DNA of 64,000 bases from a virus, in the IMG/VR virus record IMGVR_UViG_3300042324_002009, positions 1 to 64,000 of that record; one strand, given 5' to 3'. Positions 1-64,000 of this stretch are shown one piece after another. A model generated the notes under the pieces. That model was not told the origin of the DNA, made no database searches, and saw only the letters and a program-made list of their open reading frames with translations. The translations under genes were made by a program, and so were the position numbers. Position 1 is the stretch's first letter. Every line of letters starts with the position of its first letter.

Positions 1-1
1 T

Positions 2-97
2 AAAGCTGGAGATTTTGATATTATTGCAGTAAATGACAAAACTAAACCAGAAGAGTCATTAATTTATTCAGGAACAGTAGAAACAACTAAATCCTAA
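2..97 (+). CDS. 3' end of a gene starting before the window (hypothetical protein)
   Basis: Open frame from nt 2 (KAGDFDIIAVNDKTKPEESLIYSGTVETTKS) ending in TAA at 95-97, converging on the minus-strand operon. Confidence 0.55.
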   Translation, partial: KAGDFDIIAVNDKTKPEESLIYSGTVETTKS

Positions 98-129
98 GTT
101 TTAAAAGTATATTAAATTAGAAAGGGGAT

Positions 130-531
130 TTATTGCCCCTTTTTTATTGTGTCTACTCCAGCAAGGTCCCCAATCTCTAATTCTGAATCAATTAGATGTG
201 GAACAAAGTCGATTGTTGTGTATGCAGTATTTAAGAACTTAACTGTATTGTTAATGTTACTTGCACTTAGTCCAGCATTAACATAAATTATTCGATTATA
301 TTTTCGATTTCTTACGTTAATAGCCTTATCTATTAATTTCTTAATTTCGTAATTAATTAAGAATGACTGTATTTTGTTAGGAACTAGAATGTCCTGATCA
401 AATTTTTCTTTAATGATTTTATTTACGTTTAGTAAGTAATCACATTTTTGTTTTTTAATAAAAATTTGAATGAATTGTTTTTGATCCTTTACGAAAATTA
501 TTTCGAGAGTACGATCTACTGAATCTATCAT
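130..531 (-). CDS. hypothetical protein
   Basis: 133-aa ORF, ATGA overlap with upstream dCMP deaminase; no recognised motif. Confidence 0.7.
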   Translation of the reverse strand: MIDSVDRTLEIIFVKDQKQFIQIFIKKQKCDYLLNVNKIIKEKFDQDILVPNKIQSFLINYEIKKLIDKAINVRNRKYNRIIYVNAGLSASNINNTVKFLNTAYTTIDFVPHLIDSELEIGDLAGVDTIKKGQ

Positions 532-983
532 ATTGAATCATGGTCGATTTTTTTAACCTCAATTCCAGCACGACGTAAAAAATCTAAGCCATTTATATCT
601 CGATATTCTTCAAGATATACAACTCGTTTAATACCTGATTGTAGAATTAATTTGCTACAGTCAGTACATGGGGAATAGGTAATATATAAGGTTGCACCAT
701 CACTACTTTGGGTAGATTTAGCGACTTTTGCTAATGCATTGGATTCGGCATGTAAAACATACCATTTAGTTTTATATTCTTTAAAAGAACCATCTTCATT
801 ATTAATAGCTTCTTCACATTCATTTTCAAAACCAGAAGGAGTTCCATTAAACCCATCTGATATGATTGTATTATTTTTTACAATTAATGCACCAACTTTT
901 TTTCTAGTTGCATGAGATAGCTCTGCCCAAACTTGGGCCATTTTAATGTAGGCTATATCTATTTTATGTTGCTTTTGATACAT
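528..983 (-). CDS. cd: dCMP deaminase
   Basis: KVGA, GFNGTP, HAESNA and PCTDC zinc-binding deaminase motifs. Confidence 0.95.
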   Translation of the reverse strand: MYQKQHKIDIAYIKMAQVWAELSHATRKKVGALIVKNNTIISDGFNGTPSGFENECEEAINNEDGSFKEYKTKWYVLHAESNALAKVAKSTQSSDGATLYITYSPCTDCSKLILQSGIKRVVYLEEYRDINGLDFLRRAGIEVKKIDHDSI

Positions 984-985
984 TC

Positions 986-1870
986 TTATTTAGATTGAAA
1001 AGTTTTATCATATATCCATTTAAAAATATCTTCTCCATCTTGGAATAGGATAATATCATTGGACTCTGAGGTGATTGCATTAAATAAGGTTTTAAAATCA
1101 GAGGTTTGACTGCCATCTATTTCAATTAAGTCTGATACGATTGGCGGTAGTGTTATTGAGGTAAATGGTTCAGCTAGCATTCTTGAAGCAAGGTCATAGT
1201 GTCTATCATAGACGTGATATGAATTTGCAACATGAGTATAGGTCCCTAATTCAAGATCTGGATAAAAATGCTTTAGATGAGATAAGATTTGCATTTGTAA
1301 TGAACAAAAGAAGGCTACGTCGGTTGCAGTACCCCAGATTGCATCATTACTTCTCATAAATACACTCATATAAAGTTTATTTTGTCTGATATGTAAATTT
1401 GCATACATTGTACAAACAAAATCTTTATTTGAAGAATATTGGTGTTTTGGTTTATTAAAGTGTAGTACGGCCTGTCTGGTATTCTGATCAGTTGCTAAGC
1501 TTTGAATTGCCCATTGGTATTGACTAATTGCGTGCTCATTTTTTTCAGTAAATATTAGGTTTCCATATGCTGAATTGACAGTTCCATCGATATTTTGAAT
1601 TTCTTCCCAGAACTTTGCCCATTTTGAAATAAATGCTGAATCATTACGGCCTGCATAATACCATAAAAACTCAGCCGCAATATATTTCTGCTGAGAACCT
1701 CTAACTGAATTTTCGTAAAGACACTGAGTTGGGTCTTCAATAACTAGAGCAACATCTAGTAATTCTTTACTAGTCGTGCCTCGTGCATTATTAACAAGTC
1801 CATAAGTTAATAAAAACTTAATAGAATCACGATATGCATCAGCAAATGTTAAACCTTTAAATATTATCAT
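986..1870 (-). CDS. thymidylate synthase-family enzyme, T4 gp42-like dCMP hydroxymethylase/methylase
   Basis: NSAYG, catalytic DFVCT, RSNDAIWGTATD (Asp at the ThyA Asn177 position) and SYHVY motifs. Confidence 0.8.
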   Translation of the reverse strand: MIIFKGLTFADAYRDSIKFLLTYGLVNNARGTTSKELLDVALVIEDPTQCLYENSVRGSQQKYIAAEFLWYYAGRNDSAFISKWAKFWEEIQNIDGTVNSAYGNLIFTEKNEHAISQYQWAIQSLATDQNTRQAVLHFNKPKHQYSSNKDFVCTMYANLHIRQNKLYMSVFMRSNDAIWGTATDVAFFCSLQMQILSHLKHFYPDLELGTYTHVANSYHVYDRHYDLASRMLAEPFTSITLPPIVSDLIEIDGSQTSDFKTLFNAITSESNDIILFQDGEDIFKWIYDKTFQSK

Positions 1871-1912
1871 ATTGTTTGTTAATTTTAATCAAACTCACCG
1901 TTAGATCTTATT

Positions 1913-1939
1913 AATATACTATGAAAATGAAAAAGGGTT
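1913..1939 (-). promoter_or_regulatory. putative non-late promoter (variant AACC-N16-GTATATT)
   Basis: Imperfect match to the recurrent AAAC-N16-GTAnAA motif, upstream of the TS-family gene. Confidence 0.45.
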
Positions 1940-1958
1940 AACTTAGTTAAGCCCTTTT
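1931..1958. terminator. hairpin, possible intrinsic terminator after the gp47-gp46 operon
   Basis: AAAAGGGTTAAC-TTA-GTTAAGCCCTTTT inverted repeat with one bulge; U-rich tail on the minus strand. Confidence 0.45.
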
Positions 1959-2047
1959 GCCATTAGCAGTATGAGTCCAGCAAACCATATGAGTATTATT
2001 GTAATAACTGCAATGTCTTTGAATTTAGATTTTTTAGATTTTTTCAT
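1943..2047 (-). CDS. small putative membrane peptide (34 aa), not in ORF track
   Basis: MKKSKKSKFKDIAVITIILIWFAGLILLMAKGLN: basic N-terminus plus one hydrophobic helix; starts 11 nt after the gp46 stop. Confidence 0.55.
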   Translation of the reverse strand: MKKSKKSKFKDIAVITIILIWFAGLILLMAKGLN

Positions 2048-2058
2048 GGGTTTATGTA

Positions 2059-3720
2059 TTAAATGATGGTTAGGTCTGAGAAATGATCAGTATTTTCAAC
2101 TTGGATTTTAGTATCAAAGTATTCTTCTGGCAATGGGTCATGTGAAATTACAAATACTGTCATATTATATTTCTTTGAAAACGTTTTAAGTAGATCAACT
2201 ACTCTAAATATTGAGTCAACGTCTAATGACGAAAATACTTCGTCTAAGAAAAGAAGATTTACTTTATTATGCTTTAGTTTAATTAGTTCAAGAATACATA
2301 AAAGTACAATTAAATTCATTTTCTTTTGTTCTCCAGAAGATAATGAGTCTGGCGAAACTTGCATACCTAAATGAGTAATGATTGGATTAAATTCTAAATC
2401 AAACTCAAATGCAAATTTGAATTCAAGCACCTTTGCTGTTTTTAAGATCTTTTTATTTAATAATGGAATAATTTGACTCATTAGCATACGCTTCATACCA
2501 TTATCAGATAGGATCATTTCCATTTCTTGCGAAACTTTTAATTTTTCAGTTTGAATAGCTAGACTATTACCAGCTGTACCGATTTCAGTTTCAATATTTT
2601 TTATTACTTCAACTAGATGTTTATCTGACGTCTGTTTACCTTGTTGAGATAATTGTTGGATTTCTCTTTTTACTGTAGAGACTTGAGCGTCAATTTTATA
2701 AAATCTATCCTTTGCTTTATTTTGGTTTGACTCTATTGACGATAAGTCAAATTCATTACTCTTAATTGTTTGAGAAATATCAGGAATAGAGGACTCTTGC
2801 GATTCTTTTAATTTTAATAATTTGTCCTTGATTTGACTATGAATTTCATCAGTTAAATCAGATAAACAATGAGGACATTTATTTTTATTGTAAAGATCAA
2901 GCTTCTTTTGTATTTCTGAAATATTTGCTCTAATTGTAGTTAATTCATCACGTGATGTTCTAACCATTGTTTGTATTTTTGAAAGCTCTGTTGTAAAACT
3001 ACCTGCTTCAATTCTAGCAGACTCTTTTAAATCAACTAATTTTTTTAATTCAATATTAAGCTCTTCAATTCTAGCAGTATTAGTTGCTTGAATTTCATTT
3101 TTTAAATTTTCAAGTTGATTAACTGATGATTCTAATAATCTTTGGTTACTTGCAATTGACGATTCAAGTGGAGTAATTTCGCCTTTAACGCGTTTAGTAT
3201 CTTCTTTAGATATTTTAGACATGTCATTAACAATATCTAGTCCAAAAATCTTATCAATAATTTGACGTTTATCTGCTGGGCTTAATTTAACAAAACTTTT
3301 AAAGTCATTTACTGATAAGCTGATTGTGTTTGAGAATACATTAAATGGTAATTTAGTTAATTCCTCTTCAATAAAATCGTCTACTCTTCGTTTATCTGGC
3401 AAATTATATTCAGCTCCATCAATTGAAAGCTTTGAGAAATTGGGTTCAAGACCACGCTCTATATCAATAAGTCTACCATTCCCTGTTGTAAATTTAATTT
3501 GGGTATAAGCATTCTTATTAATTCGGTTTGGGATTTCTTTAGTTTTACGAATTGCTGATTTTCCATAAATTGCAACAGTCAATGCATCAGAAATTGATGA
3601 TTTACCACTGCCGTTTTTACCCTGAACCAAAATTAATCTAGGCTCATCAGTAAATTTAAAAGTCTGTAATTTATTGCCGTATGAGCAAATATTTCTAAAG
3701 GAAAATTCGTGTATCTTCAT
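2059..3720 (-). CDS. gp46: gp46/SbcC/Rad50-like recombination ATPase
   Basis: Walker A GKNGSGKS, coiled coil with CPHC zinc hook, LSSGE signature, LFLDEVFSSLD, ISH. Confidence 0.95.
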   Translation of the reverse strand: MKIHEFSFRNICSYGNKLQTFKFTDEPRLILVQGKNGSGKSSISDALTVAIYGKSAIRKTKEIPNRINKNAYTQIKFTTGNGRLIDIERGLEPNFSKLSIDGAEYNLPDKRRVDDFIEEELTKLPFNVFSNTISLSVNDFKSFVKLSPADKRQIIDKIFGLDIVNDMSKISKEDTKRVKGEITPLESSIASNQRLLESSVNQLENLKNEIQATNTARIEELNIELKKLVDLKESARIEAGSFTTELSKIQTMVRTSRDELTTIRANISEIQKKLDLYNKNKCPHCLSDLTDEIHSQIKDKLLKLKESQESSIPDISQTIKSNEFDLSSIESNQNKAKDRFYKIDAQVSTVKREIQQLSQQGKQTSDKHLVEVIKNIETEIGTAGNSLAIQTEKLKVSQEMEMILSDNGMKRMLMSQIIPLLNKKILKTAKVLEFKFAFEFDLEFNPIITHLGMQVSPDSLSSGEQKKMNLIVLLCILELIKLKHNKVNLLFLDEVFSSLDVDSIFRVVDLLKTFSKKYNMTVFVISHDPLPEEYFDTKIQVENTDHFSDLTII

Positions 3721-4214
3721 TAATTTAAAAAATAGGTAAGTTCTTGATCTGGGTCAATATCTTGTACTGTATAGAATTTATATAGTTTTTTCTCAGAATC
3801 ATAATCCCAATTGATATTAGGAGACGTGGATTTTCTGTAAATTGAGCCAAAGCCTAATAGGATTGCATGAGAATCGATATGCAACATTTTATTTGGATTG
3901 ATTACATCATATACAATTGCTTTAAATTGCTCTGCTGAAATAAGACCGCGATCTAGCCTCTCCTGTAAATTAAGATCTGCCAGTTTTTCAGCAATCTCGC
4001 GCTCTTTATTAAGACCGTCTGGATTAACAAACAGCCGGTTATCTAATACTTGATCGTGGTTTTTAAGTAAAAGTTGAGTTTTTTGGCTTATTGGAATCCA
4101 TGCACAAAACTCAATGGTTGAATTTCTATAAATTTGAGCACTACTAAATACGCCAAATTCTTTAGAATTTATAGGCTTTACATATAAACTAGATAGGATG
4201 CTTGGGTTACTCAT
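3720..4214 (-). CDS. SET-domain protein with degenerate catalytic motifs
   Basis: FGVFS...I near N-terminus, GFGSIYRKSTSPN (cf. NHSxxPN), QDIDPDQELTY (cf. DIxxGEELTxxY). Confidence 0.7.
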   Translation of the reverse strand: MSNPSILSSLYVKPINSKEFGVFSSAQIYRNSTIEFCAWIPISQKTQLLLKNHDQVLDNRLFVNPDGLNKEREIAEKLADLNLQERLDRGLISAEQFKAIVYDVINPNKMLHIDSHAILLGFGSIYRKSTSPNINWDYDSEKKLYKFYTVQDIDPDQELTYFLN

Positions 4215-5319
4215 CGGCTGATTGTTGTTTTACTAAATTATGAATTTCTATAAATTTTTGAGCTAATTCAGTTTTAAAAGTTTGTGAATAGTCTTTTGTC
4301 TTTATGTAGCTTTTAAATATATCAATAACATTAAATTGATCTTCTGGATTAAAGTCAGTTGAGGTAGACTCATCTGTTACCTGATCGACATATGTAAAAA
4401 ATTCAACTTTTCTATGAGTTGATTTTGAAATAAGTTCCAAAAATCTAGTTACTGAGAATTTATTAACAAAATTTACACTAATCATAATATCAACAAATGA
4501 ATTATTTAATTTTTCAATTACGTCATTTGCTGGCATTTCCAATAGTTCAAATATATCAAATTTCTTATAGACTGGAGATTGAGTATTTTCAATAAATTTC
4601 TCAGTTAATTTTTGAGAAGACACATCTAATTGATAAAAACCTTTAGTATTATCACGATCTCCTCTATCCATTTGGTATGGTGTTCCAGTATAGAGAACAT
4701 TTTTAAATTCTTGACGATGATGAATATGGCCAGCATAAACACGTTTATAAGAAGATAACATATCTACTTCAATTCCATGTTCAACCTTTGTCCATTTATT
4801 AAAGCTAAGACCCTTAATGTCTGCATGACAAATAATATATTCACATAAATCTTTGTGGTCAGTTATTATTTGGTTTAAACGATTAGTGTCTTCAACCCAA
4901 GGTAACATTAAAAAGTTATGGGAACCGTTAATTGTAATAATTTCAGGATTTTCAAATACATGAATATTATCAGCAATATGTGAAATTGCTTTTAAAGAGT
5001 GAACAACGTTTCTATCTTTATAATAGACGTCATGGTTTCCAATAATGATATAGATACCTCTTTTAAATTTCTCAGAAAGCTTTTTAAAAATAGTTAAGGC
5101 TTCATCGTGTACTCGAACATTAATTGATTCACGCGAATGAAATACGTCGCCTTCTAAAAATAACACATCTCGGTCTTCATCAAAATCTTCATCTACTTTA
5201 TTAATTAAAAAGTCCAATAGAAAATCCTTTTGTATTTGAATCCATTCTATTGAATTATTTTTTATTCCTAAATGTAAATCACCAACTAGTGTTATTTTTC
5301 GAATATTTGTAAGCTTCAT
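4207..5319 (-). CDS. gp47: gp47/SbcD/Mre11-like nuclease
   Basis: Metallophosphoesterase motifs GDLHLG, GDVFH, GNHD, GHIH, YTGTP. Confidence 0.95.
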   Translation of the reverse strand: MKLTNIRKITLVGDLHLGIKNNSIEWIQIQKDFLLDFLINKVDEDFDEDRDVLFLEGDVFHSRESINVRVHDEALTIFKKLSEKFKRGIYIIIGNHDVYYKDRNVVHSLKAISHIADNIHVFENPEIITINGSHNFLMLPWVEDTNRLNQIITDHKDLCEYIICHADIKGLSFNKWTKVEHGIEVDMLSSYKRVYAGHIHHRQEFKNVLYTGTPYQMDRGDRDNTKGFYQLDVSSQKLTEKFIENTQSPVYKKFDIFELLEMPANDVIEKLNNSFVDIMISVNFVNKFSVTRFLELISKSTHRKVEFFTYVDQVTDESTSTDFNPEDQFNVIDIFKSYIKTKDYSQTFKTELAQKFIEIHNLVKQQSADE

Positions 5320-5320
5320 T

Positions 5321-5992
5321 TTAAAATATTTTATAGTTCTTACCCATGCTATCTAAAAATCCGTATTTACTATTTAATTCAACTAACAAAAGTTCCTTAT
5401 TTTCATAAGTTAACATATCGAATATTTTTTTATATTCCATATTAAGAGTTGAAGAAATTGATTCAAGTACTTGGATTGGGCTAATGAATACGGTTGTATT
5501 TGTTCCAGTACTCAACCCATTTAAAATTATACCAAATATTTGGTTAATTTGTACTTTTGTAAATTTCTGCTTTTCAGGCTCATCGCCTAGGATCTCCTGC
5601 AGTTCAGAGCAACCTTTGATAAAGTTATATATGTCTCTTTGTACAATAGTATAGTCTACGTGATCAGAATATCGGTCTGGGTCAGACATTGAATGCGCAG
5701 CTGAACCACTTTCTAACTTAATAGCTGAACCTGAAGTTGGCGAATTATTATCGTCTTCATCATTATGTTCGTATCCTAAATTATAAGTATTTCCAAAAAT
5801 CTTATCATTTCTTTTTAGGTCAGAATAGGCAAGTTTACGGCGTTCTAATTCGTCTTCGTCATAGTCTCCTTCAATTAATCCATCCTCTTCAATAATGTCG
5901 TCTTCGTTGTCAAATTCTAAGGTATCGTCTTGTTCAACGGTTAAATCATTATCTAGATCTGAAAAATCGTCTGGGTGTTTTCTTGGTGCCAT
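5321..5992 (-). CDS. hypothetical protein with very acidic N-terminus
   Basis: 223-aa ORF in operon between helicase and gp47; D/E-rich first 50 aa. Confidence 0.75.
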   Translation of the reverse strand: MAPRKHPDDFSDLDNDLTVEQDDTLEFDNEDDIIEEDGLIEGDYDEDELERRKLAYSDLKRNDKIFGNTYNLGYEHNDEDDNNSPTSGSAIKLESGSAAHSMSDPDRYSDHVDYTIVQRDIYNFIKGCSELQEILGDEPEKQKFTKVQINQIFGIILNGLSTGTNTTVFISPIQVLESISSTLNMEYKKIFDMLTYENKELLLVELNSKYGFLDSMGKNYKIF

Positions 5993-6008
5993 TTGTGTAT
6001 TTGTATTT

Positions 6009-7544
6009 TTATATCGAATTTAGCAGATCATCATAATCCGCAGAAGTTCGATGGGCTTGGACTGGTACTGGCATGGCTAGTGCAACATCCATTGGTATTA
6101 AATTTTGAGGTAAAGTTGTAGTATTCGTATGAGCAGTTTGATATTGAGTTCTCATTTGATTTTCAAGAGACTGAGTATCATCGTCATCTGAATAAAATTC
6201 GCTAGCTGGATCGTATTCTTCAGTTAGTTTAGCAAACTCATAACTCATTCTATACATTTTAAAACTTTCAGTATAGCCACCATCTCTATTTGCAATTAAC
6301 TTAATTTTCATACGCTTTTCCATAGGTCCACGAATTAATCCAAATAGAGAATCTACTGTGTGTACTAGACCAAATGATTCAGCAATATCTGACATACTTA
6401 AGTCCTGATCATCAACTGCATCTCGTTTAATTTGCGTTGCTGTAATAATACACCATTCATTTCGGATTGCAACTGCTCTAAGTTCTTCAGAAATAACCTT
6501 GATCTTTTCATAAGTATTGCCTTGCTCACGAAGAGGTCTCATTAAGTTAATATAGTCAACTACAATTACGGTAAATTTAATTCCAGAATTTTGTTGAACT
6601 TTTAAAAAGTAATTTTCTACATCAATTGCTGAGGCAGTTCCAGTAGGAAATTCCTTAACGATTAATTGGCCAAGCTGAGGCATATCTAACTTAAGCTTTT
6701 GTATTTTACTAGTAACTTCAGACACTTGATTATTATCTAGCATTGAATCATAGTCCTTAAACGGAATGCTTAATATGCTTGAACCAAGCCTCTTCATGTA
6801 TTTACGATCAGACAATTCAAGCGTTCCAATTCCTACATGACAACCTGCCATAAATGCTCTGGCTGCAATATTTGAAAGAACCATTGATTTACCTACTTTA
6901 GGCCTTCCTTGAAAAACTACTAACGTTTTTGGATTCCAACCGCCGCCTAAGGTTTTATCAAAGAATGGGAAGCCTGTTGGATTTCCAATTTTTGAAAGTT
7001 GAACGTGATCAATTGAGGTAAAAAAGTTTAGGCCGGATTCAGCGCTAGTAAATGAAACGTTTAATTTGCTATTAAATTTTTCTCTAACATCATTTGTAAT
7101 TAATTCAACATTCTCCGGATTAATATCGGTTGTCTTTAAATACGACAATACATCAATTACTGATGCATTTAAGTTTTTATAGAAAATAAAAGCTTTTGTG
7201 TATTTAAAAAGAAACTCATAATTATAACTAGATAAGTCTACTTCAAATAGTGAATTAAATTTTTGTTCTGAAATATCTAGATTTGAAAGATTTGCAATTT
7301 GGCGTAATTCATTTCGAGTTGGAATTTTAGAATATTCAATGAACCATTTTTTAGCTTCACGATATAGTCTTTGTAGGGTATCATCGTTAAAGTAATGAGC
7401 TTTAATTAATGGAATAACTTCTCGCTTGTCTAATGAGTCAAAGTTCTTAGGTTTAATGATTACATCATTATCGTCTTCGGTTAGAACAAAGTTAAAAATT
7501 ATTTTTTCGAGAAGCTCAATGTTCTCTTTGAAATCTATCATCAT
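6009..7544 (-). CDS. gp41: gp41/DnaB-like replicative helicase
   Basis: PTGF..FD...GGW, Walker A GRPKVGKS, VVDYINLM, TATQ, IAESFGL. Confidence 0.93.
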   Translation of the reverse strand: MMIDFKENIELLEKIIFNFVLTEDDNDVIIKPKNFDSLDKREVIPLIKAHYFNDDTLQRLYREAKKWFIEYSKIPTRNELRQIANLSNLDISEQKFNSLFEVDLSSYNYEFLFKYTKAFIFYKNLNASVIDVLSYLKTTDINPENVELITNDVREKFNSKLNVSFTSAESGLNFFTSIDHVQLSKIGNPTGFPFFDKTLGGGWNPKTLVVFQGRPKVGKSMVLSNIAARAFMAGCHVGIGTLELSDRKYMKRLGSSILSIPFKDYDSMLDNNQVSEVTSKIQKLKLDMPQLGQLIVKEFPTGTASAIDVENYFLKVQQNSGIKFTVIVVDYINLMRPLREQGNTYEKIKVISEELRAVAIRNEWCIITATQIKRDAVDDQDLSMSDIAESFGLVHTVDSLFGLIRGPMEKRMKIKLIANRDGGYTESFKMYRMSYEFAKLTEEYDPASEFYSDDDDTQSLENQMRTQYQTAHTNTTTLPQNLIPMDVALAMPVPVQAHRTSADYDDLLNSI

Positions 7545-7550
7545 ATTTTT

Positions 7551-7889
7551 TTAATTCGAAATTATATAAAATTTTAAAAATTCAGATTGGTCAATTATTA
7601 TAAATTCACCTTTCTTAATTAGGATATTGTCTTCTATTAAGTCTTTCATTAATAGTTTTAGTTTTTCTAAAAATTCAGCAGTTAGTTTATCTCCAAATAC
7701 ATATTTTAGAGTCTTTGTTGAAAACTTAATATCTTCTAGGTCAAATTCTTTAGATTTGACTTGAGTAACTTTGACAATGTATGACAGGATATCGAATACA
7801 AAGTCTTGCCTAGTTGGATAGCTAGGCAAGGCTGTATGCGACTCTAGTAAGTATTTAAGAGGAATATTTGGCTGTAATTTAAAGGTCAT
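7551..7889 (-). CDS. hypothetical protein
   Basis: 112-aa ORF overlapping the uvsX stop; same position as T4 gp40 but no recognised similarity. Confidence 0.7.
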   Translation of the reverse strand: MTFKLQPNIPLKYLLESHTALPSYPTRQDFVFDILSYIVKVTQVKSKEFDLEDIKFSTKTLKYVFGDKLTAEFLEKLKLLMKDLIEDNILIKKGEFIIIDQSEFLKFYIISN

Positions 7890-9069
7890 TATCAGAATCA
7901 GTTAAATCTTCTAATTCGTCTATTTCCATTTCGTCTATTCCATCTTGTGTTTCAGGGAATTTAAACGTAGGCTTAATTGTAGTTTCGTCTAACTGCGTTA
8001 ATACTTCATGAGTAAATAACCTAGCTGAGAAAAATTCTTTAACTGGAACAGCATCACCATTATGCTTAATGATATAGGTTTTTCCAAGTTTTTTTGGTAG
8101 AAAATAGAAAGTCTCTCCAGCTACTTCAAATTTTGAACATAATTCAGATTCGTCTGGTTTTAGTTTAGAGAATTCCTTTTCAGTTAACTTATTACCTCTA
8201 CCTACTCCACATGATTCCCAATTAACATATTGTTCAAGGCCTACAAATTGATTCATACCTTTATGGAATGAAATATGGAATTCAATATCAATAGGTCGAG
8301 CTAAACGATTCTTTTTAGTTTTAGAACGAACAATAATTCCAGTAGTGGTTTTAGCTTCATCACGAAGAGTTCCTTTACTCAACATTAAGATAATTGATGC
8401 AGAGAATTCTGGACCTCCACCGCCTGACATACCCTTTGGCGTATATTGATCCATTGAGGCATATGTGTGGTTTGTAAAAATAAATGGAACTTTATAATTT
8501 GAAAGATCCAAAGTTAATGATTTGAATAGTGACCTCATTTCTTTTGCACGAAGTCCCATATCTGCAGCGTTTTTACCTGCATCCATATCACGTTGACTTT
8601 TATCAGTATCAAGCATGCCTACTGAATCTACAAATAGTGCAATCTTAAGTCCTGGATTCTCCTTAATTGTTTCAATTAAGTCATGCACATAAAATTTAAC
8701 TTCGCTAATAAGACCCATACGTAAATATTTTAATTTACTTAAGTCTACTCCAAATTTAACATAGTCACTTGAATCAATTGCACCTTCAGTGTCAATATAA
8801 ATTACCATGTAATCCATTTTTTGTAATTCACGAACTGCATTTAAACATAGGAATGTTTTACCTGAACCTGAATCTCCAGCAATTCCAATACTTCGAGTAT
8901 TAGGATAACCTCCAAATAAGGATCCTGACATTTGTGCATTTAATAAGTAATTTCCAGTTGGAATGTACTCTTCAATATCAGAGAAGCCTCTGATTTCAAT
9001 TTTTGATTTGACTTTTTTCTCGAGCAAGTCGTTAAACTTGGCGAATGCGTCCATTGTTGATTTTGCCAT
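7879..9069 (-). CDS. uvsX: UvsX/RecA-like recombinase
   Basis: GDSGSGKT, DTEGA, VDSVG, NHTY, SGGGG motifs; acidic C-terminal tail. Confidence 0.95.
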   Translation of the reverse strand: MAKSTMDAFAKFNDLLEKKVKSKIEIRGFSDIEEYIPTGNYLLNAQMSGSLFGGYPNTRSIGIAGDSGSGKTFLCLNAVRELQKMDYMVIYIDTEGAIDSSDYVKFGVDLSKLKYLRMGLISEVKFYVHDLIETIKENPGLKIALFVDSVGMLDTDKSQRDMDAGKNAADMGLRAKEMRSLFKSLTLDLSNYKVPFIFTNHTYASMDQYTPKGMSGGGGPEFSASIILMLSKGTLRDEAKTTTGIIVRSKTKKNRLARPIDIEFHISFHKGMNQFVGLEQYVNWESCGVGRGNKLTEKEFSKLKPDESELCSKFEVAGETFYFLPKKLGKTYIIKHNGDAVPVKEFFSARLFTHEVLTQLDETTIKPTFKFPETQDGIDEMEIDELEDLTDSDNDL

Positions 9070-9094
9070 GTGTATAAAATTAATATTTTAGTAT

Positions 9095-9122
9095 CTTTTA
9101 CAAAGGATACTAAAATGGGTTT
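9095..9122 (-). promoter_or_regulatory. putative non-late promoter (AAAC-N17-GTAAAAG) overlapped by an 11-bp inverted repeat
   Basis: Motif upstream of uvsX; ATTTTAGTATC (9085-9095) / GATACTAAAAT (9106-9116). Confidence 0.5.
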
Positions 9123-9684
9123 AGTTAAAATATGAAACTAACAAAAATGCTCCAGATAAGACGGTTGCGTCTGAATAATCTCCATTTACAATTTGGTGAA
9201 AACCTACCTTTGTAATAGTAGAGTTTTCTTTTGTAAAATGATCCTTTGAGAGGTTTCGAGTAAACAAAATATTTGGAAGGTTAGTTAGGTCAATTCCATA
9301 ACAGTGCATACTTAAAGTCATTGGAACATTCATTGAAATATCTCCAAGATAAAATATACTATTTTCGGTGAGACCTGTATCGTCAAGGTTAAGTCCAGCC
9401 TCTTCAAGTAGTGCTCTACATACTGAATCGTATGGAGTCTTATCTAAATCTGGATTAACTACATCAATTATAAGAGTGCTAGCATTCTGTTTATTCATTA
9501 GATTAGGCGAGTCTAAAAGAAAAATAGACTTGAGCCCATCATTTGAATTACGTTCAAATGGTATTAAACAAATATAGTCTAGCTCGCACGATAGGTAATG
9601 AGTTGAGTGTTGATCTTTGGTTAAAGCCAATATGTTAAAGTTTCCTATTTTGCTAGGAGTTTCATTAGATATTTGATTATGCAT
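9121..9684 (-). CDS. Nudix-fold protein with degenerate Nudix box
   Basis: TPYDSVCRALLEEAGL resembles REUXEEXGU, followed by YLG strand. Confidence 0.6.
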   Translation of the reverse strand: MHNQISNETPSKIGNFNILALTKDQHSTHYLSCELDYICLIPFERNSNDGLKSIFLLDSPNLMNKQNASTLIIDVVNPDLDKTPYDSVCRALLEEAGLNLDDTGLTENSIFYLGDISMNVPMTLSMHCYGIDLTNLPNILFTRNLSKDHFTKENSTITKVGFHQIVNGDYSDATVLSGAFLLVSYFN

Positions 9685-10345
9685 TAGCTGTAGATTTTTT
9701 AGTAGGTGTTGTACTCAACATTTTCTTCATAGTCTTTTTAATTGAGTCCGCCGTTACATTGTTATTTATATAGTCAGACAATTTTGTCAAAAACTCTTCT
9801 TTATTCTTAGAGTTTGAATACATCATCTTTAATAAATTTTTACTAGGTAATTTAATTTTAACTGAAAGAGCTAAATCGGTGTCTTCTAGTGAAAACATAC
9901 CAAATAAGTCACCTGGATCAGTAGAGACCTTAAGTTGAGCCGGTTGAGATGGAGGTGGAGCTATTGGTTTTGGTGCAATAATTTCAGCCCTAAATTCGGC
10001 TGGAATTTCTTCAGTTACTTTAAAATCTTCATTTAATGAAGGAATGTAATTGATTGACTGAATTTCAGCCATTGACATTGGCTGTTGATCTTCAGTGATC
10101 ATCATTAGGTCAGAAGAAACTCGGTCAGTATCAAGTTGAGTACCGTCTGATAGTATTGCCATGAATCTGCCATTTCTAGCCGGCAAAACATCTCTAACTT
10201 GGACTACTTTTCCTAGTTTAGTTTTATCATTGGTTTTTATCCATTGAAAGTCGTTTGATTGGAAGCTGCTTTTTATTGCAACTAAGGTATCAATATCGTA
10301 GTTATTCATAATTAGGTTTTTTATTTTTTTAAGCCACTTTTTCAC
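9677..10345 (-). CDS. hypothetical protein
   Basis: 222-aa ORF with Pro-rich linker, overlapping the polymerase stop; no polymerase motifs. Confidence 0.75.
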   Translation of the reverse strand: MKKWLKKIKNLIMNNYDIDTLVAIKSSFQSNDFQWIKTNDKTKLGKVVQVRDVLPARNGRFMAILSDGTQLDTDRVSSDLMMITEDQQPMSMAEIQSINYIPSLNEDFKVTEEIPAEFRAEIIAPKPIAPPPSQPAQLKVSTDPGDLFGMFSLEDTDLALSVKIKLPSKNLLKMMYSNSKNKEEFLTKLSDYINNNVTADSIKKTMKKMLSTTPTKKSTANA

Positions 10346-11711
10346 TTGACAATTGTTCTTCTAATTTTTTCATTTGATTCTTTGTGTCTACTCGACCATT
10401 ATACAGTTTAGTAAGAATTGTTCGAGCAGCTGAATCCATTTTATTTGTGAAGACTGTATCGTTTTTTGTTAATATTTGGTCAGGTTGTAGTTCAACACCA
10501 GGTTTAATTTTTCCCAAATACGCATCTGGCGAAATATTAAATTGAATTTGAATGTTTGGATACATTGAGGCAAAGTCAAAACACGAAACATATTTGTAAT
10601 ATCCAGGCTCAGGCTTTGCAACATACGCTCCATCATACGTTGCATCTTCTTCTAAGTCTCTTCGATCATTTGCCATATAACGGCCTCTATCTAAAAACTC
10701 ACGACACATTAATGATTCAGTAATGAATACTGCTGAGAATACTTTTGAAACATCGACCTTTGCAAATTTTGAAATTGCAAATGCAACATCAAGTAGTCCA
10801 AGCTTATCTTCAATTAGTTTAATAAGAATTGTATCAATAATATTATACTTGATAAAGTTTTCAATATCTTGTTGAGCTTCCATCATGGTTGCATATTCAC
10901 TATGGAGTTTAGTTGTTCCTAATACTAGGTTAGCAATATAATCTAATTTATAATTCTCAACAACTTTATAGGGTTTAGTATTCATAAATACTTCCATGTA
11001 ATCTAAAAGACCTAAATGAATTGGCATTTTTGATTTACCAATTAAGGTTTTAGACGGCATAGTTTGCATTGGATCAATATCCAATTTTTTACAACGATTA
11101 ATTAGATAAATCCAGTCAAATCCAATAACATTCCAACCAGTTAAGAATGGAATTTTTGGAAGAACTTTATGGAAAAACGTTTTCATTAACTCTTCTTCAG
11201 TTTCAAAGAAAAGATATTTAAGGGTAAATGTTTGACCGTGTGCTTTAAAGTAGTCATTCACTTCATCTTGCATTTGTAAAATTGGAGACTCTTCCAATTT
11301 CTTCATGGTTGACATTACAAAACAAACATTGTCCTCATTAACAAAAGTAATTAAATTAACTGGCATTGCGGCTTTTGCCGGATCAGGAAACTCTTGTGAA
11401 GTTAACTGAATCTCAATATCTAAATAATATTTTTTTGGACTGTCATCTGAATAGATTGAAGCAAGTTCAGTTTCATCTAACCTAGTTTGGGTTAATTCCT
11501 CAAGCCTAAATTTACTTAACCATTTACCTTGAACTTTTTTTAGGAACTTTCCATCCCAGTTTCTGTGTTCAGTTGGGGTTGGGGTTAAGTTCCAATTATA
11601 AAGATCGTGTGGAAGTATAGGCTTTTTCATAAAGCCGATTGTACCATCTGGTTTATAATAAGAAATGACTAGAGTCGAGTCTTCTGTGTGAAATTCTGTG
11701 CTTACAATCAT
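10329..11711 (-). CDS. gp43: family B DNA polymerase, N-terminal subunit only (3'-5' exonuclease plus motif A)
   Basis: ExoI DIE, ExoII GWNVIGFD, ExoIII YNIID, YDGAYV, motif A DFASMYP; ends in the fingers with no motif B or C. Confidence 0.9.
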   Translation of the reverse strand: MIVSTEFHTEDSTLVISYYKPDGTIGFMKKPILPHDLYNWNLTPTPTEHRNWDGKFLKKVQGKWLSKFRLEELTQTRLDETELASIYSDDSPKKYYLDIEIQLTSQEFPDPAKAAMPVNLITFVNEDNVCFVMSTMKKLEESPILQMQDEVNDYFKAHGQTFTLKYLFFETEEELMKTFFHKVLPKIPFLTGWNVIGFDWIYLINRCKKLDIDPMQTMPSKTLIGKSKMPIHLGLLDYMEVFMNTKPYKVVENYKLDYIANLVLGTTKLHSEYATMMEAQQDIENFIKYNIIDTILIKLIEDKLGLLDVAFAISKFAKVDVSKVFSAVFITESLMCREFLDRGRYMANDRRDLEEDATYDGAYVAKPEPGYYKYVSCFDFASMYPNIQIQFNISPDAYLGKIKPGVELQPDQILTKNDTVFTNKMDSAARTILTKLYNGRVDTKNQMKKLEEQLSSEKVA

Positions 11712-11731
11712 ATTAATTAATATACCAAAGA

Positions 11732-12169
11732 TTAATGAGTTCCAGTTGAACCAAATCCGCCTTCTCCACGTTCAGTTGTCTCAGAATAAAGCTGGTCAAA
11801 TAAAACTTCCTCAATTATATCATAAAATACCGGAACAAGTACAAACTGGATCAATTTTTGACCTGGAGTTATGAGTTGGTCAGTAGTTCCAACATTAATC
11901 ACATGGATATGAATTTCTCCTTGATAATCTTCATCGCAGACTTCAGCACCTTTAATTAATAACTGCTTAGTTGCAACTCCTGACTTGTTAAAGGCAGTTA
12001 ACATATACCCAGTAGGAATATCTGCTTTAATACCAGTTGGAATTAGTGCAGAGTTTCCAGGAAGTAATATTAATTCTGGATAATCATTTGGAACAAAAAA
12101 ATCTATACCTGCAGATTTAGGGGTTCCTCTGGTTGGGATCTTAACGTCCCGAATTCTTGAAATTTTCAT
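11732..12169 (-). CDS. dut: trimeric dUTPase
   Basis: SAGID, KSG, DEDYQGEI, KLIQ, RGEGGFGSTG motifs. Confidence 0.95.
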   Translation of the reverse strand: MKISRIRDVKIPTRGTPKSAGIDFFVPNDYPELILLPGNSALIPTGIKADIPTGYMLTAFNKSGVATKQLLIKGAEVCDEDYQGEIHIHVINVGTTDQLITPGQKLIQFVLVPVFYDIIEEVLFDQLYSETTERGEGGFGSTGTH

Positions 12170-12200
12170 TAAATGTATGTTTTATATAGTATTACTTGTT

Positions 12201-12227
12201 CTTTTACCCCCAAAGTGAAAAAAGTTT
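12201..12227 (-). promoter_or_regulatory. putative non-late promoter AAAC-N16-GTAAAAG
   Basis: Upstream of the dut-polymerase operon; exact 16-nt spacer. Confidence 0.6.
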
Positions 12228-12307
12228 AACTTTGGATACAATATTGCTGATAAATAACTTTATCAACTCGTAGACCGTTTTTAAATTTATGAATTTGGGA
12301 CGAATGC

Positions 12308-12316
12308 GATAAATAA
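12308..12316 (+). promoter_or_regulatory. late promoter GATAAATAA (second copy at 12249-12257)
   Basis: Similar to the T4 late promoter TATAAATA; upstream of the tail sheath gene. Confidence 0.65.
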
Positions 12317-12343
12317 ATAACTTCAAAATAATACGCAAAAGCG

Positions 12344-15300
12344 ATGGCAGAAAAATTAAATCTGAACAGATACAAGTCAAGCGGTGTCTACACAGTAGAA
12401 ATTGATGAGAGCACTAACCTTTCATTACCTCTTTCAACTGGAAGATTGGTAATTGGCTCAAGTAAAAAAGGACCGATCAATTCAGTAGTACTAGTTAATG
12501 ACTTACGTACTTTATCGGCAGTCTATGGCGATATTGACTCTAAATTAGAAAAAAATGGTAATTATTTCCACAGAACTATTCAGGTAGCACTAAGAAATGG
12601 CCCAGTTTATGCACTAAATTTATTGCCAATTGCTGATTCAGATGTTGCATATTTTACAACATTTAATACAGAAGCAGCTTCAAATAACTCAACATGGTCT
12701 GCTAGTTCGTATCAAAGCAGCATAGCTGATTTCTATAATACTCAAAAATTATGGTTTGCTGATGTTGACGCTGTTAACAAATATAAAAACTTAGCACTAG
12801 GCGATTCTTTTCCAGCAACTGGAACAGTTGATAGAGATGCTAACAAATTATTAAGTTTAGTTAACTTATCTAAGAAGCCAGTTACCTCATGGGCTAGAAT
12901 AGCTGATACTACTGGTTATGACATTAAAGTTAAAGAATATTATAAATTACTTGGTGATAAGGTTGAAGTTCCTGATTTCTTACACCCTGATGATTATGTT
13001 GCTGACTATTTTGTAGAACTTTCAGTAGTTGAAGGAGACTGGTCAGATTCTATTAGATTGTCAAAAGACCCAATTTATCAACAGTATTTTAATGAAAGCG
13101 GTATCATTTTAGCAAAAATGAACGATTTTTTATCGTTAAAAGAAGTTACAGTAGTTAACCGTACAATTGGAGCAATTATTCCAGAATTTACAGACCTAGC
13201 CGGATCGCCAGCATCATTAGACTATTTGTTTAATAATAAATTTTCTCAATCTGGAGTTTATTGTGCTCTTGACTATAAGAAAATTGATATGATTGATTTA
13301 GCAAACAATCCAGTATTTGATAGCGGTAGCGCATCCGAAAGTATTGAATCACAACGATTGGATTTAGTAGGTTACGGCTTTGACGAAATGGATTCAGCTG
13401 TTTATTCAGTAGATAGCGGTAATCCTGATTTATCTATTGCACCAGTTAAATTAATTGATGTATTAAGTTACAGAAAAACTGCTGGTTACGAATATTATTT
13501 TAATATTTCAACAACCGCGCCTGATAACTTTGAGATTTTACCGGGTGCGGCACTTAGCCTTGGTGAAATGTACACAGTTAACCCAGTTGGTTCTAACAAT
13601 AATTATATTATTGCAACAATCAATAGCCCACTATATAATGCATGGGCAAATGGATTTATTAAAACTGGAGATACTTTACTTACAGGATCTACTGCATACT
13701 TATCAACTGATGGAGTAGTTAAAACGGTTATGAATGGCTTAGCTAAAATTAGTTATATTGAGTTTTATGCATATAGCGATTTAACTTATACTAATCAAGT
13801 TGATGCAGCAACAATCACTAGCGGATCTAATCAATATTTGCATATTAAGTCAGCTGAAGTTACTGAATTTAACTTTGACTTTGACTTAACTGATACTGAC
13901 TATTTTAGATCAGGTTTTAGTTATTTTGCTCCTAACCGATTAGTATTTACACTAACTCCAACTCTTTATGGAAATCCAGCAAAGAAAGAAATAGCAAATG
14001 GAAATGCAGTATATGATGCAGTTAAGAGAAGTAAAATTGAAAACTTTATTAAAACTGGTCAATATATTAAAGCTGGAATACTTACAGACGGTGACGGTGA
14101 CCCAGTTATTCGTGAACGTTTATTAAGGATTAAAACTGTTTATGCAAAAAAAGTAAGTGTTACTTATATAGGAGCTCCTACTAATACGTTAGAGTATACA
14201 ATCACAGTAGATTCTCCACTAGATGCAAATATAACTGGTATTGATCTTACTGGTTCAATATTAAAAACGTATAAAGGAATTAAAAATTATGTAACGGACC
14301 TTAGAGGTTTTTATGTACCTGCAATATCACTTGATGAAGTTGGTTTATATCCTAATGGAACCTCTGCTCGTCAAGATAAGATCCTTGATTATATGTTTGA
14401 GAATACTAATATTGCATCAACTATTGCAGATAATGAGACCTTAAATTTCCGATATATTATCGATTCATTTGAAGGTCAAATTGCACCTGCTTCTAAACAG
14501 CAACTTGCACAACTTGCAGCAAATCACGGAAAAGCACTAGCTATCTGTAATGCTCCATCTTTTGCTCAATATGAAAAATCAATCGACCCAAGCTTTATTG
14601 ATTTTAATACTAACTTAGTATCAACTGAGTATATTTCAACCGGTGGTAATCTATCTTCAAATCCTCAATTTACATTTGGATTTGCAAGTGGAGATAAGAA
14701 TGGTATTGCAATTGCATCTTACGCTGCATACTTTATGCCTAACTTAGTAATATTTGACAACGGTCGAAGTAAATCAATTCCACCTGCTGCATATATTGCA
14801 AATACATATATGAAAAAATATACAGGCGGAAATACTTTCTCAATTGTTGCAGGTAAGCGCGGTATTATTACTGAGCCAGAAGTAACTGGACTAGAATATG
14901 ATTTAACTAATGACGATAGAGATTATTTAGAACCAGTAGGTTTTAATATGATCGTTAGACGTAGAGGTTTCGGAGTAATGATTTTCTCAAATAACACAGG
15001 TTATCAAAGAGTAAAATCTGCACTTAATAACATCCACGTTAGAGAGGCATTGGTAACAATTGAAAAAGATATTGAAAGAATCTTATTGAATTACCTATTT
15101 GAATTTAACGATCCAACTACTAGACTAAGAGTTAAAACATTAGTTAAAAACTACTTAGAAGCAGTTCAAGACGCTAGAGGTATTGCAACATTTGATGTAA
15201 TATTTGATGATTCAAATAATGGTTCTGAGGTTCTTGAAAATAACGCTGGTGTAATTGATATTATTGTTGATTTCCCAAGAGGTATTCAAAAGTTCATCAA

Positions 15301-15370
15301 CCGTATTACAATCACAAGAGCTGGAGGCCAATTAGCTTCTGCTTCTACTGGATTTACGCCTTCATTCTAA
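12344..15370 (+). CDS. gp18: contractile tail sheath protein with large central insertion
   Basis: N-terminal SSGVYTVEIDES and KGPIN; C-terminal PPAAY, AGKRG, DRDYL, IHVRE, FEFND sheath motifs. Confidence 0.92.
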   Translation: MAEKLNLNRYKSSGVYTVEIDESTNLSLPLSTGRLVIGSSKKGPINSVVLVNDLRTLSAVYGDIDSKLEKNGNYFHRTIQVALRNGPVYALNLLPIADSDVAYFTTFNTEAASNNSTWSASSYQSSIADFYNTQKLWFADVDAVNKYKNLALGDSFPATGTVDRDANKLLSLVNLSKKPVTSWARIADTTGYDIKVKEYYKLLGDKVEVPDFLHPDDYVADYFVELSVVEGDWSDSIRLSKDPIYQQYFNESGIILAKMNDFLSLKEVTVVNRTIGAIIPEFTDLAGSPASLDYLFNNKFSQSGVYCALDYKKIDMIDLANNPVFDSGSASESIESQRLDLVGYGFDEMDSAVYSVDSGNPDLSIAPVKLIDVLSYRKTAGYEYYFNISTTAPDNFEILPGAALSLGEMYTVNPVGSNNNYIIATINSPLYNAWANGFIKTGDTLLTGSTAYLSTDGVVKTVMNGLAKISYIEFYAYSDLTYTNQVDAATITSGSNQYLHIKSAEVTEFNFDFDLTDTDYFRSGFSYFAPNRLVFTLTPTLYGNPAKKEIANGNAVYDAVKRSKIENFIKTGQYIKAGILTDGDGDPVIRERLLRIKTVYAKKVSVTYIGAPTNTLEYTITVDSPLDANITGIDLTGSILKTYKGIKNYVTDLRGFYVPAISLDEVGLYPNGTSARQDKILDYMFENTNIASTIADNETLNFRYIIDSFEGQIAPASKQQLAQLAANHGKALAICNAPSFAQYEKSIDPSFIDFNTNLVSTEYISTGGNLSSNPQFTFGFASGDKNGIAIASYAAYFMPNLVIFDNGRSKSIPPAAYIANTYMKKYTGGNTFSIVAGKRGIITEPEVTGLEYDLTNDDRDYLEPVGFNMIVRRRGFGVMIFSNNTGYQRVKSALNNIHVREALVTIEKDIERILLNYLFEFNDPTTRLRVKTLVKNYLEAVQDARGIATFDVIFDDSNNGSEVLENNAGVIDIIVDFPRGIQKFINRITITRAGGQLASASTGFTPSF

Positions 15371-15389
15371 TTAACAAAATACAAAAACT

Positions 15390-15677
15390 ATGAAAAGATA
15401 CATATCTCTATTTGAAAATTTTAATGACGATGTTCAATATATGGTAAAACCAGTAGGTGATTCCTTTAGAATATTTGCTAAAACACCTAAGATGAAAGCA
15501 GACGGTAGTGAATATGAAGATTGTGAATCTTTATTCGGTAAAGGTACAATGTGGAAAGATTATGATAGTCACAGTAGCGCTAAAACCGCTATTGACAGTA
15601 TGTCAAATATGAGTCACAGTATGAGTAAACCAAGTGGTGGTAAACCTCACGGACCTAGTGACTATTTTGCTGATTAA
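15390..15677 (+). CDS. small protein with capsid-targeting-like N-terminus
   Basis: 95-aa ORF co-oriented with the sheath; starts MKRYISLFENF. Confidence 0.7.
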   Translation: MKRYISLFENFNDDVQYMVKPVGDSFRIFAKTPKMKADGSEYEDCESLFGKGTMWKDYDSHSSAKTAIDSMSNMSHSMSKPSGGKPHGPSDYFAD

Positions 15678-15697
15678 TTAAAAAGTTTAATACAAAT

Positions 15698-15726
15698 AAA
15701 AAGGACCTCAATTGAGGTCCTTTTTT
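15698..15726. terminator. bidirectional intrinsic terminator
   Basis: AAAAAGGACCTC-AATT-GAGGTCCTTTTTT between convergent genes. Confidence 0.9.
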
Positions 15727-15780
15727 GTTTAGGGCCGACAGGATATGTCAGATTCCACCACTTGGTTTAAGTCCAAGAAC

Positions 15781-16353
15781 TTAGTCTTCAGGTTCCATAA
15801 TACCTTCAAGAACTCTAATTGAGTCGGTTGAGTCATTATGTAAAATACCAGTTCCGCCAGCGTCAGTCCATTTATTTAGCTTAGTATCAAAATCATCAAT
15901 TAAAATGTCAAATTTATCTCTGGCATATTTCCATTTGTCTTGATCTAAAATTATTCTGGTTTTACTTGTAAAATCTTCAGGTTTAGTAACAGGTTCTTCA
16001 TCAATATGCAGATGTAGTTTAATCCATTTTGCTTTACCTGCTAAACATTCAGCACTTCTACTCGGAGCAGATAGGATAATTGGATCATATTGTTTTAAAT
16101 AGTCCCATAATTCTCTACCGTCTTGCGTCCAAGGTAAATCTGCCCAAAAATCTTCTCCTAATTTATCTAGGATTGGCCAAATTGAATTTTTACCGTGGAG
16201 CTCTTCATATGCATGTGGTGAAAGTTTTTCAGGATTTTCTGAAATTTCAGTAAAGCCTCGGTTAAAGTCTACTAGGACACCGTCTAAATCACAGAAAATT
16301 GTGTATTTTCCGCCTCTTTTTTCAAAGATAAATTGTTTAAATTTTTTAAGCAT
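15781..16353 (-). CDS. HAD-family 5'(3')-deoxyribonucleotidase (NT5C-like)
   Basis: FCDLDGVLVDF, ILSAP, GKAKW, ILIDD; start placed at ATG 16353 (MLKKFKQFIFEK) rather than 16368. Confidence 0.85.
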   Translation of the reverse strand: MLKKFKQFIFEKRGGKYTIFCDLDGVLVDFNRGFTEISENPEKLSPHAYEELHGKNSIWPILDKLGEDFWADLPWTQDGRELWDYLKQYDPIILSAPSRSAECLAGKAKWIKLHLHIDEEPVTKPEDFTSKTRIILDQDKWKYARDKFDILIDDFDTKLNKWTDAGGTGILHNDSTDSIRVLEGIMEPED

Positions 16354-16678
16354 TTTCTTTAAGTTCAAATTGTGTATCTTGATCTTTATTTATTATGGCT
16401 AAAAGATCGTTAGCTATTACCAAATGATATCCGATACCATCCCAAGTTACATCAAGCCCTGAATATCTTTGATATAAAACTTTATCTCCAGCTTTAACTG
16501 GACATTTTGAATTATCTGGAACAGAGTGGCCAACTGCAATTACTGTTCCTGTATTTGGGCGCTTGCGTGCATCAACTGATAAAATAATACCAGTTTCAGT
16601 TTTTTTCTCTACTGTATCTGGTAAAATTAGAAGTCTTTCAAATAGTGGCATAAAGCCTTTTGTTATATCAATGCTCAT
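16346..16678 (-). CDS. groES: co-chaperonin GroES
   Basis: PLFERLLI, KTETGIIL mobile loop, GTVIAVG, VKAGDKVLY, DLLAI. Confidence 0.93.
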   Translation of the reverse strand: MSIDITKGFMPLFERLLILPDTVEKKTETGIILSVDARKRPNTGTVIAVGHSVPDNSKCPVKAGDKVLYQRYSGLDVTWDGIGYHLVIANDLLAIINKDQDTQFELKENA

Positions 16679-17790
16679 TAGTATTTATAATTTTTTTTAA
16701 ATTTGTAATAATTGAATTTACGGCGCACGGTTAAGTCCACGCTTGCTTTTATTGCATCCAATACATCAGTTGGAAAAAGCTTTGTACTTAATCTTACTAA
16801 TGTCTTATTACGATGGATGTTATTCTCGATCGTCTGCCATTCACCAGGTTCCTTTATCTTTAGAGTATCACATGTTATTTCACGCATTACATCAAGGAAC
16901 CCAGAATCACCTGAATCGATTAGGTCTTTAACATCAGACCACTCATATGATTCTCTAACGTACTCTATTATTTTAGATACTTTAGAAGCAGTCATTTTTG
17001 GATGAACTCTTGGAATATTATCTGAACTATCACCAGCTAAACACTTTGTTAAAATATCTAGGGTTGGATCAATAGTTAAGTGCTGGTAGTCTTTTTGAGT
17101 TAAGTCATTTATTATATTAATAACAGCTGAGTTGTCAATTGCCTCAATATCAAAATCAAATAGATTAACTTCTGCTGGAGTTTCGTCTTTACCAAAATCA
17201 GCAGTAGTATAGATCTTTTTATACTTGGTCATTTGCTTTGGCATAATTAAGATAACTTTACGCTTATTACTTTCAAGTAATTGAGTTAGGTCTTTATCTA
17301 CCGACCATATACAAATGTCCTCATTTAGATTTTCGCAAATGTAAGCAATTAAGTCATCGCCTTCTGCTCCAGGTACTCGATTGACTACAACTCCATATTC
17401 ATCTGAGATTATATTGAGTATTTCATTTTGAAAGTATTCAAAAAATAGATAAATTTTGTCATCATATTTTCTTTGACCTTTATAATTAAAGTCTCCTTCT
17501 CCATGTGTTTCAAAATGCTCCTTAATATATTTTTTTCTCCAACTCTTAGAGTCAAATACAAAAAATACAGATTGGATATTTTCTTTAAATGGAGCAAGAA
17601 TACTTCCAAAATAATTTGTTGAAAATGATTTAAACGAATCTTTACTACCCTGTTTAAGAATAAATTTATCATCGTTTAATAAATCAGCAACGTAATACTT
17701 TTCACCAATTCTCTTATCGTTTGCAAGAATGTTTTTAACAATACTTACTGCCACGTTTAAAAAAGCATTTCCGTCTATGATTAGATTCAT
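16678..17790 (-). CDS. rnh: T4 RNase H-like 5'-3' exonuclease / flap endonuclease
   Basis: IIDGN, FDSKSWR, YKGQR, EGDDLIA, SVDKDLTQL, GDSSDNIP. Confidence 0.9.
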   Translation of the reverse strand: MNLIIDGNAFLNVAVSIVKNILANDKRIGEKYYVADLLNDDKFILKQGSKDSFKSFSTNYFGSILAPFKENIQSVFFVFDSKSWRKKYIKEHFETHGEGDFNYKGQRKYDDKIYLFFEYFQNEILNIISDEYGVVVNRVPGAEGDDLIAYICENLNEDICIWSVDKDLTQLLESNKRKVILIMPKQMTKYKKIYTTADFGKDETPAEVNLFDFDIEAIDNSAVINIINDLTQKDYQHLTIDPTLDILTKCLAGDSSDNIPRVHPKMTASKVSKIIEYVRESYEWSDVKDLIDSGDSGFLDVMREITCDTLKIKEPGEWQTIENNIHRNKTLVRLSTKLFPTDVLDAIKASVDLTVRRKFNYYKFKKNYKY

Positions 17791-17796
17791 TTTATT

Positions 17797-18075
17797 TTAA
17801 TTAGTGGGTTGTTTAGGAACTTGTAGTTTCTTTATTGCTTTTACAATAAGCTCAGATTCTTCTAGTGTAAATATTCCTTTAGCTTGGCAATGATTAGCTG
17901 AGGCTATTAGAATAAGTACTGCATGTTCTGGAGTTAAATTTACCAAAAAGTTTTCATAATCTTCAAGATTACTATAACTAATTGAAGAAAGTAGAGTAGC
18001 TATTGGAGCAGCCTCAGGTTGATTTGCGTCAACCTGAGGAGCTTCAACTACTGGTGGTGTTTTTGATTTTGCCAT
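17797..18075 (-). CDS. hypothetical protein
   Basis: 92-aa ORF in operon between gp32 and rnh. Confidence 0.7.
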   Translation of the reverse strand: MAKSKTPPVVEAPQVDANQPEAAPIATLLSSISYSNLEDYENFLVNLTPEHAVLILIASANHCQAKGIFTLEESELIVKAIKKLQVPKQPTN

Positions 18076-18094
18076 TTTGTAGTTTAATTATTTT

Positions 18095-19147
18095 TTATAA
18101 AGATGCAAATAAATCGTCTAAATCATCTGCTTTTGGGGCAGCTGCTTTAGCGGTAGGTTTAACTTCAGGTGCTGGAGCAGAGATTTCAAAGTCATCATCT
18201 AAATTAATTGATGAACTTACATTTTTTACTGCTGGAGCTGGAGTGAATTCAATATCTTCTCCAAGTGGTGCTTGTGTTCTAGCCACTGGCGCAGATAATT
18301 TAAAATGTTTTTTCATTCTTTCATCTTTAGTATTTGCAACTAAATTGTCAATGATTTGTTTGTAAGGAATAATTGCTTTAATATAGTCAGCAACTTTTTC
18401 GTATTCAACATCAGTCCATTCCTTTAAGAAATATTGACTCATATCTGGTGAATTCTTTTTAAAGTATTCACTTACAAACTGCATAACCTTAGGTTCAGTA
18501 GAAACTGGAATTTCTTTACCTTGAGTTGAGATAATTAATGGGCTAACTTCATTCATGAATTTACTAGCACTAAAATCTCTCCATGCTTTAGTCTTACGCT
18601 TAATAACCAAAACAAAATCTTTACCAGTAGTAAGTGAGAATGGATTGATTTTTTGAGTAGTAACTAATTCCTGCTCAGGATTAATTTCTTGTTGGATTAG
18701 GTTATCAATTGTATATCCATACGAATATATTTTGATTTTACCTTCCATTGTAGGAAATTGTGGATCCTTCTTGATATAAACGCAAGAATAGTAATTGTAG
18801 TAACGATTAAAATACTTTTGAATCTCTTCAACAATAGTAGGCTCTTCATTTTTTAATCGCTTTAATTCAAGATCAAGCGTCCAAAGAATTGATGATGCTC
18901 CTGTCGTTGATGGACAATCTACATACAACTTTTCGTTGGTTAAAGGGTTTATTAATTTAGCTGCATATTTTTTATAGCGGCTCTTAGTTGGATCGGTTAC
19001 CCAAGGGATAAAACGAATAACTGATTTGTAAATACCGTTTTGACCTTGGTCTGGACCGGGATTGTACATGTTGTCGTCGACTTTGCGACCAGCGGATGAT
19101 GATTTACCTGAGAAATCATCGAGATTAAGATTGAATAGATCTTCCAT
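18095..19147 (-). CDS. gp32: gp32-like single-stranded DNA-binding protein
   Basis: SVIRFIP, NPFSLTTGKDFVL, acidic C-terminus DDLDDLFASL. Confidence 0.88.
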   Translation of the reverse strand: MEDLFNLNLDDFSGKSSSAGRKVDDNMYNPGPDQGQNGIYKSVIRFIPWVTDPTKSRYKKYAAKLINPLTNEKLYVDCPSTTGASSILWTLDLELKRLKNEEPTIVEEIQKYFNRYYNYYSCVYIKKDPQFPTMEGKIKIYSYGYTIDNLIQQEINPEQELVTTQKINPFSLTTGKDFVLVIKRKTKAWRDFSASKFMNEVSPLIISTQGKEIPVSTEPKVMQFVSEYFKKNSPDMSQYFLKEWTDVEYEKVADYIKAIIPYKQIIDNLVANTKDERMKKHFKLSAPVARTQAPLGEDIEFTPAPAVKNVSSSINLDDDFEISAPAPEVKPTAKAAAPKADDLDDLFASL

Positions 19148-19177
19148 ATTGTTTATAATGTTTAATAATTTAATAGA

Positions 19178-19204
19178 ATTGTACTAAAGAAATGTGAAGA
19201 GTTT
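19178..19204 (-). promoter_or_regulatory. putative non-late promoter AAAC-N16-GTACAAT
   Basis: Upstream of gp32, directly after a terminator. Confidence 0.6.
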
Positions 19205-19206
19205 TG

Positions 19207-19239
19207 AAAAAAAAAGGACGAGTTGTAAAACCCGTCCTT
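19207..19239 (-). terminator. intrinsic terminator
   Basis: Minus strand AAGGACGGGTT-TTAC-AACTCGTCC followed by a long U run. Confidence 0.85.
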
Positions 19240-19266
19240 AAATGTGAACTTTTTGTCTAATAAAAA

Positions 19267-19458
19267 TTAGGCTTTAGTATCAACTTTAGATTCTTGAACG
19301 TGAGTTCGGCCTTCTTGACAAAGAGCTTTAATGTCTTGAAGAACTTTACGAGTTCTAGTTCCAGCTGATTTATTTCCTTTTTCGTAGAATTTTCCAGCTT
19401 CTGCTTCTAATTGAGAAACTTGTTCCTTTAGCGATGTTAACCATGTAGGTGTTGTCAT
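19267..19458 (-). CDS. histone H1-like (Hc1 family) small basic protein
   Basis: KFYEKGNKSAGTRTRKVLQDIK...R matches the GNKAAGTRARK signature of Hc1-like proteins of Bacteroidota/Chlamydiota. Confidence 0.8.
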   Translation of the reverse strand: MTTPTWLTSLKEQVSQLEAEAGKFYEKGNKSAGTRTRKVLQDIKALCQEGRTHVQESKVDTKA

Positions 19459-19479
19459 AATTTCAAATATTTTTTGTAT

Positions 19480-19506
19480 CTTATATTTGAGAAATCCACC
19501 CGGTTT
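19480..19506 (-). promoter_or_regulatory. putative non-late promoter AAAC-N16-ATATAAG
   Basis: Upstream of the Hc1-like gene; 16-nt spacer. Confidence 0.5.
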
Positions 19507-19512
19507 TAAATA

Positions 19513-20238
19513 TTAGTGATATTTGTTTGAAAATTTAGCTACTGGGTATACTTTTTTAGCAAAATCTATCCAAGTTTTCATAACCTTGTCAGCTTCAGAT
19601 TGAGAAATTACATTAGTCTCAATGAATGGCTGTAAATATTCTGTAAATTCCTGGTCAAGAGGTATTCGCTTCTTTTTAGCTGATGCATACATACCGGCAA
19701 CCATTGCTGGAATTTCGTCAGATAATAAAAAGTAGTTATAATTATTTTGAGCACGGGTTCTGACTGCTTTTGGGGTATTAACAATATGTCCAGTCTTTTT
19801 ATTTATGCCTTTTTGTAAAAGGTGCTCAAGTTCATGTCGTATATTGTCAATTAACTTATAATTTAATTCCGGATAACATTGAGGCTCTGCCTCTGGGCTA
19901 ATATAGAGAATTATTTCAATTTCAGGTGATTCAGGCTCGTTTTCCTTTGGGATAAATGAATTTGCATCTATTGCAAAACCTTTATTTTCAAAATTAATTA
20001 CCTCCCAAGGAAGTCTACTAAAATATTTAGATTTAGCTGGCTCAAATTCTTTAACTCTAGCTAGTTTAATTGATAGAGTAAATTCAAGTGGATTATCATA
20101 TTCAAATTCTTTAGATATTTCTTTACCAAGCTTGGAACCAGCAGTTTTCTTAATTACACCAAATAAGTCTTTAGCAAAAACTGAGGCAAGTGAATCATAT
20201 TTTGATTCAAATATAAATTGCGAAAACCTTTTTATCAT
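19513..20238 (-). CDS. HExxH-motif protein (possible zinc metallopeptidase) with capsid-targeting-like N-terminus
   Basis: RHELEH plus downstream DEIPA; starts MIKRFSQFIFES. Confidence 0.6.
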   Translation of the reverse strand: MIKRFSQFIFESKYDSLASVFAKDLFGVIKKTAGSKLGKEISKEFEYDNPLEFTLSIKLARVKEFEPAKSKYFSRLPWEVINFENKGFAIDANSFIPKENEPESPEIEIILYISPEAEPQCYPELNYKLIDNIRHELEHLLQKGINKKTGHIVNTPKAVRTRAQNNYNYFLLSDEIPAMVAGMYASAKKKRIPLDQEFTEYLQPFIETNVISQSEADKVMKTWIDFAKKVYPVAKFSNKYH

Positions 20239-20819
20239 TTTTTAGATTTAATAAAATTTACGTCTAATTTATTGGTTGAAGGTGATAATTTAGAATCAAA
20301 CTCTATATCAATATCACCTTTGTCAATACCTAGTTTTTTAGCAGCCATTGCAGATTTTAGTTTATCATAAACTTCTTTATCTAAAAATCCTTTACCCCTA
20401 AGGGCATCAACTATATCAGTTTTCTTTGAATCTAATTGGCTATCGGTGATCCATTTATCTAAATCAGCTTGCTTAAGTTGATATTCTTTATAACGTTTAA
20501 CTCCTCCGCCTCCAGTATAGTTAGAATGCCATTTTTTATCATCATCTACCAATACAATATTAATATCGCCAGTTTGACCAGCGGTTGGAGCTGGTGCATT
20601 TGGGTCTGGTGGTAATTCAGCAGTTGCAAATGGATCAGTTGAAGGTGGCGTCATTGATGTTGTTGGATCCGGTGAACTTACTGGAGCTGGTGCATTTTCA
20701 TCAGGCAATGGAGCAGCCTCAGTCTCAGTAGACGAAGGTGGCTCAACTGGTGGTGGAATAGGAGTAGGTTCATCTGCTTCTAATAATAGCTTAAATTGGT
20801 TAAAGTTTAGGATTTCCAT
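20235..20819 (-). CDS. Pro-rich late protein, possible head-internal protein
   Basis: Starts MEILNFNQFKLLLEAD, Pro/Thr-rich linker; late promoter upstream. Confidence 0.65.
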   Translation of the reverse strand: MEILNFNQFKLLLEADEPTPIPPPVEPPSSTETEAAPLPDENAPAPVSSPDPTTSMTPPSTDPFATAELPPDPNAPAPTAGQTGDINIVLVDDDKKWHSNYTGGGGVKRYKEYQLKQADLDKWITDSQLDSKKTDIVDALRGKGFLDKEVYDKLKSAMAAKKLGIDKGDIDIEFDSKLSPSTNKLDVNFIKSKK

Positions 20820-20839
20820 AAATATAGTAATTGTTATGG

Positions 20840-20848
20840 TTATTTATA
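20840..20848 (-). promoter_or_regulatory. late promoter TATAAATAA
   Basis: Exact T4 late consensus 20 nt upstream of the ATG at 20819. Confidence 0.7.
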
Positions 20849-20849
20849 C

Positions 20850-20878
20850 AAAAAAAGGGAGACAACTGCCTCCCTTTT
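20850..20878 (-). terminator. intrinsic terminator after nrdJ
   Basis: Minus strand AAAAGGGAGGCAGTTGTCTCCCTTTTTTT. Confidence 0.85.
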
Positions 20879-20900
20879 CATATTCAGTAGTTACTGTAGA

Positions 20901-23474
20901 TTAACCGCACTTAGAATCACCGCAGTTCTTACAAGATAGGCAACCTTCTGTATAAACAAGTGCATCTGATCCACAAGATTTACAGGTTTTGCCAGAAACA
21001 GTAGTGCCGTCTTTTACAAACTTTTTAAGCATTCGTTTAACTCCAGCTTTCCAGGTAGTAATTAGGTCACCGTCTAGGTTTAAAGAATCCAATAATTCAA
21101 TAACATATGGTAATGGCATGCCATGTCGTAATACAGCAGAGATAGTTTTTGCCATATCATGATACTTTTCGTCAAATGCATGATTTAAGTTAGGGATTTT
21201 AATTGTTTCTCCAAGTTTATCAACATAGACTACGTCATATGAAGATTTTCCTTCTTTTTTAGTTCTAACAATTTTAACGGTTTCAACATAAGTTGGAATT
21301 GGAAAATTTTCATGTTGACCAGTAAATACCTCATATGGTTTCCCGTTTAGAAGTCCAATAAGTCCAACCCAACGTTCTCCGCTATTCATAAAGGTAGTAA
21401 CTGAACCTTCTAATGATAGTGGTCTTTTTGGAGCCTGTGAATCGCTAAATAATTCCTGTTTTTTCTTATCGTCCTTTGAAACTAATACACCGGATCTAGA
21501 ACCGTCTCGATAAATGGTACAGCCTTTACAGCCTTCTTCCCAAGCAGTCATATAAACTTGATTAACCAATTCTTCAGTAACGTGTTCTGGAAGATTCACG
21601 GTAACCGAAATTGAATGGTCAACCCATTGTTGAATCTTTCCTTGCATTCTAACTTTTTCTACCCAGTCAACATCATTTGCCATTGCTTTATGGTATGGAG
21701 ACTTTTCAGTTAGTAACTGTATGGTGTCATCTGAGAGCTTTTCGATAATGTCTGATTCACCATTTGGAATGTATTTGTATCCTTCAATCTCAATCCATTT
21801 TTTAAAGCCGTGATGAAATACGTGATATTCTTCCCAATGATCCCCAACTGAATCAATAAAGTCAGATTTGGAATTTTTATCATTTGGATTAATTTTCTTT
21901 CGGCGTTTATAAGATACCATAAAGGCAGGCTCAATACCTGAAGTAGTTTGAGACATTAACGAAACTGTACCAGTTGGTGCAATTGTCAATAGCGCAATAT
22001 TACGTCTGCCGTATTTCATAAGATCTGAATATAGTTCAGCATCGTATTCTTTAATTCTTTCTAGGAATGGATGGCCTTCTTCTCTAGCTGCGTCCCATAT
22101 TTTAAATGCTCCACGCTCTTTTGCTAGGGTATTAGATGAACGAAAAACTTCAAGTGCATAAGTTCTAGCAACTTCAACTGCAAAGTCAGTTGCTTTTTTA
22201 GTTCCATAACGTAAACCTAATGCTGCAAGCATATCGCCTTCAGCAGTAATACCGACACCAGTACGGCGGCCTTCCATACATTTGGTTCGAATACGAAGCC
22301 ATAGTTCAAGTTCAGTACGTTTAACGTCAGTAGATTCAGGATCACTGTCAATTTTAGAAATAATTGTATCAATTTTTTCAATTTCAAGATCAATAATATC
22401 ATCCATCATACGTAGTGCAATTTGAGCGTGTTCTTTAAATAAGTCAAAATCAAATTTTGCATTTTTAGTAAATGGATTAACTACATATGAATATAGGTTA
22501 ATTGCTAATAATCTACATGAATCGTCTGGACATAATGGAATTTCTCCACATGGATTAGTTGAAACTGTTTTATATCCTAAATCAGCATAACGGTCAGCAA
22601 ATGATTCTCTAATTATTTGATCCCAATAAAGAATTCCTGGCTCTGCTGATTTCCAAGCATTATGAATAACTTTATTCCACAGAAGTTTTGGATCAATTAC
22701 TTTGGTTACTTTTGGAGAGTCAGAAAAAATTGGATATTGCTGAGTATACGGTTTACCTGCTTTAACCGCTTTCATAAAATCATCGTGCATTTTAAGAGAG
22801 ATATTTGCACCAGTAACTTTAGTACTATCAAGTTTAGCATCAACAAATGCTTCTGCTTCTGGGTGTCTAACTGAGCATGATAACATTAATGCTCCACGAC
22901 GGCCACCTTGAGCAACTTCACGCGTTGAGTTTGAATATCTTTCCATAAATGGAATAATACCAGTAGAAGTTAGGGCTGAATTCTTAACTGGCAAACCTGC
23001 AGGTCGAATATCAGATAAATCATGACCTACACCTCCACGGCGTTTCATTAATTGAACTTGCTCTTGATCTACTTTTAAGATTGCACCATATGAGTCAGAT
23101 GATCCATTAACGCCAATAACAAAACAGTTAGACAATGATACTGTTTGATTATTATTTCCAATACCGCTCATTGGTGAACCTTGTGGAATAATATATTTAA
23201 ACTTGTCTAATAGTGAAAAGATATATTCTTCGCTTAATGGATTTTTATATTTCTTTTCAACTCTTGCTAATTCTGATGCAATTCGACGATGCATCATTTC
23301 TGGATTCTTTTCGTAAAGATTACCGTCTGAATCTTTTAATGCGTATTTGTTAATCCATACACTGGCTGCTAAATCATCTCCATTAAAATACTCTAATGAT
23401 GACGCATTTGCTTCTTCTCGGGTATACGTCATTTTAACCTCGGTTTCTGTTTCTAATACTGAATTGTCTATCAT
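20901..23474 (-). CDS. nrdJ: class II (adenosylcobalamin-dependent) ribonucleotide reductase
   Basis: SLSNC, RRGALM, EPG, TNPCGEI, TIAPTGT, DHSISVTVN, YRDGSR, C-terminal Cys ribbon ending SKCG. Confidence 0.92.
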   Translation of the reverse strand: MIDNSVLETETEVKMTYTREEANASSLEYFNGDDLAASVWINKYALKDSDGNLYEKNPEMMHRRIASELARVEKKYKNPLSEEYIFSLLDKFKYIIPQGSPMSGIGNNNQTVSLSNCFVIGVNGSSDSYGAILKVDQEQVQLMKRRGGVGHDLSDIRPAGLPVKNSALTSTGIIPFMERYSNSTREVAQGGRRGALMLSCSVRHPEAEAFVDAKLDSTKVTGANISLKMHDDFMKAVKAGKPYTQQYPIFSDSPKVTKVIDPKLLWNKVIHNAWKSAEPGILYWDQIIRESFADRYADLGYKTVSTNPCGEIPLCPDDSCRLLAINLYSYVVNPFTKNAKFDFDLFKEHAQIALRMMDDIIDLEIEKIDTIISKIDSDPESTDVKRTELELWLRIRTKCMEGRRTGVGITAEGDMLAALGLRYGTKKATDFAVEVARTYALEVFRSSNTLAKERGAFKIWDAAREEGHPFLERIKEYDAELYSDLMKYGRRNIALLTIAPTGTVSLMSQTTSGIEPAFMVSYKRRKKINPNDKNSKSDFIDSVGDHWEEYHVFHHGFKKWIEIEGYKYIPNGESDIIEKLSDDTIQLLTEKSPYHKAMANDVDWVEKVRMQGKIQQWVDHSISVTVNLPEHVTEELVNQVYMTAWEEGCKGCTIYRDGSRSGVLVSKDDKKKQELFSDSQAPKRPLSLEGSVTTFMNSGERWVGLIGLLNGKPYEVFTGQHENFPIPTYVETVKIVRTKKEGKSSYDVVYVDKLGETIKIPNLNHAFDEKYHDMAKTISAVLRHGMPLPYVIELLDSLNLDGDLITTWKAGVKRMLKKFVKDGTTVSGKTCKSCGSDALVYTEGCLSCKNCGDSKCG

Positions 23475-23505
23475 TTTTATTGTTTATTTTTAAGTTAATC
23501 TATTG

Positions 23506-23547
23506 AAAAAAGACAACTCTACCCCAGCGGTTTACTGAGGTAGGGTT
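23506..23547 (-). terminator. long hairpin plus U-tract between the S1-domain gene and nrdJ
   Basis: Minus strand AACCCTACCTCAG-TAAACCG-CTGGGGTAGAGTT then GTCTTTTTT. Confidence 0.55.
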
Positions 23548-23549
23548 AA

Positions 23550-24737
23550 CTATTGGATAAAATCGTATCTTAATTGTTTACGAATTGCATCAACTTTGTG
23601 AACTTTTATTTGACCTGAGTCTGAAATTTTAGTTCTACCTTTTAGGTGATTTACATCACTCTTAAAAGTATTTTCGCCGTCCGGCATTATGATGGTAATT
23701 GAGAAATCAGATTTGTCTAATGAATAGGTTAAAGTTTGGCCTTCAATTTTGTTTTTAAGATCTTGCCATTGAAGTTGTTCTTGACCAATTTTATCATATG
23801 AATCGGTTAGGATTATACGAGGTTCGCCTTTTTTAATTATAACGTCCTTAACATAAAATTCAATAGTATCTCCAGAACGATATTGTTTACTAACCTCTTC
23901 ATAATTTTCAAATTCAGTTTTATGAAGTAGTCCGGTAAAATAGTTTTGGAATTCAACAAACATTCCAAAGTCATATGGCTTATTGGTTAAAATACCTGTG
24001 TATTTTTCTCCAATATTAAGTTCATGTACTTTTTGAGGTAACGTCTGTTTAATATATTTCTTATATGAAACGATGAATAGATCATTAGTTGAATCGTAAT
24101 TCTCAATCATTACTGGAATTTCTTTATTCAAATATTCATTAAAGTCTCTAATTACGTTAGCGGCAGCATGCGAACCTGGTAAAAAGCATTTAACTGTTCC
24201 TTTATAGAGTGCAAGGTATCCGCCTTTAACAAGGTTAGTAACTTTGACATAGAACCATTTTTCTGTTTTTAAATAGTCTTCTAAATCTTCACGATGAGAA
24301 AGAGCAGCACAACGTTTTTCTGAACCTAAGAAATCGCCATTATCATTTTTGTAAATAATAACTTTAAAACTGTGATTAACTTCATTGTGTACTAATAATG
24401 AAGGTTCGGAGCTAAATTCTCTAAATGGAACAAAGATTGTAGATAAAGATGCATTATCTTGAACTTCAATCATTTTCTCATCAAAGTCAATTTTCTTAGC
24501 AGTAACCGTACAGACCTTACCGAGTTCAAAATCTTTATTTGATGGTACAAATGAGGTTTTTGAATTTGATGAAAAGTACATGTCATACAATTCTTGAGCA
24601 TAGGGCTCTTTACAGAAAATTTTAAGACCAGAACGTTGATCTTCTGGTGTCAATTTAATGGTTCGATTAAATTTAGAATTCCCTTGACTGAATAGTTGTT
24701 CAAAATCAATTAATTCTCGGGTGTTGTCTTTTTGCAT
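23550..24737 (-). CDS. ribosomal protein S1-like protein (2-3 S1 domains)
   Basis: KVTNLVKGGY...CFLPGSH...IVSYK and GEKYTGIL...FGMFVEF...GLLHKTE are S1 repeats; a weaker repeat precedes them. Confidence 0.82.
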   Translation of the reverse strand: MQKDNTRELIDFEQLFSQGNSKFNRTIKLTPEDQRSGLKIFCKEPYAQELYDMYFSSNSKTSFVPSNKDFELGKVCTVTAKKIDFDEKMIEVQDNASLSTIFVPFREFSSEPSLLVHNEVNHSFKVIIYKNDNGDFLGSEKRCAALSHREDLEDYLKTEKWFYVKVTNLVKGGYLALYKGTVKCFLPGSHAAANVIRDFNEYLNKEIPVMIENYDSTNDLFIVSYKKYIKQTLPQKVHELNIGEKYTGILTNKPYDFGMFVEFQNYFTGLLHKTEFENYEEVSKQYRSGDTIEFYVKDVIIKKGEPRIILTDSYDKIGQEQLQWQDLKNKIEGQTLTYSLDKSDFSITIIMPDGENTFKSDVNHLKGRTKISDSGQIKVHKVDAIRKQLRYDFIQ

Positions 24738-24764
24738 ATGTTATTGTTTAAACGTTGCTATTTA

Positions 24765-24791
24765 ATTATACATAAAAAAAGTCAGTAGTTT
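24765..24791 (-). promoter_or_regulatory. putative non-late promoter AAAC-N16-GTATAAT
   Basis: Perfect copy upstream of the S1-like gene. Confidence 0.65.
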
Positions 24792-27700
24792 TATGAAGTA
24801 TGCATTCCTGGGTCAATAAAAATACTAGGTGACCATGCGGTCGGATAGAGTCCTGGCATTTTTGATTGGAACAGTAGAGTACCAGTTGAAGTTATACTTC
24901 CTCTCCATGCAAGTTCATCTAAGAATATTGCAAATAATGGATTTTTATGAGTTAGTCTTTCCCATGGTGGAAGGTCATCTTGATTAAAAAATGGGCTTGA
25001 CGCAATCCTAGCAACTTGAACTCCTGGCTTATTACCAAACGAACATGCAAGTATTGAAACTAAATATGCTAATTCTTTAACTACTGGCTCAGCAAAAGTA
25101 ATAACTGGAATATATGCAGCTTTTAATAAATTAATTGCATCTAAATTTGCTAATTTAAGTTTACTTGAATTTGGTATTTTTAACTGAATTGCCATTATTG
25201 CTAATTTAATTGGAAGAATATATGGATTGGCTGAATCAACTACGGTAAAACTTAAATCTTTTAAACTTTTAGTTAGTGATAAAATTGGGCCAACTATTGT
25301 TTTTAATGGTTCTAAAATTCCATCAATTGCAGTATTTAATAGGCCTTTAATTAATTCAACTAGGTCAGTTGAGGTAAGTAGTGCAAAATAACTAACAATA
25401 TCAAGCGGTAACATTGGAATTTTTGGAAGCTTTATATTAAATCCATTAGGCAATGTTATTGAAACATATTTTGAAGATGTAGTAGTAGAAACTTTTGCAA
25501 ATTCAGAATTTCCACATGGAATCTGTCTAAGAATCTCTTTTAGCGAACTTGAGTTTGGTCCTTGATTGGCAGTTAACATATCACCAGCATCAGATAACAT
25601 CCTAAGTATTAATTCAAGTAAGTATGCAATTGCTAATTTAAGTAACGGTTTAATTACAATATCTAATGGTATTACTATTTGAATTGGAAACGGTACACCT
25701 AACGGATTTGGAGATTGTGGAACAGTTAATGCAGTTAATACTGGTAATATTATTGCTTGTGAAATTGATACAATGTCTGGTTTTTCCGGTAAAATAATTG
25801 GTGGAAGTAATCCAAGCAATGAATTAAATAAGGTGGTCACAGCAGAAATTCCAATTTCTTCAAGAGACTCTCCTAATAAACTTTTTAATACATCAATAGT
25901 TAAGCCGGATAAAAGAGCATCAAGTAGTGCATTAAAAACTCCAAGAGCGGCAAGAACTTGTGGTGAAACTACCTCAAGTGGAGGTTGAGCCGCTGGGCAG
26001 CACGGAGCAGCTGGATCAAATAGTTTTAAATTAGGAGCAGCAACTGAAAGTGTAGTAAATGTCAAGGCTTTTTGAAGACGTTCTTTTCTTAATTTTGCAG
26101 CTTTTTTAATCTTACCTTTCTCAACATCACTTAAGTTTGGATCAATATCTTCATCTGCTGGATTTGCATTTCCTTGTAAATAATCTAATGCTTTATTTGA
26201 ATATTCTTTGATTGCTTTTTTAAATTCTCTAACGTCATCTGCTTTATTTAAGTTAAAAGATTTCTTACTCTTTAATTTAGTTGGATCAACTTGAGAGGCC
26301 ATTCTTTTTATTTTTGCAATAAAATTAGTGGCGTCAATATCTGCACCTAATAAACCCTTTGCGGCTTTTTCAATAGTTGGTTGTAATCCACTAATCGCAG
26401 ATGGTAATTTTGGGTTAAGTTTAGTTGGGCTATCAGGAAAGGAAATTGTTCCTAATTTGATTTTATCAATATATTTATCAAAATCATCCAATACTCCTGA
26501 GATTTTAGAAGATAAGGTAATTGGGTCTAATGACCTTGCCGCTTTTTTAGATTCACGCTTCTTTTTTAAGTCTGATTCACCCTCGGCACCCATTACTTGG
26601 GACTCACGGTCCTTTCTGGTTTTATCCTTTAGTTTAGTAACTGCAGTTAGTTGAATTTCTCCTAATTTATTAAATTGAAGATTCATACTTCTTTTAAAAT
26701 CTGCAATTTGTTTATCAAAATCATTTGACAAATCTAAATCTAGAAAGTTCATCATTTTTTCTAACTCGCCAGCGTATGATGCTATATAAGTAATTGGATC
26801 AACTTCACCAATTGGGGTTCCGTCCCTTGTTGTAATATTAGGATTTTTGCCAAGTGCTAAAGTTGCAGCAAGTGCAGTAAGCCTAACCGCTTTTGATGCA
26901 TTTCCAGAAATAGCTAATGGATTAACTAATGAACCTTTAATTAATTGCCCCTTAAATGGATTAGCTGGGTCAAGGCCTAGTGGATTTTCAGAGGCAGCAG
27001 TTTGATCAATTTCAAATCCATATTTTATCGAAGTAGGCGTCATGTATACTAATGGAATATTGGGAGCAAGTAACATATACTTATTACCGTCTGGTGCAAA
27101 ATATAGGATATAAATGCTAGGTAATGGTATTCCAACTATTGCAATTGGCATTGTTAGGAAAGTAACAAGTGTGCCAACTGGGGTAGATAGTGTAAATAAG
27201 GTTCTCCATTTTTGAGGTATTGGTATTAATGCAATACCTAATGGGGTTGGAATAATATTGTTAATTGGATAATATCTAAATAATGGAGCAGTTAAGTCAG
27301 GAATAGGTAAAAGGCTTACTTTATTTAATGATTTTGTAAATTCTCTCCAATAACAACTATTTGTCATATCTGGTAAACTTGCATCATTTCCGCCTAGCGT
27401 TCTAATGAATAGTGGATCTTGTCCAAGTTTTTTCAGTGTTTCGGCTTCACAGTCTTTAGTTGGAATCGTGATTGCTGATGGCCCCTTAAAACATGCAACA
27501 TCCGCAATTCTTTTTGCTAGAACATCTGGATCCATTGAATTTTCCTTTATCTTTACCTCTAATAATCCAATTTCAGTATTACACTCTTTTATTTTTTCAA
27601 GTATTTCAGAATAGGCTTTAGTATAATAGGCTAATTTTTCTGGTAAAACTGAATCAACTGGACTGTATTTAAAATTTCCATTTGAATAAATGCTGGAAGT

Positions 27701-29155
27701 TTGAGCTCTATACGAAGTAGGCCTAGCTAATTTAAGCTGAACATCAGTAGTTCTTCTAAAAAAATCCGCAACTTCTCTTTTTGCAATAACTTTTAATTGA
27801 TCAACTGTTGGTTTTATTTGATTTGGGAAAACCTTTTCAATTTCTGTCTTCTTTTTTATTTCAAGGGTTGAGTTTAGTTTTTCATAAAATTTTTCATAGG
27901 CCGCTTGGCTTTTAATATAAAATTGAGTATCTCCTTCCTTTATTGAAACAGGTGCATTTTCAATTCCTTTAAAAATTGGGTCAATTTTATTTGGATCAAC
28001 TGAAAGACCCCTTTCTGCTAATGTATAAAAATATTGAATTGGATTTGCAAATTTACGATATAGTCCAGGATAACCGTTTGATACTTTATTATATAGTGCT
28101 CCAGGAATATAGTCATAATTTGAAAATGGATTGGAATTTACAGAATCAATTGGGATACTTGAACAAAATGTTGCAAGAGTATTGTTAAATGGTTTATTAG
28201 TTAAATGCGTATTTTCTTTAACTGGAATATATCGATCAATTGATTCAGAACTGCCATCTTGTTTTATTTGCGGTACATTTATCGTAGTTATATCTAAATC
28301 AATTAATCTAACTCCAAAGGCTGCTGTAAATGCAGGAATATTAATACTAGCAGTAATTTGATCATTATCAAAATATGGAATAAATTGGCCGCTTATTTTT
28401 TTACATAAAGAACTGAGGGTTTGAGAAGTAGTCGATGCAGATCCAAGTGGAGGTAGTGAGCTAATTTTTTCGGATAGAGCATTGGTTGCTCCTTGTTTAG
28501 CAACACTTTGATTTTCTTCTGCAACAATTCTATTTTTACGAGCTTCATAATATAGTTTATAAGCTGAACCACTTATTAGAATATTATAGGCGTCTTCTGA
28601 AATAAGATATGTTAATATCTTATTCGAATCATATGTTGTAAATGTTTTAAAGGTTGAGTCACTTAAATTACGAATTATACTAAATGCATAATAATAATTA
28701 CCATAATTGTTATAGTTATTAATATACTCATTCCAAATTTGATTTTCAATAGCTAGTGTTCGGGTATATTCATCAGTCCAATATAAGAATTGGGAAGTTA
28801 ATGGTTCAACGTTAGATATTGTAGAATTAAAAAAGTCTAGTCGTTCTTTGTAATACTCTGAAATAACTGTATAATGGTCAAGTGCTTCTTGTACTCGACC
28901 TTTAACTACGGCAATTTCAATAGTAGTTGCCTGCTTTGCCATTTGATTAATTAAAATAGCCTTCACGTCTTCAACTCCTTGGTTAATACAATTGCCATTA
29001 TCTGCTGGCATTGGAATTTTAACCTCTTTTGCAACTGGGGCAACTGGTTCAGGTAAACAGGCTTTTACATTAGCTAGGTCAGCATCAGTAAAAACAGGCG
29101 ATGCAAGCTTTCCGCACTTAATATCATTAATTAGGCTTTTAAATGTGACGTTCAA
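24791..29155 (-). CDS. large hypothetical protein (coiled coils plus Pro-rich hydrophobic segments), probably late/virion-associated
   Basis: 1454-aa ORF with TTG start; late-like GATAGATAA at 29174-29182 upstream. Confidence 0.75.
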   Translation of the reverse strand: MNVTFKSLINDIKCGKLASPVFTDADLANVKACLPEPVAPVAKEVKIPMPADNGNCINQGVEDVKAILINQMAKQATTIEIAVVKGRVQEALDHYTVISEYYKERLDFFNSTISNVEPLTSQFLYWTDEYTRTLAIENQIWNEYINNYNNYGNYYYAFSIIRNLSDSTFKTFTTYDSNKILTYLISEDAYNILISGSAYKLYYEARKNRIVAEENQSVAKQGATNALSEKISSLPPLGSASTTSQTLSSLCKKISGQFIPYFDNDQITASINIPAFTAAFGVRLIDLDITTINVPQIKQDGSSESIDRYIPVKENTHLTNKPFNNTLATFCSSIPIDSVNSNPFSNYDYIPGALYNKVSNGYPGLYRKFANPIQYFYTLAERGLSVDPNKIDPIFKGIENAPVSIKEGDTQFYIKSQAAYEKFYEKLNSTLEIKKKTEIEKVFPNQIKPTVDQLKVIAKREVADFFRRTTDVQLKLARPTSYRAQTSSIYSNGNFKYSPVDSVLPEKLAYYTKAYSEILEKIKECNTEIGLLEVKIKENSMDPDVLAKRIADVACFKGPSAITIPTKDCEAETLKKLGQDPLFIRTLGGNDASLPDMTNSCYWREFTKSLNKVSLLPIPDLTAPLFRYYPINNIIPTPLGIALIPIPQKWRTLFTLSTPVGTLVTFLTMPIAIVGIPLPSIYILYFAPDGNKYMLLAPNIPLVYMTPTSIKYGFEIDQTAASENPLGLDPANPFKGQLIKGSLVNPLAISGNASKAVRLTALAATLALGKNPNITTRDGTPIGEVDPITYIASYAGELEKMMNFLDLDLSNDFDKQIADFKRSMNLQFNKLGEIQLTAVTKLKDKTRKDRESQVMGAEGESDLKKKRESKKAARSLDPITLSSKISGVLDDFDKYIDKIKLGTISFPDSPTKLNPKLPSAISGLQPTIEKAAKGLLGADIDATNFIAKIKRMASQVDPTKLKSKKSFNLNKADDVREFKKAIKEYSNKALDYLQGNANPADEDIDPNLSDVEKGKIKKAAKLRKERLQKALTFTTLSVAAPNLKLFDPAAPCCPAAQPPLEVVSPQVLAALGVFNALLDALLSGLTIDVLKSLLGESLEEIGISAVTTLFNSLLGLLPPIILPEKPDIVSISQAIILPVLTALTVPQSPNPLGVPFPIQIVIPLDIVIKPLLKLAIAYLLELILRMLSDAGDMLTANQGPNSSSLKEILRQIPCGNSEFAKVSTTTSSKYVSITLPNGFNIKLPKIPMLPLDIVSYFALLTSTDLVELIKGLLNTAIDGILEPLKTIVGPILSLTKSLKDLSFTVVDSANPYILPIKLAIMAIQLKIPNSSKLKLANLDAINLLKAAYIPVITFAEPVVKELAYLVSILACSFGNKPGVQVARIASSPFFNQDDLPPWERLTHKNPLFAIFLDELAWRGSITSTGTLLFQSKMPGLYPTAWSPSIFIDPGMHTS

Positions 29156-29201
29156 TGAATTAGGTTCTTTATTTTATCTATCATTCTCTCTAAATAGAAC
29201 A

Positions 29202-29229
29202 GCGCTTGTGAGGGTTACTCAACAAGCGC
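29202..29229 (-). terminator. GC-rich hairpin downstream of groEL
   Basis: GCGCTTGTGAG-GGTTA-CTCAACAAGCGC; weak U tract. Confidence 0.55.
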
Positions 29230-29255
29230 CGATCTGTAATTGTAATTTAAAATTA

Positions 29256-30836
29256 TTAGATAGGTAGTTTGTCTTGTGGAATTTGTACCATTAGGCAATC
29301 AGTTGTGATTAATAAGCCGGCAATTGAAACTGCATTTTCTAGAGCAGTACGAGTAACTTTAACTGGGTCAATAATTCCAGCCTCAAACATATCTACATAC
29401 TCTTCAGTTTTTGCATTGTAACCAGGAGCTCCATTTTTAATTTTGTCCCAAACAATATCCGGATTAACTCCAGCATTTTCAAGGATTGTTTTAAATGGTT
29501 GAGCACAGGCTTTTTTAATTATTTCAATTCCCAATTCAATATCGCGGTTAGGCGAATGAATTGTAATTTGATCAATTGCTTTAAGTAGGGCAAGACCTCC
29601 ACCTACAACAATACCTTCTGCGATTGCAGAACGAGTTGCTCCAAGCGCATCATCAATACGGTCAGATTTTTCGCGAGCTTCAATTTCAGAAGTAGCTCCA
29701 ATTTTAATAATTGCAACACCGCCTTCAAATTTAGAAAGACGTTCTTTTAGTAAAATCTTTGGCGATTCACTTTCGCAAGCTTCAATTTGCTGTTTTAAAT
29801 CAGTAGTTAATATTGCAATTGCTGCTGCGTCTCCATGACCTCCAATAATTGTGGTTGTATCAGACGTAATTGTTACTTTATCGCAACTTCCAACGTAATT
29901 GGCAGCAATACTTTCTTTAAGAGTAACTCCATCCATTTCAGAAACAAGAGTTCCACCAGTTAAGGTTGCAATATCCTGTAATTTAGCACGGCGATTTTCT
30001 CCAAAACCTGGAGCTCTAACTGCAGCTACTCGTAGGGTACCCTGTAATTTATTAACCAACATTGTATTTAGGGCTTCTCCATCAACGCTATCACTAATAA
30101 TAAGTAGTGGACGGCGCTGTTTATTTGAGAATTCCAAATATTGAATTAAGTCTGCAAGATTTGAAATTTTACCATCGTACAATAAGATAATGGGTTTTTC
30201 AAATTCAACTGTATTCTTCTCTTGGTTATTTATGAAATATGGAGATAAGTAGCCATTTCCAAATAACATACCTTCAACGATTTCAACAAAGGTTTCGCCA
30301 GTTTTACTTTCGCCTGCTGTAATAATCCCGTCAAATCCAACTACTTTCATTGCATCTGCAATAATTTCGCCAATTTCCTCGTCATTATTTGCTGAAATAG
30401 TTGCTACCTGTTTGATTTTTTCAAAATCTTCAACTGGTATACTTTGAGATTTTAGGTTCTCAATAATTGCTTTCATACCGATTTCAATACCTTTCTTAAG
30501 GTCCATTGGATGAGCGCCGATTTCTACAAGTCGATTACCTTCAGTAAAGATTGCATGGGCCAGGACAGTTGCAGTAGTTGTACCATCACCTGCTTCTAGC
30601 GCAACTTTGTTTGCAACTTGCTTTACCATTTGGGCTCCAACATCTTCCATATAATTTTCGAGTTGAACTTCACGAGCAACGGTTACTCCGTCTTTTGTTA
30701 TTGCAACGCCATTGTCACGAGCAATAACTACATTACGGCCGCGTGGCCCTAACGTAACTTTTACAGCATCTGCTAATGCATTAATACCGGCTGCTAAATG
30801 CTGTCTAGCTTCTGCTTTAAATTTAGTTTGTTTCAC
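29256..30836 (-). CDS. groEL: chaperonin GroEL
   Basis: [46 protein letters not shown]; no GGM tail. Confidence 0.97.
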
Positions 30837-30852
30837 TTGTTATTTGATTATT

Positions 30853-31596
30853 TTACTTTATTATTATATCCGATTTTTCAATTTGGTTTAGGTTAGAAAG
30901 CTTTAATGCCACTTGAATTAGCGTAATAACGTCTTTTTGGCAGTATTCTTTAATTCCTTCAACATTTCCGGCCCAATAATTCTCATGCACTTGATCGCCT
31001 TTCATTGCATCTTTGGGGGAATCTATTCCAAGAACAGTCGCTAACAGATCAAGAGATGTGAAACCTTCTTGCCATGCACCAAATGACCAAAGTTCTGAAG
31101 TATCAATAATTGAAGTTTCCCAAGGTTTTTTATCCCATACTTGAAGAGGGGTCGCTGGCTCGATATTGAGAATAAATGCACGTTTACATAGGAATGGAAC
31201 ATCAAATCTTTTAACATTATGACCAGCAATCTTTACGCCGGTTTTTGAAAGAGCTGACATTAGTTTAAATGACTGACGTAAGATTTCAGCTTCGTCATCT
31301 CCGGAATAGGAAACAATTTGAGCAGTTGGCGCGCCATCTACAAATTTCATTTTGCCGAATGAAACACAAACAACTCTACCAAATTCAGCATGTAGAGCTG
31401 ATTTCATTTGAAAAAGTTCTTCATCTGACTTGTCTTTATTATCTGGGTATTTAGCCCCTAACTGATTTTTAAGGATTTCTGCTTTAGCTGACCATAATTC
31501 TTGCATTTTAGGTGAAAGAGAATCAGCATGATTGACAGTACCGGCTGTTTCTATATCAAAAAACAGCATTTTTTCTAATTGATGTGGATCGAACAT
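30853..31596 (-). CDS. stand-alone PolB-related 3'-5' exonuclease (DnaQ-like)
   Basis: [28 protein letters not shown]. Confidence 0.85.
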
Positions 31597-31752
31597 GACT
31601 TTAGTGTTATAAGTTAGGGTAATTATACTAATAAAGATAAAAAGTAGCCTTTAATTAGAAGCTAAGGGCTAAAGTTTACTTAATTCTTTATATTAATAAA
31701 ATAAGTAGACTAAGTATCAGAGTATCTGTTGCTACACCCACCCAACACCCTT

Positions 31753-31779
31753 ATTCTACAGTACATTTTACAAAGGTTT
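31753..31779 (-). promoter_or_regulatory. putative non-late promoter AAAC-N16-GTAGAAT (leftward)
   Basis: One of two back-to-back copies at the main strand switch. Confidence 0.6.
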
Positions 31780-31785
31780 TAAAGA

Positions 31786-31812
31786 AAACTAAAAAATAGT
31801 TCTTAGTAGAAT
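31786..31812 (+). promoter_or_regulatory. putative non-late promoter AAAC-N16-GTAGAAT (rightward)
   Basis: Upstream of the ruvC-like / gp55-like pair. Confidence 0.6.
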
Positions 31813-31835
31813 ATTTAAAATGATTAATATGAACC

Positions 31836-32501
31836 TTGGTAGTAATAGGTATAGACTTTTCAATACAGTTTCCAGCTGTCTGCATTTGCAAAGACTTTAA
31901 AAGTCTGCACTGGATTGCGTGCGTTAATACTAATACTACTAAAGCCCATCGAAAATTACTTGAAGATACTCAACTTCAATTTCCTGGTCTGGAATTTATA
32001 TTTTTACCCCCAAAGAACTTTAAATACGATACTTACTCTGGTGTAGAACGTGCTAAATTAGCAAACTATTCACTATTAGTTGATACCCTAATAAATCGAG
32101 TAAAAGAAGTTATTAAACCTGAACCAGATCGAATCATTTCAATCGAAGGTATTGCGTATGGAGCTCAAGGTAATGCCCTATTAGATATAGCTCAGTCAAC
32201 TGGTATGCTTAGAAAAAAGGTACTAGATGACTTATTAAATAATAAGCAAGAAAGTCTTTTCATATTTTCACCAGGCGAACTTAAAAATGCAATTGGCGCA
32301 AAGGGTAATGCTGGTAAAATTGATGTTTACAAACAGTTTATGGAAACCCCACTTCTTGCAAAAGACAGTAGTTTACACAAAGTTTTAATTCAATATAATG
32401 ATCAAATTATTAAAAAAGACGTAGTAGGTTCGCCATTTATGGACATGATTGATTCATATTTAGCCGTTCTTAAGATCTACACATCACTAAAAGAATCCTA
32501 A
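31836..32501 (+). CDS. RuvC-like Holliday junction resolvase
   Basis: VIGIDFS, ISIEG, PGELK..IGAKGNAGK, DMIDS acidic motifs; TTG start. Confidence 0.8.
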   Translation: MVVIGIDFSIQFPAVCICKDFKSLHWIACVNTNTTKAHRKLLEDTQLQFPGLEFIFLPPKNFKYDTYSGVERAKLANYSLLVDTLINRVKEVIKPEPDRIISIEGIAYGAQGNALLDIAQSTGMLRKKVLDDLLNNKQESLFIFSPGELKNAIGAKGNAGKIDVYKQFMETPLLAKDSSLHKVLIQYNDQIIKKDVVGSPFMDMIDSYLAVLKIYTSLKES

Positions 32502-32505
32502 TCAA

Positions 32506-32925
32506 ATGGCAAAGGCTAAAGAAAGTAAGTATTACATTAACAACCGAGATTTCACTAATGAAATTATCCGGTGCAAGCATGGAATGCTTAATGAAGTGAC
32601 CGGGTATCAGCACACAGCTGGAGAATTATCCCCTATTGCAATTAACTATTTTATAATTCTAGCAAATAGAGCAATTTTAAAATTAAGGTTTAGTAATCCG
32701 CTAGACAAAGAAGACTGTATCCAGTCAGCTCTATTAGATCTACTTAGGTACTGGAGAAACTTTAATGAAGAAAAATCAAACAATGCATTTGCCTATTTTA
32801 CACAAATTGCAAAGAATGGATATGCAAAAGAATACAAGAAGATTTATAAACATATAGGCAAAGGCGAAAAAGTTGAATTTGTATCATTAAGCCATTCTGG
32901 CGAAAGTGAGATCTATACAATATAA
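32506..32925 (+). CDS. gp55: gp55-like late-transcription sigma factor (short)
   Basis: YYINNRDF at N-terminus, EDCIQSA, NFNEEKSNNAFAYFTQIAKN. Confidence 0.85.
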   Translation: MAKAKESKYYINNRDFTNEIIRCKHGMLNEVTGYQHTAGELSPIAINYFIILANRAILKLRFSNPLDKEDCIQSALLDLLRYWRNFNEEKSNNAFAYFTQIAKNGYAKEYKKIYKHIGKGEKVEFVSLSHSGESEIYTI

Positions 32926-32973
32926 ACCAATATGTTACCAGCAATTTATAAATCCACTAGTACTAATACCCTT

Positions 32974-32982
32974 AATAAATAA
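32974..32982 (+). promoter_or_regulatory. late promoter AATAAATAA
   Basis: 24 nt upstream of the first structural gene; same CTTAATAAATAAA context at 36341. Confidence 0.6.
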
Positions 32983-33006
32983 AGGTAAAGAGCTAGGTAA
33001 TAACTC

Positions 33007-36000
33007 ATGGACATTAATAATTTAGTATTTTTTGATAAAAACGGTGAATCTTATAACTTTTCACAAAACGCCGATACTGGTGCTTGGGAAGGCTCTGACT
33101 ATTTTTTACCAATATCAACTGCACTATATGATGTTTCAAACCTGTTTATTCTTGAAAAAGTTGGAGATACTTATAAATTTCCAGTTTTAGAACCAGGTTC
33201 CAAATTAACAGTTACTTGGCAAACTGCTGAATCCTCAGATAATTTTTTCTTATTTACAATTGCAAAAGAGGATCCACACACAGACTCACCAACCTACATA
33301 GAAAGACAAACTCGACTTGATATAACATATGATGATCTTTCGCCAGACGGATTTGTTGATCTGGATCTAGCGTATCCTTTACAGTTAAATGTAGGATTTT
33401 GTCCATCTGAGGAGGTTAGTTATAATCGAATCTTAAATATTCACTATGAAATTGGTTCAAGTAAGACATTAATTGCCTCTATTTACTTTTATGGTGAAGG
33501 CGAAGATGAAGATGAACGTTTTAGAATTTGGTTAGCCAATTTCGGAATCAAATTTAATAGAGAAGATGCTCTTTTACTAAAAGATTATGACCTAAAAGAA
33601 GGTTTACCTGATTGGACCCAAATCAACCAAGCCAGAAAGCAACTATTAGTAAACCGTGATCAAATTTATCCATACGTTGGTACGTATAAAGGACTTATTA
33701 ATATTATTAATATTTTAGGCTACCGTGATGTACTTAGAGTAAAGGAATATTGGCAAGATCAAGATACAAAGTCTGGCTATTATGGAAAATATGCAATGGT
33801 TGATGTTACTGACCTACTTACAGTTGGTTCAATTGACTCGTTAGACCTAGTTGACTTAAATGGCCAAATTAAAAAAGGTGGCAAGTTTAAAAAGACTGAA
33901 TTTCTTGCACTAGTTTACGAATTTTCAGTTGCTAGTGATGTTTATGATGATGATGGAGTTCCAGAAGTTGAATTTACCACTGATTTTACAGTAGATGAAA
34001 TATTTTATAAATTAAATCGACTTTCAACTAAATTAAAAACTGAAATTCTACCAATAAATGTTGTAATTAAGGACGTTATTGGAGAATTCATATATTTTAG
34101 TAAATTTAATATTAGAAGTTGGTCAGATTCTGCATCAATTACTGAATTACAAATAAATGATGACTATAATACTGTAATTAATCATCCATCCTCTAAATCT
34201 CAATTACTATTAATTAGAGATATTAAACCACTGTATCCTAAACTTAACGGAACCTCAGAATTTCCTGAAATTACATTTAATCAGACTGCAATTGTGCCAT
34301 ACGAAAATAGGCAAAAATACACAATCTCAGAAATGCCAGATTTTATTACGGCAATTGCTGATTATTATGATGATATAAACCGATATGATTTTGAATTACA
34401 CGGACAAACTAATCCAACCGTAACTGGCGATGATATTGATGGAAAAGTAGGTTGCCCAATTACACTTGAAGCATATATTCCAGATTTTATGTTATCTGAT
34501 CTAGATGGCTCTAAATTTGGCGATTTTACAGATGGTCATTTTACAATAGGCAATATCAGATACCGTAACGGTTATGAACTTGAATGGAATATTACTGGTC
34601 CTCAAGGCTATGTATTTAATTGGAGAAGTGCACTTGCAAATATAGTTAAAATTCCTCATATTTTACCGTATATTGGAGACTACTTAATTCAATCAACTGT
34701 TTATGATTTACAAGGAGGTCAAAATGTTAGTTATTTGCATGCAACGGTACTTAAGGAAGAGCCAATAATTGAAGTATTTATGAAGGTTCAAGATAAACCA
34801 AAATACCAAATTAAGGACTTATATAATATAACAATTGGCGACCTTGGAGATAGTCCACTCTATTTACCATTTGCAAATGTAGTTCAAGGAAATACGTTTA
34901 ATTCAGGATTATCTCAACACTATTTAGATTGGAATACCTATTCAAATAATTTTGGAGTAGGTAATCCACAAACTGAGTCTGAGATATTTACACCTGGCAT
35001 TGGATTTGAATTAGTTACAAATTCTGCAAATTCGGCTAAATTACAATATGGAACCGGCTCAAGTCAAGAAGGCCAACCCACTCTTGGAGATTATCAAAAT
35101 GCAACGCTTCAAGACCTAATTCTAAATAGACTATCTGATTTTTCATATACAGCTGACCGATTAAACGGATTTATAATTAAATTAAACACTGAATATCCAA
35201 GCCATACGTTAACTCATATCAATTTCTATTCAGATGATACGCTAGGAGCATATGCACTGGGTTCATATACTGATGCTGATGATTTAGCTGATCAGTTAAA
35301 CACAGAGGCAGACGACTTAAATATTCAAGAATATAGATATGTTGCGGTAAACGAAAATATTCATGCTCATGCAAAGAGACAAGATAGGACTCTACACCGA
35401 GTTTTGGCCTTAACTTATCAAGGATCTCCTAGATTTACTGAACATGTATATACATTTAGTTATCCTAGATTAGTATATTCACCTACTTTAGTTAGTACCT
35501 TAAATTCACAACTTTCTCAAATTGCCAAAGAAATAGATGAGGATTTATTATTTTTAAGTGTACCGTTTGACGATTGTTTGAGAAAGACTGGCGAAACATC
35601 TTATTCAACTCGATCCTTTACTATCCCAAGCTCATTTCCTACGTCTGCAACATTTCCGCTAACTCGTCCTCAGGAATTTATAGTCGGTAAAAAAGTCAGA
35701 GCCTCAAGTATTTCAAGGCCTGCGGATTGGGCTGAAGGTATTGTTACTCAACCTTCTGATATAAATTCAATTTTTATAACCTTTTCTAATAGTTCATTAA
35801 CTGGAACTCCTGTATCTGACTGGAAATTTGAGTATGTTGAAAGTATTGCTAATTTAACCCCAACCGAAGCAGTTGCTGGTACACCAGCCTATTGGATCAA
35901 TAATCAATTTGGAAACTATATTAGTTTTTCGTCAACAACTGATCCAACTGCAACTGTTATTGGGTTCTTACCGTCTAACCTAGACCAAAATACATTTAGT

Positions 36001-36345
36001 CTTTCCAACTTAAAAACTGGACCAGATGGGCTGGTTGTTCCATTACACCAACCAGTATTTGCAGCAGTTGCAAATATTGAATCTAAAAAGGAGTGCATTT
36101 GGACACTAAGCCTATTTGGAAAAGAAGTCGTACAAATTAAAAATACTTCAACCTTTATTTGGAGATTTTCAGATCCTGGAGAATATTCACTAAATGTAAA
36201 AGTAACTGATATTAATAACAACGAGTATACGCTAGTCACTAATTTTAATGCAATTCACGCAAATGGAATAAAGGACTATACTAAATACCTTGAAGGCACG
36301 CTTAATCGTCGCAACCTATTACACGGTTCCCGTCGATTTGCTTAA
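33007..36345 (+). CDS. virion structural protein, probable baseplate wedge component
   Basis: GTYKGLINIINILGY resembles the baseplate-wedge KGT motif; PKD-like C-terminal FSDPGEYSLNVKVTD; late promoter. Confidence 0.55.
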   Translation: MDINNLVFFDKNGESYNFSQNADTGAWEGSDYFLPISTALYDVSNLFILEKVGDTYKFPVLEPGSKLTVTWQTAESSDNFFLFTIAKEDPHTDSPTYIERQTRLDITYDDLSPDGFVDLDLAYPLQLNVGFCPSEEVSYNRILNIHYEIGSSKTLIASIYFYGEGEDEDERFRIWLANFGIKFNREDALLLKDYDLKEGLPDWTQINQARKQLLVNRDQIYPYVGTYKGLINIINILGYRDVLRVKEYWQDQDTKSGYYGKYAMVDVTDLLTVGSIDSLDLVDLNGQIKKGGKFKKTEFLALVYEFSVASDVYDDDGVPEVEFTTDFTVDEIFYKLNRLSTKLKTEILPINVVIKDVIGEFIYFSKFNIRSWSDSASITELQINDDYNTVINHPSSKSQLLLIRDIKPLYPKLNGTSEFPEITFNQTAIVPYENRQKYTISEMPDFITAIADYYDDINRYDFELHGQTNPTVTGDDIDGKVGCPITLEAYIPDFMLSDLDGSKFGDFTDGHFTIGNIRYRNGYELEWNITGPQGYVFNWRSALANIVKIPHILPYIGDYLIQSTVYDLQGGQNVSYLHATVLKEEPIIEVFMKVQDKPKYQIKDLYNITIGDLGDSPLYLPFANVVQGNTFNSGLSQHYLDWNTYSNNFGVGNPQTESEIFTPGIGFELVTNSANSAKLQYGTGSSQEGQPTLGDYQNATLQDLILNRLSDFSYTADRLNGFIIKLNTEYPSHTLTHINFYSDDTLGAYALGSYTDADDLADQLNTEADDLNIQEYRYVAVNENIHAHAKRQDRTLHRVLALTYQGSPRFTEHVYTFSYPRLVYSPTLVSTLNSQLSQIAKEIDEDLLFLSVPFDDCLRKTGETSYSTRSFTIPSSFPTSATFPLTRPQEFIVGKKVRASSISRPADWAEGIVTQPSDINSIFITFSNSSLTGTPVSDWKFEYVESIANLTPTEAVAGTPAYWINNQFGNYISFSSTTDPTATVIGFLPSNLDQNTFSLSNLKTGPDGLVVPLHQPVFAAVANIESKKECIWTLSLFGKEVVQIKNTSTFIWRFSDPGEYSLNVKVTDINNNEYTLVTNFNAIHANGIKDYTKYLEGTLNRRNLLHGSRRFA

Positions 36346-36352
36346 TAAATAA
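36344..36352 (+). promoter_or_regulatory. late promoter AATAAATAA
   Basis: 24 nt upstream of the ATG at 36377. Confidence 0.55.
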
Positions 36353-36376
36353 AAAAGACAAAAAATTACTTAAAAA

Positions 36377-37438
36377 ATGGCATTTACTAACCTAAATCTA
36401 AACACAACACCTTTATTAGAAACAACCTTTATTTCTGATATGCGACTAATCGTTAACGCTAACGTTGCTGTCGTTAAAGGTAAAGTTGAAGACTTAATCA
36501 ATACTTTTGAATTTGATTTAACAAACAAATACATTGGGGTTGATAATTACTTTAACCAAGTTAAAACAAATAATGTAATCTTAGGAAATAGTATTTCCTT
36601 TATGGATTCAACCAATGTAATTGGAAGTTTAACTAAATCTACTGGAAAATCAATACTTTCAATTGATAGACTAGTTATTCAAGCTGGCGGATCAATTGAT
36701 ATGACTGGTACCGGCAATGCAATGGCCGTAAAGAAATTAGGAGTAGGTATGTCATTAGTTAATTTACAAAATGTTGCTCTATTTGCAGATGACGGCTTCT
36801 ATGTAGGTTCTCCAGGTACTGCAACTCCTGCAAAAACTCAACTTTATGGAGAGACTTTATTGTTGGGCCAAGCAGTTACTCAAAGTACTGATACAGAAGC
36901 GGTTCCAAATGTAATTACATTAACTGCTGAATCTACCTACTATCATAAGACTCTAGTTTTAAGTAAGTCAAGTAATCAATTCATTTATCTTACTCTTAGA
37001 GCTGGAGATGCAAGTCCTAGTGGAAAACCAGTTTACTTATTCCTAATGGAAGATGCAGCAAACCGCCCAAATCCAGGACAAAGTTTTACTATCATAATTA
37101 AAGATTATAAAGATTCAGGCGGAGTAACTGCAGTACCAATGGCAAACTGGGGAGATATTCGTATTGCTCCAGGTTATATTGACGGAACAAATACTCAAGC
37201 TTTAATAAATGGTGGAACTCATTCAACTGCTGCAACCTCTGCAAATGCGGTAACCTTTGCACTAGCTAATCAATATATTGAAATGTATAATACCTCAATA
37301 CAGCCAGATCTTGGTGGATTTTTAAGCTTTGGTGCATCAGTTACATTAACTAAATTCCAAAATTTACCAGCAATTGGAACAGTTACCGATGCAAGATTTG
37401 TTATTACCGGATCACACAATATTACACTAGTAAACTAA
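36377..37438 (+). CDS. putative virion structural protein
   Basis: 353-aa beta-rich ORF in the late cluster. Confidence 0.6.
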   Translation: MAFTNLNLNTTPLLETTFISDMRLIVNANVAVVKGKVEDLINTFEFDLTNKYIGVDNYFNQVKTNNVILGNSISFMDSTNVIGSLTKSTGKSILSIDRLVIQAGGSIDMTGTGNAMAVKKLGVGMSLVNLQNVALFADDGFYVGSPGTATPAKTQLYGETLLLGQAVTQSTDTEAVPNVITLTAESTYYHKTLVLSKSSNQFIYLTLRAGDASPSGKPVYLFLMEDAANRPNPGQSFTIIIKDYKDSGGVTAVPMANWGDIRIAPGYIDGTNTQALINGGTHSTAATSANAVTFALANQYIEMYNTSIQPDLGGFLSFGASVTLTKFQNLPAIGTVTDARFVITGSHNITLVN

Positions 37439-37453
37439 TTTAACTAAATACCT

Positions 37454-39631
37454 ATGGCAGTTGCACCACTAATAAAACCAATACAAACTCAAAAAGGAAT
37501 GTTTTATACATTCCAGAGTTCTATTGAAGATTTAAGTTTAACCTTTAATAATAATACAAATAAGTTTAAATTTTCTAAATTTGCTCTATTGCGTATTCCA
37601 GAAATTGGAATCCCAACCTCTATGACAACTGATAATAAAAGTCAGTTTTTTGCACAAGGTGAAACTCCAATATTTTCAAATCTATCAAATAATGAAAATT
37701 TAAACCTAGCAAATAGTTTTCAAAACTATGCGCTTAATCTTGAAAGTCTATTAATTTCCCAAACTTCTTATAAAAGAGAAAAGAAATTAAATGTATCTGA
37801 GAGAGTATTTTGGAAATGGTTAAAAGAAACCGGTGCAATTCGTTGGAGAGATTCAAATACTACTGAAGTTATTCAAACTTTACCAGTCGGTGACAGCCGT
37901 TGGAGTGAAGACTGGTATGATCCAACCTTAACTACGTATGACCGAGTTGTTAAATATATTGGCGAAATTGATGTAGTAAACTCAGTTCGTAGTAAAGATA
38001 ATTCTTATAGTGAATTGTATATCCATGTACCAACAAACGTAGGTGCAACTCCAACTGTGCTATTTCAGTCAAAACCTGATGAGAATTACGGACCTGATAT
38101 GATTATTGTAAATACTCCAGGCGATCCACTTGATCTTGAATATCTTAATGGCAGACACTATAATGATACTCATCCATTTACTGGAATGAGCTTACAAGCT
38201 TTTTACGATTTAGATGCAAATATAGTTGACAATTATATTTCAGATACACTAACAGTACAGCCAATTTCTACTGGATTTTGGTGGGGACCTCGCTCTGTTC
38301 AAAATGCATATTATACAGATAGAGCAGAATATTTTGGAACACCATATGGTGGAGTACTAACGTCTGCGCCTAAACGTCAAAGAATTTTTAAAGACTACCC
38401 AGCCTCATCTAGATCAGTTGAATATATCAGATCTACTCATGATGGTATGACTATTGACTTTAATTTATCAAATTACTTATTAGCTCAACAAAATACAAAT
38501 ATTAAATCATTTGCTCAATTAAATGATAGTTATACAAACAGCGATTTTGAGTTTAACGCAATTCTTGTTTATTATGATGTATACGATCCATCACCAACCG
38601 CTGTTGCTGGTACTGAACCGGTTACTGTAACTAATTTGTATGGAGTTTACTTCTTAAATAAAGTAGTTCAAAGCGGTAGTGAACATATCATACCAATGAT
38701 AACTAAGAATAAGCCAGACACCATTAATAAAACAAATGGAAATGCTTTTGCTTTTAAGATAAACTTAAAATTTGATACATCAATTGAAGACGTAGCTGTT
38801 GAAAAATCAGTTAATGACTATAGCACAGTTGCTCTAGAATTATTTTATGATGTATTAACGGAAATGCGATCATTACAAACCAAATTTAATGATAAACTAC
38901 TTGAACTTGAATCTTTAAAAACCGATGTTGATTTAGCAAAAGATGCGCTACTAAATACTACTTCGTTAACTAGTATTTCTACTAGACTTAGTAATCTTGA
39001 AACAACCGTTGCTGCCTCAACTTCTGCTTTTGCTGAAGCTACTTCAATAATGATGTTAATTGACAGTGTAAATAGTAGAATTGATGAACTATTAAGCGGT
39101 ACGGTTTCATTACAGATAAAATATAACACCGATTCATTTAAACCTGGATATGGTATGGTTTTAGATAAAACTATCCCAGGCCAAATTGTATTTGCCTCAG
39201 GCGTTCAAACCTATTCAGTAATTAATGAAGTTGATTTTAGCGTTAATGTACAAGGAGAAAAATATGTAAACTTAGGAATTGGTGGAACCCAAATCCGTCA
39301 TCTTAAATTAAACGGCTCAGGTAATCCAATACCATTTACTCTTACTAGAAATTTAACTCTATTCATTGATGATTCTGTAAATTCATGGAAATTAGGTCAA
39401 ACCTTAAGAATTGTTTGTGATTCGCAAATCATTCCGAGTACTTACACAATTACCGTAAAAACAGATTCACAAAATATAACAAATTCACTTTCGTCTTATA
39501 ATACAATAATTGCACAATTAAATGCGGCAGATTTTCCTACAACATATGGAAGAACTGGTACAACTATTATTGATATTATATGTACAAATGCTAAAACTTT
39601 AACGTTTAGCGTAGATAAAATAATAAGATAA
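37454..39631 (+). CDS. putative virion structural protein with coiled coil
   Basis: 725-aa ORF in the late cluster; heptad region near aa 470-545. Confidence 0.6.
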   Translation: MAVAPLIKPIQTQKGMFYTFQSSIEDLSLTFNNNTNKFKFSKFALLRIPEIGIPTSMTTDNKSQFFAQGETPIFSNLSNNENLNLANSFQNYALNLESLLISQTSYKREKKLNVSERVFWKWLKETGAIRWRDSNTTEVIQTLPVGDSRWSEDWYDPTLTTYDRVVKYIGEIDVVNSVRSKDNSYSELYIHVPTNVGATPTVLFQSKPDENYGPDMIIVNTPGDPLDLEYLNGRHYNDTHPFTGMSLQAFYDLDANIVDNYISDTLTVQPISTGFWWGPRSVQNAYYTDRAEYFGTPYGGVLTSAPKRQRIFKDYPASSRSVEYIRSTHDGMTIDFNLSNYLLAQQNTNIKSFAQLNDSYTNSDFEFNAILVYYDVYDPSPTAVAGTEPVTVTNLYGVYFLNKVVQSGSEHIIPMITKNKPDTINKTNGNAFAFKINLKFDTSIEDVAVEKSVNDYSTVALELFYDVLTEMRSLQTKFNDKLLELESLKTDVDLAKDALLNTTSLTSISTRLSNLETTVAASTSAFAEATSIMMLIDSVNSRIDELLSGTVSLQIKYNTDSFKPGYGMVLDKTIPGQIVFASGVQTYSVINEVDFSVNVQGEKYVNLGIGGTQIRHLKLNGSGNPIPFTLTRNLTLFIDDSVNSWKLGQTLRIVCDSQIIPSTYTITVKTDSQNITNSLSSYNTIIAQLNAADFPTTYGRTGTTIIDIICTNAKTLTFSVDKIIR

Positions 39632-39635
39632 CTAA

Positions 39636-42600
39636 ATGGCAGCAGACAAATCATCATTAAGCGATTACTTAGCTGAGCTCGGTGTCGATATTAATAATCT
39701 TCAAGAATTTTTACTTAAACTTTCTTTAATATTATCAACCAAGTCAGACTCGGTTACAATTAACCAAACTTTACAAGATGGGACAACCGCAAAGTATCTA
39801 GTACCATCATTTGGTTACTTAAGCGGCCGTGTTAATAGCATAGAGCAAAAATTCAATGATTTATTAACAGGCAATGCTAATCAATTTGGCGTTAAAGATG
39901 CGGAAGGTAATTTAAAAACCTTTGAATTAAAAGACATATCCGCAGTTATTTCTGATTTAGAAAATGTTAGTAATTCTGGAGTTACGTTACCTGCAAACTT
40001 TAATTATAAAACAAACTGGTTTTTTGAATCATTTTTAAATCCATTACTCTATATTAATGTAGATACTTCTACAATTACAGCTGACTCAGATATTAATAAA
40101 TTTGAGGTTAAACGACTAATTATTACAAGTAAAACTCAAGCTAATTTAGATTATTTTGATGCAACATATAAAGGCAAAAATGATTTAGTGTATGCAGATG
40201 TAATTAAAGATTTAGGTACTCGAATAATTGACTATTTTGAAGATGAATCTGAGGTTGAATTACCTCCATCTAAAAATACAGTTAGAGGAACCTTTGATAT
40301 ATTACAGGTTTTAGAAGATTCTTCAACTGAACTAATTGGTGGTCAAACCCTAAGTAATGCAATTCGTAGATATAAATTAAATACTCTAAGATACTCAACA
40401 ATTTCAGGATCAACTACGGTTGACAAATTGTTGGCTGAAGGAGACATATTGCTTGCATCAGATAATTCAGAATTTAAAGTTAAAACAATTGATGCCAATT
40501 CAAAAACCGTAATTTTATCGTTAATTTTTGGAACAGCAGGTTTAAAAAAAGGAGCTGCCGAGCTAAGAATAAAACCTCAATTAACTAAAGAATCAATTAT
40601 TCAAGTAAATTTAGGATATAATGAAAGAAACCTGATTTTCTTACGCCCAATTAGTAATAGGCTTTCAATAACAACTGATCAATACTCTAAAGGGTTTGGA
40701 ATATTTACTAATGAATTGAATATTACTATGAATAATGGTAATCAATTATCACTAACTGATTTTTATACAACATATGTTTCAGATTTTGGAATGCTTTTCC
40801 TAAGTTATGCAAAAGAAAAAAAGCTTCCATCTTCGCTTGGCCAAATTCCAAATAGGGTAGCAATTTCAGCAGATAATTTTAAAGTTATTCAAACTGACCA
40901 ACATATTCAAGATGCCGATAATACATTAGCCATCAAACAAAAGATTTCAGCAAAGGAACAAGCGGTTGCTCAAATTAGAGAAATCGATACTCAAATTTCG
41001 GCAGCTAGAGCTAACTTAAACACAAATGCGTCTTTAAATGAATCACAAAGGTTAAAGTTACAAAAAGATTTATCAACATTTTCTGATACAAGAGCAACGC
41101 TAACTAATACTCAACAGAGTTTAATTTCAGATATTACAACTTCGATTAAATCAACTCCAAGTTTTATAACTAATCCAAGCTATAGAGTTAGAGGTTTTTG
41201 GGCAATCCCAGAGCCGCTTAGTAGTGCTTATGGAGTTCAACAAGTTGCTCAATTTAAAATAGCATATCGTACACTAAGTAAAACTGGTAATTCAAAAACA
41301 GCTGATCAATTAGAATTTGTTGATGCGGCTGGTAATAGAGTAACTGGAGCATTTTCTCCATGGACTGAATATTTATCAAAAGCTAGAACTAAGACATTAA
41401 ATCCATTAACTGGATTCTATGAATGGGCCGATGAAAATATTTCGGATCCAAATCAAGTTAATGCAAACCAATTAGATATTCCAATTAAAAAAGGCGAAGT
41501 TATTGAAATCAGAATAAAAAGTTTGTCTGAAGCTGGTTGGCCTGATTCTCCAGTTGAATCTGACTGGTCTGATACTATTTTAATAGAATTTCCAGCTGGT
41601 ATTGAAACTGCTGAAGACGCAACTATTGTTTCTCAACAAGCCTTTGCCGACGAAACCAGAATAAATTTCCAATCTGAGTTAAATGCAAAAGGTTTAGATA
41701 TTCACTTAAGTTCTGCATTCACTACTCGTGATAAATATTTTGCTCATAAATCTGAAGATATTGCAAGCGGCTTTTTTGCTAGTGATGGAAGCGTAGTTGA
41801 TCTTTATACAAAGGTCAAAAGTATTTCAGATTCAATTAGTGCTGTACAAACATCTTTATCAACTGGAGCAGGCGCTCTATCTGTAAGTATTGTAGACCAA
41901 TCTGGAAATCAACAAACTATTACTAATGGCCAATCATTGGAATTATTTGCTGGATATTATAAAGATTTAATTAAAGATACTAGCGTTGTCCCAGTAGTAT
42001 ATAATCACGGTAGAGTATTAGCAACTCAATACCTAATTCAATTACAAAACACTTCGCAAACTCCACTACAATTAATTTCTACACTAAATGGAGGACTTGC
42101 TGAAATTGCACCATCTACTAATGCCTATACTAATCCAGCGGTTAATTACCATGCCAATTTAAGATATGATAGGGCTCCATTAGTTATCAATAACTCAGTT
42201 AGCTCAAGTATTGGTGGATTTGTACAGAAAGACGGGTATCAATCGTCTCAAGTTAGGAGTCAATATATTTACGCAAGATACAAAAGTGTAACTTTAGCAA
42301 ATTTCCTATATTCTGGAGATAAACAAGGCGGTAGTGCTGGTACACCAAGTACTTATGGAGATGGAGATTTTGCAGGCGTTGTATATTCAGCATCAACTTC
42401 CAACTATACGTATGCTGGTATAACTATCGGTTCTACTAAAGTTCCATATTCGTCTGGTCATTATTTACCATTTAATCCAACCACTGCAACTCCGCTATAT
42501 ACTGGAGCGGCTGTTACTAATACAAATATTTGGAATGGTGTAGTTACATCAAATGTCCCAGAAGGTGGAGGCCAAGTTAGTGAATTTTGTATTCATAAAA

Positions 42601-43271
42601 GCCATCCAAGCATTATTGCTGGTGGATCAGCAAATATTACTTGGAATAACTCAACCTATAATGTGTCTAGACCAACATATTCAGTTGCCGAGACAATTCA
42701 AAAATATTTACCATTTAGTCATGCAATTCATTTTGAAACAACTGAGGCTGAATCTCAAAATGTTTTTGGAGCAAATTATTATGAGCAAGCAGTTTATGTA
42801 AAACCAGCTTCCGTAATCTTAGGCACGACTGCAGTTAATATGAGAGAAAATCAATATCCTATTAAAATGGGATTTGTAAATAGCGATGAATGGTTAGTTG
42901 GAAAATATACATGTGGAGCATATTTGTATATTGCACCACAGTCGCATACTACTATTTCAGTAGACGGCCTTAGCCCAGCCGGCTCTCAAAAAATGTTAGA
43001 CTTTGGCGCTGAATCCGCTATTAAAATTCCGCTAATTTTTCAATTTAGAGCATCTGATAAATTAGGATATGTCGGCGGATGGAGATCAGCCGTTCCTGCT
43101 GGATTAAAAAACGTAAGATACGCTAAGAAATTAGGTATTGATATTTACTCATTAAATTCAGTATTCTCATTTGATGTTTTAGTTAGAACTCAATACGAAA
43201 AAGAAACTGCAGTTGTTACTCCAGTTAGCGCTCTAGCAGTTTCATCAACTGGTATTGGTGCTTCTGCTTAA
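39636..43271 (+). CDS. putative virion structural protein
   Basis: 1211-aa ORF; coiled coil followed by FN3-like segment (EIRIKSLSEAGWP...SDWSD). Confidence 0.6.
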   Translation: MAADKSSLSDYLAELGVDINNLQEFLLKLSLILSTKSDSVTINQTLQDGTTAKYLVPSFGYLSGRVNSIEQKFNDLLTGNANQFGVKDAEGNLKTFELKDISAVISDLENVSNSGVTLPANFNYKTNWFFESFLNPLLYINVDTSTITADSDINKFEVKRLIITSKTQANLDYFDATYKGKNDLVYADVIKDLGTRIIDYFEDESEVELPPSKNTVRGTFDILQVLEDSSTELIGGQTLSNAIRRYKLNTLRYSTISGSTTVDKLLAEGDILLASDNSEFKVKTIDANSKTVILSLIFGTAGLKKGAAELRIKPQLTKESIIQVNLGYNERNLIFLRPISNRLSITTDQYSKGFGIFTNELNITMNNGNQLSLTDFYTTYVSDFGMLFLSYAKEKKLPSSLGQIPNRVAISADNFKVIQTDQHIQDADNTLAIKQKISAKEQAVAQIREIDTQISAARANLNTNASLNESQRLKLQKDLSTFSDTRATLTNTQQSLISDITTSIKSTPSFITNPSYRVRGFWAIPEPLSSAYGVQQVAQFKIAYRTLSKTGNSKTADQLEFVDAAGNRVTGAFSPWTEYLSKARTKTLNPLTGFYEWADENISDPNQVNANQLDIPIKKGEVIEIRIKSLSEAGWPDSPVESDWSDTILIEFPAGIETAEDATIVSQQAFADETRINFQSELNAKGLDIHLSSAFTTRDKYFAHKSEDIASGFFASDGSVVDLYTKVKSISDSISAVQTSLSTGAGALSVSIVDQSGNQQTITNGQSLELFAGYYKDLIKDTSVVPVVYNHGRVLATQYLIQLQNTSQTPLQLISTLNGGLAEIAPSTNAYTNPAVNYHANLRYDRAPLVINNSVSSSIGGFVQKDGYQSSQVRSQYIYARYKSVTLANFLYSGDKQGGSAGTPSTYGDGDFAGVVYSASTSNYTYAGITIGSTKVPYSSGHYLPFNPTTATPLYTGAAVTNTNIWNGVVTSNVPEGGGQVSEFCIHKSHPSIIAGGSANITWNNSTYNVSRPTYSVAETIQKYLPFSHAIHFETTEAESQNVFGANYYEQAVYVKPASVILGTTAVNMRENQYPIKMGFVNSDEWLVGKYTCGAYLYIAPQSHTTISVDGLSPAGSQKMLDFGAESAIKIPLIFQFRASDKLGYVGGWRSAVPAGLKNVRYAKKLGIDIYSLNSVFSFDVLVRTQYEKETAVVTPVSALAVSSTGIGASA

Positions 43272-43286
43272 AATAAAAACTAAATA

Positions 43287-46200
43287 GTGATAGATCAAAA
43301 TTTAACATATACCCGAATTGCTGAAAGAAATGTTAGTTTTCAATTACTTAGAACTAACCCAAAATTAACAACTAATATAAAATTAACAGTTGATTCAGGT
43401 GGTGATTTATGGCTTAACTCAATTAATGCAAATTCTCAATTATCTAGCCAAAAATATAAGAGATTTGCAATTTCTGAAACTTCTAATCATGAAGTTAACT
43501 TATACCGATTTTATGATAATGGAAAAACCCCAACCTCAATTTCATATCAGTTAGGCTCAACTATTGGATTAAATGCAATTGCGAAAGATTTAAAAGATCA
43601 ATATGATTTTGATCTATATACAAGTGGAGCTAAATATTTAACGGATAAGCAATATTCTGAGAAATTTACATATTTTGCACCAATTTATTTAGATAAAGTA
43701 CTACCTGAAAAATTTGTAATTTTTAAAATACCTGGAGCTTCCAATTATACAGCTGGCGCAGGAAGAGAACTTTACAATAATGGAACTGGTTCAACTCAAA
43801 AATTTGCAACTGACTTATTTACAAATGCCGAAGTTATAAAGGTATTTGACCTAAGTGAATCTTCTAAACTTGGAAAATACATACACAATATTTCAAAAAA
43901 TCCAATGTTTACCCAAAATCCACTTTATGTTAATTATAAAGATGGTGGATATTCAATTTATAGAGGAGCTTCAATTTCTTCAGGTACCTATGTTGAATTA
44001 CCTGAATTAATTAGTAGTGTACTAAGCCGATCATTACCTTTATTAAAAGTTGAACAATTTGTAACATTAGGTTTTGAAAGAAATAATATAGTTCATCCAA
44101 AAATTTTAAATTTAGAATTTTTATTTGACGACATTACTGCAAACCCATATGAGTTTAACCGATATTTTGGAGTTTATTGCAACGATATTGATCTTGAAAC
44201 TTTTGAATTTGATTTAGCTAAAATGTATGAATTAAGCTTATCTGAAAATACTGCAGATAATGATCAAACATTTTCAACTAATTTTACACAATCTGATGAT
44301 ATTTCATTTACTTTAACTAACTCAACTGGTGTTAAATTACGCGGCTATGGATTATCAAAAAATTTATCAGATATTTATTATAATCGCACAAGTACAAATA
44401 CTTTATTTTTTCCATATTTAAAAACTAAAAATAATCAAATACATTTAATTAAACCACTATCTTGGAATCAAACAGATACCTTAGTTGATTTTCAATTAGA
44501 TGATAACCAATTTGATTTAGGCTTAGCATTTGGGCCAACTGACCTAATTACTCAAGAAACTGCTGAATTATCAAAATTAGATACTAAAGCTACAATTCTT
44601 ATTCAAGTCTTTAATACTCCGCAACACCTAGATAAGCTACGAATATATCATCCAAGCGGATCAATGTTTAGTATAACTGATAGTGGCGGCAAATATGATG
44701 AACTTGTTTTTGTATCTGGCTATTTTGTAGATAACGAAAGTTATTCATTATCATATTTATCAAGTGGTGAATCTGTAATATACGTTAATGCAGATAAAGA
44801 TTTAGAACAAATTGCTCAAGCAATTGTTGATATTGCAAGTGACTTTAAAGATTCCTCAATTACTGGGATACGAATGAATAATCATGCATTTATTCAAACT
44901 CAAAGTTATGGAAATACTTTTGGTTCATTAAAAGTTAGATCGTTAGAAGCTGTCTCAATTCTTCCTAAGTTTAAAATAAACGATAAAGTTACCGGTGATT
45001 TAGTTTTTGCAGATGGCGGATTTTTAAATAGGCCTCATCCAATTATTGCATTAGGTAATGCAACTAAATTAGCTAATCAATTAGATAATATTGTAGTGAA
45101 AACAAATCAAAATTGGTCAAAAATTAGCCGAATTTGTAATTTAGCAGACCCGATTAAAACCGGCCTTTCATTAACTGACCAACTCACCGCAATTACTGAT
45201 TTTAAAACAAAAGCCTCAATTCAATTAGTCGATAATGAGACAATTAGATTTGATCATGGTAAAATTGAAATAAGAAAAAATTTCAAACCTTCAATTGGAG
45301 TATTATCTATATTTGAAACAATGGATTTTAATTTCTCAACATATACTAGTGACTATTCTAGAAATTTATTATTGGACATTTATAAAGATTTTTTTATTCC
45401 AGAAAATACACTATTGTTAGATTTTACTAAGTATACATATCAATTAGTTGGTGATGGTACTGTTAATATAAACGGAATAGACTATTCAGATTCAGCTACT
45501 TTAATTTGGCAAAATACTTCAACTATATCCAAATATAATGTTAGGTCAAATGGGCCTAGTGGAAAACCTATTTTGATATATGGTTTAAAATTACCAGCCT
45601 CGTCTTCTACCAGCAGTAATAGATTAGATATTCCATATTTTGATGAATCGCAAGATGCTTTAAATTATATTGGCCCATTTTCAATAAAGGCAGATCATGT
45701 TGCAATTGACCCAACTTTACCAACCTACTCATATCGAGACAAGTTTTTACAAAGTAACTTATCTAGTGAGTATCATGCATATTTAGAAAATTATACAACT
45801 GATTTTGCAATAGACGGTCGCGTAATTCCGTATATTACCAAATGGGGAATTACTGACTCAACTGATGTTAGAGATAACTCATATCGACTAAATTCAGATA
45901 TTCTTTTTGGAAAGGATAATTTTGGGCCATCTCATAGAGAGACCTCGGCTACTCCTGAAAAGCTAACGCATGAATGGTTTTATATTGAATCTGATTTTGG
46001 TTATACCAAAGATATTTCACTAGCTAGAAATAATTTTTACTATTTTGATCAACCTTTAATAATTAATGAATTAATTAATTCGGATACATATTTTAATAAT
46101 TACTTTACATATCTTCCAACAATTGATGGACAGTATAATTCTATCAATAACTTAGAATACTCATCAACTGATAATATTCAAGTAGGACGACCTCAATATC

Positions 46201-49121
46201 GATATTCATTATTATCTAAAAACGAATTTAGTAAACAATATGAAACTGTTTTTAAAGGTTCGCTATTTAGATTTTATGAATTATCTACTAGCCAAACACC
46301 AGTTTTAAATTCAACCCGATTTGAAGATTACAAATTCACAGTATTACTAAAACCAATTAAAGAAGAACCAAATTTAGTTAAACAGCCAGTTAAATATAGA
46401 GTAATTGAAAACACCAATTCCAAATCAATAACCGTATTAATTGAATTAGCGCTAGGATATAAGTCACAACTTAATAATTCAATATTTTTAGAAGGTTGGA
46501 TTAACGGAAGTGAAAGTGCAATTAGTCAATCTACTTTATTTAGCGGTTCGCTTAAATCAGAACCACTTACTTATAATATTGACGTAGATAGCACGGCAAT
46601 TTCTTTAGCCACTTACCAAAATCAAATCTCTGGGCTTTCACTAGTTCCAGGATTAGAATTAGGTCAAACTATTCATATTACATATATTGAACCTGTAACT
46701 AATCGTACCCTATCAACCATTATTGCAACGCCTGGGTCAGATGTATATAATGCAATTCAATTAGAAAAAATTGCGTCTGGAGATAAATTGGGACCTAGAG
46801 TATATGCAAAAGTTCAAAAAAATGCGTCAATGATTTTATCAACAGGTTCATATAGTTGCTCTACTATTACTGCCTATTTTGAAGATATTTGGGAAAATGG
46901 AAATCCTGATTTACCAATAAGTTCTGGTCAAATTTATGAACAAACAAATTATGCACCAGTTATTCCAGGACCTCCTTCTGCCGCTGAGTTTAATTCAAGC
47001 ACAACTAATTTAATAATTAGCAATACCTCAATGACCGATCCAAGTAATCAGTACTTTAGTGATTCGATTGGATCTGATCAATCTTCAAAGCTTGATAAAT
47101 TATTTAGCACAGCAGCCCTTCCAAGATTTAGTTTAGCTACCAGAACCGGTGGGTATTATGAAATATTCTTTAATATAGTTTCACAAAATACTCCAGCTGA
47201 CGCTAATACTTATGATATTAATGTAGTACATTCATCTGGTATCCTTAGCTCAGCTCCAGGTTCGCCTGCGTATGAGGAGCCTTTAATATTTAAAGCGGAC
47301 TGGTTTATTCCAGAATATACTGATTCAAATTCTCTTGCCGCTGCTAATTTTACCGTTGAAAATTCGGTAGCATATTATGATTCAATGCTTGGTGATTATC
47401 GAATAGAATTTAATGAAAACTCTGTGTCAAACCTAACTCACTCATTTTTATATTATGCAAAGAGTAAAAAATATAATAATAAAATAGATGCATATTCTAC
47501 AATTAAATTATCTAGAGGAGTTAATTTATCAAGTAGCGGAATTTATGTAAATTTATCACTGATACCTGAATATGCTGAAACCTTACCGCTAATTGGACTT
47601 GAATCTTATGATACTTCAGCTGATTCTGAAATTAATCAAATTAGTACAGGTTTTGCACCATTGTATATTATTAAACCTGGAGAAAAAAGTATATTAGTAC
47701 AAAGAGCTATTGGCGCGCCATTAACAGTAGATGCCTTATCATCAAGCTCTTACAATGATGGAATTTCTGGAGCATTTCAAAATGTTATTAATTTTATTGG
47801 ATTCGGCCCAGCCTTATCATTAGTTAATCCGTTACCTAATGCATTAGGCGATATTCCAAGTTTTACATATACTGAACAAAGTTTACCAAGCGGAATTACC
47901 TTAGATTGGATTGATAATGCAAATCAATTTCAAATATTTGGAGGTATTAATTATTTTCAAAAAGTATTTGAAAATTTATCATTTGCAAAATTCTTTCAAT
48001 TACTTGATAAAAACCAGGATGCAATAAGTTGGGAATCATATACTAATGGCATTCTAACTAATTATAAAACACTATCTATTGAAATACTTGATGCCGATAC
48101 CATTAGTAAATCAACAGTTATTAGTATTACACCAGATCAAGTAACAGAAGGCCGTATTAATACAACCGCTGGTTATTCATTAACTGAACGACCTTCTAAA
48201 CCGTATGAAGTTAACCGATATTCTGCAGAATATGAAATAATTACAAAACCAGTTGCCGGTTTTAAATATAATTTTTCAATAAATTCAAATAGCTTACCTG
48301 GAGCAAATATTTGTTTTAACCCAGAAGTTGATAATTTCTTTATTATTCCAGATTTTGAATATGTTAAATACTCAACACAAAATATTCTATCCCTTGAAAA
48401 TAGTCAAAATTATTCAGCCGTTTATCCATTAATTAATGAGACCCCAATTTCTCGTACAAACTTTAATAGTTTAGCATCAAGTTGGGATTATAATTATCAT
48501 TTTGAATCATTAAATAAGAGTGAATCGACTGGTGTTGCTGGCAGTAAAAGAGTTGTTGAAGACTATTCGTTTATTTCAAAATTAATAAATCTGCCAAATG
48601 AATTTTTAATTGAAGATTTTACATCAATTGAACTTACTCAAAGCCTCTTCAATATCTCACAAGCTGCTGAAGCTGATATTGTATACGCTAATTATCCAGA
48701 ACAAGTTAAATTTAAAATTAACACAGCCTCTTTAATTACTAAACACTTATCAAATAACGGATTACGTTCAGAATTCCAAAAGTTTTTTAAATATGAGGAC
48801 GGTTCTCAAATTAGCCTAGACTCTGACTTTTTAGGAGAATTAACCTTTGAAGAGTTTCTTTCTCAATACTGCCTACTTAATTTAATTAAATTATATAGAG
48901 TAGACAATTTTGAATTCTATGAATTGGATGATAGAACGATTCAGGGTAACTTAGTTGAATTTAATCAGGTCAGTTACAATTCACTTAATAACTTAGGTTA
49001 TGACTTAATCAAGAATATTAGAATAAATAATACCAAATCAAGAGTAGTAGAGGGTTCTATCCTATTAAAACCTAATACTGGAGTTAAATTGGTTCCAAAA
49101 ATAAAAATTAAATTCATTTAA
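43287..49121 (+). CDS. very large putative virion structural protein
   Basis: 1944-aa ORF with GTG start, co-oriented in the late cluster; no recognised enzyme motif. Confidence 0.6.
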   Translation: MIDQNLTYTRIAERNVSFQLLRTNPKLTTNIKLTVDSGGDLWLNSINANSQLSSQKYKRFAISETSNHEVNLYRFYDNGKTPTSISYQLGSTIGLNAIAKDLKDQYDFDLYTSGAKYLTDKQYSEKFTYFAPIYLDKVLPEKFVIFKIPGASNYTAGAGRELYNNGTGSTQKFATDLFTNAEVIKVFDLSESSKLGKYIHNISKNPMFTQNPLYVNYKDGGYSIYRGASISSGTYVELPELISSVLSRSLPLLKVEQFVTLGFERNNIVHPKILNLEFLFDDITANPYEFNRYFGVYCNDIDLETFEFDLAKMYELSLSENTADNDQTFSTNFTQSDDISFTLTNSTGVKLRGYGLSKNLSDIYYNRTSTNTLFFPYLKTKNNQIHLIKPLSWNQTDTLVDFQLDDNQFDLGLAFGPTDLITQETAELSKLDTKATILIQVFNTPQHLDKLRIYHPSGSMFSITDSGGKYDELVFVSGYFVDNESYSLSYLSSGESVIYVNADKDLEQIAQAIVDIASDFKDSSITGIRMNNHAFIQTQSYGNTFGSLKVRSLEAVSILPKFKINDKVTGDLVFADGGFLNRPHPIIALGNATKLANQLDNIVVKTNQNWSKISRICNLADPIKTGLSLTDQLTAITDFKTKASIQLVDNETIRFDHGKIEIRKNFKPSIGVLSIFETMDFNFSTYTSDYSRNLLLDIYKDFFIPENTLLLDFTKYTYQLVGDGTVNINGIDYSDSATLIWQNTSTISKYNVRSNGPSGKPILIYGLKLPASSSTSSNRLDIPYFDESQDALNYIGPFSIKADHVAIDPTLPTYSYRDKFLQSNLSSEYHAYLENYTTDFAIDGRVIPYITKWGITDSTDVRDNSYRLNSDILFGKDNFGPSHRETSATPEKLTHEWFYIESDFGYTKDISLARNNFYYFDQPLIINELINSDTYFNNYFTYLPTIDGQYNSINNLEYSSTDNIQVGRPQYRYSLLSKNEFSKQYETVFKGSLFRFYELSTSQTPVLNSTRFEDYKFTVLLKPIKEEPNLVKQPVKYRVIENTNSKSITVLIELALGYKSQLNNSIFLEGWINGSESAISQSTLFSGSLKSEPLTYNIDVDSTAISLATYQNQISGLSLVPGLELGQTIHITYIEPVTNRTLSTIIATPGSDVYNAIQLEKIASGDKLGPRVYAKVQKNASMILSTGSYSCSTITAYFEDIWENGNPDLPISSGQIYEQTNYAPVIPGPPSAAEFNSSTTNLIISNTSMTDPSNQYFSDSIGSDQSSKLDKLFSTAALPRFSLATRTGGYYEIFFNIVSQNTPADANTYDINVVHSSGILSSAPGSPAYEEPLIFKADWFIPEYTDSNSLAAANFTVENSVAYYDSMLGDYRIEFNENSVSNLTHSFLYYAKSKKYNNKIDAYSTIKLSRGVNLSSSGIYVNLSLIPEYAETLPLIGLESYDTSADSEINQISTGFAPLYIIKPGEKSILVQRAIGAPLTVDALSSSSYNDGISGAFQNVINFIGFGPALSLVNPLPNALGDIPSFTYTEQSLPSGITLDWIDNANQFQIFGGINYFQKVFENLSFAKFFQLLDKNQDAISWESYTNGILTNYKTLSIEILDADTISKSTVISITPDQVTEGRINTTAGYSLTERPSKPYEVNRYSAEYEIITKPVAGFKYNFSINSNSLPGANICFNPEVDNFFIIPDFEYVKYSTQNILSLENSQNYSAVYPLINETPISRTNFNSLASSWDYNYHFESLNKSESTGVAGSKRVVEDYSFISKLINLPNEFLIEDFTSIELTQSLFNISQAAEADIVYANYPEQVKFKINTASLITKHLSNNGLRSEFQKFFKYEDGSQISLDSDFLGELTFEEFLSQYCLLNLIKLYRVDNFEFYELDDRTIQGNLVEFNQVSYNSLNNLGYDLIKNIRINNTKSRVVEGSILLKPNTGVKLVPKIKIKFI

Positions 49122-51649
49122 TGTCAGTAGTCATAAACCTTAAGGAAATATTCTCAACAGACAGTCAAATTGACGTCTCTAGTAAAGTAAATTTTAACTT
49201 TAATCAACTAATTGCACTTGGTTTTGGTCAAATCGGGCTAACTGGTAACCCCGGTATACAAGGCCCAGCTGGCCCAATTGGTCCAGACGGAATTCAAGGT
49301 CCAATCGGCACTGTTATTTTTGGAGATACTCCAAGCTCAACCACTGCGCCAGCAAGTCCTCCAAGTGGAATGGTTACTGGCGATCTATTAATTACGTCAG
49401 ACTCAATTATCCGAAAAATAGTTTCAGGCACGGGCTGGGAAAAACTAACTGATTTTAATTCTCTAGTGGTAAGCGCCTTAGGTTCAAATGCTTCGCCATT
49501 TGTTAAATTAACCGGAACCTCTAGAATAATTAAACCTAGAATTACATCAGGGTTGGATTTAACTAATGCTAGTAGCCCTGCCCCAAATTACCAAACTCCT
49601 GGATTGGGCACAAATAACCAAACAGTTCTCTATAATTTTAATGAACTTAATACAAGTTCAGTAATTATAAATGGGTCAGGTAATATTGTAATTAGCTCAA
49701 ATGGTTCAAGTACAGTTTCATTTGATGCAACAAGTGGCGGTATTAATCTTACTACTAATTTAATTACCGGATTAAGTGTATCTGGCCACGGATTAGTTAA
49801 TAAACAGTATATTACATATTCAGCCGGAACTGGAACAGTAGTTGGCGGATTAACTAATTATTCAGGATACTATGTGCTATACGTTGATGACTACACTTTT
49901 AAATTATGCGATACTGAATTAGACGTTGATAATAATAACCCAAAAGACCTTACTAGTTATGGTACTGGAACTCAAACTATATTAACATATCCTTCAACTG
50001 CTGAAAAAATATTTCCAGCAACTGCAAACTTATCACTGTATTCGGTATTTGGAAGCGCTGCTACTCAAGCAAAAGAATTTGCAAGTACAGCCAAAGGATA
50101 CAGACATCAACTTGAATTAGGATCAGTTGATGCATTACCTACTGCATATAGCGGAATTGCCGGTACAACTTATGTAATTAGTCCAAGTTTCGAAAATTTA
50201 AAGGTCAAAAAATACCGAGTAGGTAGTTATAGCGGAAGTGAAGATTATCCTGGAACATATTATCTAAGAGCTGAATACGATCTATCCTCAGCTGGTGGAA
50301 CTACAGCTGAATCATTTTCTCCAAGAAGAAATAGTGAGCAAATTTGGAAAATCAATAAGATTGCAACCACTCAAGCCTCAGGTCAAACCTTTGAGCTTAA
50401 ATTAACCAATTCAAATTTATTAGCAGTTAACGAAAGCGGTAGCGGAGTTAGCGTTGACGGTTTATTATTAAAGCGTGGAGTATTAGATGGAGGTGGAGGT
50501 TCTGGGTATATTGGATTTGGATTTGACCCAAGCGATGCAACTAAAGCTAAACTCGATGCGTCCAGCGGAATTACTAAATTTTCATTTGATGGAGTCAAGC
50601 TTGAATTAAAAAACGGAACAGATTTTGCAACATTTGAAATAGATACAGCAATCTTTGATGGAGATCCGTGTTTATTAATTACTTCACCGTTTAATAAAGT
50701 TGAATCGGTTACTGGAGCATCATATGAAACAATTAGCAGTGTTAAAGTAGAAACAATCAGTGGTAGTAAAACTGAAACCATTGGCGGTAGTAAAACTGAA
50801 ACTATTACTGGTAATAAAAGTGTTACTTCTGCTGCTTCAACTCATACTGTTTCAACTGGTAATAACTATACAATCACAACAGTTAATGGAAATATCCAAT
50901 TAACTTCAACTGATTCTAGTAAATTTATTGCACTAAATAACGCAATTAAAGTACAAGCAAATCGTCTTGCACAAGGTCTACCTTTTCCAACCACTCAAGT
51001 TCCATCAGCTGATGCGAATACTCTTGATGATTATGAAGAAGGAACTTGGGGAGGAGCTGGTAATTCAAGTTTATTATATGTTAGCCGAACTTGGAACGTC
51101 GTATCAGGTATCCTTGGTTACCAAGACAGTGGCTGGCTTGATGTAACTAGCGAATATGTGTCAGGAACATCAAGTGCAATTGCTGAAAAATCTAATCAAT
51201 ATACTAAAATTGGAAATCTAGTAACATTTACTGTAAACTATCTTGTCAATATTGAGTACATTTACTTAGCCACTGGCGCTGCGCCATTACCAATTGATAT
51301 TGGCGGTGGAGGCGGTGGTGCCACTAGCACGTATGCTGGAGATTCCTTTGAAGCTCCATTAGGTATTAGATTGCCATTCCCTCCCAAAGCAAATTCCCCA
51401 ATCAATGCGCGAGGGATTGTCTTAGGGGATTCTGCCGCCATTGGAAGTATTGAAGTAGCCCAAATTGGCGACGCTGATCCAGCCGGTTATCATATTGCTG
51501 CATTATCGTGGCTTGACGCTGATGGCCTTTCATCAGCGTTGAGTCCATATACTCCAGGGGCTGCAGTTTCAATAGGTCTAGGTGGGTCTCCAAGTCCAAC
51601 TATTCAACTTCAAATGGCAATCACCATTAGCTATTTTGCAGCCGATTAA
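49121..51649 (+). CDS. tail fibre/spike-like protein
   Basis: Short collagen stretch GQIGLTGNPGIQGPAGPIGPDGIQGPIG, 8-aa ETIxGSKT repeats, NTLDDYEEGTW and YTKIGNLV fibre motifs; AATAAATAA at 49022. Confidence 0.7.
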   Translation: MSVVINLKEIFSTDSQIDVSSKVNFNFNQLIALGFGQIGLTGNPGIQGPAGPIGPDGIQGPIGTVIFGDTPSSTTAPASPPSGMVTGDLLITSDSIIRKIVSGTGWEKLTDFNSLVVSALGSNASPFVKLTGTSRIIKPRITSGLDLTNASSPAPNYQTPGLGTNNQTVLYNFNELNTSSVIINGSGNIVISSNGSSTVSFDATSGGINLTTNLITGLSVSGHGLVNKQYITYSAGTGTVVGGLTNYSGYYVLYVDDYTFKLCDTELDVDNNNPKDLTSYGTGTQTILTYPSTAEKIFPATANLSLYSVFGSAATQAKEFASTAKGYRHQLELGSVDALPTAYSGIAGTTYVISPSFENLKVKKYRVGSYSGSEDYPGTYYLRAEYDLSSAGGTTAESFSPRRNSEQIWKINKIATTQASGQTFELKLTNSNLLAVNESGSGVSVDGLLLKRGVLDGGGGSGYIGFGFDPSDATKAKLDASSGITKFSFDGVKLELKNGTDFATFEIDTAIFDGDPCLLITSPFNKVESVTGASYETISSVKVETISGSKTETIGGSKTETITGNKSVTSAASTHTVSTGNNYTITTVNGNIQLTSTDSSKFIALNNAIKVQANRLAQGLPFPTTQVPSADANTLDDYEEGTWGGAGNSSLLYVSRTWNVVSGILGYQDSGWLDVTSEYVSGTSSAIAEKSNQYTKIGNLVTFTVNYLVNIEYIYLATGAAPLPIDIGGGGGGATSTYAGDSFEAPLGIRLPFPPKANSPINARGIVLGDSAAIGSIEVAQIGDADPAGYHIAALSWLDADGLSSALSPYTPGAAVSIGLGGSPSPTIQLQMAITISYFAAD

Positions 51650-52437
51650 ACTTTAAGTTTAAATGGAATCGGTTTCTTTTTTTCAAGTAGTCGATTACAG
51701 TCTAGTAAGACATTTGCATCAAAGCCGTGGCTTGGATTCATTATTTTATTTAGTAGAATAATATCTTTAGTTAAGGATATTCCATCAGATAAAACAACAT
51801 GATCCGTGCCGGAAACTACAATAACATTTTTCTCAGGTTGAAAATCATTAAGCCCAGGTTTTTCAGTAAGCAATCTATCTCTAAATTCGCTATTCTTAAG
51901 CCCAGGTAAAGTCAACACAGCCTTTCGGCTAATTGAATAGCCTAAACTGCGATTACTTTTTGTATTTAAGGTATAAATTTCATAACGATCTAATTTAGTA
52001 GACTTACAAACAATATAGATCTTTTCCTGTTTATGGATATTTGTATTATTAAAATGAAAGTGCAAATTTTCAAGAACTGGAATCTGTTTTTCTAAATACT
52101 TTTGCATTACCTCAGATAGGATTTTAGATCCCATTTTCATGATTGCCTTACCATTAGAGTCATCCGATTGGGCAAGTTGAGTTACCACATCCATTAAATG
52201 AGAGTGAGCCCTAACCACATTCAAATGTGAATCGTAGACTTTTTTATCTGCGATTATTGTATTAATATTTAGATAATGAAAAACAATTTCGTAAAAGTTT
52301 AGAAAGTCATCCTGTAAATTAGTGAGATACTTTTTTTGTGCGTCTAGTAAGACGTACGTATAGTATTCAAGATCAACAAAGTTAGCCTGACATAGCCACA
52401 TTGGGTCTAGTACAAGCTTCGGGTTTAGAGGTTTCAT
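51646..52437 (-). CDS. hypothetical protein
   Basis: 263-aa ORF opposite to the late cluster with its own AATAAATAA (52457-52465, minus strand). Confidence 0.75.
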   Translation of the reverse strand: MKPLNPKLVLDPMWLCQANFVDLEYYTYVLLDAQKKYLTNLQDDFLNFYEIVFHYLNINTIIADKKVYDSHLNVVRAHSHLMDVVTQLAQSDDSNGKAIMKMGSKILSEVMQKYLEKQIPVLENLHFHFNNTNIHKQEKIYIVCKSTKLDRYEIYTLNTKSNRSLGYSISRKAVLTLPGLKNSEFRDRLLTEKPGLNDFQPEKNVIVVSGTDHVVLSDGISLTKDIILLNKIMNPSHGFDANVLLDCNRLLEKKKPIPFKLKV

Positions 52438-52456
52438 TGATACCCCGATTTTATTA

Positions 52457-52498
52457 TTATTTATTTTGGGTAAAGACGTAATACTCTGCGATAAATAA
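52457..52498. promoter_or_regulatory. divergent pair of late promoters
   Basis: AATAAATAA on minus (52457-52465) and GATAAATAA on plus (52490-52498). Confidence 0.6.
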
Positions 52499-52514
52499 CA
52501 AAAAGATCAAATTA

Positions 52515-54578
52515 ATGCAAGTAATCGCTTACAAGATCATTCCGGAGCCAGATAAGAACTCGGTCACCTACAGTAAAAATTATAGAATTTTTTCTGCAGC
52601 TGAACCTATCCCTGGGGCTGTGAAAATTGTAGGTTTTAGTGAATCCGTTGACCTGGGTTCGGCTTTGCCCCAATATTTGATTCGTAAGTTTAGATATTCA
52701 TTTGATATGGGCAATTGGTCACTATGGTATGAACTAGATCCAGCTGATTTAACTAATATTGAAGACTTGTTATTTAATGAAGCTGATGTATTTTTTGAAG
52801 TCAAATATGAATATGACGATACTACCTATAATTCATTAGCTACTGCATTAACTGTTAATTTTGTAAAATTTAATATTCAAAGTACCAGTGTCTCTGAATC
52901 TTTATATACTCCAACTGTGTATTGCTCATCTGAACGTTGCCCAGCAATTGTTGCTGAGCGCGAAGCCTCATTTAAACCATATGAAGTTGGAACTGCAATT
53001 GGAATTGCCAAAGAATTAAGTTATCAAACTACTAAAATCTTTGGGCATGAAGTTGTCTATTTTAAAACTGAACCAGACCGTACTGGCGGAGATTTTATAT
53101 TTAAGGAATGGACACTATTTGAAACAGTTGACCGTAAATGCGTAAAAGTTGTTGTACCCAATAATACTTTTCCAGATAATAAGCCCCAATTTACTGAATT
53201 TGGAATTGATTTTGAAGTTCCGTTTGAAATTCATATTGACCATGTATACTTTCAGTCAATATTTGGACCAGGTACCCAACCTCGTAAAAGAGACTATATG
53301 TACTTTCCATTAACTAATCGAATGTATGAAATTCAAGGTTCATATCTGTATCGTGGATTTATGATGGAGCCATTATATTGGAAAATACAGTTAACTAAAT
53401 TTCATCCAAACATTGATATGTTAATGAAAGCTGGTGATCGTGTATTCCTAGACAATATTATTATTTCTAGTGATCAGCTTTTTGGTAAACAGGCAGAGGT
53501 TCAGAAAAAAGATGCTCTTGATAAACAGCAATATAAAACAATTTCCAATAGGTTTGATGAAACACGTAGATCGTTACATCCTGACTTAACTAACCGAATA
53601 TTAGATCACACATTTAATTATTCTCCATTAATTGAGTATTACTATGATATGAGCGGCGTAAAACAGGTGATTGCAAATTATACAATTGCATCAAACGGAA
53701 ATTCGGAAGATCAATACTTAACCCCTGATGCTCCATATTCAGTTTATGCATATGAAGGTAGTAATATATTTAGTGCATGGCAACGTCGCCAGCTAAATAC
53801 TGGAGATACTAATATTGGGACGTCAAGCCAAGCTACTGTTAAAATGGACGGGCCTAAGGATTCATACACTGCTCTTGGTAAATATGTAGTAGTTGAAGGT
53901 TATAAAAATTTGGCACTAAACCCAACCAAGCGCCAATCAATTACAGTTAATGCAGGTGGAGCTCTTCAATTTAAACAGTCAGAGCATGCGGTTGTATATA
54001 AAGCAGTTGCCTCAACTGATAATACTCCAAATATGACATTTAGTGCCTTAATTAAATTTAATAGGGGCACCCAGGATATCCGAATATTGGATGGATATGA
54101 TAACTTATTAAGTAAAGGATTAAGAGTAACCTGTTCACTCGTAGATAATAGTGGAATACCATATTCAACCTTCTACGTACAAATTAATGGTAGCTCTTAT
54201 ACTTTTATTGTTGGTGATTTAGCCTATGATAAATGGTATTCATTAATTGTGCCAGTATCATCGCAATATGGACAATTACAACTTAACCTATATTCGTTTG
54301 GTCAAGATCCAGCAAATATCAAGAATTTTAATAGTTTAGTTAGTGTATATACAGGATCAGCTAATCCTGGAAACTTTACATTTGTGACTGACCAAAATTG
54401 GGCACTACCATCCGCAAATTATTCAATTGCAAATATCCGATTGTTTAATACAATGGTTCAGCCAGAAGATCATGAATTTATAGTAAGTCAATTATTCATA
54501 CGAGACGAGTCTCTACTTGAACTAATTGATAATGCTCGACCTAGATTAAATGTACCATTTATTGCAATAAACAGTTAA
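52515..54578 (+). CDS. gp14-like neck protein with extra N-terminal and LamG-like C-terminal domains
   Basis: FGHEVVYF, FGIDF, PRKRDYMYFPLTNRMYEI (cf. T4 gp14 P.EGDLIYFP...LFEI); C-terminal DKWYSL...IANIRLFN. Confidence 0.7.
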   Translation: MQVIAYKIIPEPDKNSVTYSKNYRIFSAAEPIPGAVKIVGFSESVDLGSALPQYLIRKFRYSFDMGNWSLWYELDPADLTNIEDLLFNEADVFFEVKYEYDDTTYNSLATALTVNFVKFNIQSTSVSESLYTPTVYCSSERCPAIVAEREASFKPYEVGTAIGIAKELSYQTTKIFGHEVVYFKTEPDRTGGDFIFKEWTLFETVDRKCVKVVVPNNTFPDNKPQFTEFGIDFEVPFEIHIDHVYFQSIFGPGTQPRKRDYMYFPLTNRMYEIQGSYLYRGFMMEPLYWKIQLTKFHPNIDMLMKAGDRVFLDNIIISSDQLFGKQAEVQKKDALDKQQYKTISNRFDETRRSLHPDLTNRILDHTFNYSPLIEYYYDMSGVKQVIANYTIASNGNSEDQYLTPDAPYSVYAYEGSNIFSAWQRRQLNTGDTNIGTSSQATVKMDGPKDSYTALGKYVVVEGYKNLALNPTKRQSITVNAGGALQFKQSEHAVVYKAVASTDNTPNMTFSALIKFNRGTQDIRILDGYDNLLSKGLRVTCSLVDNSGIPYSTFYVQINGSSYTFIVGDLAYDKWYSLIVPVSSQYGQLQLNLYSFGQDPANIKNFNSLVSVYTGSANPGNFTFVTDQNWALPSANYSIANIRLFNTMVQPEDHEFIVSQLFIRDESLLELIDNARPRLNVPFIAINS

Positions 54579-54586
54579 CAACACAT

Positions 54587-55939
54587 ATGTATAAAGATTT
54601 AACAAAAAGCCAGCTATTCGATAATGTAAAATTAGGATTTGAATTTGAATTCTTTTCTCCAATTTTACGTGCGGAATTAGCTGAGAAATTAACAACCATT
54701 TTAGGTAAAAAGGTAATTAGCACCAATGAGTATGGTTCAGATATTCCAGTAAGCTATGATACTTTTAAAATTGAACCTGATTTTTCAGGTGGATTTAAAA
54801 TGAATGAGCTAATTACTGGCGTAATGCCGTATAATGAAGCAATTCACGTATTATATAAAGTCTTAAATTTCATTGATGAAAACGGCTTTACTACTGAAAG
54901 AACTGGATTACACATAAACCTGTCATTAAATGAATTTGATCTTGGGCTAAATGAGCGTCTGCAAAATCTAAATGTATTTAAGTATATTCTAGGTCTTAAC
55001 GAAGAGAAAATATTTGAATTATGGCCATCTGCTAAATCAAGAATTCAAAAAATTTATAAAAATTCAGTTAGCAATATTTACCCTAAAACTAAATTCTTGG
55101 CTGAGACCTCAATCGATTATGCCCGACCAAACAGTCCACTTGATTTTTTATATCCTCAATCAAAGTATTTTGGTTTAAATTTTGAAAAGTTAAATGAAGG
55201 CTATTTAGAAATTAGATATGCTGGTGGAATTGACTATCAATTAAAAAGAGCAAGCGCAACTGAATTAATTAATTATATTGCTGAATCTCTGTACAATACG
55301 CTTCAAGTAAATCACTCATATTCAATTGATGAACAAAAGAAAGTTTACGAAGTGATGAAAAAGCAGAGAGAAAATACTTTAGCTATTAAAACTTATGAAA
55401 ATTTCAAAAAGAATTTTCCAGAAATAGAATTATTCATTGACTTAAGAGATGATCCGCGAATTATTGAATCTAATTATCTAAATCTTCGTGAAAAGCTATT
55501 TGACTTAATCACTTTTGGCAAAATCAAAAAGGGCCAAGTAAATTATGATACTCAAAATAAAAGGGTTCAATTAAAAGAGTCTAAATTAGAAGAAGGCTTT
55601 GGAATTCATGACATTGATATTATAAATTGCAAAATTGAAGCCGAAATTTCTAACTGTACTCTATATGGGTGCAAAGTTAGATCATCACATATCACTGAAT
55701 GTAGAATCTTAACCAGCAATGATATTAGATATTGTCATTTAGATGATTGTTTATTTGAGAGAGGGTGTCATAACCGAATTGACTTAAGCTATATTAAGAG
55801 TTCGCCTGAAGCAATTATATATGCAGACTTAAATGAGTGTATTGTTAGATCAGGAATTATTGCACTTGATTCAAAAGTTGATAATAAAACCGAAATTCTG
55901 TCCGGTAGTGCAAAAGGCAGTAAAAATCAAATAAAATAA
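54587..55939 (+). CDS. putative amidoligase (COOH-NH2 ligase family) with C-terminal beta-helix-like repeats
   Basis: GFEFEF, IEPD, ELITG, TGLHINLS, KYFGLN, YLEIRYAGG motifs. Confidence 0.75.
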   Translation: MYKDLTKSQLFDNVKLGFEFEFFSPILRAELAEKLTTILGKKVISTNEYGSDIPVSYDTFKIEPDFSGGFKMNELITGVMPYNEAIHVLYKVLNFIDENGFTTERTGLHINLSLNEFDLGLNERLQNLNVFKYILGLNEEKIFELWPSAKSRIQKIYKNSVSNIYPKTKFLAETSIDYARPNSPLDFLYPQSKYFGLNFEKLNEGYLEIRYAGGIDYQLKRASATELINYIAESLYNTLQVNHSYSIDEQKKVYEVMKKQRENTLAIKTYENFKKNFPEIELFIDLRDDPRIIESNYLNLREKLFDLITFGKIKKGQVNYDTQNKRVQLKESKLEEGFGIHDIDIINCKIEAEISNCTLYGCKVRSSHITECRILTSNDIRYCHLDDCLFERGCHNRIDLSYIKSSPEAIIYADLNECIVRSGIIALDSKVDNKTEILSGSAKGSKNQIK

Positions 55940-55957
55940 TGAATGGATCTGAAAGTT

Positions 55958-55966
55958 AATAAATAA
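55958..55966 (+). promoter_or_regulatory. late promoter AATAAATAA
   Basis: 20 nt upstream of the ATG at 55987. Confidence 0.6.
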
Positions 55967-55986
55967 CTGAAATCCTTTAACCGAAA

Positions 55987-58900
55987 ATGGCAGTACAACT
56001 AAAAATCTCAAGTATTAAATCAATCAATGGTTCAAGTTTAAATACCATCATTGATTTGTCTAATTTCAACTTTAGCACAATTAAATCAGCAATTGATGAA
56101 TTCTTAACCTCAATTAATTATTCTCAAGTAGATGGTGAGATTGCAGTTGATATTCAAGGAATCTCAACCAATTCAATTATTATCAGAAATGGTTTAACTG
56201 TATATGGTACTCAACAACAAAATGGCAGCTATCCTGAAGTAATTAAAATGTATCCAACTGGTGCAATCACTGCAAAGAACGTTGTAGTTGAAGATGTACT
56301 TGAAGGAAAACGTCTTAGACTTAAGGTGTATGGAGTACTTCCACCAACTGCTGTTCCTGGTGAAATTGTTTATATTACTGCGCAGAATGGAAGAGTTGAA
56401 GGTTTTTATGGATATTTACAGTCGACTGGTTGGTGTTTACTTAGCTGCGGCGGAACTGGCGAAGGTATTTGTACAGCATCGGTTACTAGGTCAGTTACTC
56501 CAAATGTAATATCTGGAGATGGAGAATTATTATCACCTGGTCTATTACCAATACCTGCACCAATTGCAACAACCATGTACTTATTATTTGTTAATGGTCA
56601 TCAAATAACTATTGGAGATGGAGATATTAGCGCCAGTGCCTATTTTAGTAAAGATGGTGGAGTTACTGCAACTATATACGCTCAAGTCGATGTGACTGAC
56701 GAACTTTATTGGAACACAACCTCTGCTGGTTATGGATTAGATAGCGGAGACTTTGTTACCTTAATGTATTCAACAGTTGATGCAAATTGTGCTGGAGCAA
56801 ATGGTACTATTTGTATAACTAATATTTTAACTGCAGGTAATACTGAGTCAGTATTTGCTCAAGTTGGAGTTGATGTTATTATGGAGGATCCAGCTTCAGC
56901 TAATTGCCCAATTACTGTGTGCACTTTACCAATTCCAACAATTGAGCCAGAGGGAATTGATTTACCATATGGATATTTTTTAACTAATTCAGTTTTGGCT
57001 TTTGATATTTCTACTAGCTGCGCAGGTTGTGCACTTATTGGATTTGGATTACCTCAAACAATGACTGAAACTGAATTTGATTCAGTTAGAATTTTTGAAG
57101 AAATTAGCGGAGTTTATACAGACGTTACTATTTTAACTGGACCGTATGCTCCAAATTATTCTACTCGTACAATTTATGCAGAGATTTGCGATTTTGGAGC
57201 ATTTTATTTGATACCAGTAGACTCAGCGATACCAACTACAACTACGACAACTGCTGCGCCTACTACCACTACTACTGCTGCTCCAACTACCACTACTACA
57301 ACTGCGGCGGCAACCACTACTACAACGGCTGCACCTACTACTAGTACAACAACCGCTGCACCTACTACTAGTACAACAACCGCTGCTCCGACTACTAGTA
57401 CAACAACGGTTGAGCCTACGACTACAACAACGGTTGAGCCTACGACTACAACAACTATTGAGCCTACGACTACAACTACCACAACTAGAGTTGACCCTAC
57501 TACTACAACAACTGAGGCTCCGACTACTAGTACAACAACTGTTGCTGAAACTACTAGTACAACAACAGTAGGTGAAAGAACTACCACTACTACAACTAGG
57601 TCAGGCGAAATAACTACAACTACCACAATTAGTTGTGATGGATTTATTGCAACTATTAATGGACCTGGTCCATTTGATATAATACTAGATGGCTTTGATG
57701 GAATTGGATATACAATTACACAAGATGGCTCAGATATTACATCCGGTACTCTACCGGATTCTTTACCTGGAATCGGATTAGCAATTGAAAAGCTTTTAAC
57801 AATTACGTTAGCGAATGGATGCGTATTTACCTATGCATTTGACGAAGGTTTAGGGACTTGGGAGTTATTTACTGGATCAACTACTACAACGACAACTGAG
57901 GCTGCAACTACTAGTACCACAACTGCCGCTCCTGAGCCAGCTACAACCACAACAACGGTAGCTCCTACTACAACAACAACAACTGAGGCTTCAACTACGA
58001 GTACCACAACTAAGGCTGAACCTACTACAACTACAACAACACTGACGGAAATATTTAGAAGTATAAATTGCGAAACTTCAACTGTTATAAATATTGACTT
58101 TACTACAATATTAGCAATAACTCCAGAAATTGGACAAGTTTATTACTTAACATTTGACGACAGTAGCGAGGGTTGTTATACAATATTGTCAAGTGCTACT
58201 GGAACTGCTAATCGTATTGCAAATACAGCAAGCGATCCTATTGCTGACTGTATGAGCTGTCTACCAACTACAACTACAACAACAATAGCCCCTACTACAA
58301 CTACCACAACTGAACCAATATCCGAACCTACGACTACTACAACACTAGAGCCTGGGCTTACCACTACTACAACCGCTGAACCTAGGCCTACAACTAGTAC
58401 AACAACGGTTGAACCTACAACTAGTACAACAACGGTTGAACCTACAACTAGTACAACAACGGTTGAACCTACAACTAGTACAACAACGGTTGAGCCTACT
58501 ACAACTACCACAACAACGGTTGAGCCTACTACAACTACCACAACTGAACCAATATCCGAACCTACGACTACTACAACAACGGTTGAACCTACAACTACTA
58601 CAACAACTAGAGTTGACCCTACTACAACTACCACAACTGAACCAATATCCGAACCTACGACTACTACAACAACGGTTGAGCCTACTACAACTACCACAAC
58701 TGAACCAATATCCGAACCTACGACTACTACAACAACGGTTGAGCCTACAACTAGTACAACAACTAGAGTTGACCCTACTACAACTACAACAACGGTTGAG
58801 CCTACAACTAGTACAACAACGGTTGAGCCTACAACTAGTACAACAACAATAGCCCCTACTACAACTAGTACAACAACGGTTGAACCTACAACTAGTACAA

Positions 58901-59280
58901 CAACAATAGCCCCTACTACAACTAGTACAACAACCGTTGAGCCTGAATTTGAAACTACTACAACCACAACAGCTGAGCCTACAACTACCACTACAACGGT
59001 ATTTGATGGAGAAGTTACAACTACGACTACCGCAAATCCTTGCAACTGTGTATCCGTTGAAAATACAATGGATGGACCAAACGACTTTGACTATACAGAC
59101 TGTGACGGTAATTTACAAATGACTCAAATTGCAGCATTTACTACAGTTAGTTTATGTGTACTTAGCTATCCGGATAATGCAATATTTAATGTTACCCCAA
59201 GCGGAAGTTGTGCATTTAATGGAGAAATTTGGAGTTGCGTAATTGGTGAAACTACTACAACTACAACAAGGCGACCATAA
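55987..59280 (+). CDS. mucin-like Thr-rich late protein with Cys-containing globular domains
   Basis: Three poly-Thr/Pro/Glu tracts separating small Cys-containing domains; late promoter upstream. Confidence 0.8.
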   Translation: MAVQLKISSIKSINGSSLNTIIDLSNFNFSTIKSAIDEFLTSINYSQVDGEIAVDIQGISTNSIIIRNGLTVYGTQQQNGSYPEVIKMYPTGAITAKNVVVEDVLEGKRLRLKVYGVLPPTAVPGEIVYITAQNGRVEGFYGYLQSTGWCLLSCGGTGEGICTASVTRSVTPNVISGDGELLSPGLLPIPAPIATTMYLLFVNGHQITIGDGDISASAYFSKDGGVTATIYAQVDVTDELYWNTTSAGYGLDSGDFVTLMYSTVDANCAGANGTICITNILTAGNTESVFAQVGVDVIMEDPASANCPITVCTLPIPTIEPEGIDLPYGYFLTNSVLAFDISTSCAGCALIGFGLPQTMTETEFDSVRIFEEISGVYTDVTILTGPYAPNYSTRTIYAEICDFGAFYLIPVDSAIPTTTTTTAAPTTTTTAAPTTTTTTAAATTTTTAAPTTSTTTAAPTTSTTTAAPTTSTTTVEPTTTTTVEPTTTTTIEPTTTTTTTRVDPTTTTTEAPTTSTTTVAETTSTTTVGERTTTTTTRSGEITTTTTISCDGFIATINGPGPFDIILDGFDGIGYTITQDGSDITSGTLPDSLPGIGLAIEKLLTITLANGCVFTYAFDEGLGTWELFTGSTTTTTTEAATTSTTTAAPEPATTTTTVAPTTTTTTEASTTSTTTKAEPTTTTTTLTEIFRSINCETSTVINIDFTTILAITPEIGQVYYLTFDDSSEGCYTILSSATGTANRIANTASDPIADCMSCLPTTTTTTIAPTTTTTTEPISEPTTTTTLEPGLTTTTTAEPRPTTSTTTVEPTTSTTTVEPTTSTTTVEPTTSTTTVEPTTTTTTTVEPTTTTTTEPISEPTTTTTTVEPTTTTTTRVDPTTTTTTEPISEPTTTTTTVEPTTTTTTEPISEPTTTTTTVEPTTSTTTRVDPTTTTTTVEPTTSTTTVEPTTSTTTIAPTTTSTTTVEPTTSTTTIAPTTTSTTTVEPEFETTTTTTAEPTTTTTTVFDGEVTTTTTANPCNCVSVENTMDGPNDFDYTDCDGNLQMTQIAAFTTVSLCVLSYPDNAIFNVTPSGSCAFNGEIWSCVIGETTTTTTRRP
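57232..57627 (+). repeat. coding tandem repeats (PTTSTTTAA / PTTTTTVE)
   Basis: ACT/ACA-rich imperfect 24-30 nt units. Confidence 0.85.
58264..59034 (+). repeat. coding tandem repeats (PTTSTTTVE 27-nt unit; recurring EPISEP block)
   Basis: CCTACAACTAGTACAACAACGGTTGAA in tandem from about 58387; GAACCAATATCCGAACCTACGACTACTACAACA four times. Confidence 0.9.
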
Positions 59281-59287
59281 CTTACCT

Positions 59288-59314
59288 AAACTCTATTAAG
59301 GTAGTTAGTATAAT
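59288..59314 (+). promoter_or_regulatory. putative non-late promoter AAAC-N16-GTATAAT, 5 nt before the ATG
   Basis: Perfect copy of the motif directly upstream of the glycosyltransferase. Confidence 0.6.
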
Positions 59315-59319
59315 TTATT

Positions 59320-60273
59320 ATGTTAACAAAGAAGACTATTTTTATATCAGCACAGCCTGACCATCAATACTTCCATTGGCAAGTTGAGGTGGTAATCCAC
59401 AATTTTATGAAAAATGGAATTAATCCAAATTGGATAGAAATTCTATTTGCCTATAATGACGAGCCTAGCCAAGAAGGTCTTGCCCTAGCTAGAAAATATC
59501 CAATGGTTAGATTCTTTTTCTATAAAAAAAGAATAACTCAAAACTTTGGATACATTCCAATTCTTAGGCCTGATATTCTTGAACAGCATTGGATAAAATA
59601 TCCAGAATTACGTGGTGAAACCGTTTTTTATCATGATTCAGATATTATCTTTAGAGAACTTCCAGATTTCGACTCAATGCATGACAATTTATATTGGTAT
59701 GTAAGTGATACCGTTTCTTATATTGGCGCAAATTATATTAAAAGTAAATCAGAAGACCTATTCATTGACCTTTGTAGTTTAACAAAAATTTCTCCTGAAA
59801 TAGTAGAAAAAAATCAAGAAGGGTCAGGCGGTGCTCAATATTTAATGAAAGGCGTTACTTCTGACTTTTGGAAAGAGGTAATTTCAGATTCATTAACTAT
59901 GTATAAGTATATGGCAGATAGAGAAAGTCAAGAACGCAATACATTAACACCAGAAGAGTTAAAAATCTATAATCCTGTACAAAAATGGTGTGCGGATATG
60001 TGGGCAGTTCTTTGGGGTGGCTGGAAAATTGGTGCACAAACAATAATTACACCTGACTTAAATTTTAGTTGGGGAACTTCCTCAATTGAGGATTATGACC
60101 GTTGTACAATTATGCATAACGCTGGAGTAACAGATGATAGAAAACCTGATCTTTTTTATAAAGCAGATTATCGAGAATCAAGCCCGTTTAATGCGGATCT
60201 TTCAAATATTAAACCTAATACAGCTTCTGCTAAGTACGTAGATGCAATAATTTACGCAAAAGAAAATAGATAA
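59320..60273 (+). CDS. GT-A glycosyltransferase resembling plant HPAT (GT95) / SGT1 (GT96) protein O-glycosyltransferases
   Basis: YFHWQ near N-terminus, Y.P..RP, DxD motif HDSDIIF, GGAQYLM, WCADMWA, IMHNAG. Confidence 0.7.
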   Translation: MLTKKTIFISAQPDHQYFHWQVEVVIHNFMKNGINPNWIEILFAYNDEPSQEGLALARKYPMVRFFFYKKRITQNFGYIPILRPDILEQHWIKYPELRGETVFYHDSDIIFRELPDFDSMHDNLYWYVSDTVSYIGANYIKSKSEDLFIDLCSLTKISPEIVEKNQEGSGGAQYLMKGVTSDFWKEVISDSLTMYKYMADRESQERNTLTPEELKIYNPVQKWCADMWAVLWGGWKIGAQTIITPDLNFSWGTSSIEDYDRCTIMHNAGVTDDRKPDLFYKADYRESSPFNADLSNIKPNTASAKYVDAIIYAKENR

Positions 60274-60304
60274 ACCGGATCTGCCTTATCGCATACAGTA
60301 TACT

Positions 60305-60313
60305 GATAAATAA
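60305..60313 (+). promoter_or_regulatory. late promoter GATAAATAA
   Basis: 30 nt upstream of the first collagen-like gene. Confidence 0.6.
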
Positions 60314-60343
60314 CTGTAGGTAGAAAAATGCAAGTCCAGTATA

Positions 60344-62341
60344 ATGTCTAATAAACTCAAAATAAAACAGGTTGATCTTAGCAACCTAAGTCAAGATAAT
60401 TCATTAAATAAGTTTTTGGTAGTTGATGCTGCTGGTAACGCTTATTATAGTGATTCTCCTGGTGCCGGTTCTGGTGGTTCTGGCTCAAATGGTACGTCGG
60501 GTACTTCAGGTACAAGTGGCCAAGACGGTTCAACTGGTACATCAGGCTCAGATGGAACTTCTGGTACTTCAGGTACAAGTGGCCAAGATGGTTCAACTGG
60601 TACTTCTGGTTCAGATGGAACTTCTGGTACTTCAGGTACAAGCGGTCAAGATGGTTCAACTGGTACTTCTGGTTCAGATGGAACTTCTGGTACTTCAGGT
60701 ACAAGCGGTCAAGATGGTTCAACTGGTACTTCTGGTTCAGACGGTACGTCAGGTACTTCAGGTACAAGCGGTCAAGATGGTTCAACTGGTACTTCTGGTT
60801 CAGACGGTACGTCAGGTACGTCCGGTTCTTCTGGAACAAGTCCATTAGGTTTTTCTTCTGGTACTTCTGGTTCAGATGGAACATCTGGTTCAGACGGTAC
60901 TTCAGGTACAAGCGGAGAAGCAGGTTCTTCAGGTTCAGATGGAACTTCAGGTACAAGTGGCCAAGACGGTTCAACTGGTACTTCCGGCTCAGACGGAACA
61001 AGCGGTACTTCAGGTATAGATGGAACTAATGGTTCAGACGGAACTTCAGGTACTTCTGGAATTGATGGAACTAATGGTTCAGATGGAACTTCAGGTACTT
61101 CTGGAATTGATGGAACTACTGGTTCAGACGGAACTTCAGGTACAAGCGGACAAGACGGTTCAACTGGTACTTCTGGTTCAGACGGAACTTCTGGAACAAG
61201 TGGTGATACTTTTACTTATCCAACTGATTTAATTGTTTCATTAACTGGAGGTAGAACTTTTGGACGTTATGTAAGCGGTAGTACTATTCCAGCAACTGGA
61301 AAAACTGCAGCTGAGGTAATTAGTTTAGCAATTGCTGAGCCAATTACTCCAACTGTTGCTCTAACTTCTAGCACATCAATTGCGTTTAATCAAACAGCAA
61401 TTAGTAATGTTCTAAATTTTAGTCATACTATAAATAGTTTAGGAGCAACAATTAGTAGTGTTTCTCTTGAATGGCGAAGAGGCGGTGCAGGTTCATGGGT
61501 AGTTTTATCAACCTCAACTACTACGCCAAGTACATTTACACATTCACTCACCGATACTAATTATAATACCTCTGCTTTTAATTACAGATATATTGTAACT
61601 GATTCAATTGGTGCAACTGCGACTGCTACTTTAAATATTACGCCAATCGCATATTCAGCACCATCAATTTCCTTAACAGTTGCTGCAGTTTCAAGTACTT
61701 CACCTGAAACAAATACAAAAAGAGAAAAAGGAAATATTAATACTAATTTAAGCGGAACTATTACCAGAAATAGTGTAAACAGTGCCTTATCTAGTTATAC
61801 TTTACAATACTCATTAAATAATAGTTTATGGGTAGATATTGGATCAGAGGTATCAATTGGTCCAGGTACTTCAAGCATTACATTAACTAATCATAATGAT
61901 ATTACGTTATTTGCGTCAACTACCATCTATTATAGAGTAAAAGTAATTGATGCATATCAAACATCCTTATCAAGTTTTGCAACTGGTGGAAATACCACAG
62001 TTAGTTTTTTAAATCTAATATTTTACGGACCATCATCCGCAGTTCCAACAACTTCAAGTGATATTAGAGCACTAGGATCCCGAATATTTACGGATGGAAG
62101 TAATCCATTTAATTTATTAACGGGTACTACTCAAATCAATTTTACAGCAGCAATGCCAGCTACACTAAGTTTAAGCAGTGTAGTTGACTTAGATGCATTA
62201 AACGCAGATATTACTGGAAATTATGTTTTATCAACATTTAATGTAGTTGACTCCTACGGTACTAACGTATCGTATCGTAACTATACCATGACAAATGCGA
62301 CTCCTTATGGAACATCGCATCGACACCAAATAACTAGATAA
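60344..62341 (+). CDS. collagen-like (Gly-X-Y, Ser/Thr-rich) fibre protein with C-terminal beta domains
   Basis: About 80 GTS/GSD/GQD/GST triplets followed by Ig/FN3-like region. Confidence 0.8.
60473..61210 (+). repeat. Gly-X-Y coding repeat with 63-nt (21-aa) and 45-nt (15-aa) higher-order units
   Basis: [21 protein letters not shown] about five times in tandem, then [15 protein letters not shown] units; one PLGFSS interruption. Confidence 0.9.
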
Positions 62342-62347
62342 TAGAAT

Positions 62348-64000
62348 ATGTCATTAACTCCAGGATTACAATTACCGTATGGTATACAGCCGGTTAACCC
62401 AGTACCAGTAGATGCTTGGTCCGGACCTTATACCGGGGCAAACGAAACTGCTGCGATTGCTGCAGCAAATACAGCGATCCTTTCAGCCATCCGTTTTCAA
62501 TCAATGGAAGTCCGCCTTATCTTCGGCGGCAGCTCTCATAAATATTGGTACCGTGATGGAGTATTAGATACAGATTTAGTAGAATTTGCATCAGGTAGTG
62601 GAACTGCTGGCACAGCCGGTAGTGCAGGAACAAGCGGAACCTCTGGAGCCTCAGGCTCAGATGGAACTTCAGGTACTTCAGGTATAGATGGAACTAATGG
62701 TTCAGACGGAACTTCAGGTACTTCTGGAATTGATGGAACTAATGGTTCAGATGGAACTTCAGGTACTTCAGGTATAGATGGAACTAATGGTTCAGACGGA
62801 ACTTCAGGTACTTCTGGAATTGATGGAACTACTGGTTCAGACGGAACTTCAGGTACTTCTGGAATTGATGGAACTAATGGTTCAGATGGAACTTCTGGAA
62901 CATCAGGATCAGATGGAACAAGTGGTACTTCAGGTATTGACGGAGTCTCTGGAACAGATGGTAGCTCAGGTACTTCAGGAGAATCCGGCTCAAATGGAAC
63001 AAGTGGTACTTCAGGAGAATCCGGCTCAAATGGAACAAGTGGTACTTCAGGTTCAAATGGAACAAGCGGTACGTCAGGTATAGATGGAACAAATGGTTCA
63101 AATGGAACTTCCGGTACAAGCGGTATTGATGGAGTCTCTGGAACAGACGGTAGCTCAGGAACTTCTGGCGAATCAGGTTCAAACGGGTCAGATGGTACGT
63201 CCGGTACGTCAGGCTCAAATGGAACTAGTGGTACTTCAGGTTCAAACGGTACTTCTGGAACTTCTGGTTCCAATGGCTCAAACGGGTCAGACGGAACTTC
63301 GGGTACGTCAGGCATTGACGGAGTCTCTGGAACAGATGGTTCTAGTGGAACTTCAGGAGAATCAGGCTCAAATGGAACTTCTGGAACTTCCGGTTCAGAT
63401 GGTACAAGCGGAACTTCAGGTTCAAATGGAACTTCTGGTACGTCTGGAATAGACGGAACAAATGGTTCAGACGGAACTTCCGGTACTTCAGGTATCGATG
63501 GAGTCTCTGGAACTGACGGTAGCTCAGGTACTTCAGGAGAATCAGGTTCAAATGGTTCAGATGGAACAAGCGGAACTTCAGGATCAGATGGAACTTCAGG
63601 ATCAGATGGAACATCTGGTACGTCCGGTATAGATGGTACAAATGGAGAAGATGGTTCTTCTGGAACAAGTGGTAGTTCAGGCCTAAGCGGCGTAGACGGT
63701 TCAAGCGGAACTTCAGGCTCAACTGGTTCAGATGGTACTTCAGGTTCAAATGGAACAAGTGGAACTTCAGGATCAAATGGAACAAGTGGAACTTCCGGTA
63801 CTGCTGGAACTTCTGGAACAAGCGGAATAGACGGAACAAACGGTTCAGACGGTACTTCAGGAACAAGTGGAATAGACGGAGTCTCTGGAACAGATGGTAG
63901 CTCTGGAACTTCTGGCGAATCAGGTTCAAATGGAACAAGTGGAACTTCAGGTATAGATGGAACTAATGGGTCAGATGGAACAAGTGGAACTTCAGGTATA
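62348..64000 (+). CDS. second collagen-like Ser/Thr-rich fibre protein, truncated by the window end (not in ORF track)
   Basis: ATG at 62348: MSLTPGLQLPYGIQPVNPVPVDAWSGPY...FASGS then Gly-X-Y triplets to the end of the window. Confidence 0.85.
   Translation, partial: MSLTPGLQLPYGIQPVNPVPVDAWSGPYTGANETAAIAAANTAILSAIRFQSMEVRLIFGGSSHKYWYRDGVLDTDLVEFASGSGTAGTAGSAGTSGTSGASGSDGTSGTSGIDGTNGSDGTSGTSGIDGTNGSDGTSGTSGIDGTNGSDGTSGTSGIDGTTGSDGTSGTSGIDGTNGSDGTSGTSGSDGTSGTSGIDGVSGTDGSSGTSGESGSNGTSGTSGESGSNGTSGTSGSNGTSGTSGIDGTNGSNGTSGTSGIDGVSGTDGSSGTSGESGSNGSDGTSGTSGSNGTSGTSGSNGTSGTSGSNGSNGSDGTSGTSGIDGVSGTDGSSGTSGESGSNGTSGTSGSDGTSGTSGSNGTSGTSGIDGTNGSDGTSGTSGIDGVSGTDGSSGTSGESGSNGSDGTSGTSGSDGTSGSDGTSGTSGIDGTNGEDGSSGTSGSSGLSGVDGSSGTSGSTGSDGTSGSNGTSGTSGSNGTSGTSGTAGTSGTSGIDGTNGSDGTSGTSGIDGVSGTDGSSGTSGESGSNGTSGTSGIDGTNGSDGTSGTSGI
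62600..64000 (+). repeat. Gly-X-Y coding repeat, about 155 triplets within the window
   Basis: [21 protein letters not shown] triplets; no interruption noticed by eye. Confidence 0.9.

Follow-up and report, generated by a model that had tools for sequence, protein, structure and literature searches.

Introduction

Among the closest described systems are those of the mycobacteriophages Che8, Corndog, and Myrna, in which phage-encoded glycosyltransferases modify structural proteins of the same phage (Freeman et al. 2023, Cell Host Microbe, as cited in PMC12619734 and PMC12363180). In these two sources, the glycans are placed at the C-termini of the capsid and tail-tube subunits, and the glycosylation is reported to shield the particle from antibodies. 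As far as the literature searched goes, particle glycosylation has been documented for mycobacteriophages only. Phage glycosyltransferases are best known, according to PMC12619734, for DNA glucosylation and serotype conversion.

The locus described here was also compared with plant glycosyltransferases and with collagen-like proteins. HPAT is the plant and algal hydroxyproline O-arabinosyltransferase (CAZy GT95), and SGT1, or SERGT1, is the peptidyl-serine alpha-galactosyltransferase of GT96; these plant enzymes are Golgi membrane proteins. Collagen helices in the cuticle of a deep-sea worm are stabilised by glycosylated Thr, and in Bacillus BclA the collagen-like GXT region carries O-glycans.

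We analysed a window of 64,000 nucleotides (positions 1 to 64,000 of the IMG/VR record IMGVR_UViG_3300042324_002009). As in the mycobacteriophages, the enzyme gene was found within or beside structural genes (in the window and in five isolates), and Ser/Thr-rich putative acceptor stretches were encoded, as C-terminal tails in the isolates and as five tracts in the window protein. At the capsid and tail-tube C-termini reported to bear the mycobacteriophage glycans, siphophage members of this enzyme family carry poly-Thr tails. However, the present enzyme family is distinct from Che8 gp110 and Corndog gp38 at the BLAST level, and the acceptor signature is a pure Thr run. Moreover, the candidate acceptor in the window is a separate 1097-aa protein rather than a capsid or tail-tube subunit.

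Source phage and gene block

The window was taken from an IMG/VR fragment of 81.7 kb, for which CheckV gives a completeness of 30%; thus, further transferases or targets may sit elsewhere in the genome. Close relatives occupy contigs of 252-271 kb, and the source virus is plausibly a jumbo phage. The four adjacent, co-oriented genes of the original prediction were recovered as plus-strand ORFs (Table 1), separated in gene order by 39, 70, and 6 nt, and no terminator-like site was found when the plus strand between them was searched. The enzyme gene lies in a plus-strand block which runs from a late-sigma-like gene (phrog_234) through a gp5-like and a neck-like gene, both scoring under the Pfam cut-offs, to the fibre-like genes. 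Long minus-strand ORFs (poly-Val, PEVP repeats) mirror the plus-strand repeats. The repeats and motifs of the four genes are not due to chance. The observation behind the original prediction stood, and its interpretation stood in part.

Table 1. Positions of the genes and motifs considered in this study
Feature	Position	Strand	Basis or remark
Poly-Thr protein gene, 1097 aa	55987..59280	+	ORF list; proposed acceptor substrate
Thr tract 1, aa 412-552, PTTTTTAA / PTTSTTTVE-type units	57220..57642	+	composition, repeat analysis
Thr tract 2, aa 626-690	57862..58056	+	composition, repeat analysis
Thr tract 3, aa 756-788	58252..58350	+	composition
Thr tract 4, aa 798-1008, longest; PTTSTTTVE / PTTTTTTEPISE units	58378..59010	+	composition, 27-nt tandem units
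Thr tract 5, C-terminal tail, aa 1085-1097, ...TTTTTTRRP	59239..59277	+	ORF translation, composition
Candidate glycosyltransferase gene, 317 aa, phrog_4417	59320..60273	+	ORF list; PHROG match
D106-S-D108 (DxD) after hydrophobic stretch ETVFYH	59635..59643	+	alignment of 47 sequences
WCADMW motif, W223-W228 (within QKWCADMW, 221-228)	59986..60003	+	alignment of 47 sequences
H266 in HNAGV; candidate second metal ligand (inferred role)	60115..60117	+	invariant, alignment of 47 sequences
Collagen-like gene 1, 665 aa	60344..62341	+	Pfam Collagen E 6.3e-33; tail-fibre PHROGs
Collagen-like gene 2, 5' part (open at window end)	62348..64000	+	ORF list; Pfam Collagen (PF01391) E 4.6e-71
Collagen-like gene 3, at least 3977 aa, at least 1122 triplets	69776 to contig end		outside window; runs off contig

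Composition of the poly-Thr protein

The claim that the 1097-aa protein holds hundreds of Thr residues was borne out by a count of 334 (30%), together with 76 Ser, 76 Pro, and 22 Cys; 31 runs of at least five Thr were present. The N-terminal ~410 aa are without Thr tracts, and the layout of the protein is that of beads on a string, with five S/T-rich tracts interleaved with Cys-containing stretches. All four ACN codons were in use in the tracts (ACA 112, ACT 104, ACG 27, ACC 22) and the 27-nt units that make up the tract DNA are degenerate, with matches of 66-83%. Both features speak for selection at the protein level rather than for a fresh microsatellite. No family match was obtained for the protein in Pfam or PHROG; its homologues precede the enzyme gene in 12 related IMG/VR loci. 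Since the putative acceptor is encoded among late, structural-looking genes, the 1097-aa protein is probably part of the virion, as a glycosylated surface component.

The candidate glycosyltransferase and its family

In the PHROG profile search, the 317-aa protein matched phrog_4417 (E 2.7e-64), whose annotated function is unknown. It had no match in Pfam (E up to 0.1), NCBIfam, or PDB, and a PDB profile search with the enzyme family gave only chance hits to TALE repeats. The predicted DxD motif was upheld: D106 and D108 were invariant across 47 aligned family members, and the equivalent Asp residues were likewise invariant in a second alignment of 93 sequences. H266, W223, and M227 were also invariant among the 47 and W228 was kept in at least 90% of them, the last three lying in the WCADMW motif, which was the pattern used to search for homologues. 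As read by eye, the N-terminus (MLTKKTIFISAQPDHQYFHWQ) and the remainder of the protein are without a long hydrophobic stretch; with no N-terminal hydrophobic segment, the protein is presumably cytoplasmic.

Since no characterised glycosyltransferase family was matched, the label glycosyltransferase rests on motifs and context. Fused forms (2/10) carried GT2 and Gly_transf_sug domains in one case and a GT6 domain in the other. The glycosyltransferase domain matches among 93 members were Glyco_transf_7C (15), GT2 (8), Glyco_tranf_2_2 (3), GT6 (2), and GT29 (1), and GT25 was among the extra domains borne by relatives of the enzyme. Some relatives adjoin genes whose sequences, read by eye, were GT2-like, radical-SAM-like, or methyltransferase-like. 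When the enzyme was aligned with the fused second domain by hhalign, only 16 columns around the DxD were matched, at a probability of 1%. As the likeliest identity of the 317-aa protein, we propose a soluble glycosyltransferase that depends on a metal (DxD).

Compared with the mycobacteriophage systems, the present family is far more widespread, with 2054 homologous proteins (837 representatives), at least 595 IMG/VR loci, and matches in 77 of 50,697 isolate phage records by tblastn, none of the 77 being from a Mycobacterium phage. The carrier isolates include Enterococcus, Staphylococcus, Lactobacillus, Lactococcus, and Clostridium phages. The carriers as a whole comprise ~38 kb temperate phages, lytic phages, and jumbo phages, and their hosts have differing envelopes.

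A kinship of the enzyme to plant HPAT and SGT1 had been predicted, but was not confirmed. PF23452, the Pfam model of HPAT, was found in 3 of 140 members (1/47 at E 0.23; 2/93, best E 0.019), all under the 23.9-bit cut-off, and gave nothing when all six frames of the contig were searched with it at E up to 10. HPAT sequences were looked for in genomes and found in 0 of 401 from Bacteroidota and 0 of 14 controls. The window protein and a relative 69% identical to it had language-model neighbours that included clusters with PF23452 in 10% and 58% of their members (cosine 0.96), which are taken as a lead only. The plant enzymes and the present one share a DxD motif, and both would add the first sugar to hydroxy-amino acids of repetitive, extended proteins. 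However, the present enzyme has no significant profile match to them, would act on Thr rather than on Hyp or Ser, and belongs to a phage in the bacterial cytoplasm; the plant enzymes are membrane-anchored, whereas no hydrophobic N-terminus was read in the phage enzyme.

Pairing of the enzyme gene with poly-Thr genes

At least one ORF with a run of at least five Thr (T5+) was present in 68 of 80 IMG/VR loci holding a homologue. The predicted co-occurrence of the enzyme with poly-Thr genes was evident in the immediate same-strand upstream gene, which had a T5+ run in 60 of the 78 loci with an upstream gene, compared with 5 of 658 genes in 79 viral loci fetched for an unrelated reason. The immediate downstream gene had such a run in 1/80 loci, as did 39 of 1164 other genes of the homologue loci. 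Because the loci are inter-related, Fisher P values overstate independence and counts by cluster are the fairer figure: the upstream pairing was seen in 47 of the 59 clusters formed at 90% enzyme identity and in 21 of the 30 formed at 70%. No Thr tract was found within three upstream genes in 14 of the 78 loci. In the reverse test, the enzyme was found in 6 of 41 viral loci having an ORF with a T10 run and at least 1 kb of downstream DNA, and in 6/6 it was encoded immediately downstream on the same strand; it was absent, within the DNA stored, from the other 35.

When the S/T tracts were masked, the 61 upstream partners fell into 12 homology groups, the largest with 32 partners. Judged from these sequences, the conserved feature of the partners is the Thr tract, not the protein bearing it. 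The upstream partners in isolate phages are major capsid and major tail proteins. Thr tracts were found beside the enzyme gene in 8/8 isolates (phiFL1A, phiCTP1, iLp84, VPE25, 521B, RQ1, Semele, and MA9V-3), often as C-terminal tails of capsid or tail-tube proteins, and the enzyme gene lies among head and tail genes in phiFL1A, phiCTP1, iLp84, VPE25, and RQ1. In phiFL1A and phiCTP1, the major tail gene is followed directly by the enzyme gene, and the capsid and tail proteins terminate in stretches such as ...TTTTTKPTTTTTKPTTTTTTTQG. The same layout of poly-Thr and enzyme genes was seen in 6 of 7 Bacillota genome loci. Since the pairing recurs in many unrelated phages, the enzyme probably sugar-coats the Thr stretches. 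The conserved pairing with non-homologous partners supports the earlier claim that the 317-aa enzyme acts on its Thr-rich neighbour.

Proposed mechanism

We consider it reasonably probable that the enzyme is a soluble DxD glycosyltransferase which glycosylates the poly-Thr protein encoded upstream. The 317-aa enzyme would be made late in infection and would draw on a nucleotide sugar of the host cytoplasm as the donor, and the acceptors would be the Thr (perhaps Ser) hydroxyls in the disordered poly-Thr tracts. Glycosylation of this kind would make the 1097-aa protein mucin-like. For the small siphophages, the proposed targets of the family are the poly-Thr tails of the capsid and tail-tube subunits. 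Stability, adhesion, and masking have been put forward as candidate functions of such a coat. Literature searches found no report of a glycan on these proteins. If the proposal is true, many phages would have a sugar coat affecting immune recognition, stability, and adsorption, and biotechnology would gain, in the poly-Thr tail, a portable tag for glycosylation. VPE25, phiFL1A, iLp84, Semele, RQ1, and MA9V-3 are culturable carriers.

Collagen-like fibres as possible further substrates

Both predicted Gly-X-Y proteins dominated by Ser/Thr were present, and a third is encoded beyond the window. Within the 665-aa protein, aa 47-289 (nt 60482-61210) hold 79 Gly-X-Y triplets, free of Pro, in which T or S predominates at X and S or D at Y; a ~375-aa non-repetitive C-terminal part follows. 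The second gene, which ends at contig position 69694, encodes 2448 aa in full, with 683 triplets, mostly G-T-S, G-S-D, and G-S-N. Ser and Thr together make up 37-50% of the residues of the collagen-like proteins, and Pro 13-16 residues per protein. Long uninterrupted Gly-X-Y arrays are common to these and to other phage and bacterial collagen-like proteins (PF01391, tail-fibre PHROGs). The present proteins differ in that they are almost Pro-free, with Thr, Ser, Asp, and Asn dominating, and in their extreme length, one gene encoding at least 1122 triplets.

It is possible, although unlikely, that the Gly-X-Y fibres are also, or mainly, the substrates, and that sugars on Thr/Ser stabilise or coat their Pro-free triple helices. 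The high Ser and Thr content with almost no Pro is consistent with this, as are the position of the fibre genes, which adjoin the enzyme gene in the same orientation, the unchanged gene order in the closest relatives (L005-L016), and the precedents of the worm cuticle collagen and BclA. However, among the 80 homologue loci, Gly-X-Y runs of at least eight triplets were found in 13, only two of which lie outside the lineage of the window, and relatives whose enzymes are 57-61% identical (L017-L024) have the poly-Thr gene but no collagen-like gene. Conversely, of 56 viral loci with collagen-like ORFs that bear Thr, one held the enzyme within the DNA stored, a weak test since the stored loci are short and collagen-like genes are long. 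Thus, of the predicted glycosylation of the phage's own surface fibres, action on the Thr-rich neighbour was favoured by the conserved pairing, whereas the Gly-X-Y genes were not borne out as conserved co-occurring partners or targets.

A broader reading is decidedly doubtful: an undescribed, widespread phage system that would place mucin-like O-glycans on genetically encoded poly-Thr tags of capsids, tail tubes, and dedicated surface proteins through a cytoplasmic enzyme distantly allied to the plant extensin-glycosylating enzymes. In the jumbo phage it would act also on Thr/Ser of Pro-free Gly-Thr-Ser fibres thousands of residues long, the sugars replacing the helix-stabilising hydroxyproline of animal collagen.

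Other explanations for the enzyme and its position

We regard it as improbable that the enzyme glycosylates a non-protein target, either a hypermodified base in phage DNA or a polymer of the host envelope, with Thr-rich neighbours by coincidence. DNA glucosylation and serotype conversion are the best-known roles of phage glycosyltransferases (PMC12619734), and a divergent thymidylate-synthase-family gene at 986-1870 could in principle encode a pyrimidine hydroxymethylase; its product scored 55.6 bits against an equivalog cut-off of 327. However, this ThyA-like protein matches PHROGs annotated as thymidylate synthase. Among the window ORFs scanned there was no further modification gene, 70% of the genome being missing. 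Against a DNA or envelope target, the enzyme gene sits inside late or structural blocks rather than in replication or lysogeny modules, and directly behind the major tail gene in phiFL1A and phiCTP1. Furthermore, the link to poly-Thr is specific in direction and position, and the family spans temperate, lytic, and jumbo phages whose hosts differ in envelope. The enzyme also has, as read by eye, no membrane segment.

Modification of the Thr tracts by something other than a simple sugar transferase, namely a sugar-1-phosphate (Stealth-like) or other DxD nucleotidyl-type enzyme, is hardly probable. The absence of a significant match to any glycosyltransferase family would suit it, and faint Stealth_CR2 hits were seen in 3 of 140 members (E 0.038-0.16), but these hits do not rise above chance, the domains found fused to the enzyme or encoded beside it are those of ordinary glycosyltransferases, and the language-model neighbours are HPAT- and DUF7164-labelled clusters.

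Finally, a merely inherited gene order with no enzyme-substrate relation, to which the relatedness of many of the 80 loci and the one large partner group might point, is extremely improbable given that the partners form 12 homology groups, that capsid and tail-tube proteins are further partners in isolates representing at least five host genera, and that the Thr tract is conserved but its carrier is not.

Bacteroidota homologues

Chromosomal homologues in Bacteroidota adjoin LanC-like genes and a C39-peptidase ABC exporter, and peptides with double-glycine leaders were read by eye at these loci. The enzyme substrate there is likely to be a peptide, and, if the glycosylation proposed for the phage enzymes is true, the Bacteroidota enzymes would indicate that glycosylated peptides of a new class exist. 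As in glycocin-type bacteriocin clusters, the substrate would be a peptide or protein encoded together with an enzyme dedicated to it. The ~50 Bacteroidota chromosomal loci differ from the phage loci in that no poly-Thr run was found in them and in that their enzymes, of 570-711 aa, carry a second domain.

The enzyme gene follows a poly-Thr gene in most viral loci that carry it

Four adjacent co-oriented genes were described in the original prediction, and all four open reading frames were present, with gaps of 39, 70, and 6 nt between them. The first encodes a 1097-aa protein (the poly-Thr protein), the second a 317-aa candidate glycosyltransferase (the enzyme), and the other two collagen-like Gly-X-Y proteins (the fibres). 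Thr accounts for 334 residues (30%) of the poly-Thr protein, which has 22 Cys and 31 stretches of at least five consecutive Thr (T5 runs); five Thr tracts alternate in it with Cys-containing stretches. The tracts are encoded by degenerate 27-nt units, in which all four Thr codons are in use. When the poly-Thr protein, the fibres, and the large proteins encoded nearby were compared at their N-termini, no homology was significant except for the Gly-X-Y repeats. The poly-Val and PEVP ORFs on the minus strand of this region are almost certainly not genes, being mirror images of the plus-strand ACN and GGN-ACN-TCN repeats.

The enzyme had been proposed to act on the adjacent Thr-rich protein, and the co-occurrence of the two was checked in 80 IMG/VR loci with an enzyme homologue, out of at least 595. 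An ORF with a T5 run was found in 68 of these 80 loci, and the immediate upstream gene carried such a run, always on the same strand, in 60 of the 78 loci having an upstream gene. The immediate downstream gene carried one in 1 of 80 loci. T5 runs were present in 39 of 1164 other genes of the homologue loci, and in 5 of 658 genes of 79 viral loci that had been retrieved with an unrelated pattern and served as background. Since the loci are related and the independence assumed by Fisher P values is violated, the counts by enzyme-identity cluster are the fairer measure: an upstream T5 run was present in 47/59 clusters at 90% identity and in 21/30 at 70%. No Thr tract was found within three upstream genes in 14 of the 78 loci, 4 of which had a Thr-rich ORF at another position. 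The enzyme neighbours in these 14 loci read as GT2-like, Gly_transf_sug-like, radical-SAM-like, and methyltransferase-like genes.

In the reverse direction, ten consecutive ACN codons were used as the pattern, and 80 loci were returned, 58 with the run inside an ORF of at least 60 codons. DNA of at least 1 kb was available downstream in 41 loci, and the enzyme was present in 6 of these 41, each time immediately downstream and on the same strand. Enrichment of the enzyme at poly-Thr genes is thus strong, but most poly-Thr genes of viral contigs are without the enzyme within the DNA stored. Taken as comparative sequence evidence, these counts make the link between the enzyme and poly-Thr proteins well supported.

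Thr tracts in isolate phages

Thr tracts lay beside the homologue in all eight isolate phages examined, out of 77 matching records. In phiFL1A and phiCTP1 the homologue comes directly after the major tail gene; in iLp84 it comes after the major head gene and a small gene. When the neighbours were translated, phiFL1A and iLp84 showed poly-Thr C-terminal tails on both the major head and the major tail protein; in phiCTP1, the tail tube protein has such a tail and the major head protein does not. iLp84 also encodes a 126-aa protein with 40% Ser plus Thr, and the tail protein of VPE25 has the C-terminal end ...TTTDTTTTTTTTTTAGK. Poly-Thr proteins are encoded directly upstream of the homologue in RQ1 and Semele, long S/T runs occur in two upstream proteins of MA9V-3, and an upstream Ig-domain protein of 521B bears PTTV repeats, with the T5 run absent.

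The small poly-Thr ORFs of VPE25 and RQ1, each overlapping the 3' end of a structural gene (see the table), lie immediately before the enzyme gene. From their layout they look like C-terminal extensions made by programmed frameshift; if so, only some subunits (of the VPE25 capsid and the RQ1 tail) would carry the tag.

When the S/T tracts were masked, the 61 upstream partners (the 60 of the viral loci and that of the window) fell into 12 homology groups, the largest with 32 members, the window's with 13, and the rest smaller. With the capsid and tail-tube proteins that are the partners in isolates added to these 12 groups, it is the Thr tract, and not any particular protein, that travels with the enzyme.

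Conserved residues and fused forms of the enzyme family

D106-S-D108 and WCADMW are present in the enzyme. Its sequence matched no family and no relative in Pfam (E up to 0.1), NCBIfam, or PDB, and a PDB profile search gave only chance matches to TALE repeats, none of them significant over any stretch. It is matched end to end by phrog_4417 (function unknown; E 2.7e-64). The family comprises 2054 proteins in a 90%-clustered collection, or 837 representatives at 50% identity, and occurs in at least 595 IMG/VR loci and in 132 loci of prokaryote genomes (one per species). Among isolate phages, 77 of 50,697 records match, all below 60% identity; their hosts include Lactobacillus, Enterococcus, Staphylococcus, Lactococcus, Clostridium, Chryseobacterium, and Arcanobacterium, and some of the phages are unnamed.

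In an alignment of 47 sequences, W20, Y78, D106, D108, Y134, G171, W223, M227, F249, H266, G269, F279, and K281 were invariant, and the two Asp residues were kept in a second set of 93 sequences. In this second set, 65 members extend at least 150 aa past the enzyme domain, and 55 of the 65 extensions form one homology group. The Pfam domains found among the 93 members were Glyco_transf_7C (15), GT2 (8), Glyco_tranf_2_2 (3), GT6 (2), GT29 (1), and GT25 (1); 2 of ten fused forms scanned had GT2 plus Gly_transf_sug, or GT6. When the family was compared with the second domain of its fused relatives by hhalign, only the DxD strand was aligned, at a probability of 1%. We infer from these architectures that the family may supply a priming transferase, often fused to one for elongation. 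The window enzyme is the single-domain form, and no second transferase was found among the ORFs scanned; the 81.7-kb record has a CheckV completeness of 30%.

Proposed kinship to plant HPAT and SGT1

The original prediction had pointed to a motif resemblance to the plant enzymes HPAT and SGT1, which the profile searches did not confirm. The Pfam HPAT model, PF23452, matched neither the window protein nor the contig (the full record) in six frames at E up to 10, and a PF23741 profile search of the contig gave no match either. Among family members, PF23452 matched 1 of 47 (best E 0.23) and 2 of 93 (best E 0.019). It had no matches in 401 Bacteroidota and 14 control genomes; against five Bacteroidota genomes it gave three short matches (E 0.16-0.38), two of them with in-frame stops. 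The only positive sign came from a language-model search, in which 11 of the 30 nearest clusters were in the PF23452-labelled set and 4 in DUF7164. At a cosine of 0.96, the HPAT label was carried by 10% of one cluster's members for the window protein and by 58% for a 69%-identical relative. These neighbours, a similarity without alignment, provide a lead to HPAT kinship.

Collagen-like fibres

Three consecutive collagen-like genes follow the enzyme gene, with 79, 683, and at least 1122 Gly-X-Y triplets, respectively. Position X is mostly Thr or Ser and position Y mostly Ser, Asp, or Asn (G-T-S, G-S-D, and G-S-N), with almost no Pro. The assembly probably broke inside the repeat of the third gene, where the contig ends.

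The fibres had also been put forward as targets of the enzyme, and co-occurrence did not bear this out. Of the 80 loci with a homologue, 13 had Gly-X-Y runs of at least 8 triplets, namely the 11 closest relatives (L005 and L007-L016) and 2 others, and in relatives with enzymes 57-61% identical (L017-L024) the upstream poly-Thr gene is kept and the collagen-like gene is absent. In the reverse direction, a collagen-like G-T-x ORF was present in 56 viral loci, and 1 of these held the enzyme, a weak test given that the stored loci are 1-15 kb and the genes are long. Since the 13 loci are mostly the closest relatives, the fibres are neighbours specific to the lineage of the window; they may still be substrates of the enzyme.

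Homologues in bacterial chromosomes

S/T runs were present in only 25 of 80 prokaryote genome loci, among them several MAG contigs and 6 of 7 Bacillota loci, whose layout resembles that of the phages. No S/T runs occurred in about 50 loci on chromosomes of Chitinophaga, Pedobacter, Sphingobacterium, Mucilaginibacter, and Elizabethkingia; their enzymes adjoin LanC-like genes and are 450-711 aa long, with the exception of the single-domain, 325-aa enzyme of L213. The five loci with LanC-like genes listed in the table are on Pedobacter, Chitinophaga, Mucilaginibacter, Sphingobacterium, and Elizabethkingia chromosomes; one LanC-like match was over the Pfam cut-off (36.9 bits) and three were weak. 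L225 additionally encodes a C39-peptidase ABC exporter, and small ORFs near the chromosomal homologues read as double-glycine leader peptides, one of them with the C-terminal end ...GGNSASAFSSSGPNCTCKSGGTCTTKPPAQ. Judged by gene content, the Bacteroidota chromosomal loci look like clusters for an undescribed glycosylated peptide or peptide modification. Such clusters are consistent with the family acting on a protein or peptide, and they show that poly-Thr is not its only context.

Proposed function

The enzyme would be made together with the late genes and, since its sequence reads as having no hydrophobic N-terminus, is probably cytoplasmic. It would bind a nucleotide sugar through a metal whose ligands would be D106, D108, and possibly H266, and the sugar would be moved onto the Thr hydroxyls of disordered poly-Thr tracts, the acceptor in the window phage being the 1097-aa protein. 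Mucins and the Pro/Thr linkers of glycoside hydrolases are models for stiff, hydrated, protease-resistant spacers. By analogy, the glycosylated tracts may form such spacers between small Cys-containing modules.

Full-text literature searches gave no account of the enzyme family or of a phage poly-Thr/transferase pairing. The nearest known system is virion glycosylation in mycobacteriophages (PMC12619734, PMC12363180), and aquatic jumbo phages are described as having four core putative glycosyltransferase groups (PMC12619734). Passages on L. brevis phages mention virion mass spectrometry and not glycosylation (PMC6563214).

The gene arrangement of the original prediction is confirmed and its enzyme/poly-Thr link is well supported by comparative sequence evidence; the collagen link and the plant-family membership are not well supported. 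Phage self-glycosylation is a known kind of system, and the sequence comparisons partly support the view that the window holds a widespread variant of it. The enzyme/poly-Thr system is open to testing in culturable phages.

Genome setting

Features of the window, the contig, and the homologue loci
Feature	Location	Strand	Evidence or remark
Thymidylate-synthase-family protein	986-1870	-	55.6 bits against an NCBIfam equivalog cut-off of 327; the PHROGs matched are annotated as thymidylate synthase
Full-length GroEL-type chaperonin	29256-30836	-	Cpn60_TCP1, E 2.3e-67
Amidoligase_2 match, directly upstream of the poly-Thr gene	54587-55939	+	Pfam E 2.7e-07, 31.2 bits (cut-off 22)
Poly-Thr protein	55987-59280	+	1097 aa
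Enzyme	59320-60273	+	317 aa
Poly-Val/PEVP ORFs (rejected as genes)	57204-57626, 58176-59045, 62536-63999	-	
Three consecutive collagen-like genes	window 60344-64000 and contig 64001-81708	+	665, 2448, and at least 3977 aa; the third runs into the contig end
Small poly-Thr ORF, Enterococcus phage VPE25 (L286)	4728-4883	+	unannotated; overlaps the 3' end of the probable capsid gene (3553-4755)
Small poly-Thr ORF, Staphylococcus phage RQ1 (L288)	4614-4925	+	overlaps the 3' end of the major tail gene (4223-4666)
LanC-like genes adjoining the enzyme homologue	L210, L213, L219, L225, L248, around 3000-11300		most homologues fused to a second domain

The window makes up the first 64 kb of the 81.7-kb record; relatives sit on contigs of 252-271 kb, and the full genome is put at about 270 kb. 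The GC content was 29-36% across most of the window and 37-45% in the final 8 kb, the site of the repeats. The window encodes a replication set (PolB, a DnaB-like helicase, RecA-like, gp32-like, ribonucleotide reductase, and ThyA-family proteins), and likewise a tail sheath and the chaperonin. The thymidylate-synthase-family protein may be either a pyrimidine hydroxymethylase or a divergent ThyA, a distinction relevant to possible modification of the phage DNA.

A plus-strand block opens at about 31.8 kb with genes for RuvC-like and late-sigma-like (phrog_234) proteins. Very large proteins are encoded next, and the poly-Thr, enzyme, and fibre genes lie at its end. Two of the large proteins gave weak matches to the gp5 C-terminal domain and the T4 neck, both under the Pfam cut-offs. 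The Amidoligase_2 gene may, from its domain match, encode a second protein-modifying enzyme of the same late block. No terminator-like sites separating the enzyme gene from its neighbours were found on the plus strand. Promoter-like sites in 54-64 kb (34 observed against a shuffled expectation of 32.0) were not above the shuffled level, and therefore no operon boundaries were drawn from them.

The closest match in the genome_contigs collection was a 254-kb MAG contig from a lake, CAIWBA010000291.1 (L203), labelled uncultured Bacteroidetes. Its enzyme is 85% identical, with a poly-Thr gene upstream, and the contig probably represents the genome of a jumbo phage that was placed in the bin of its host. 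This placement and a 40% match to a Chryseobacterium phage together give a hint of a host among the Bacteroidota.
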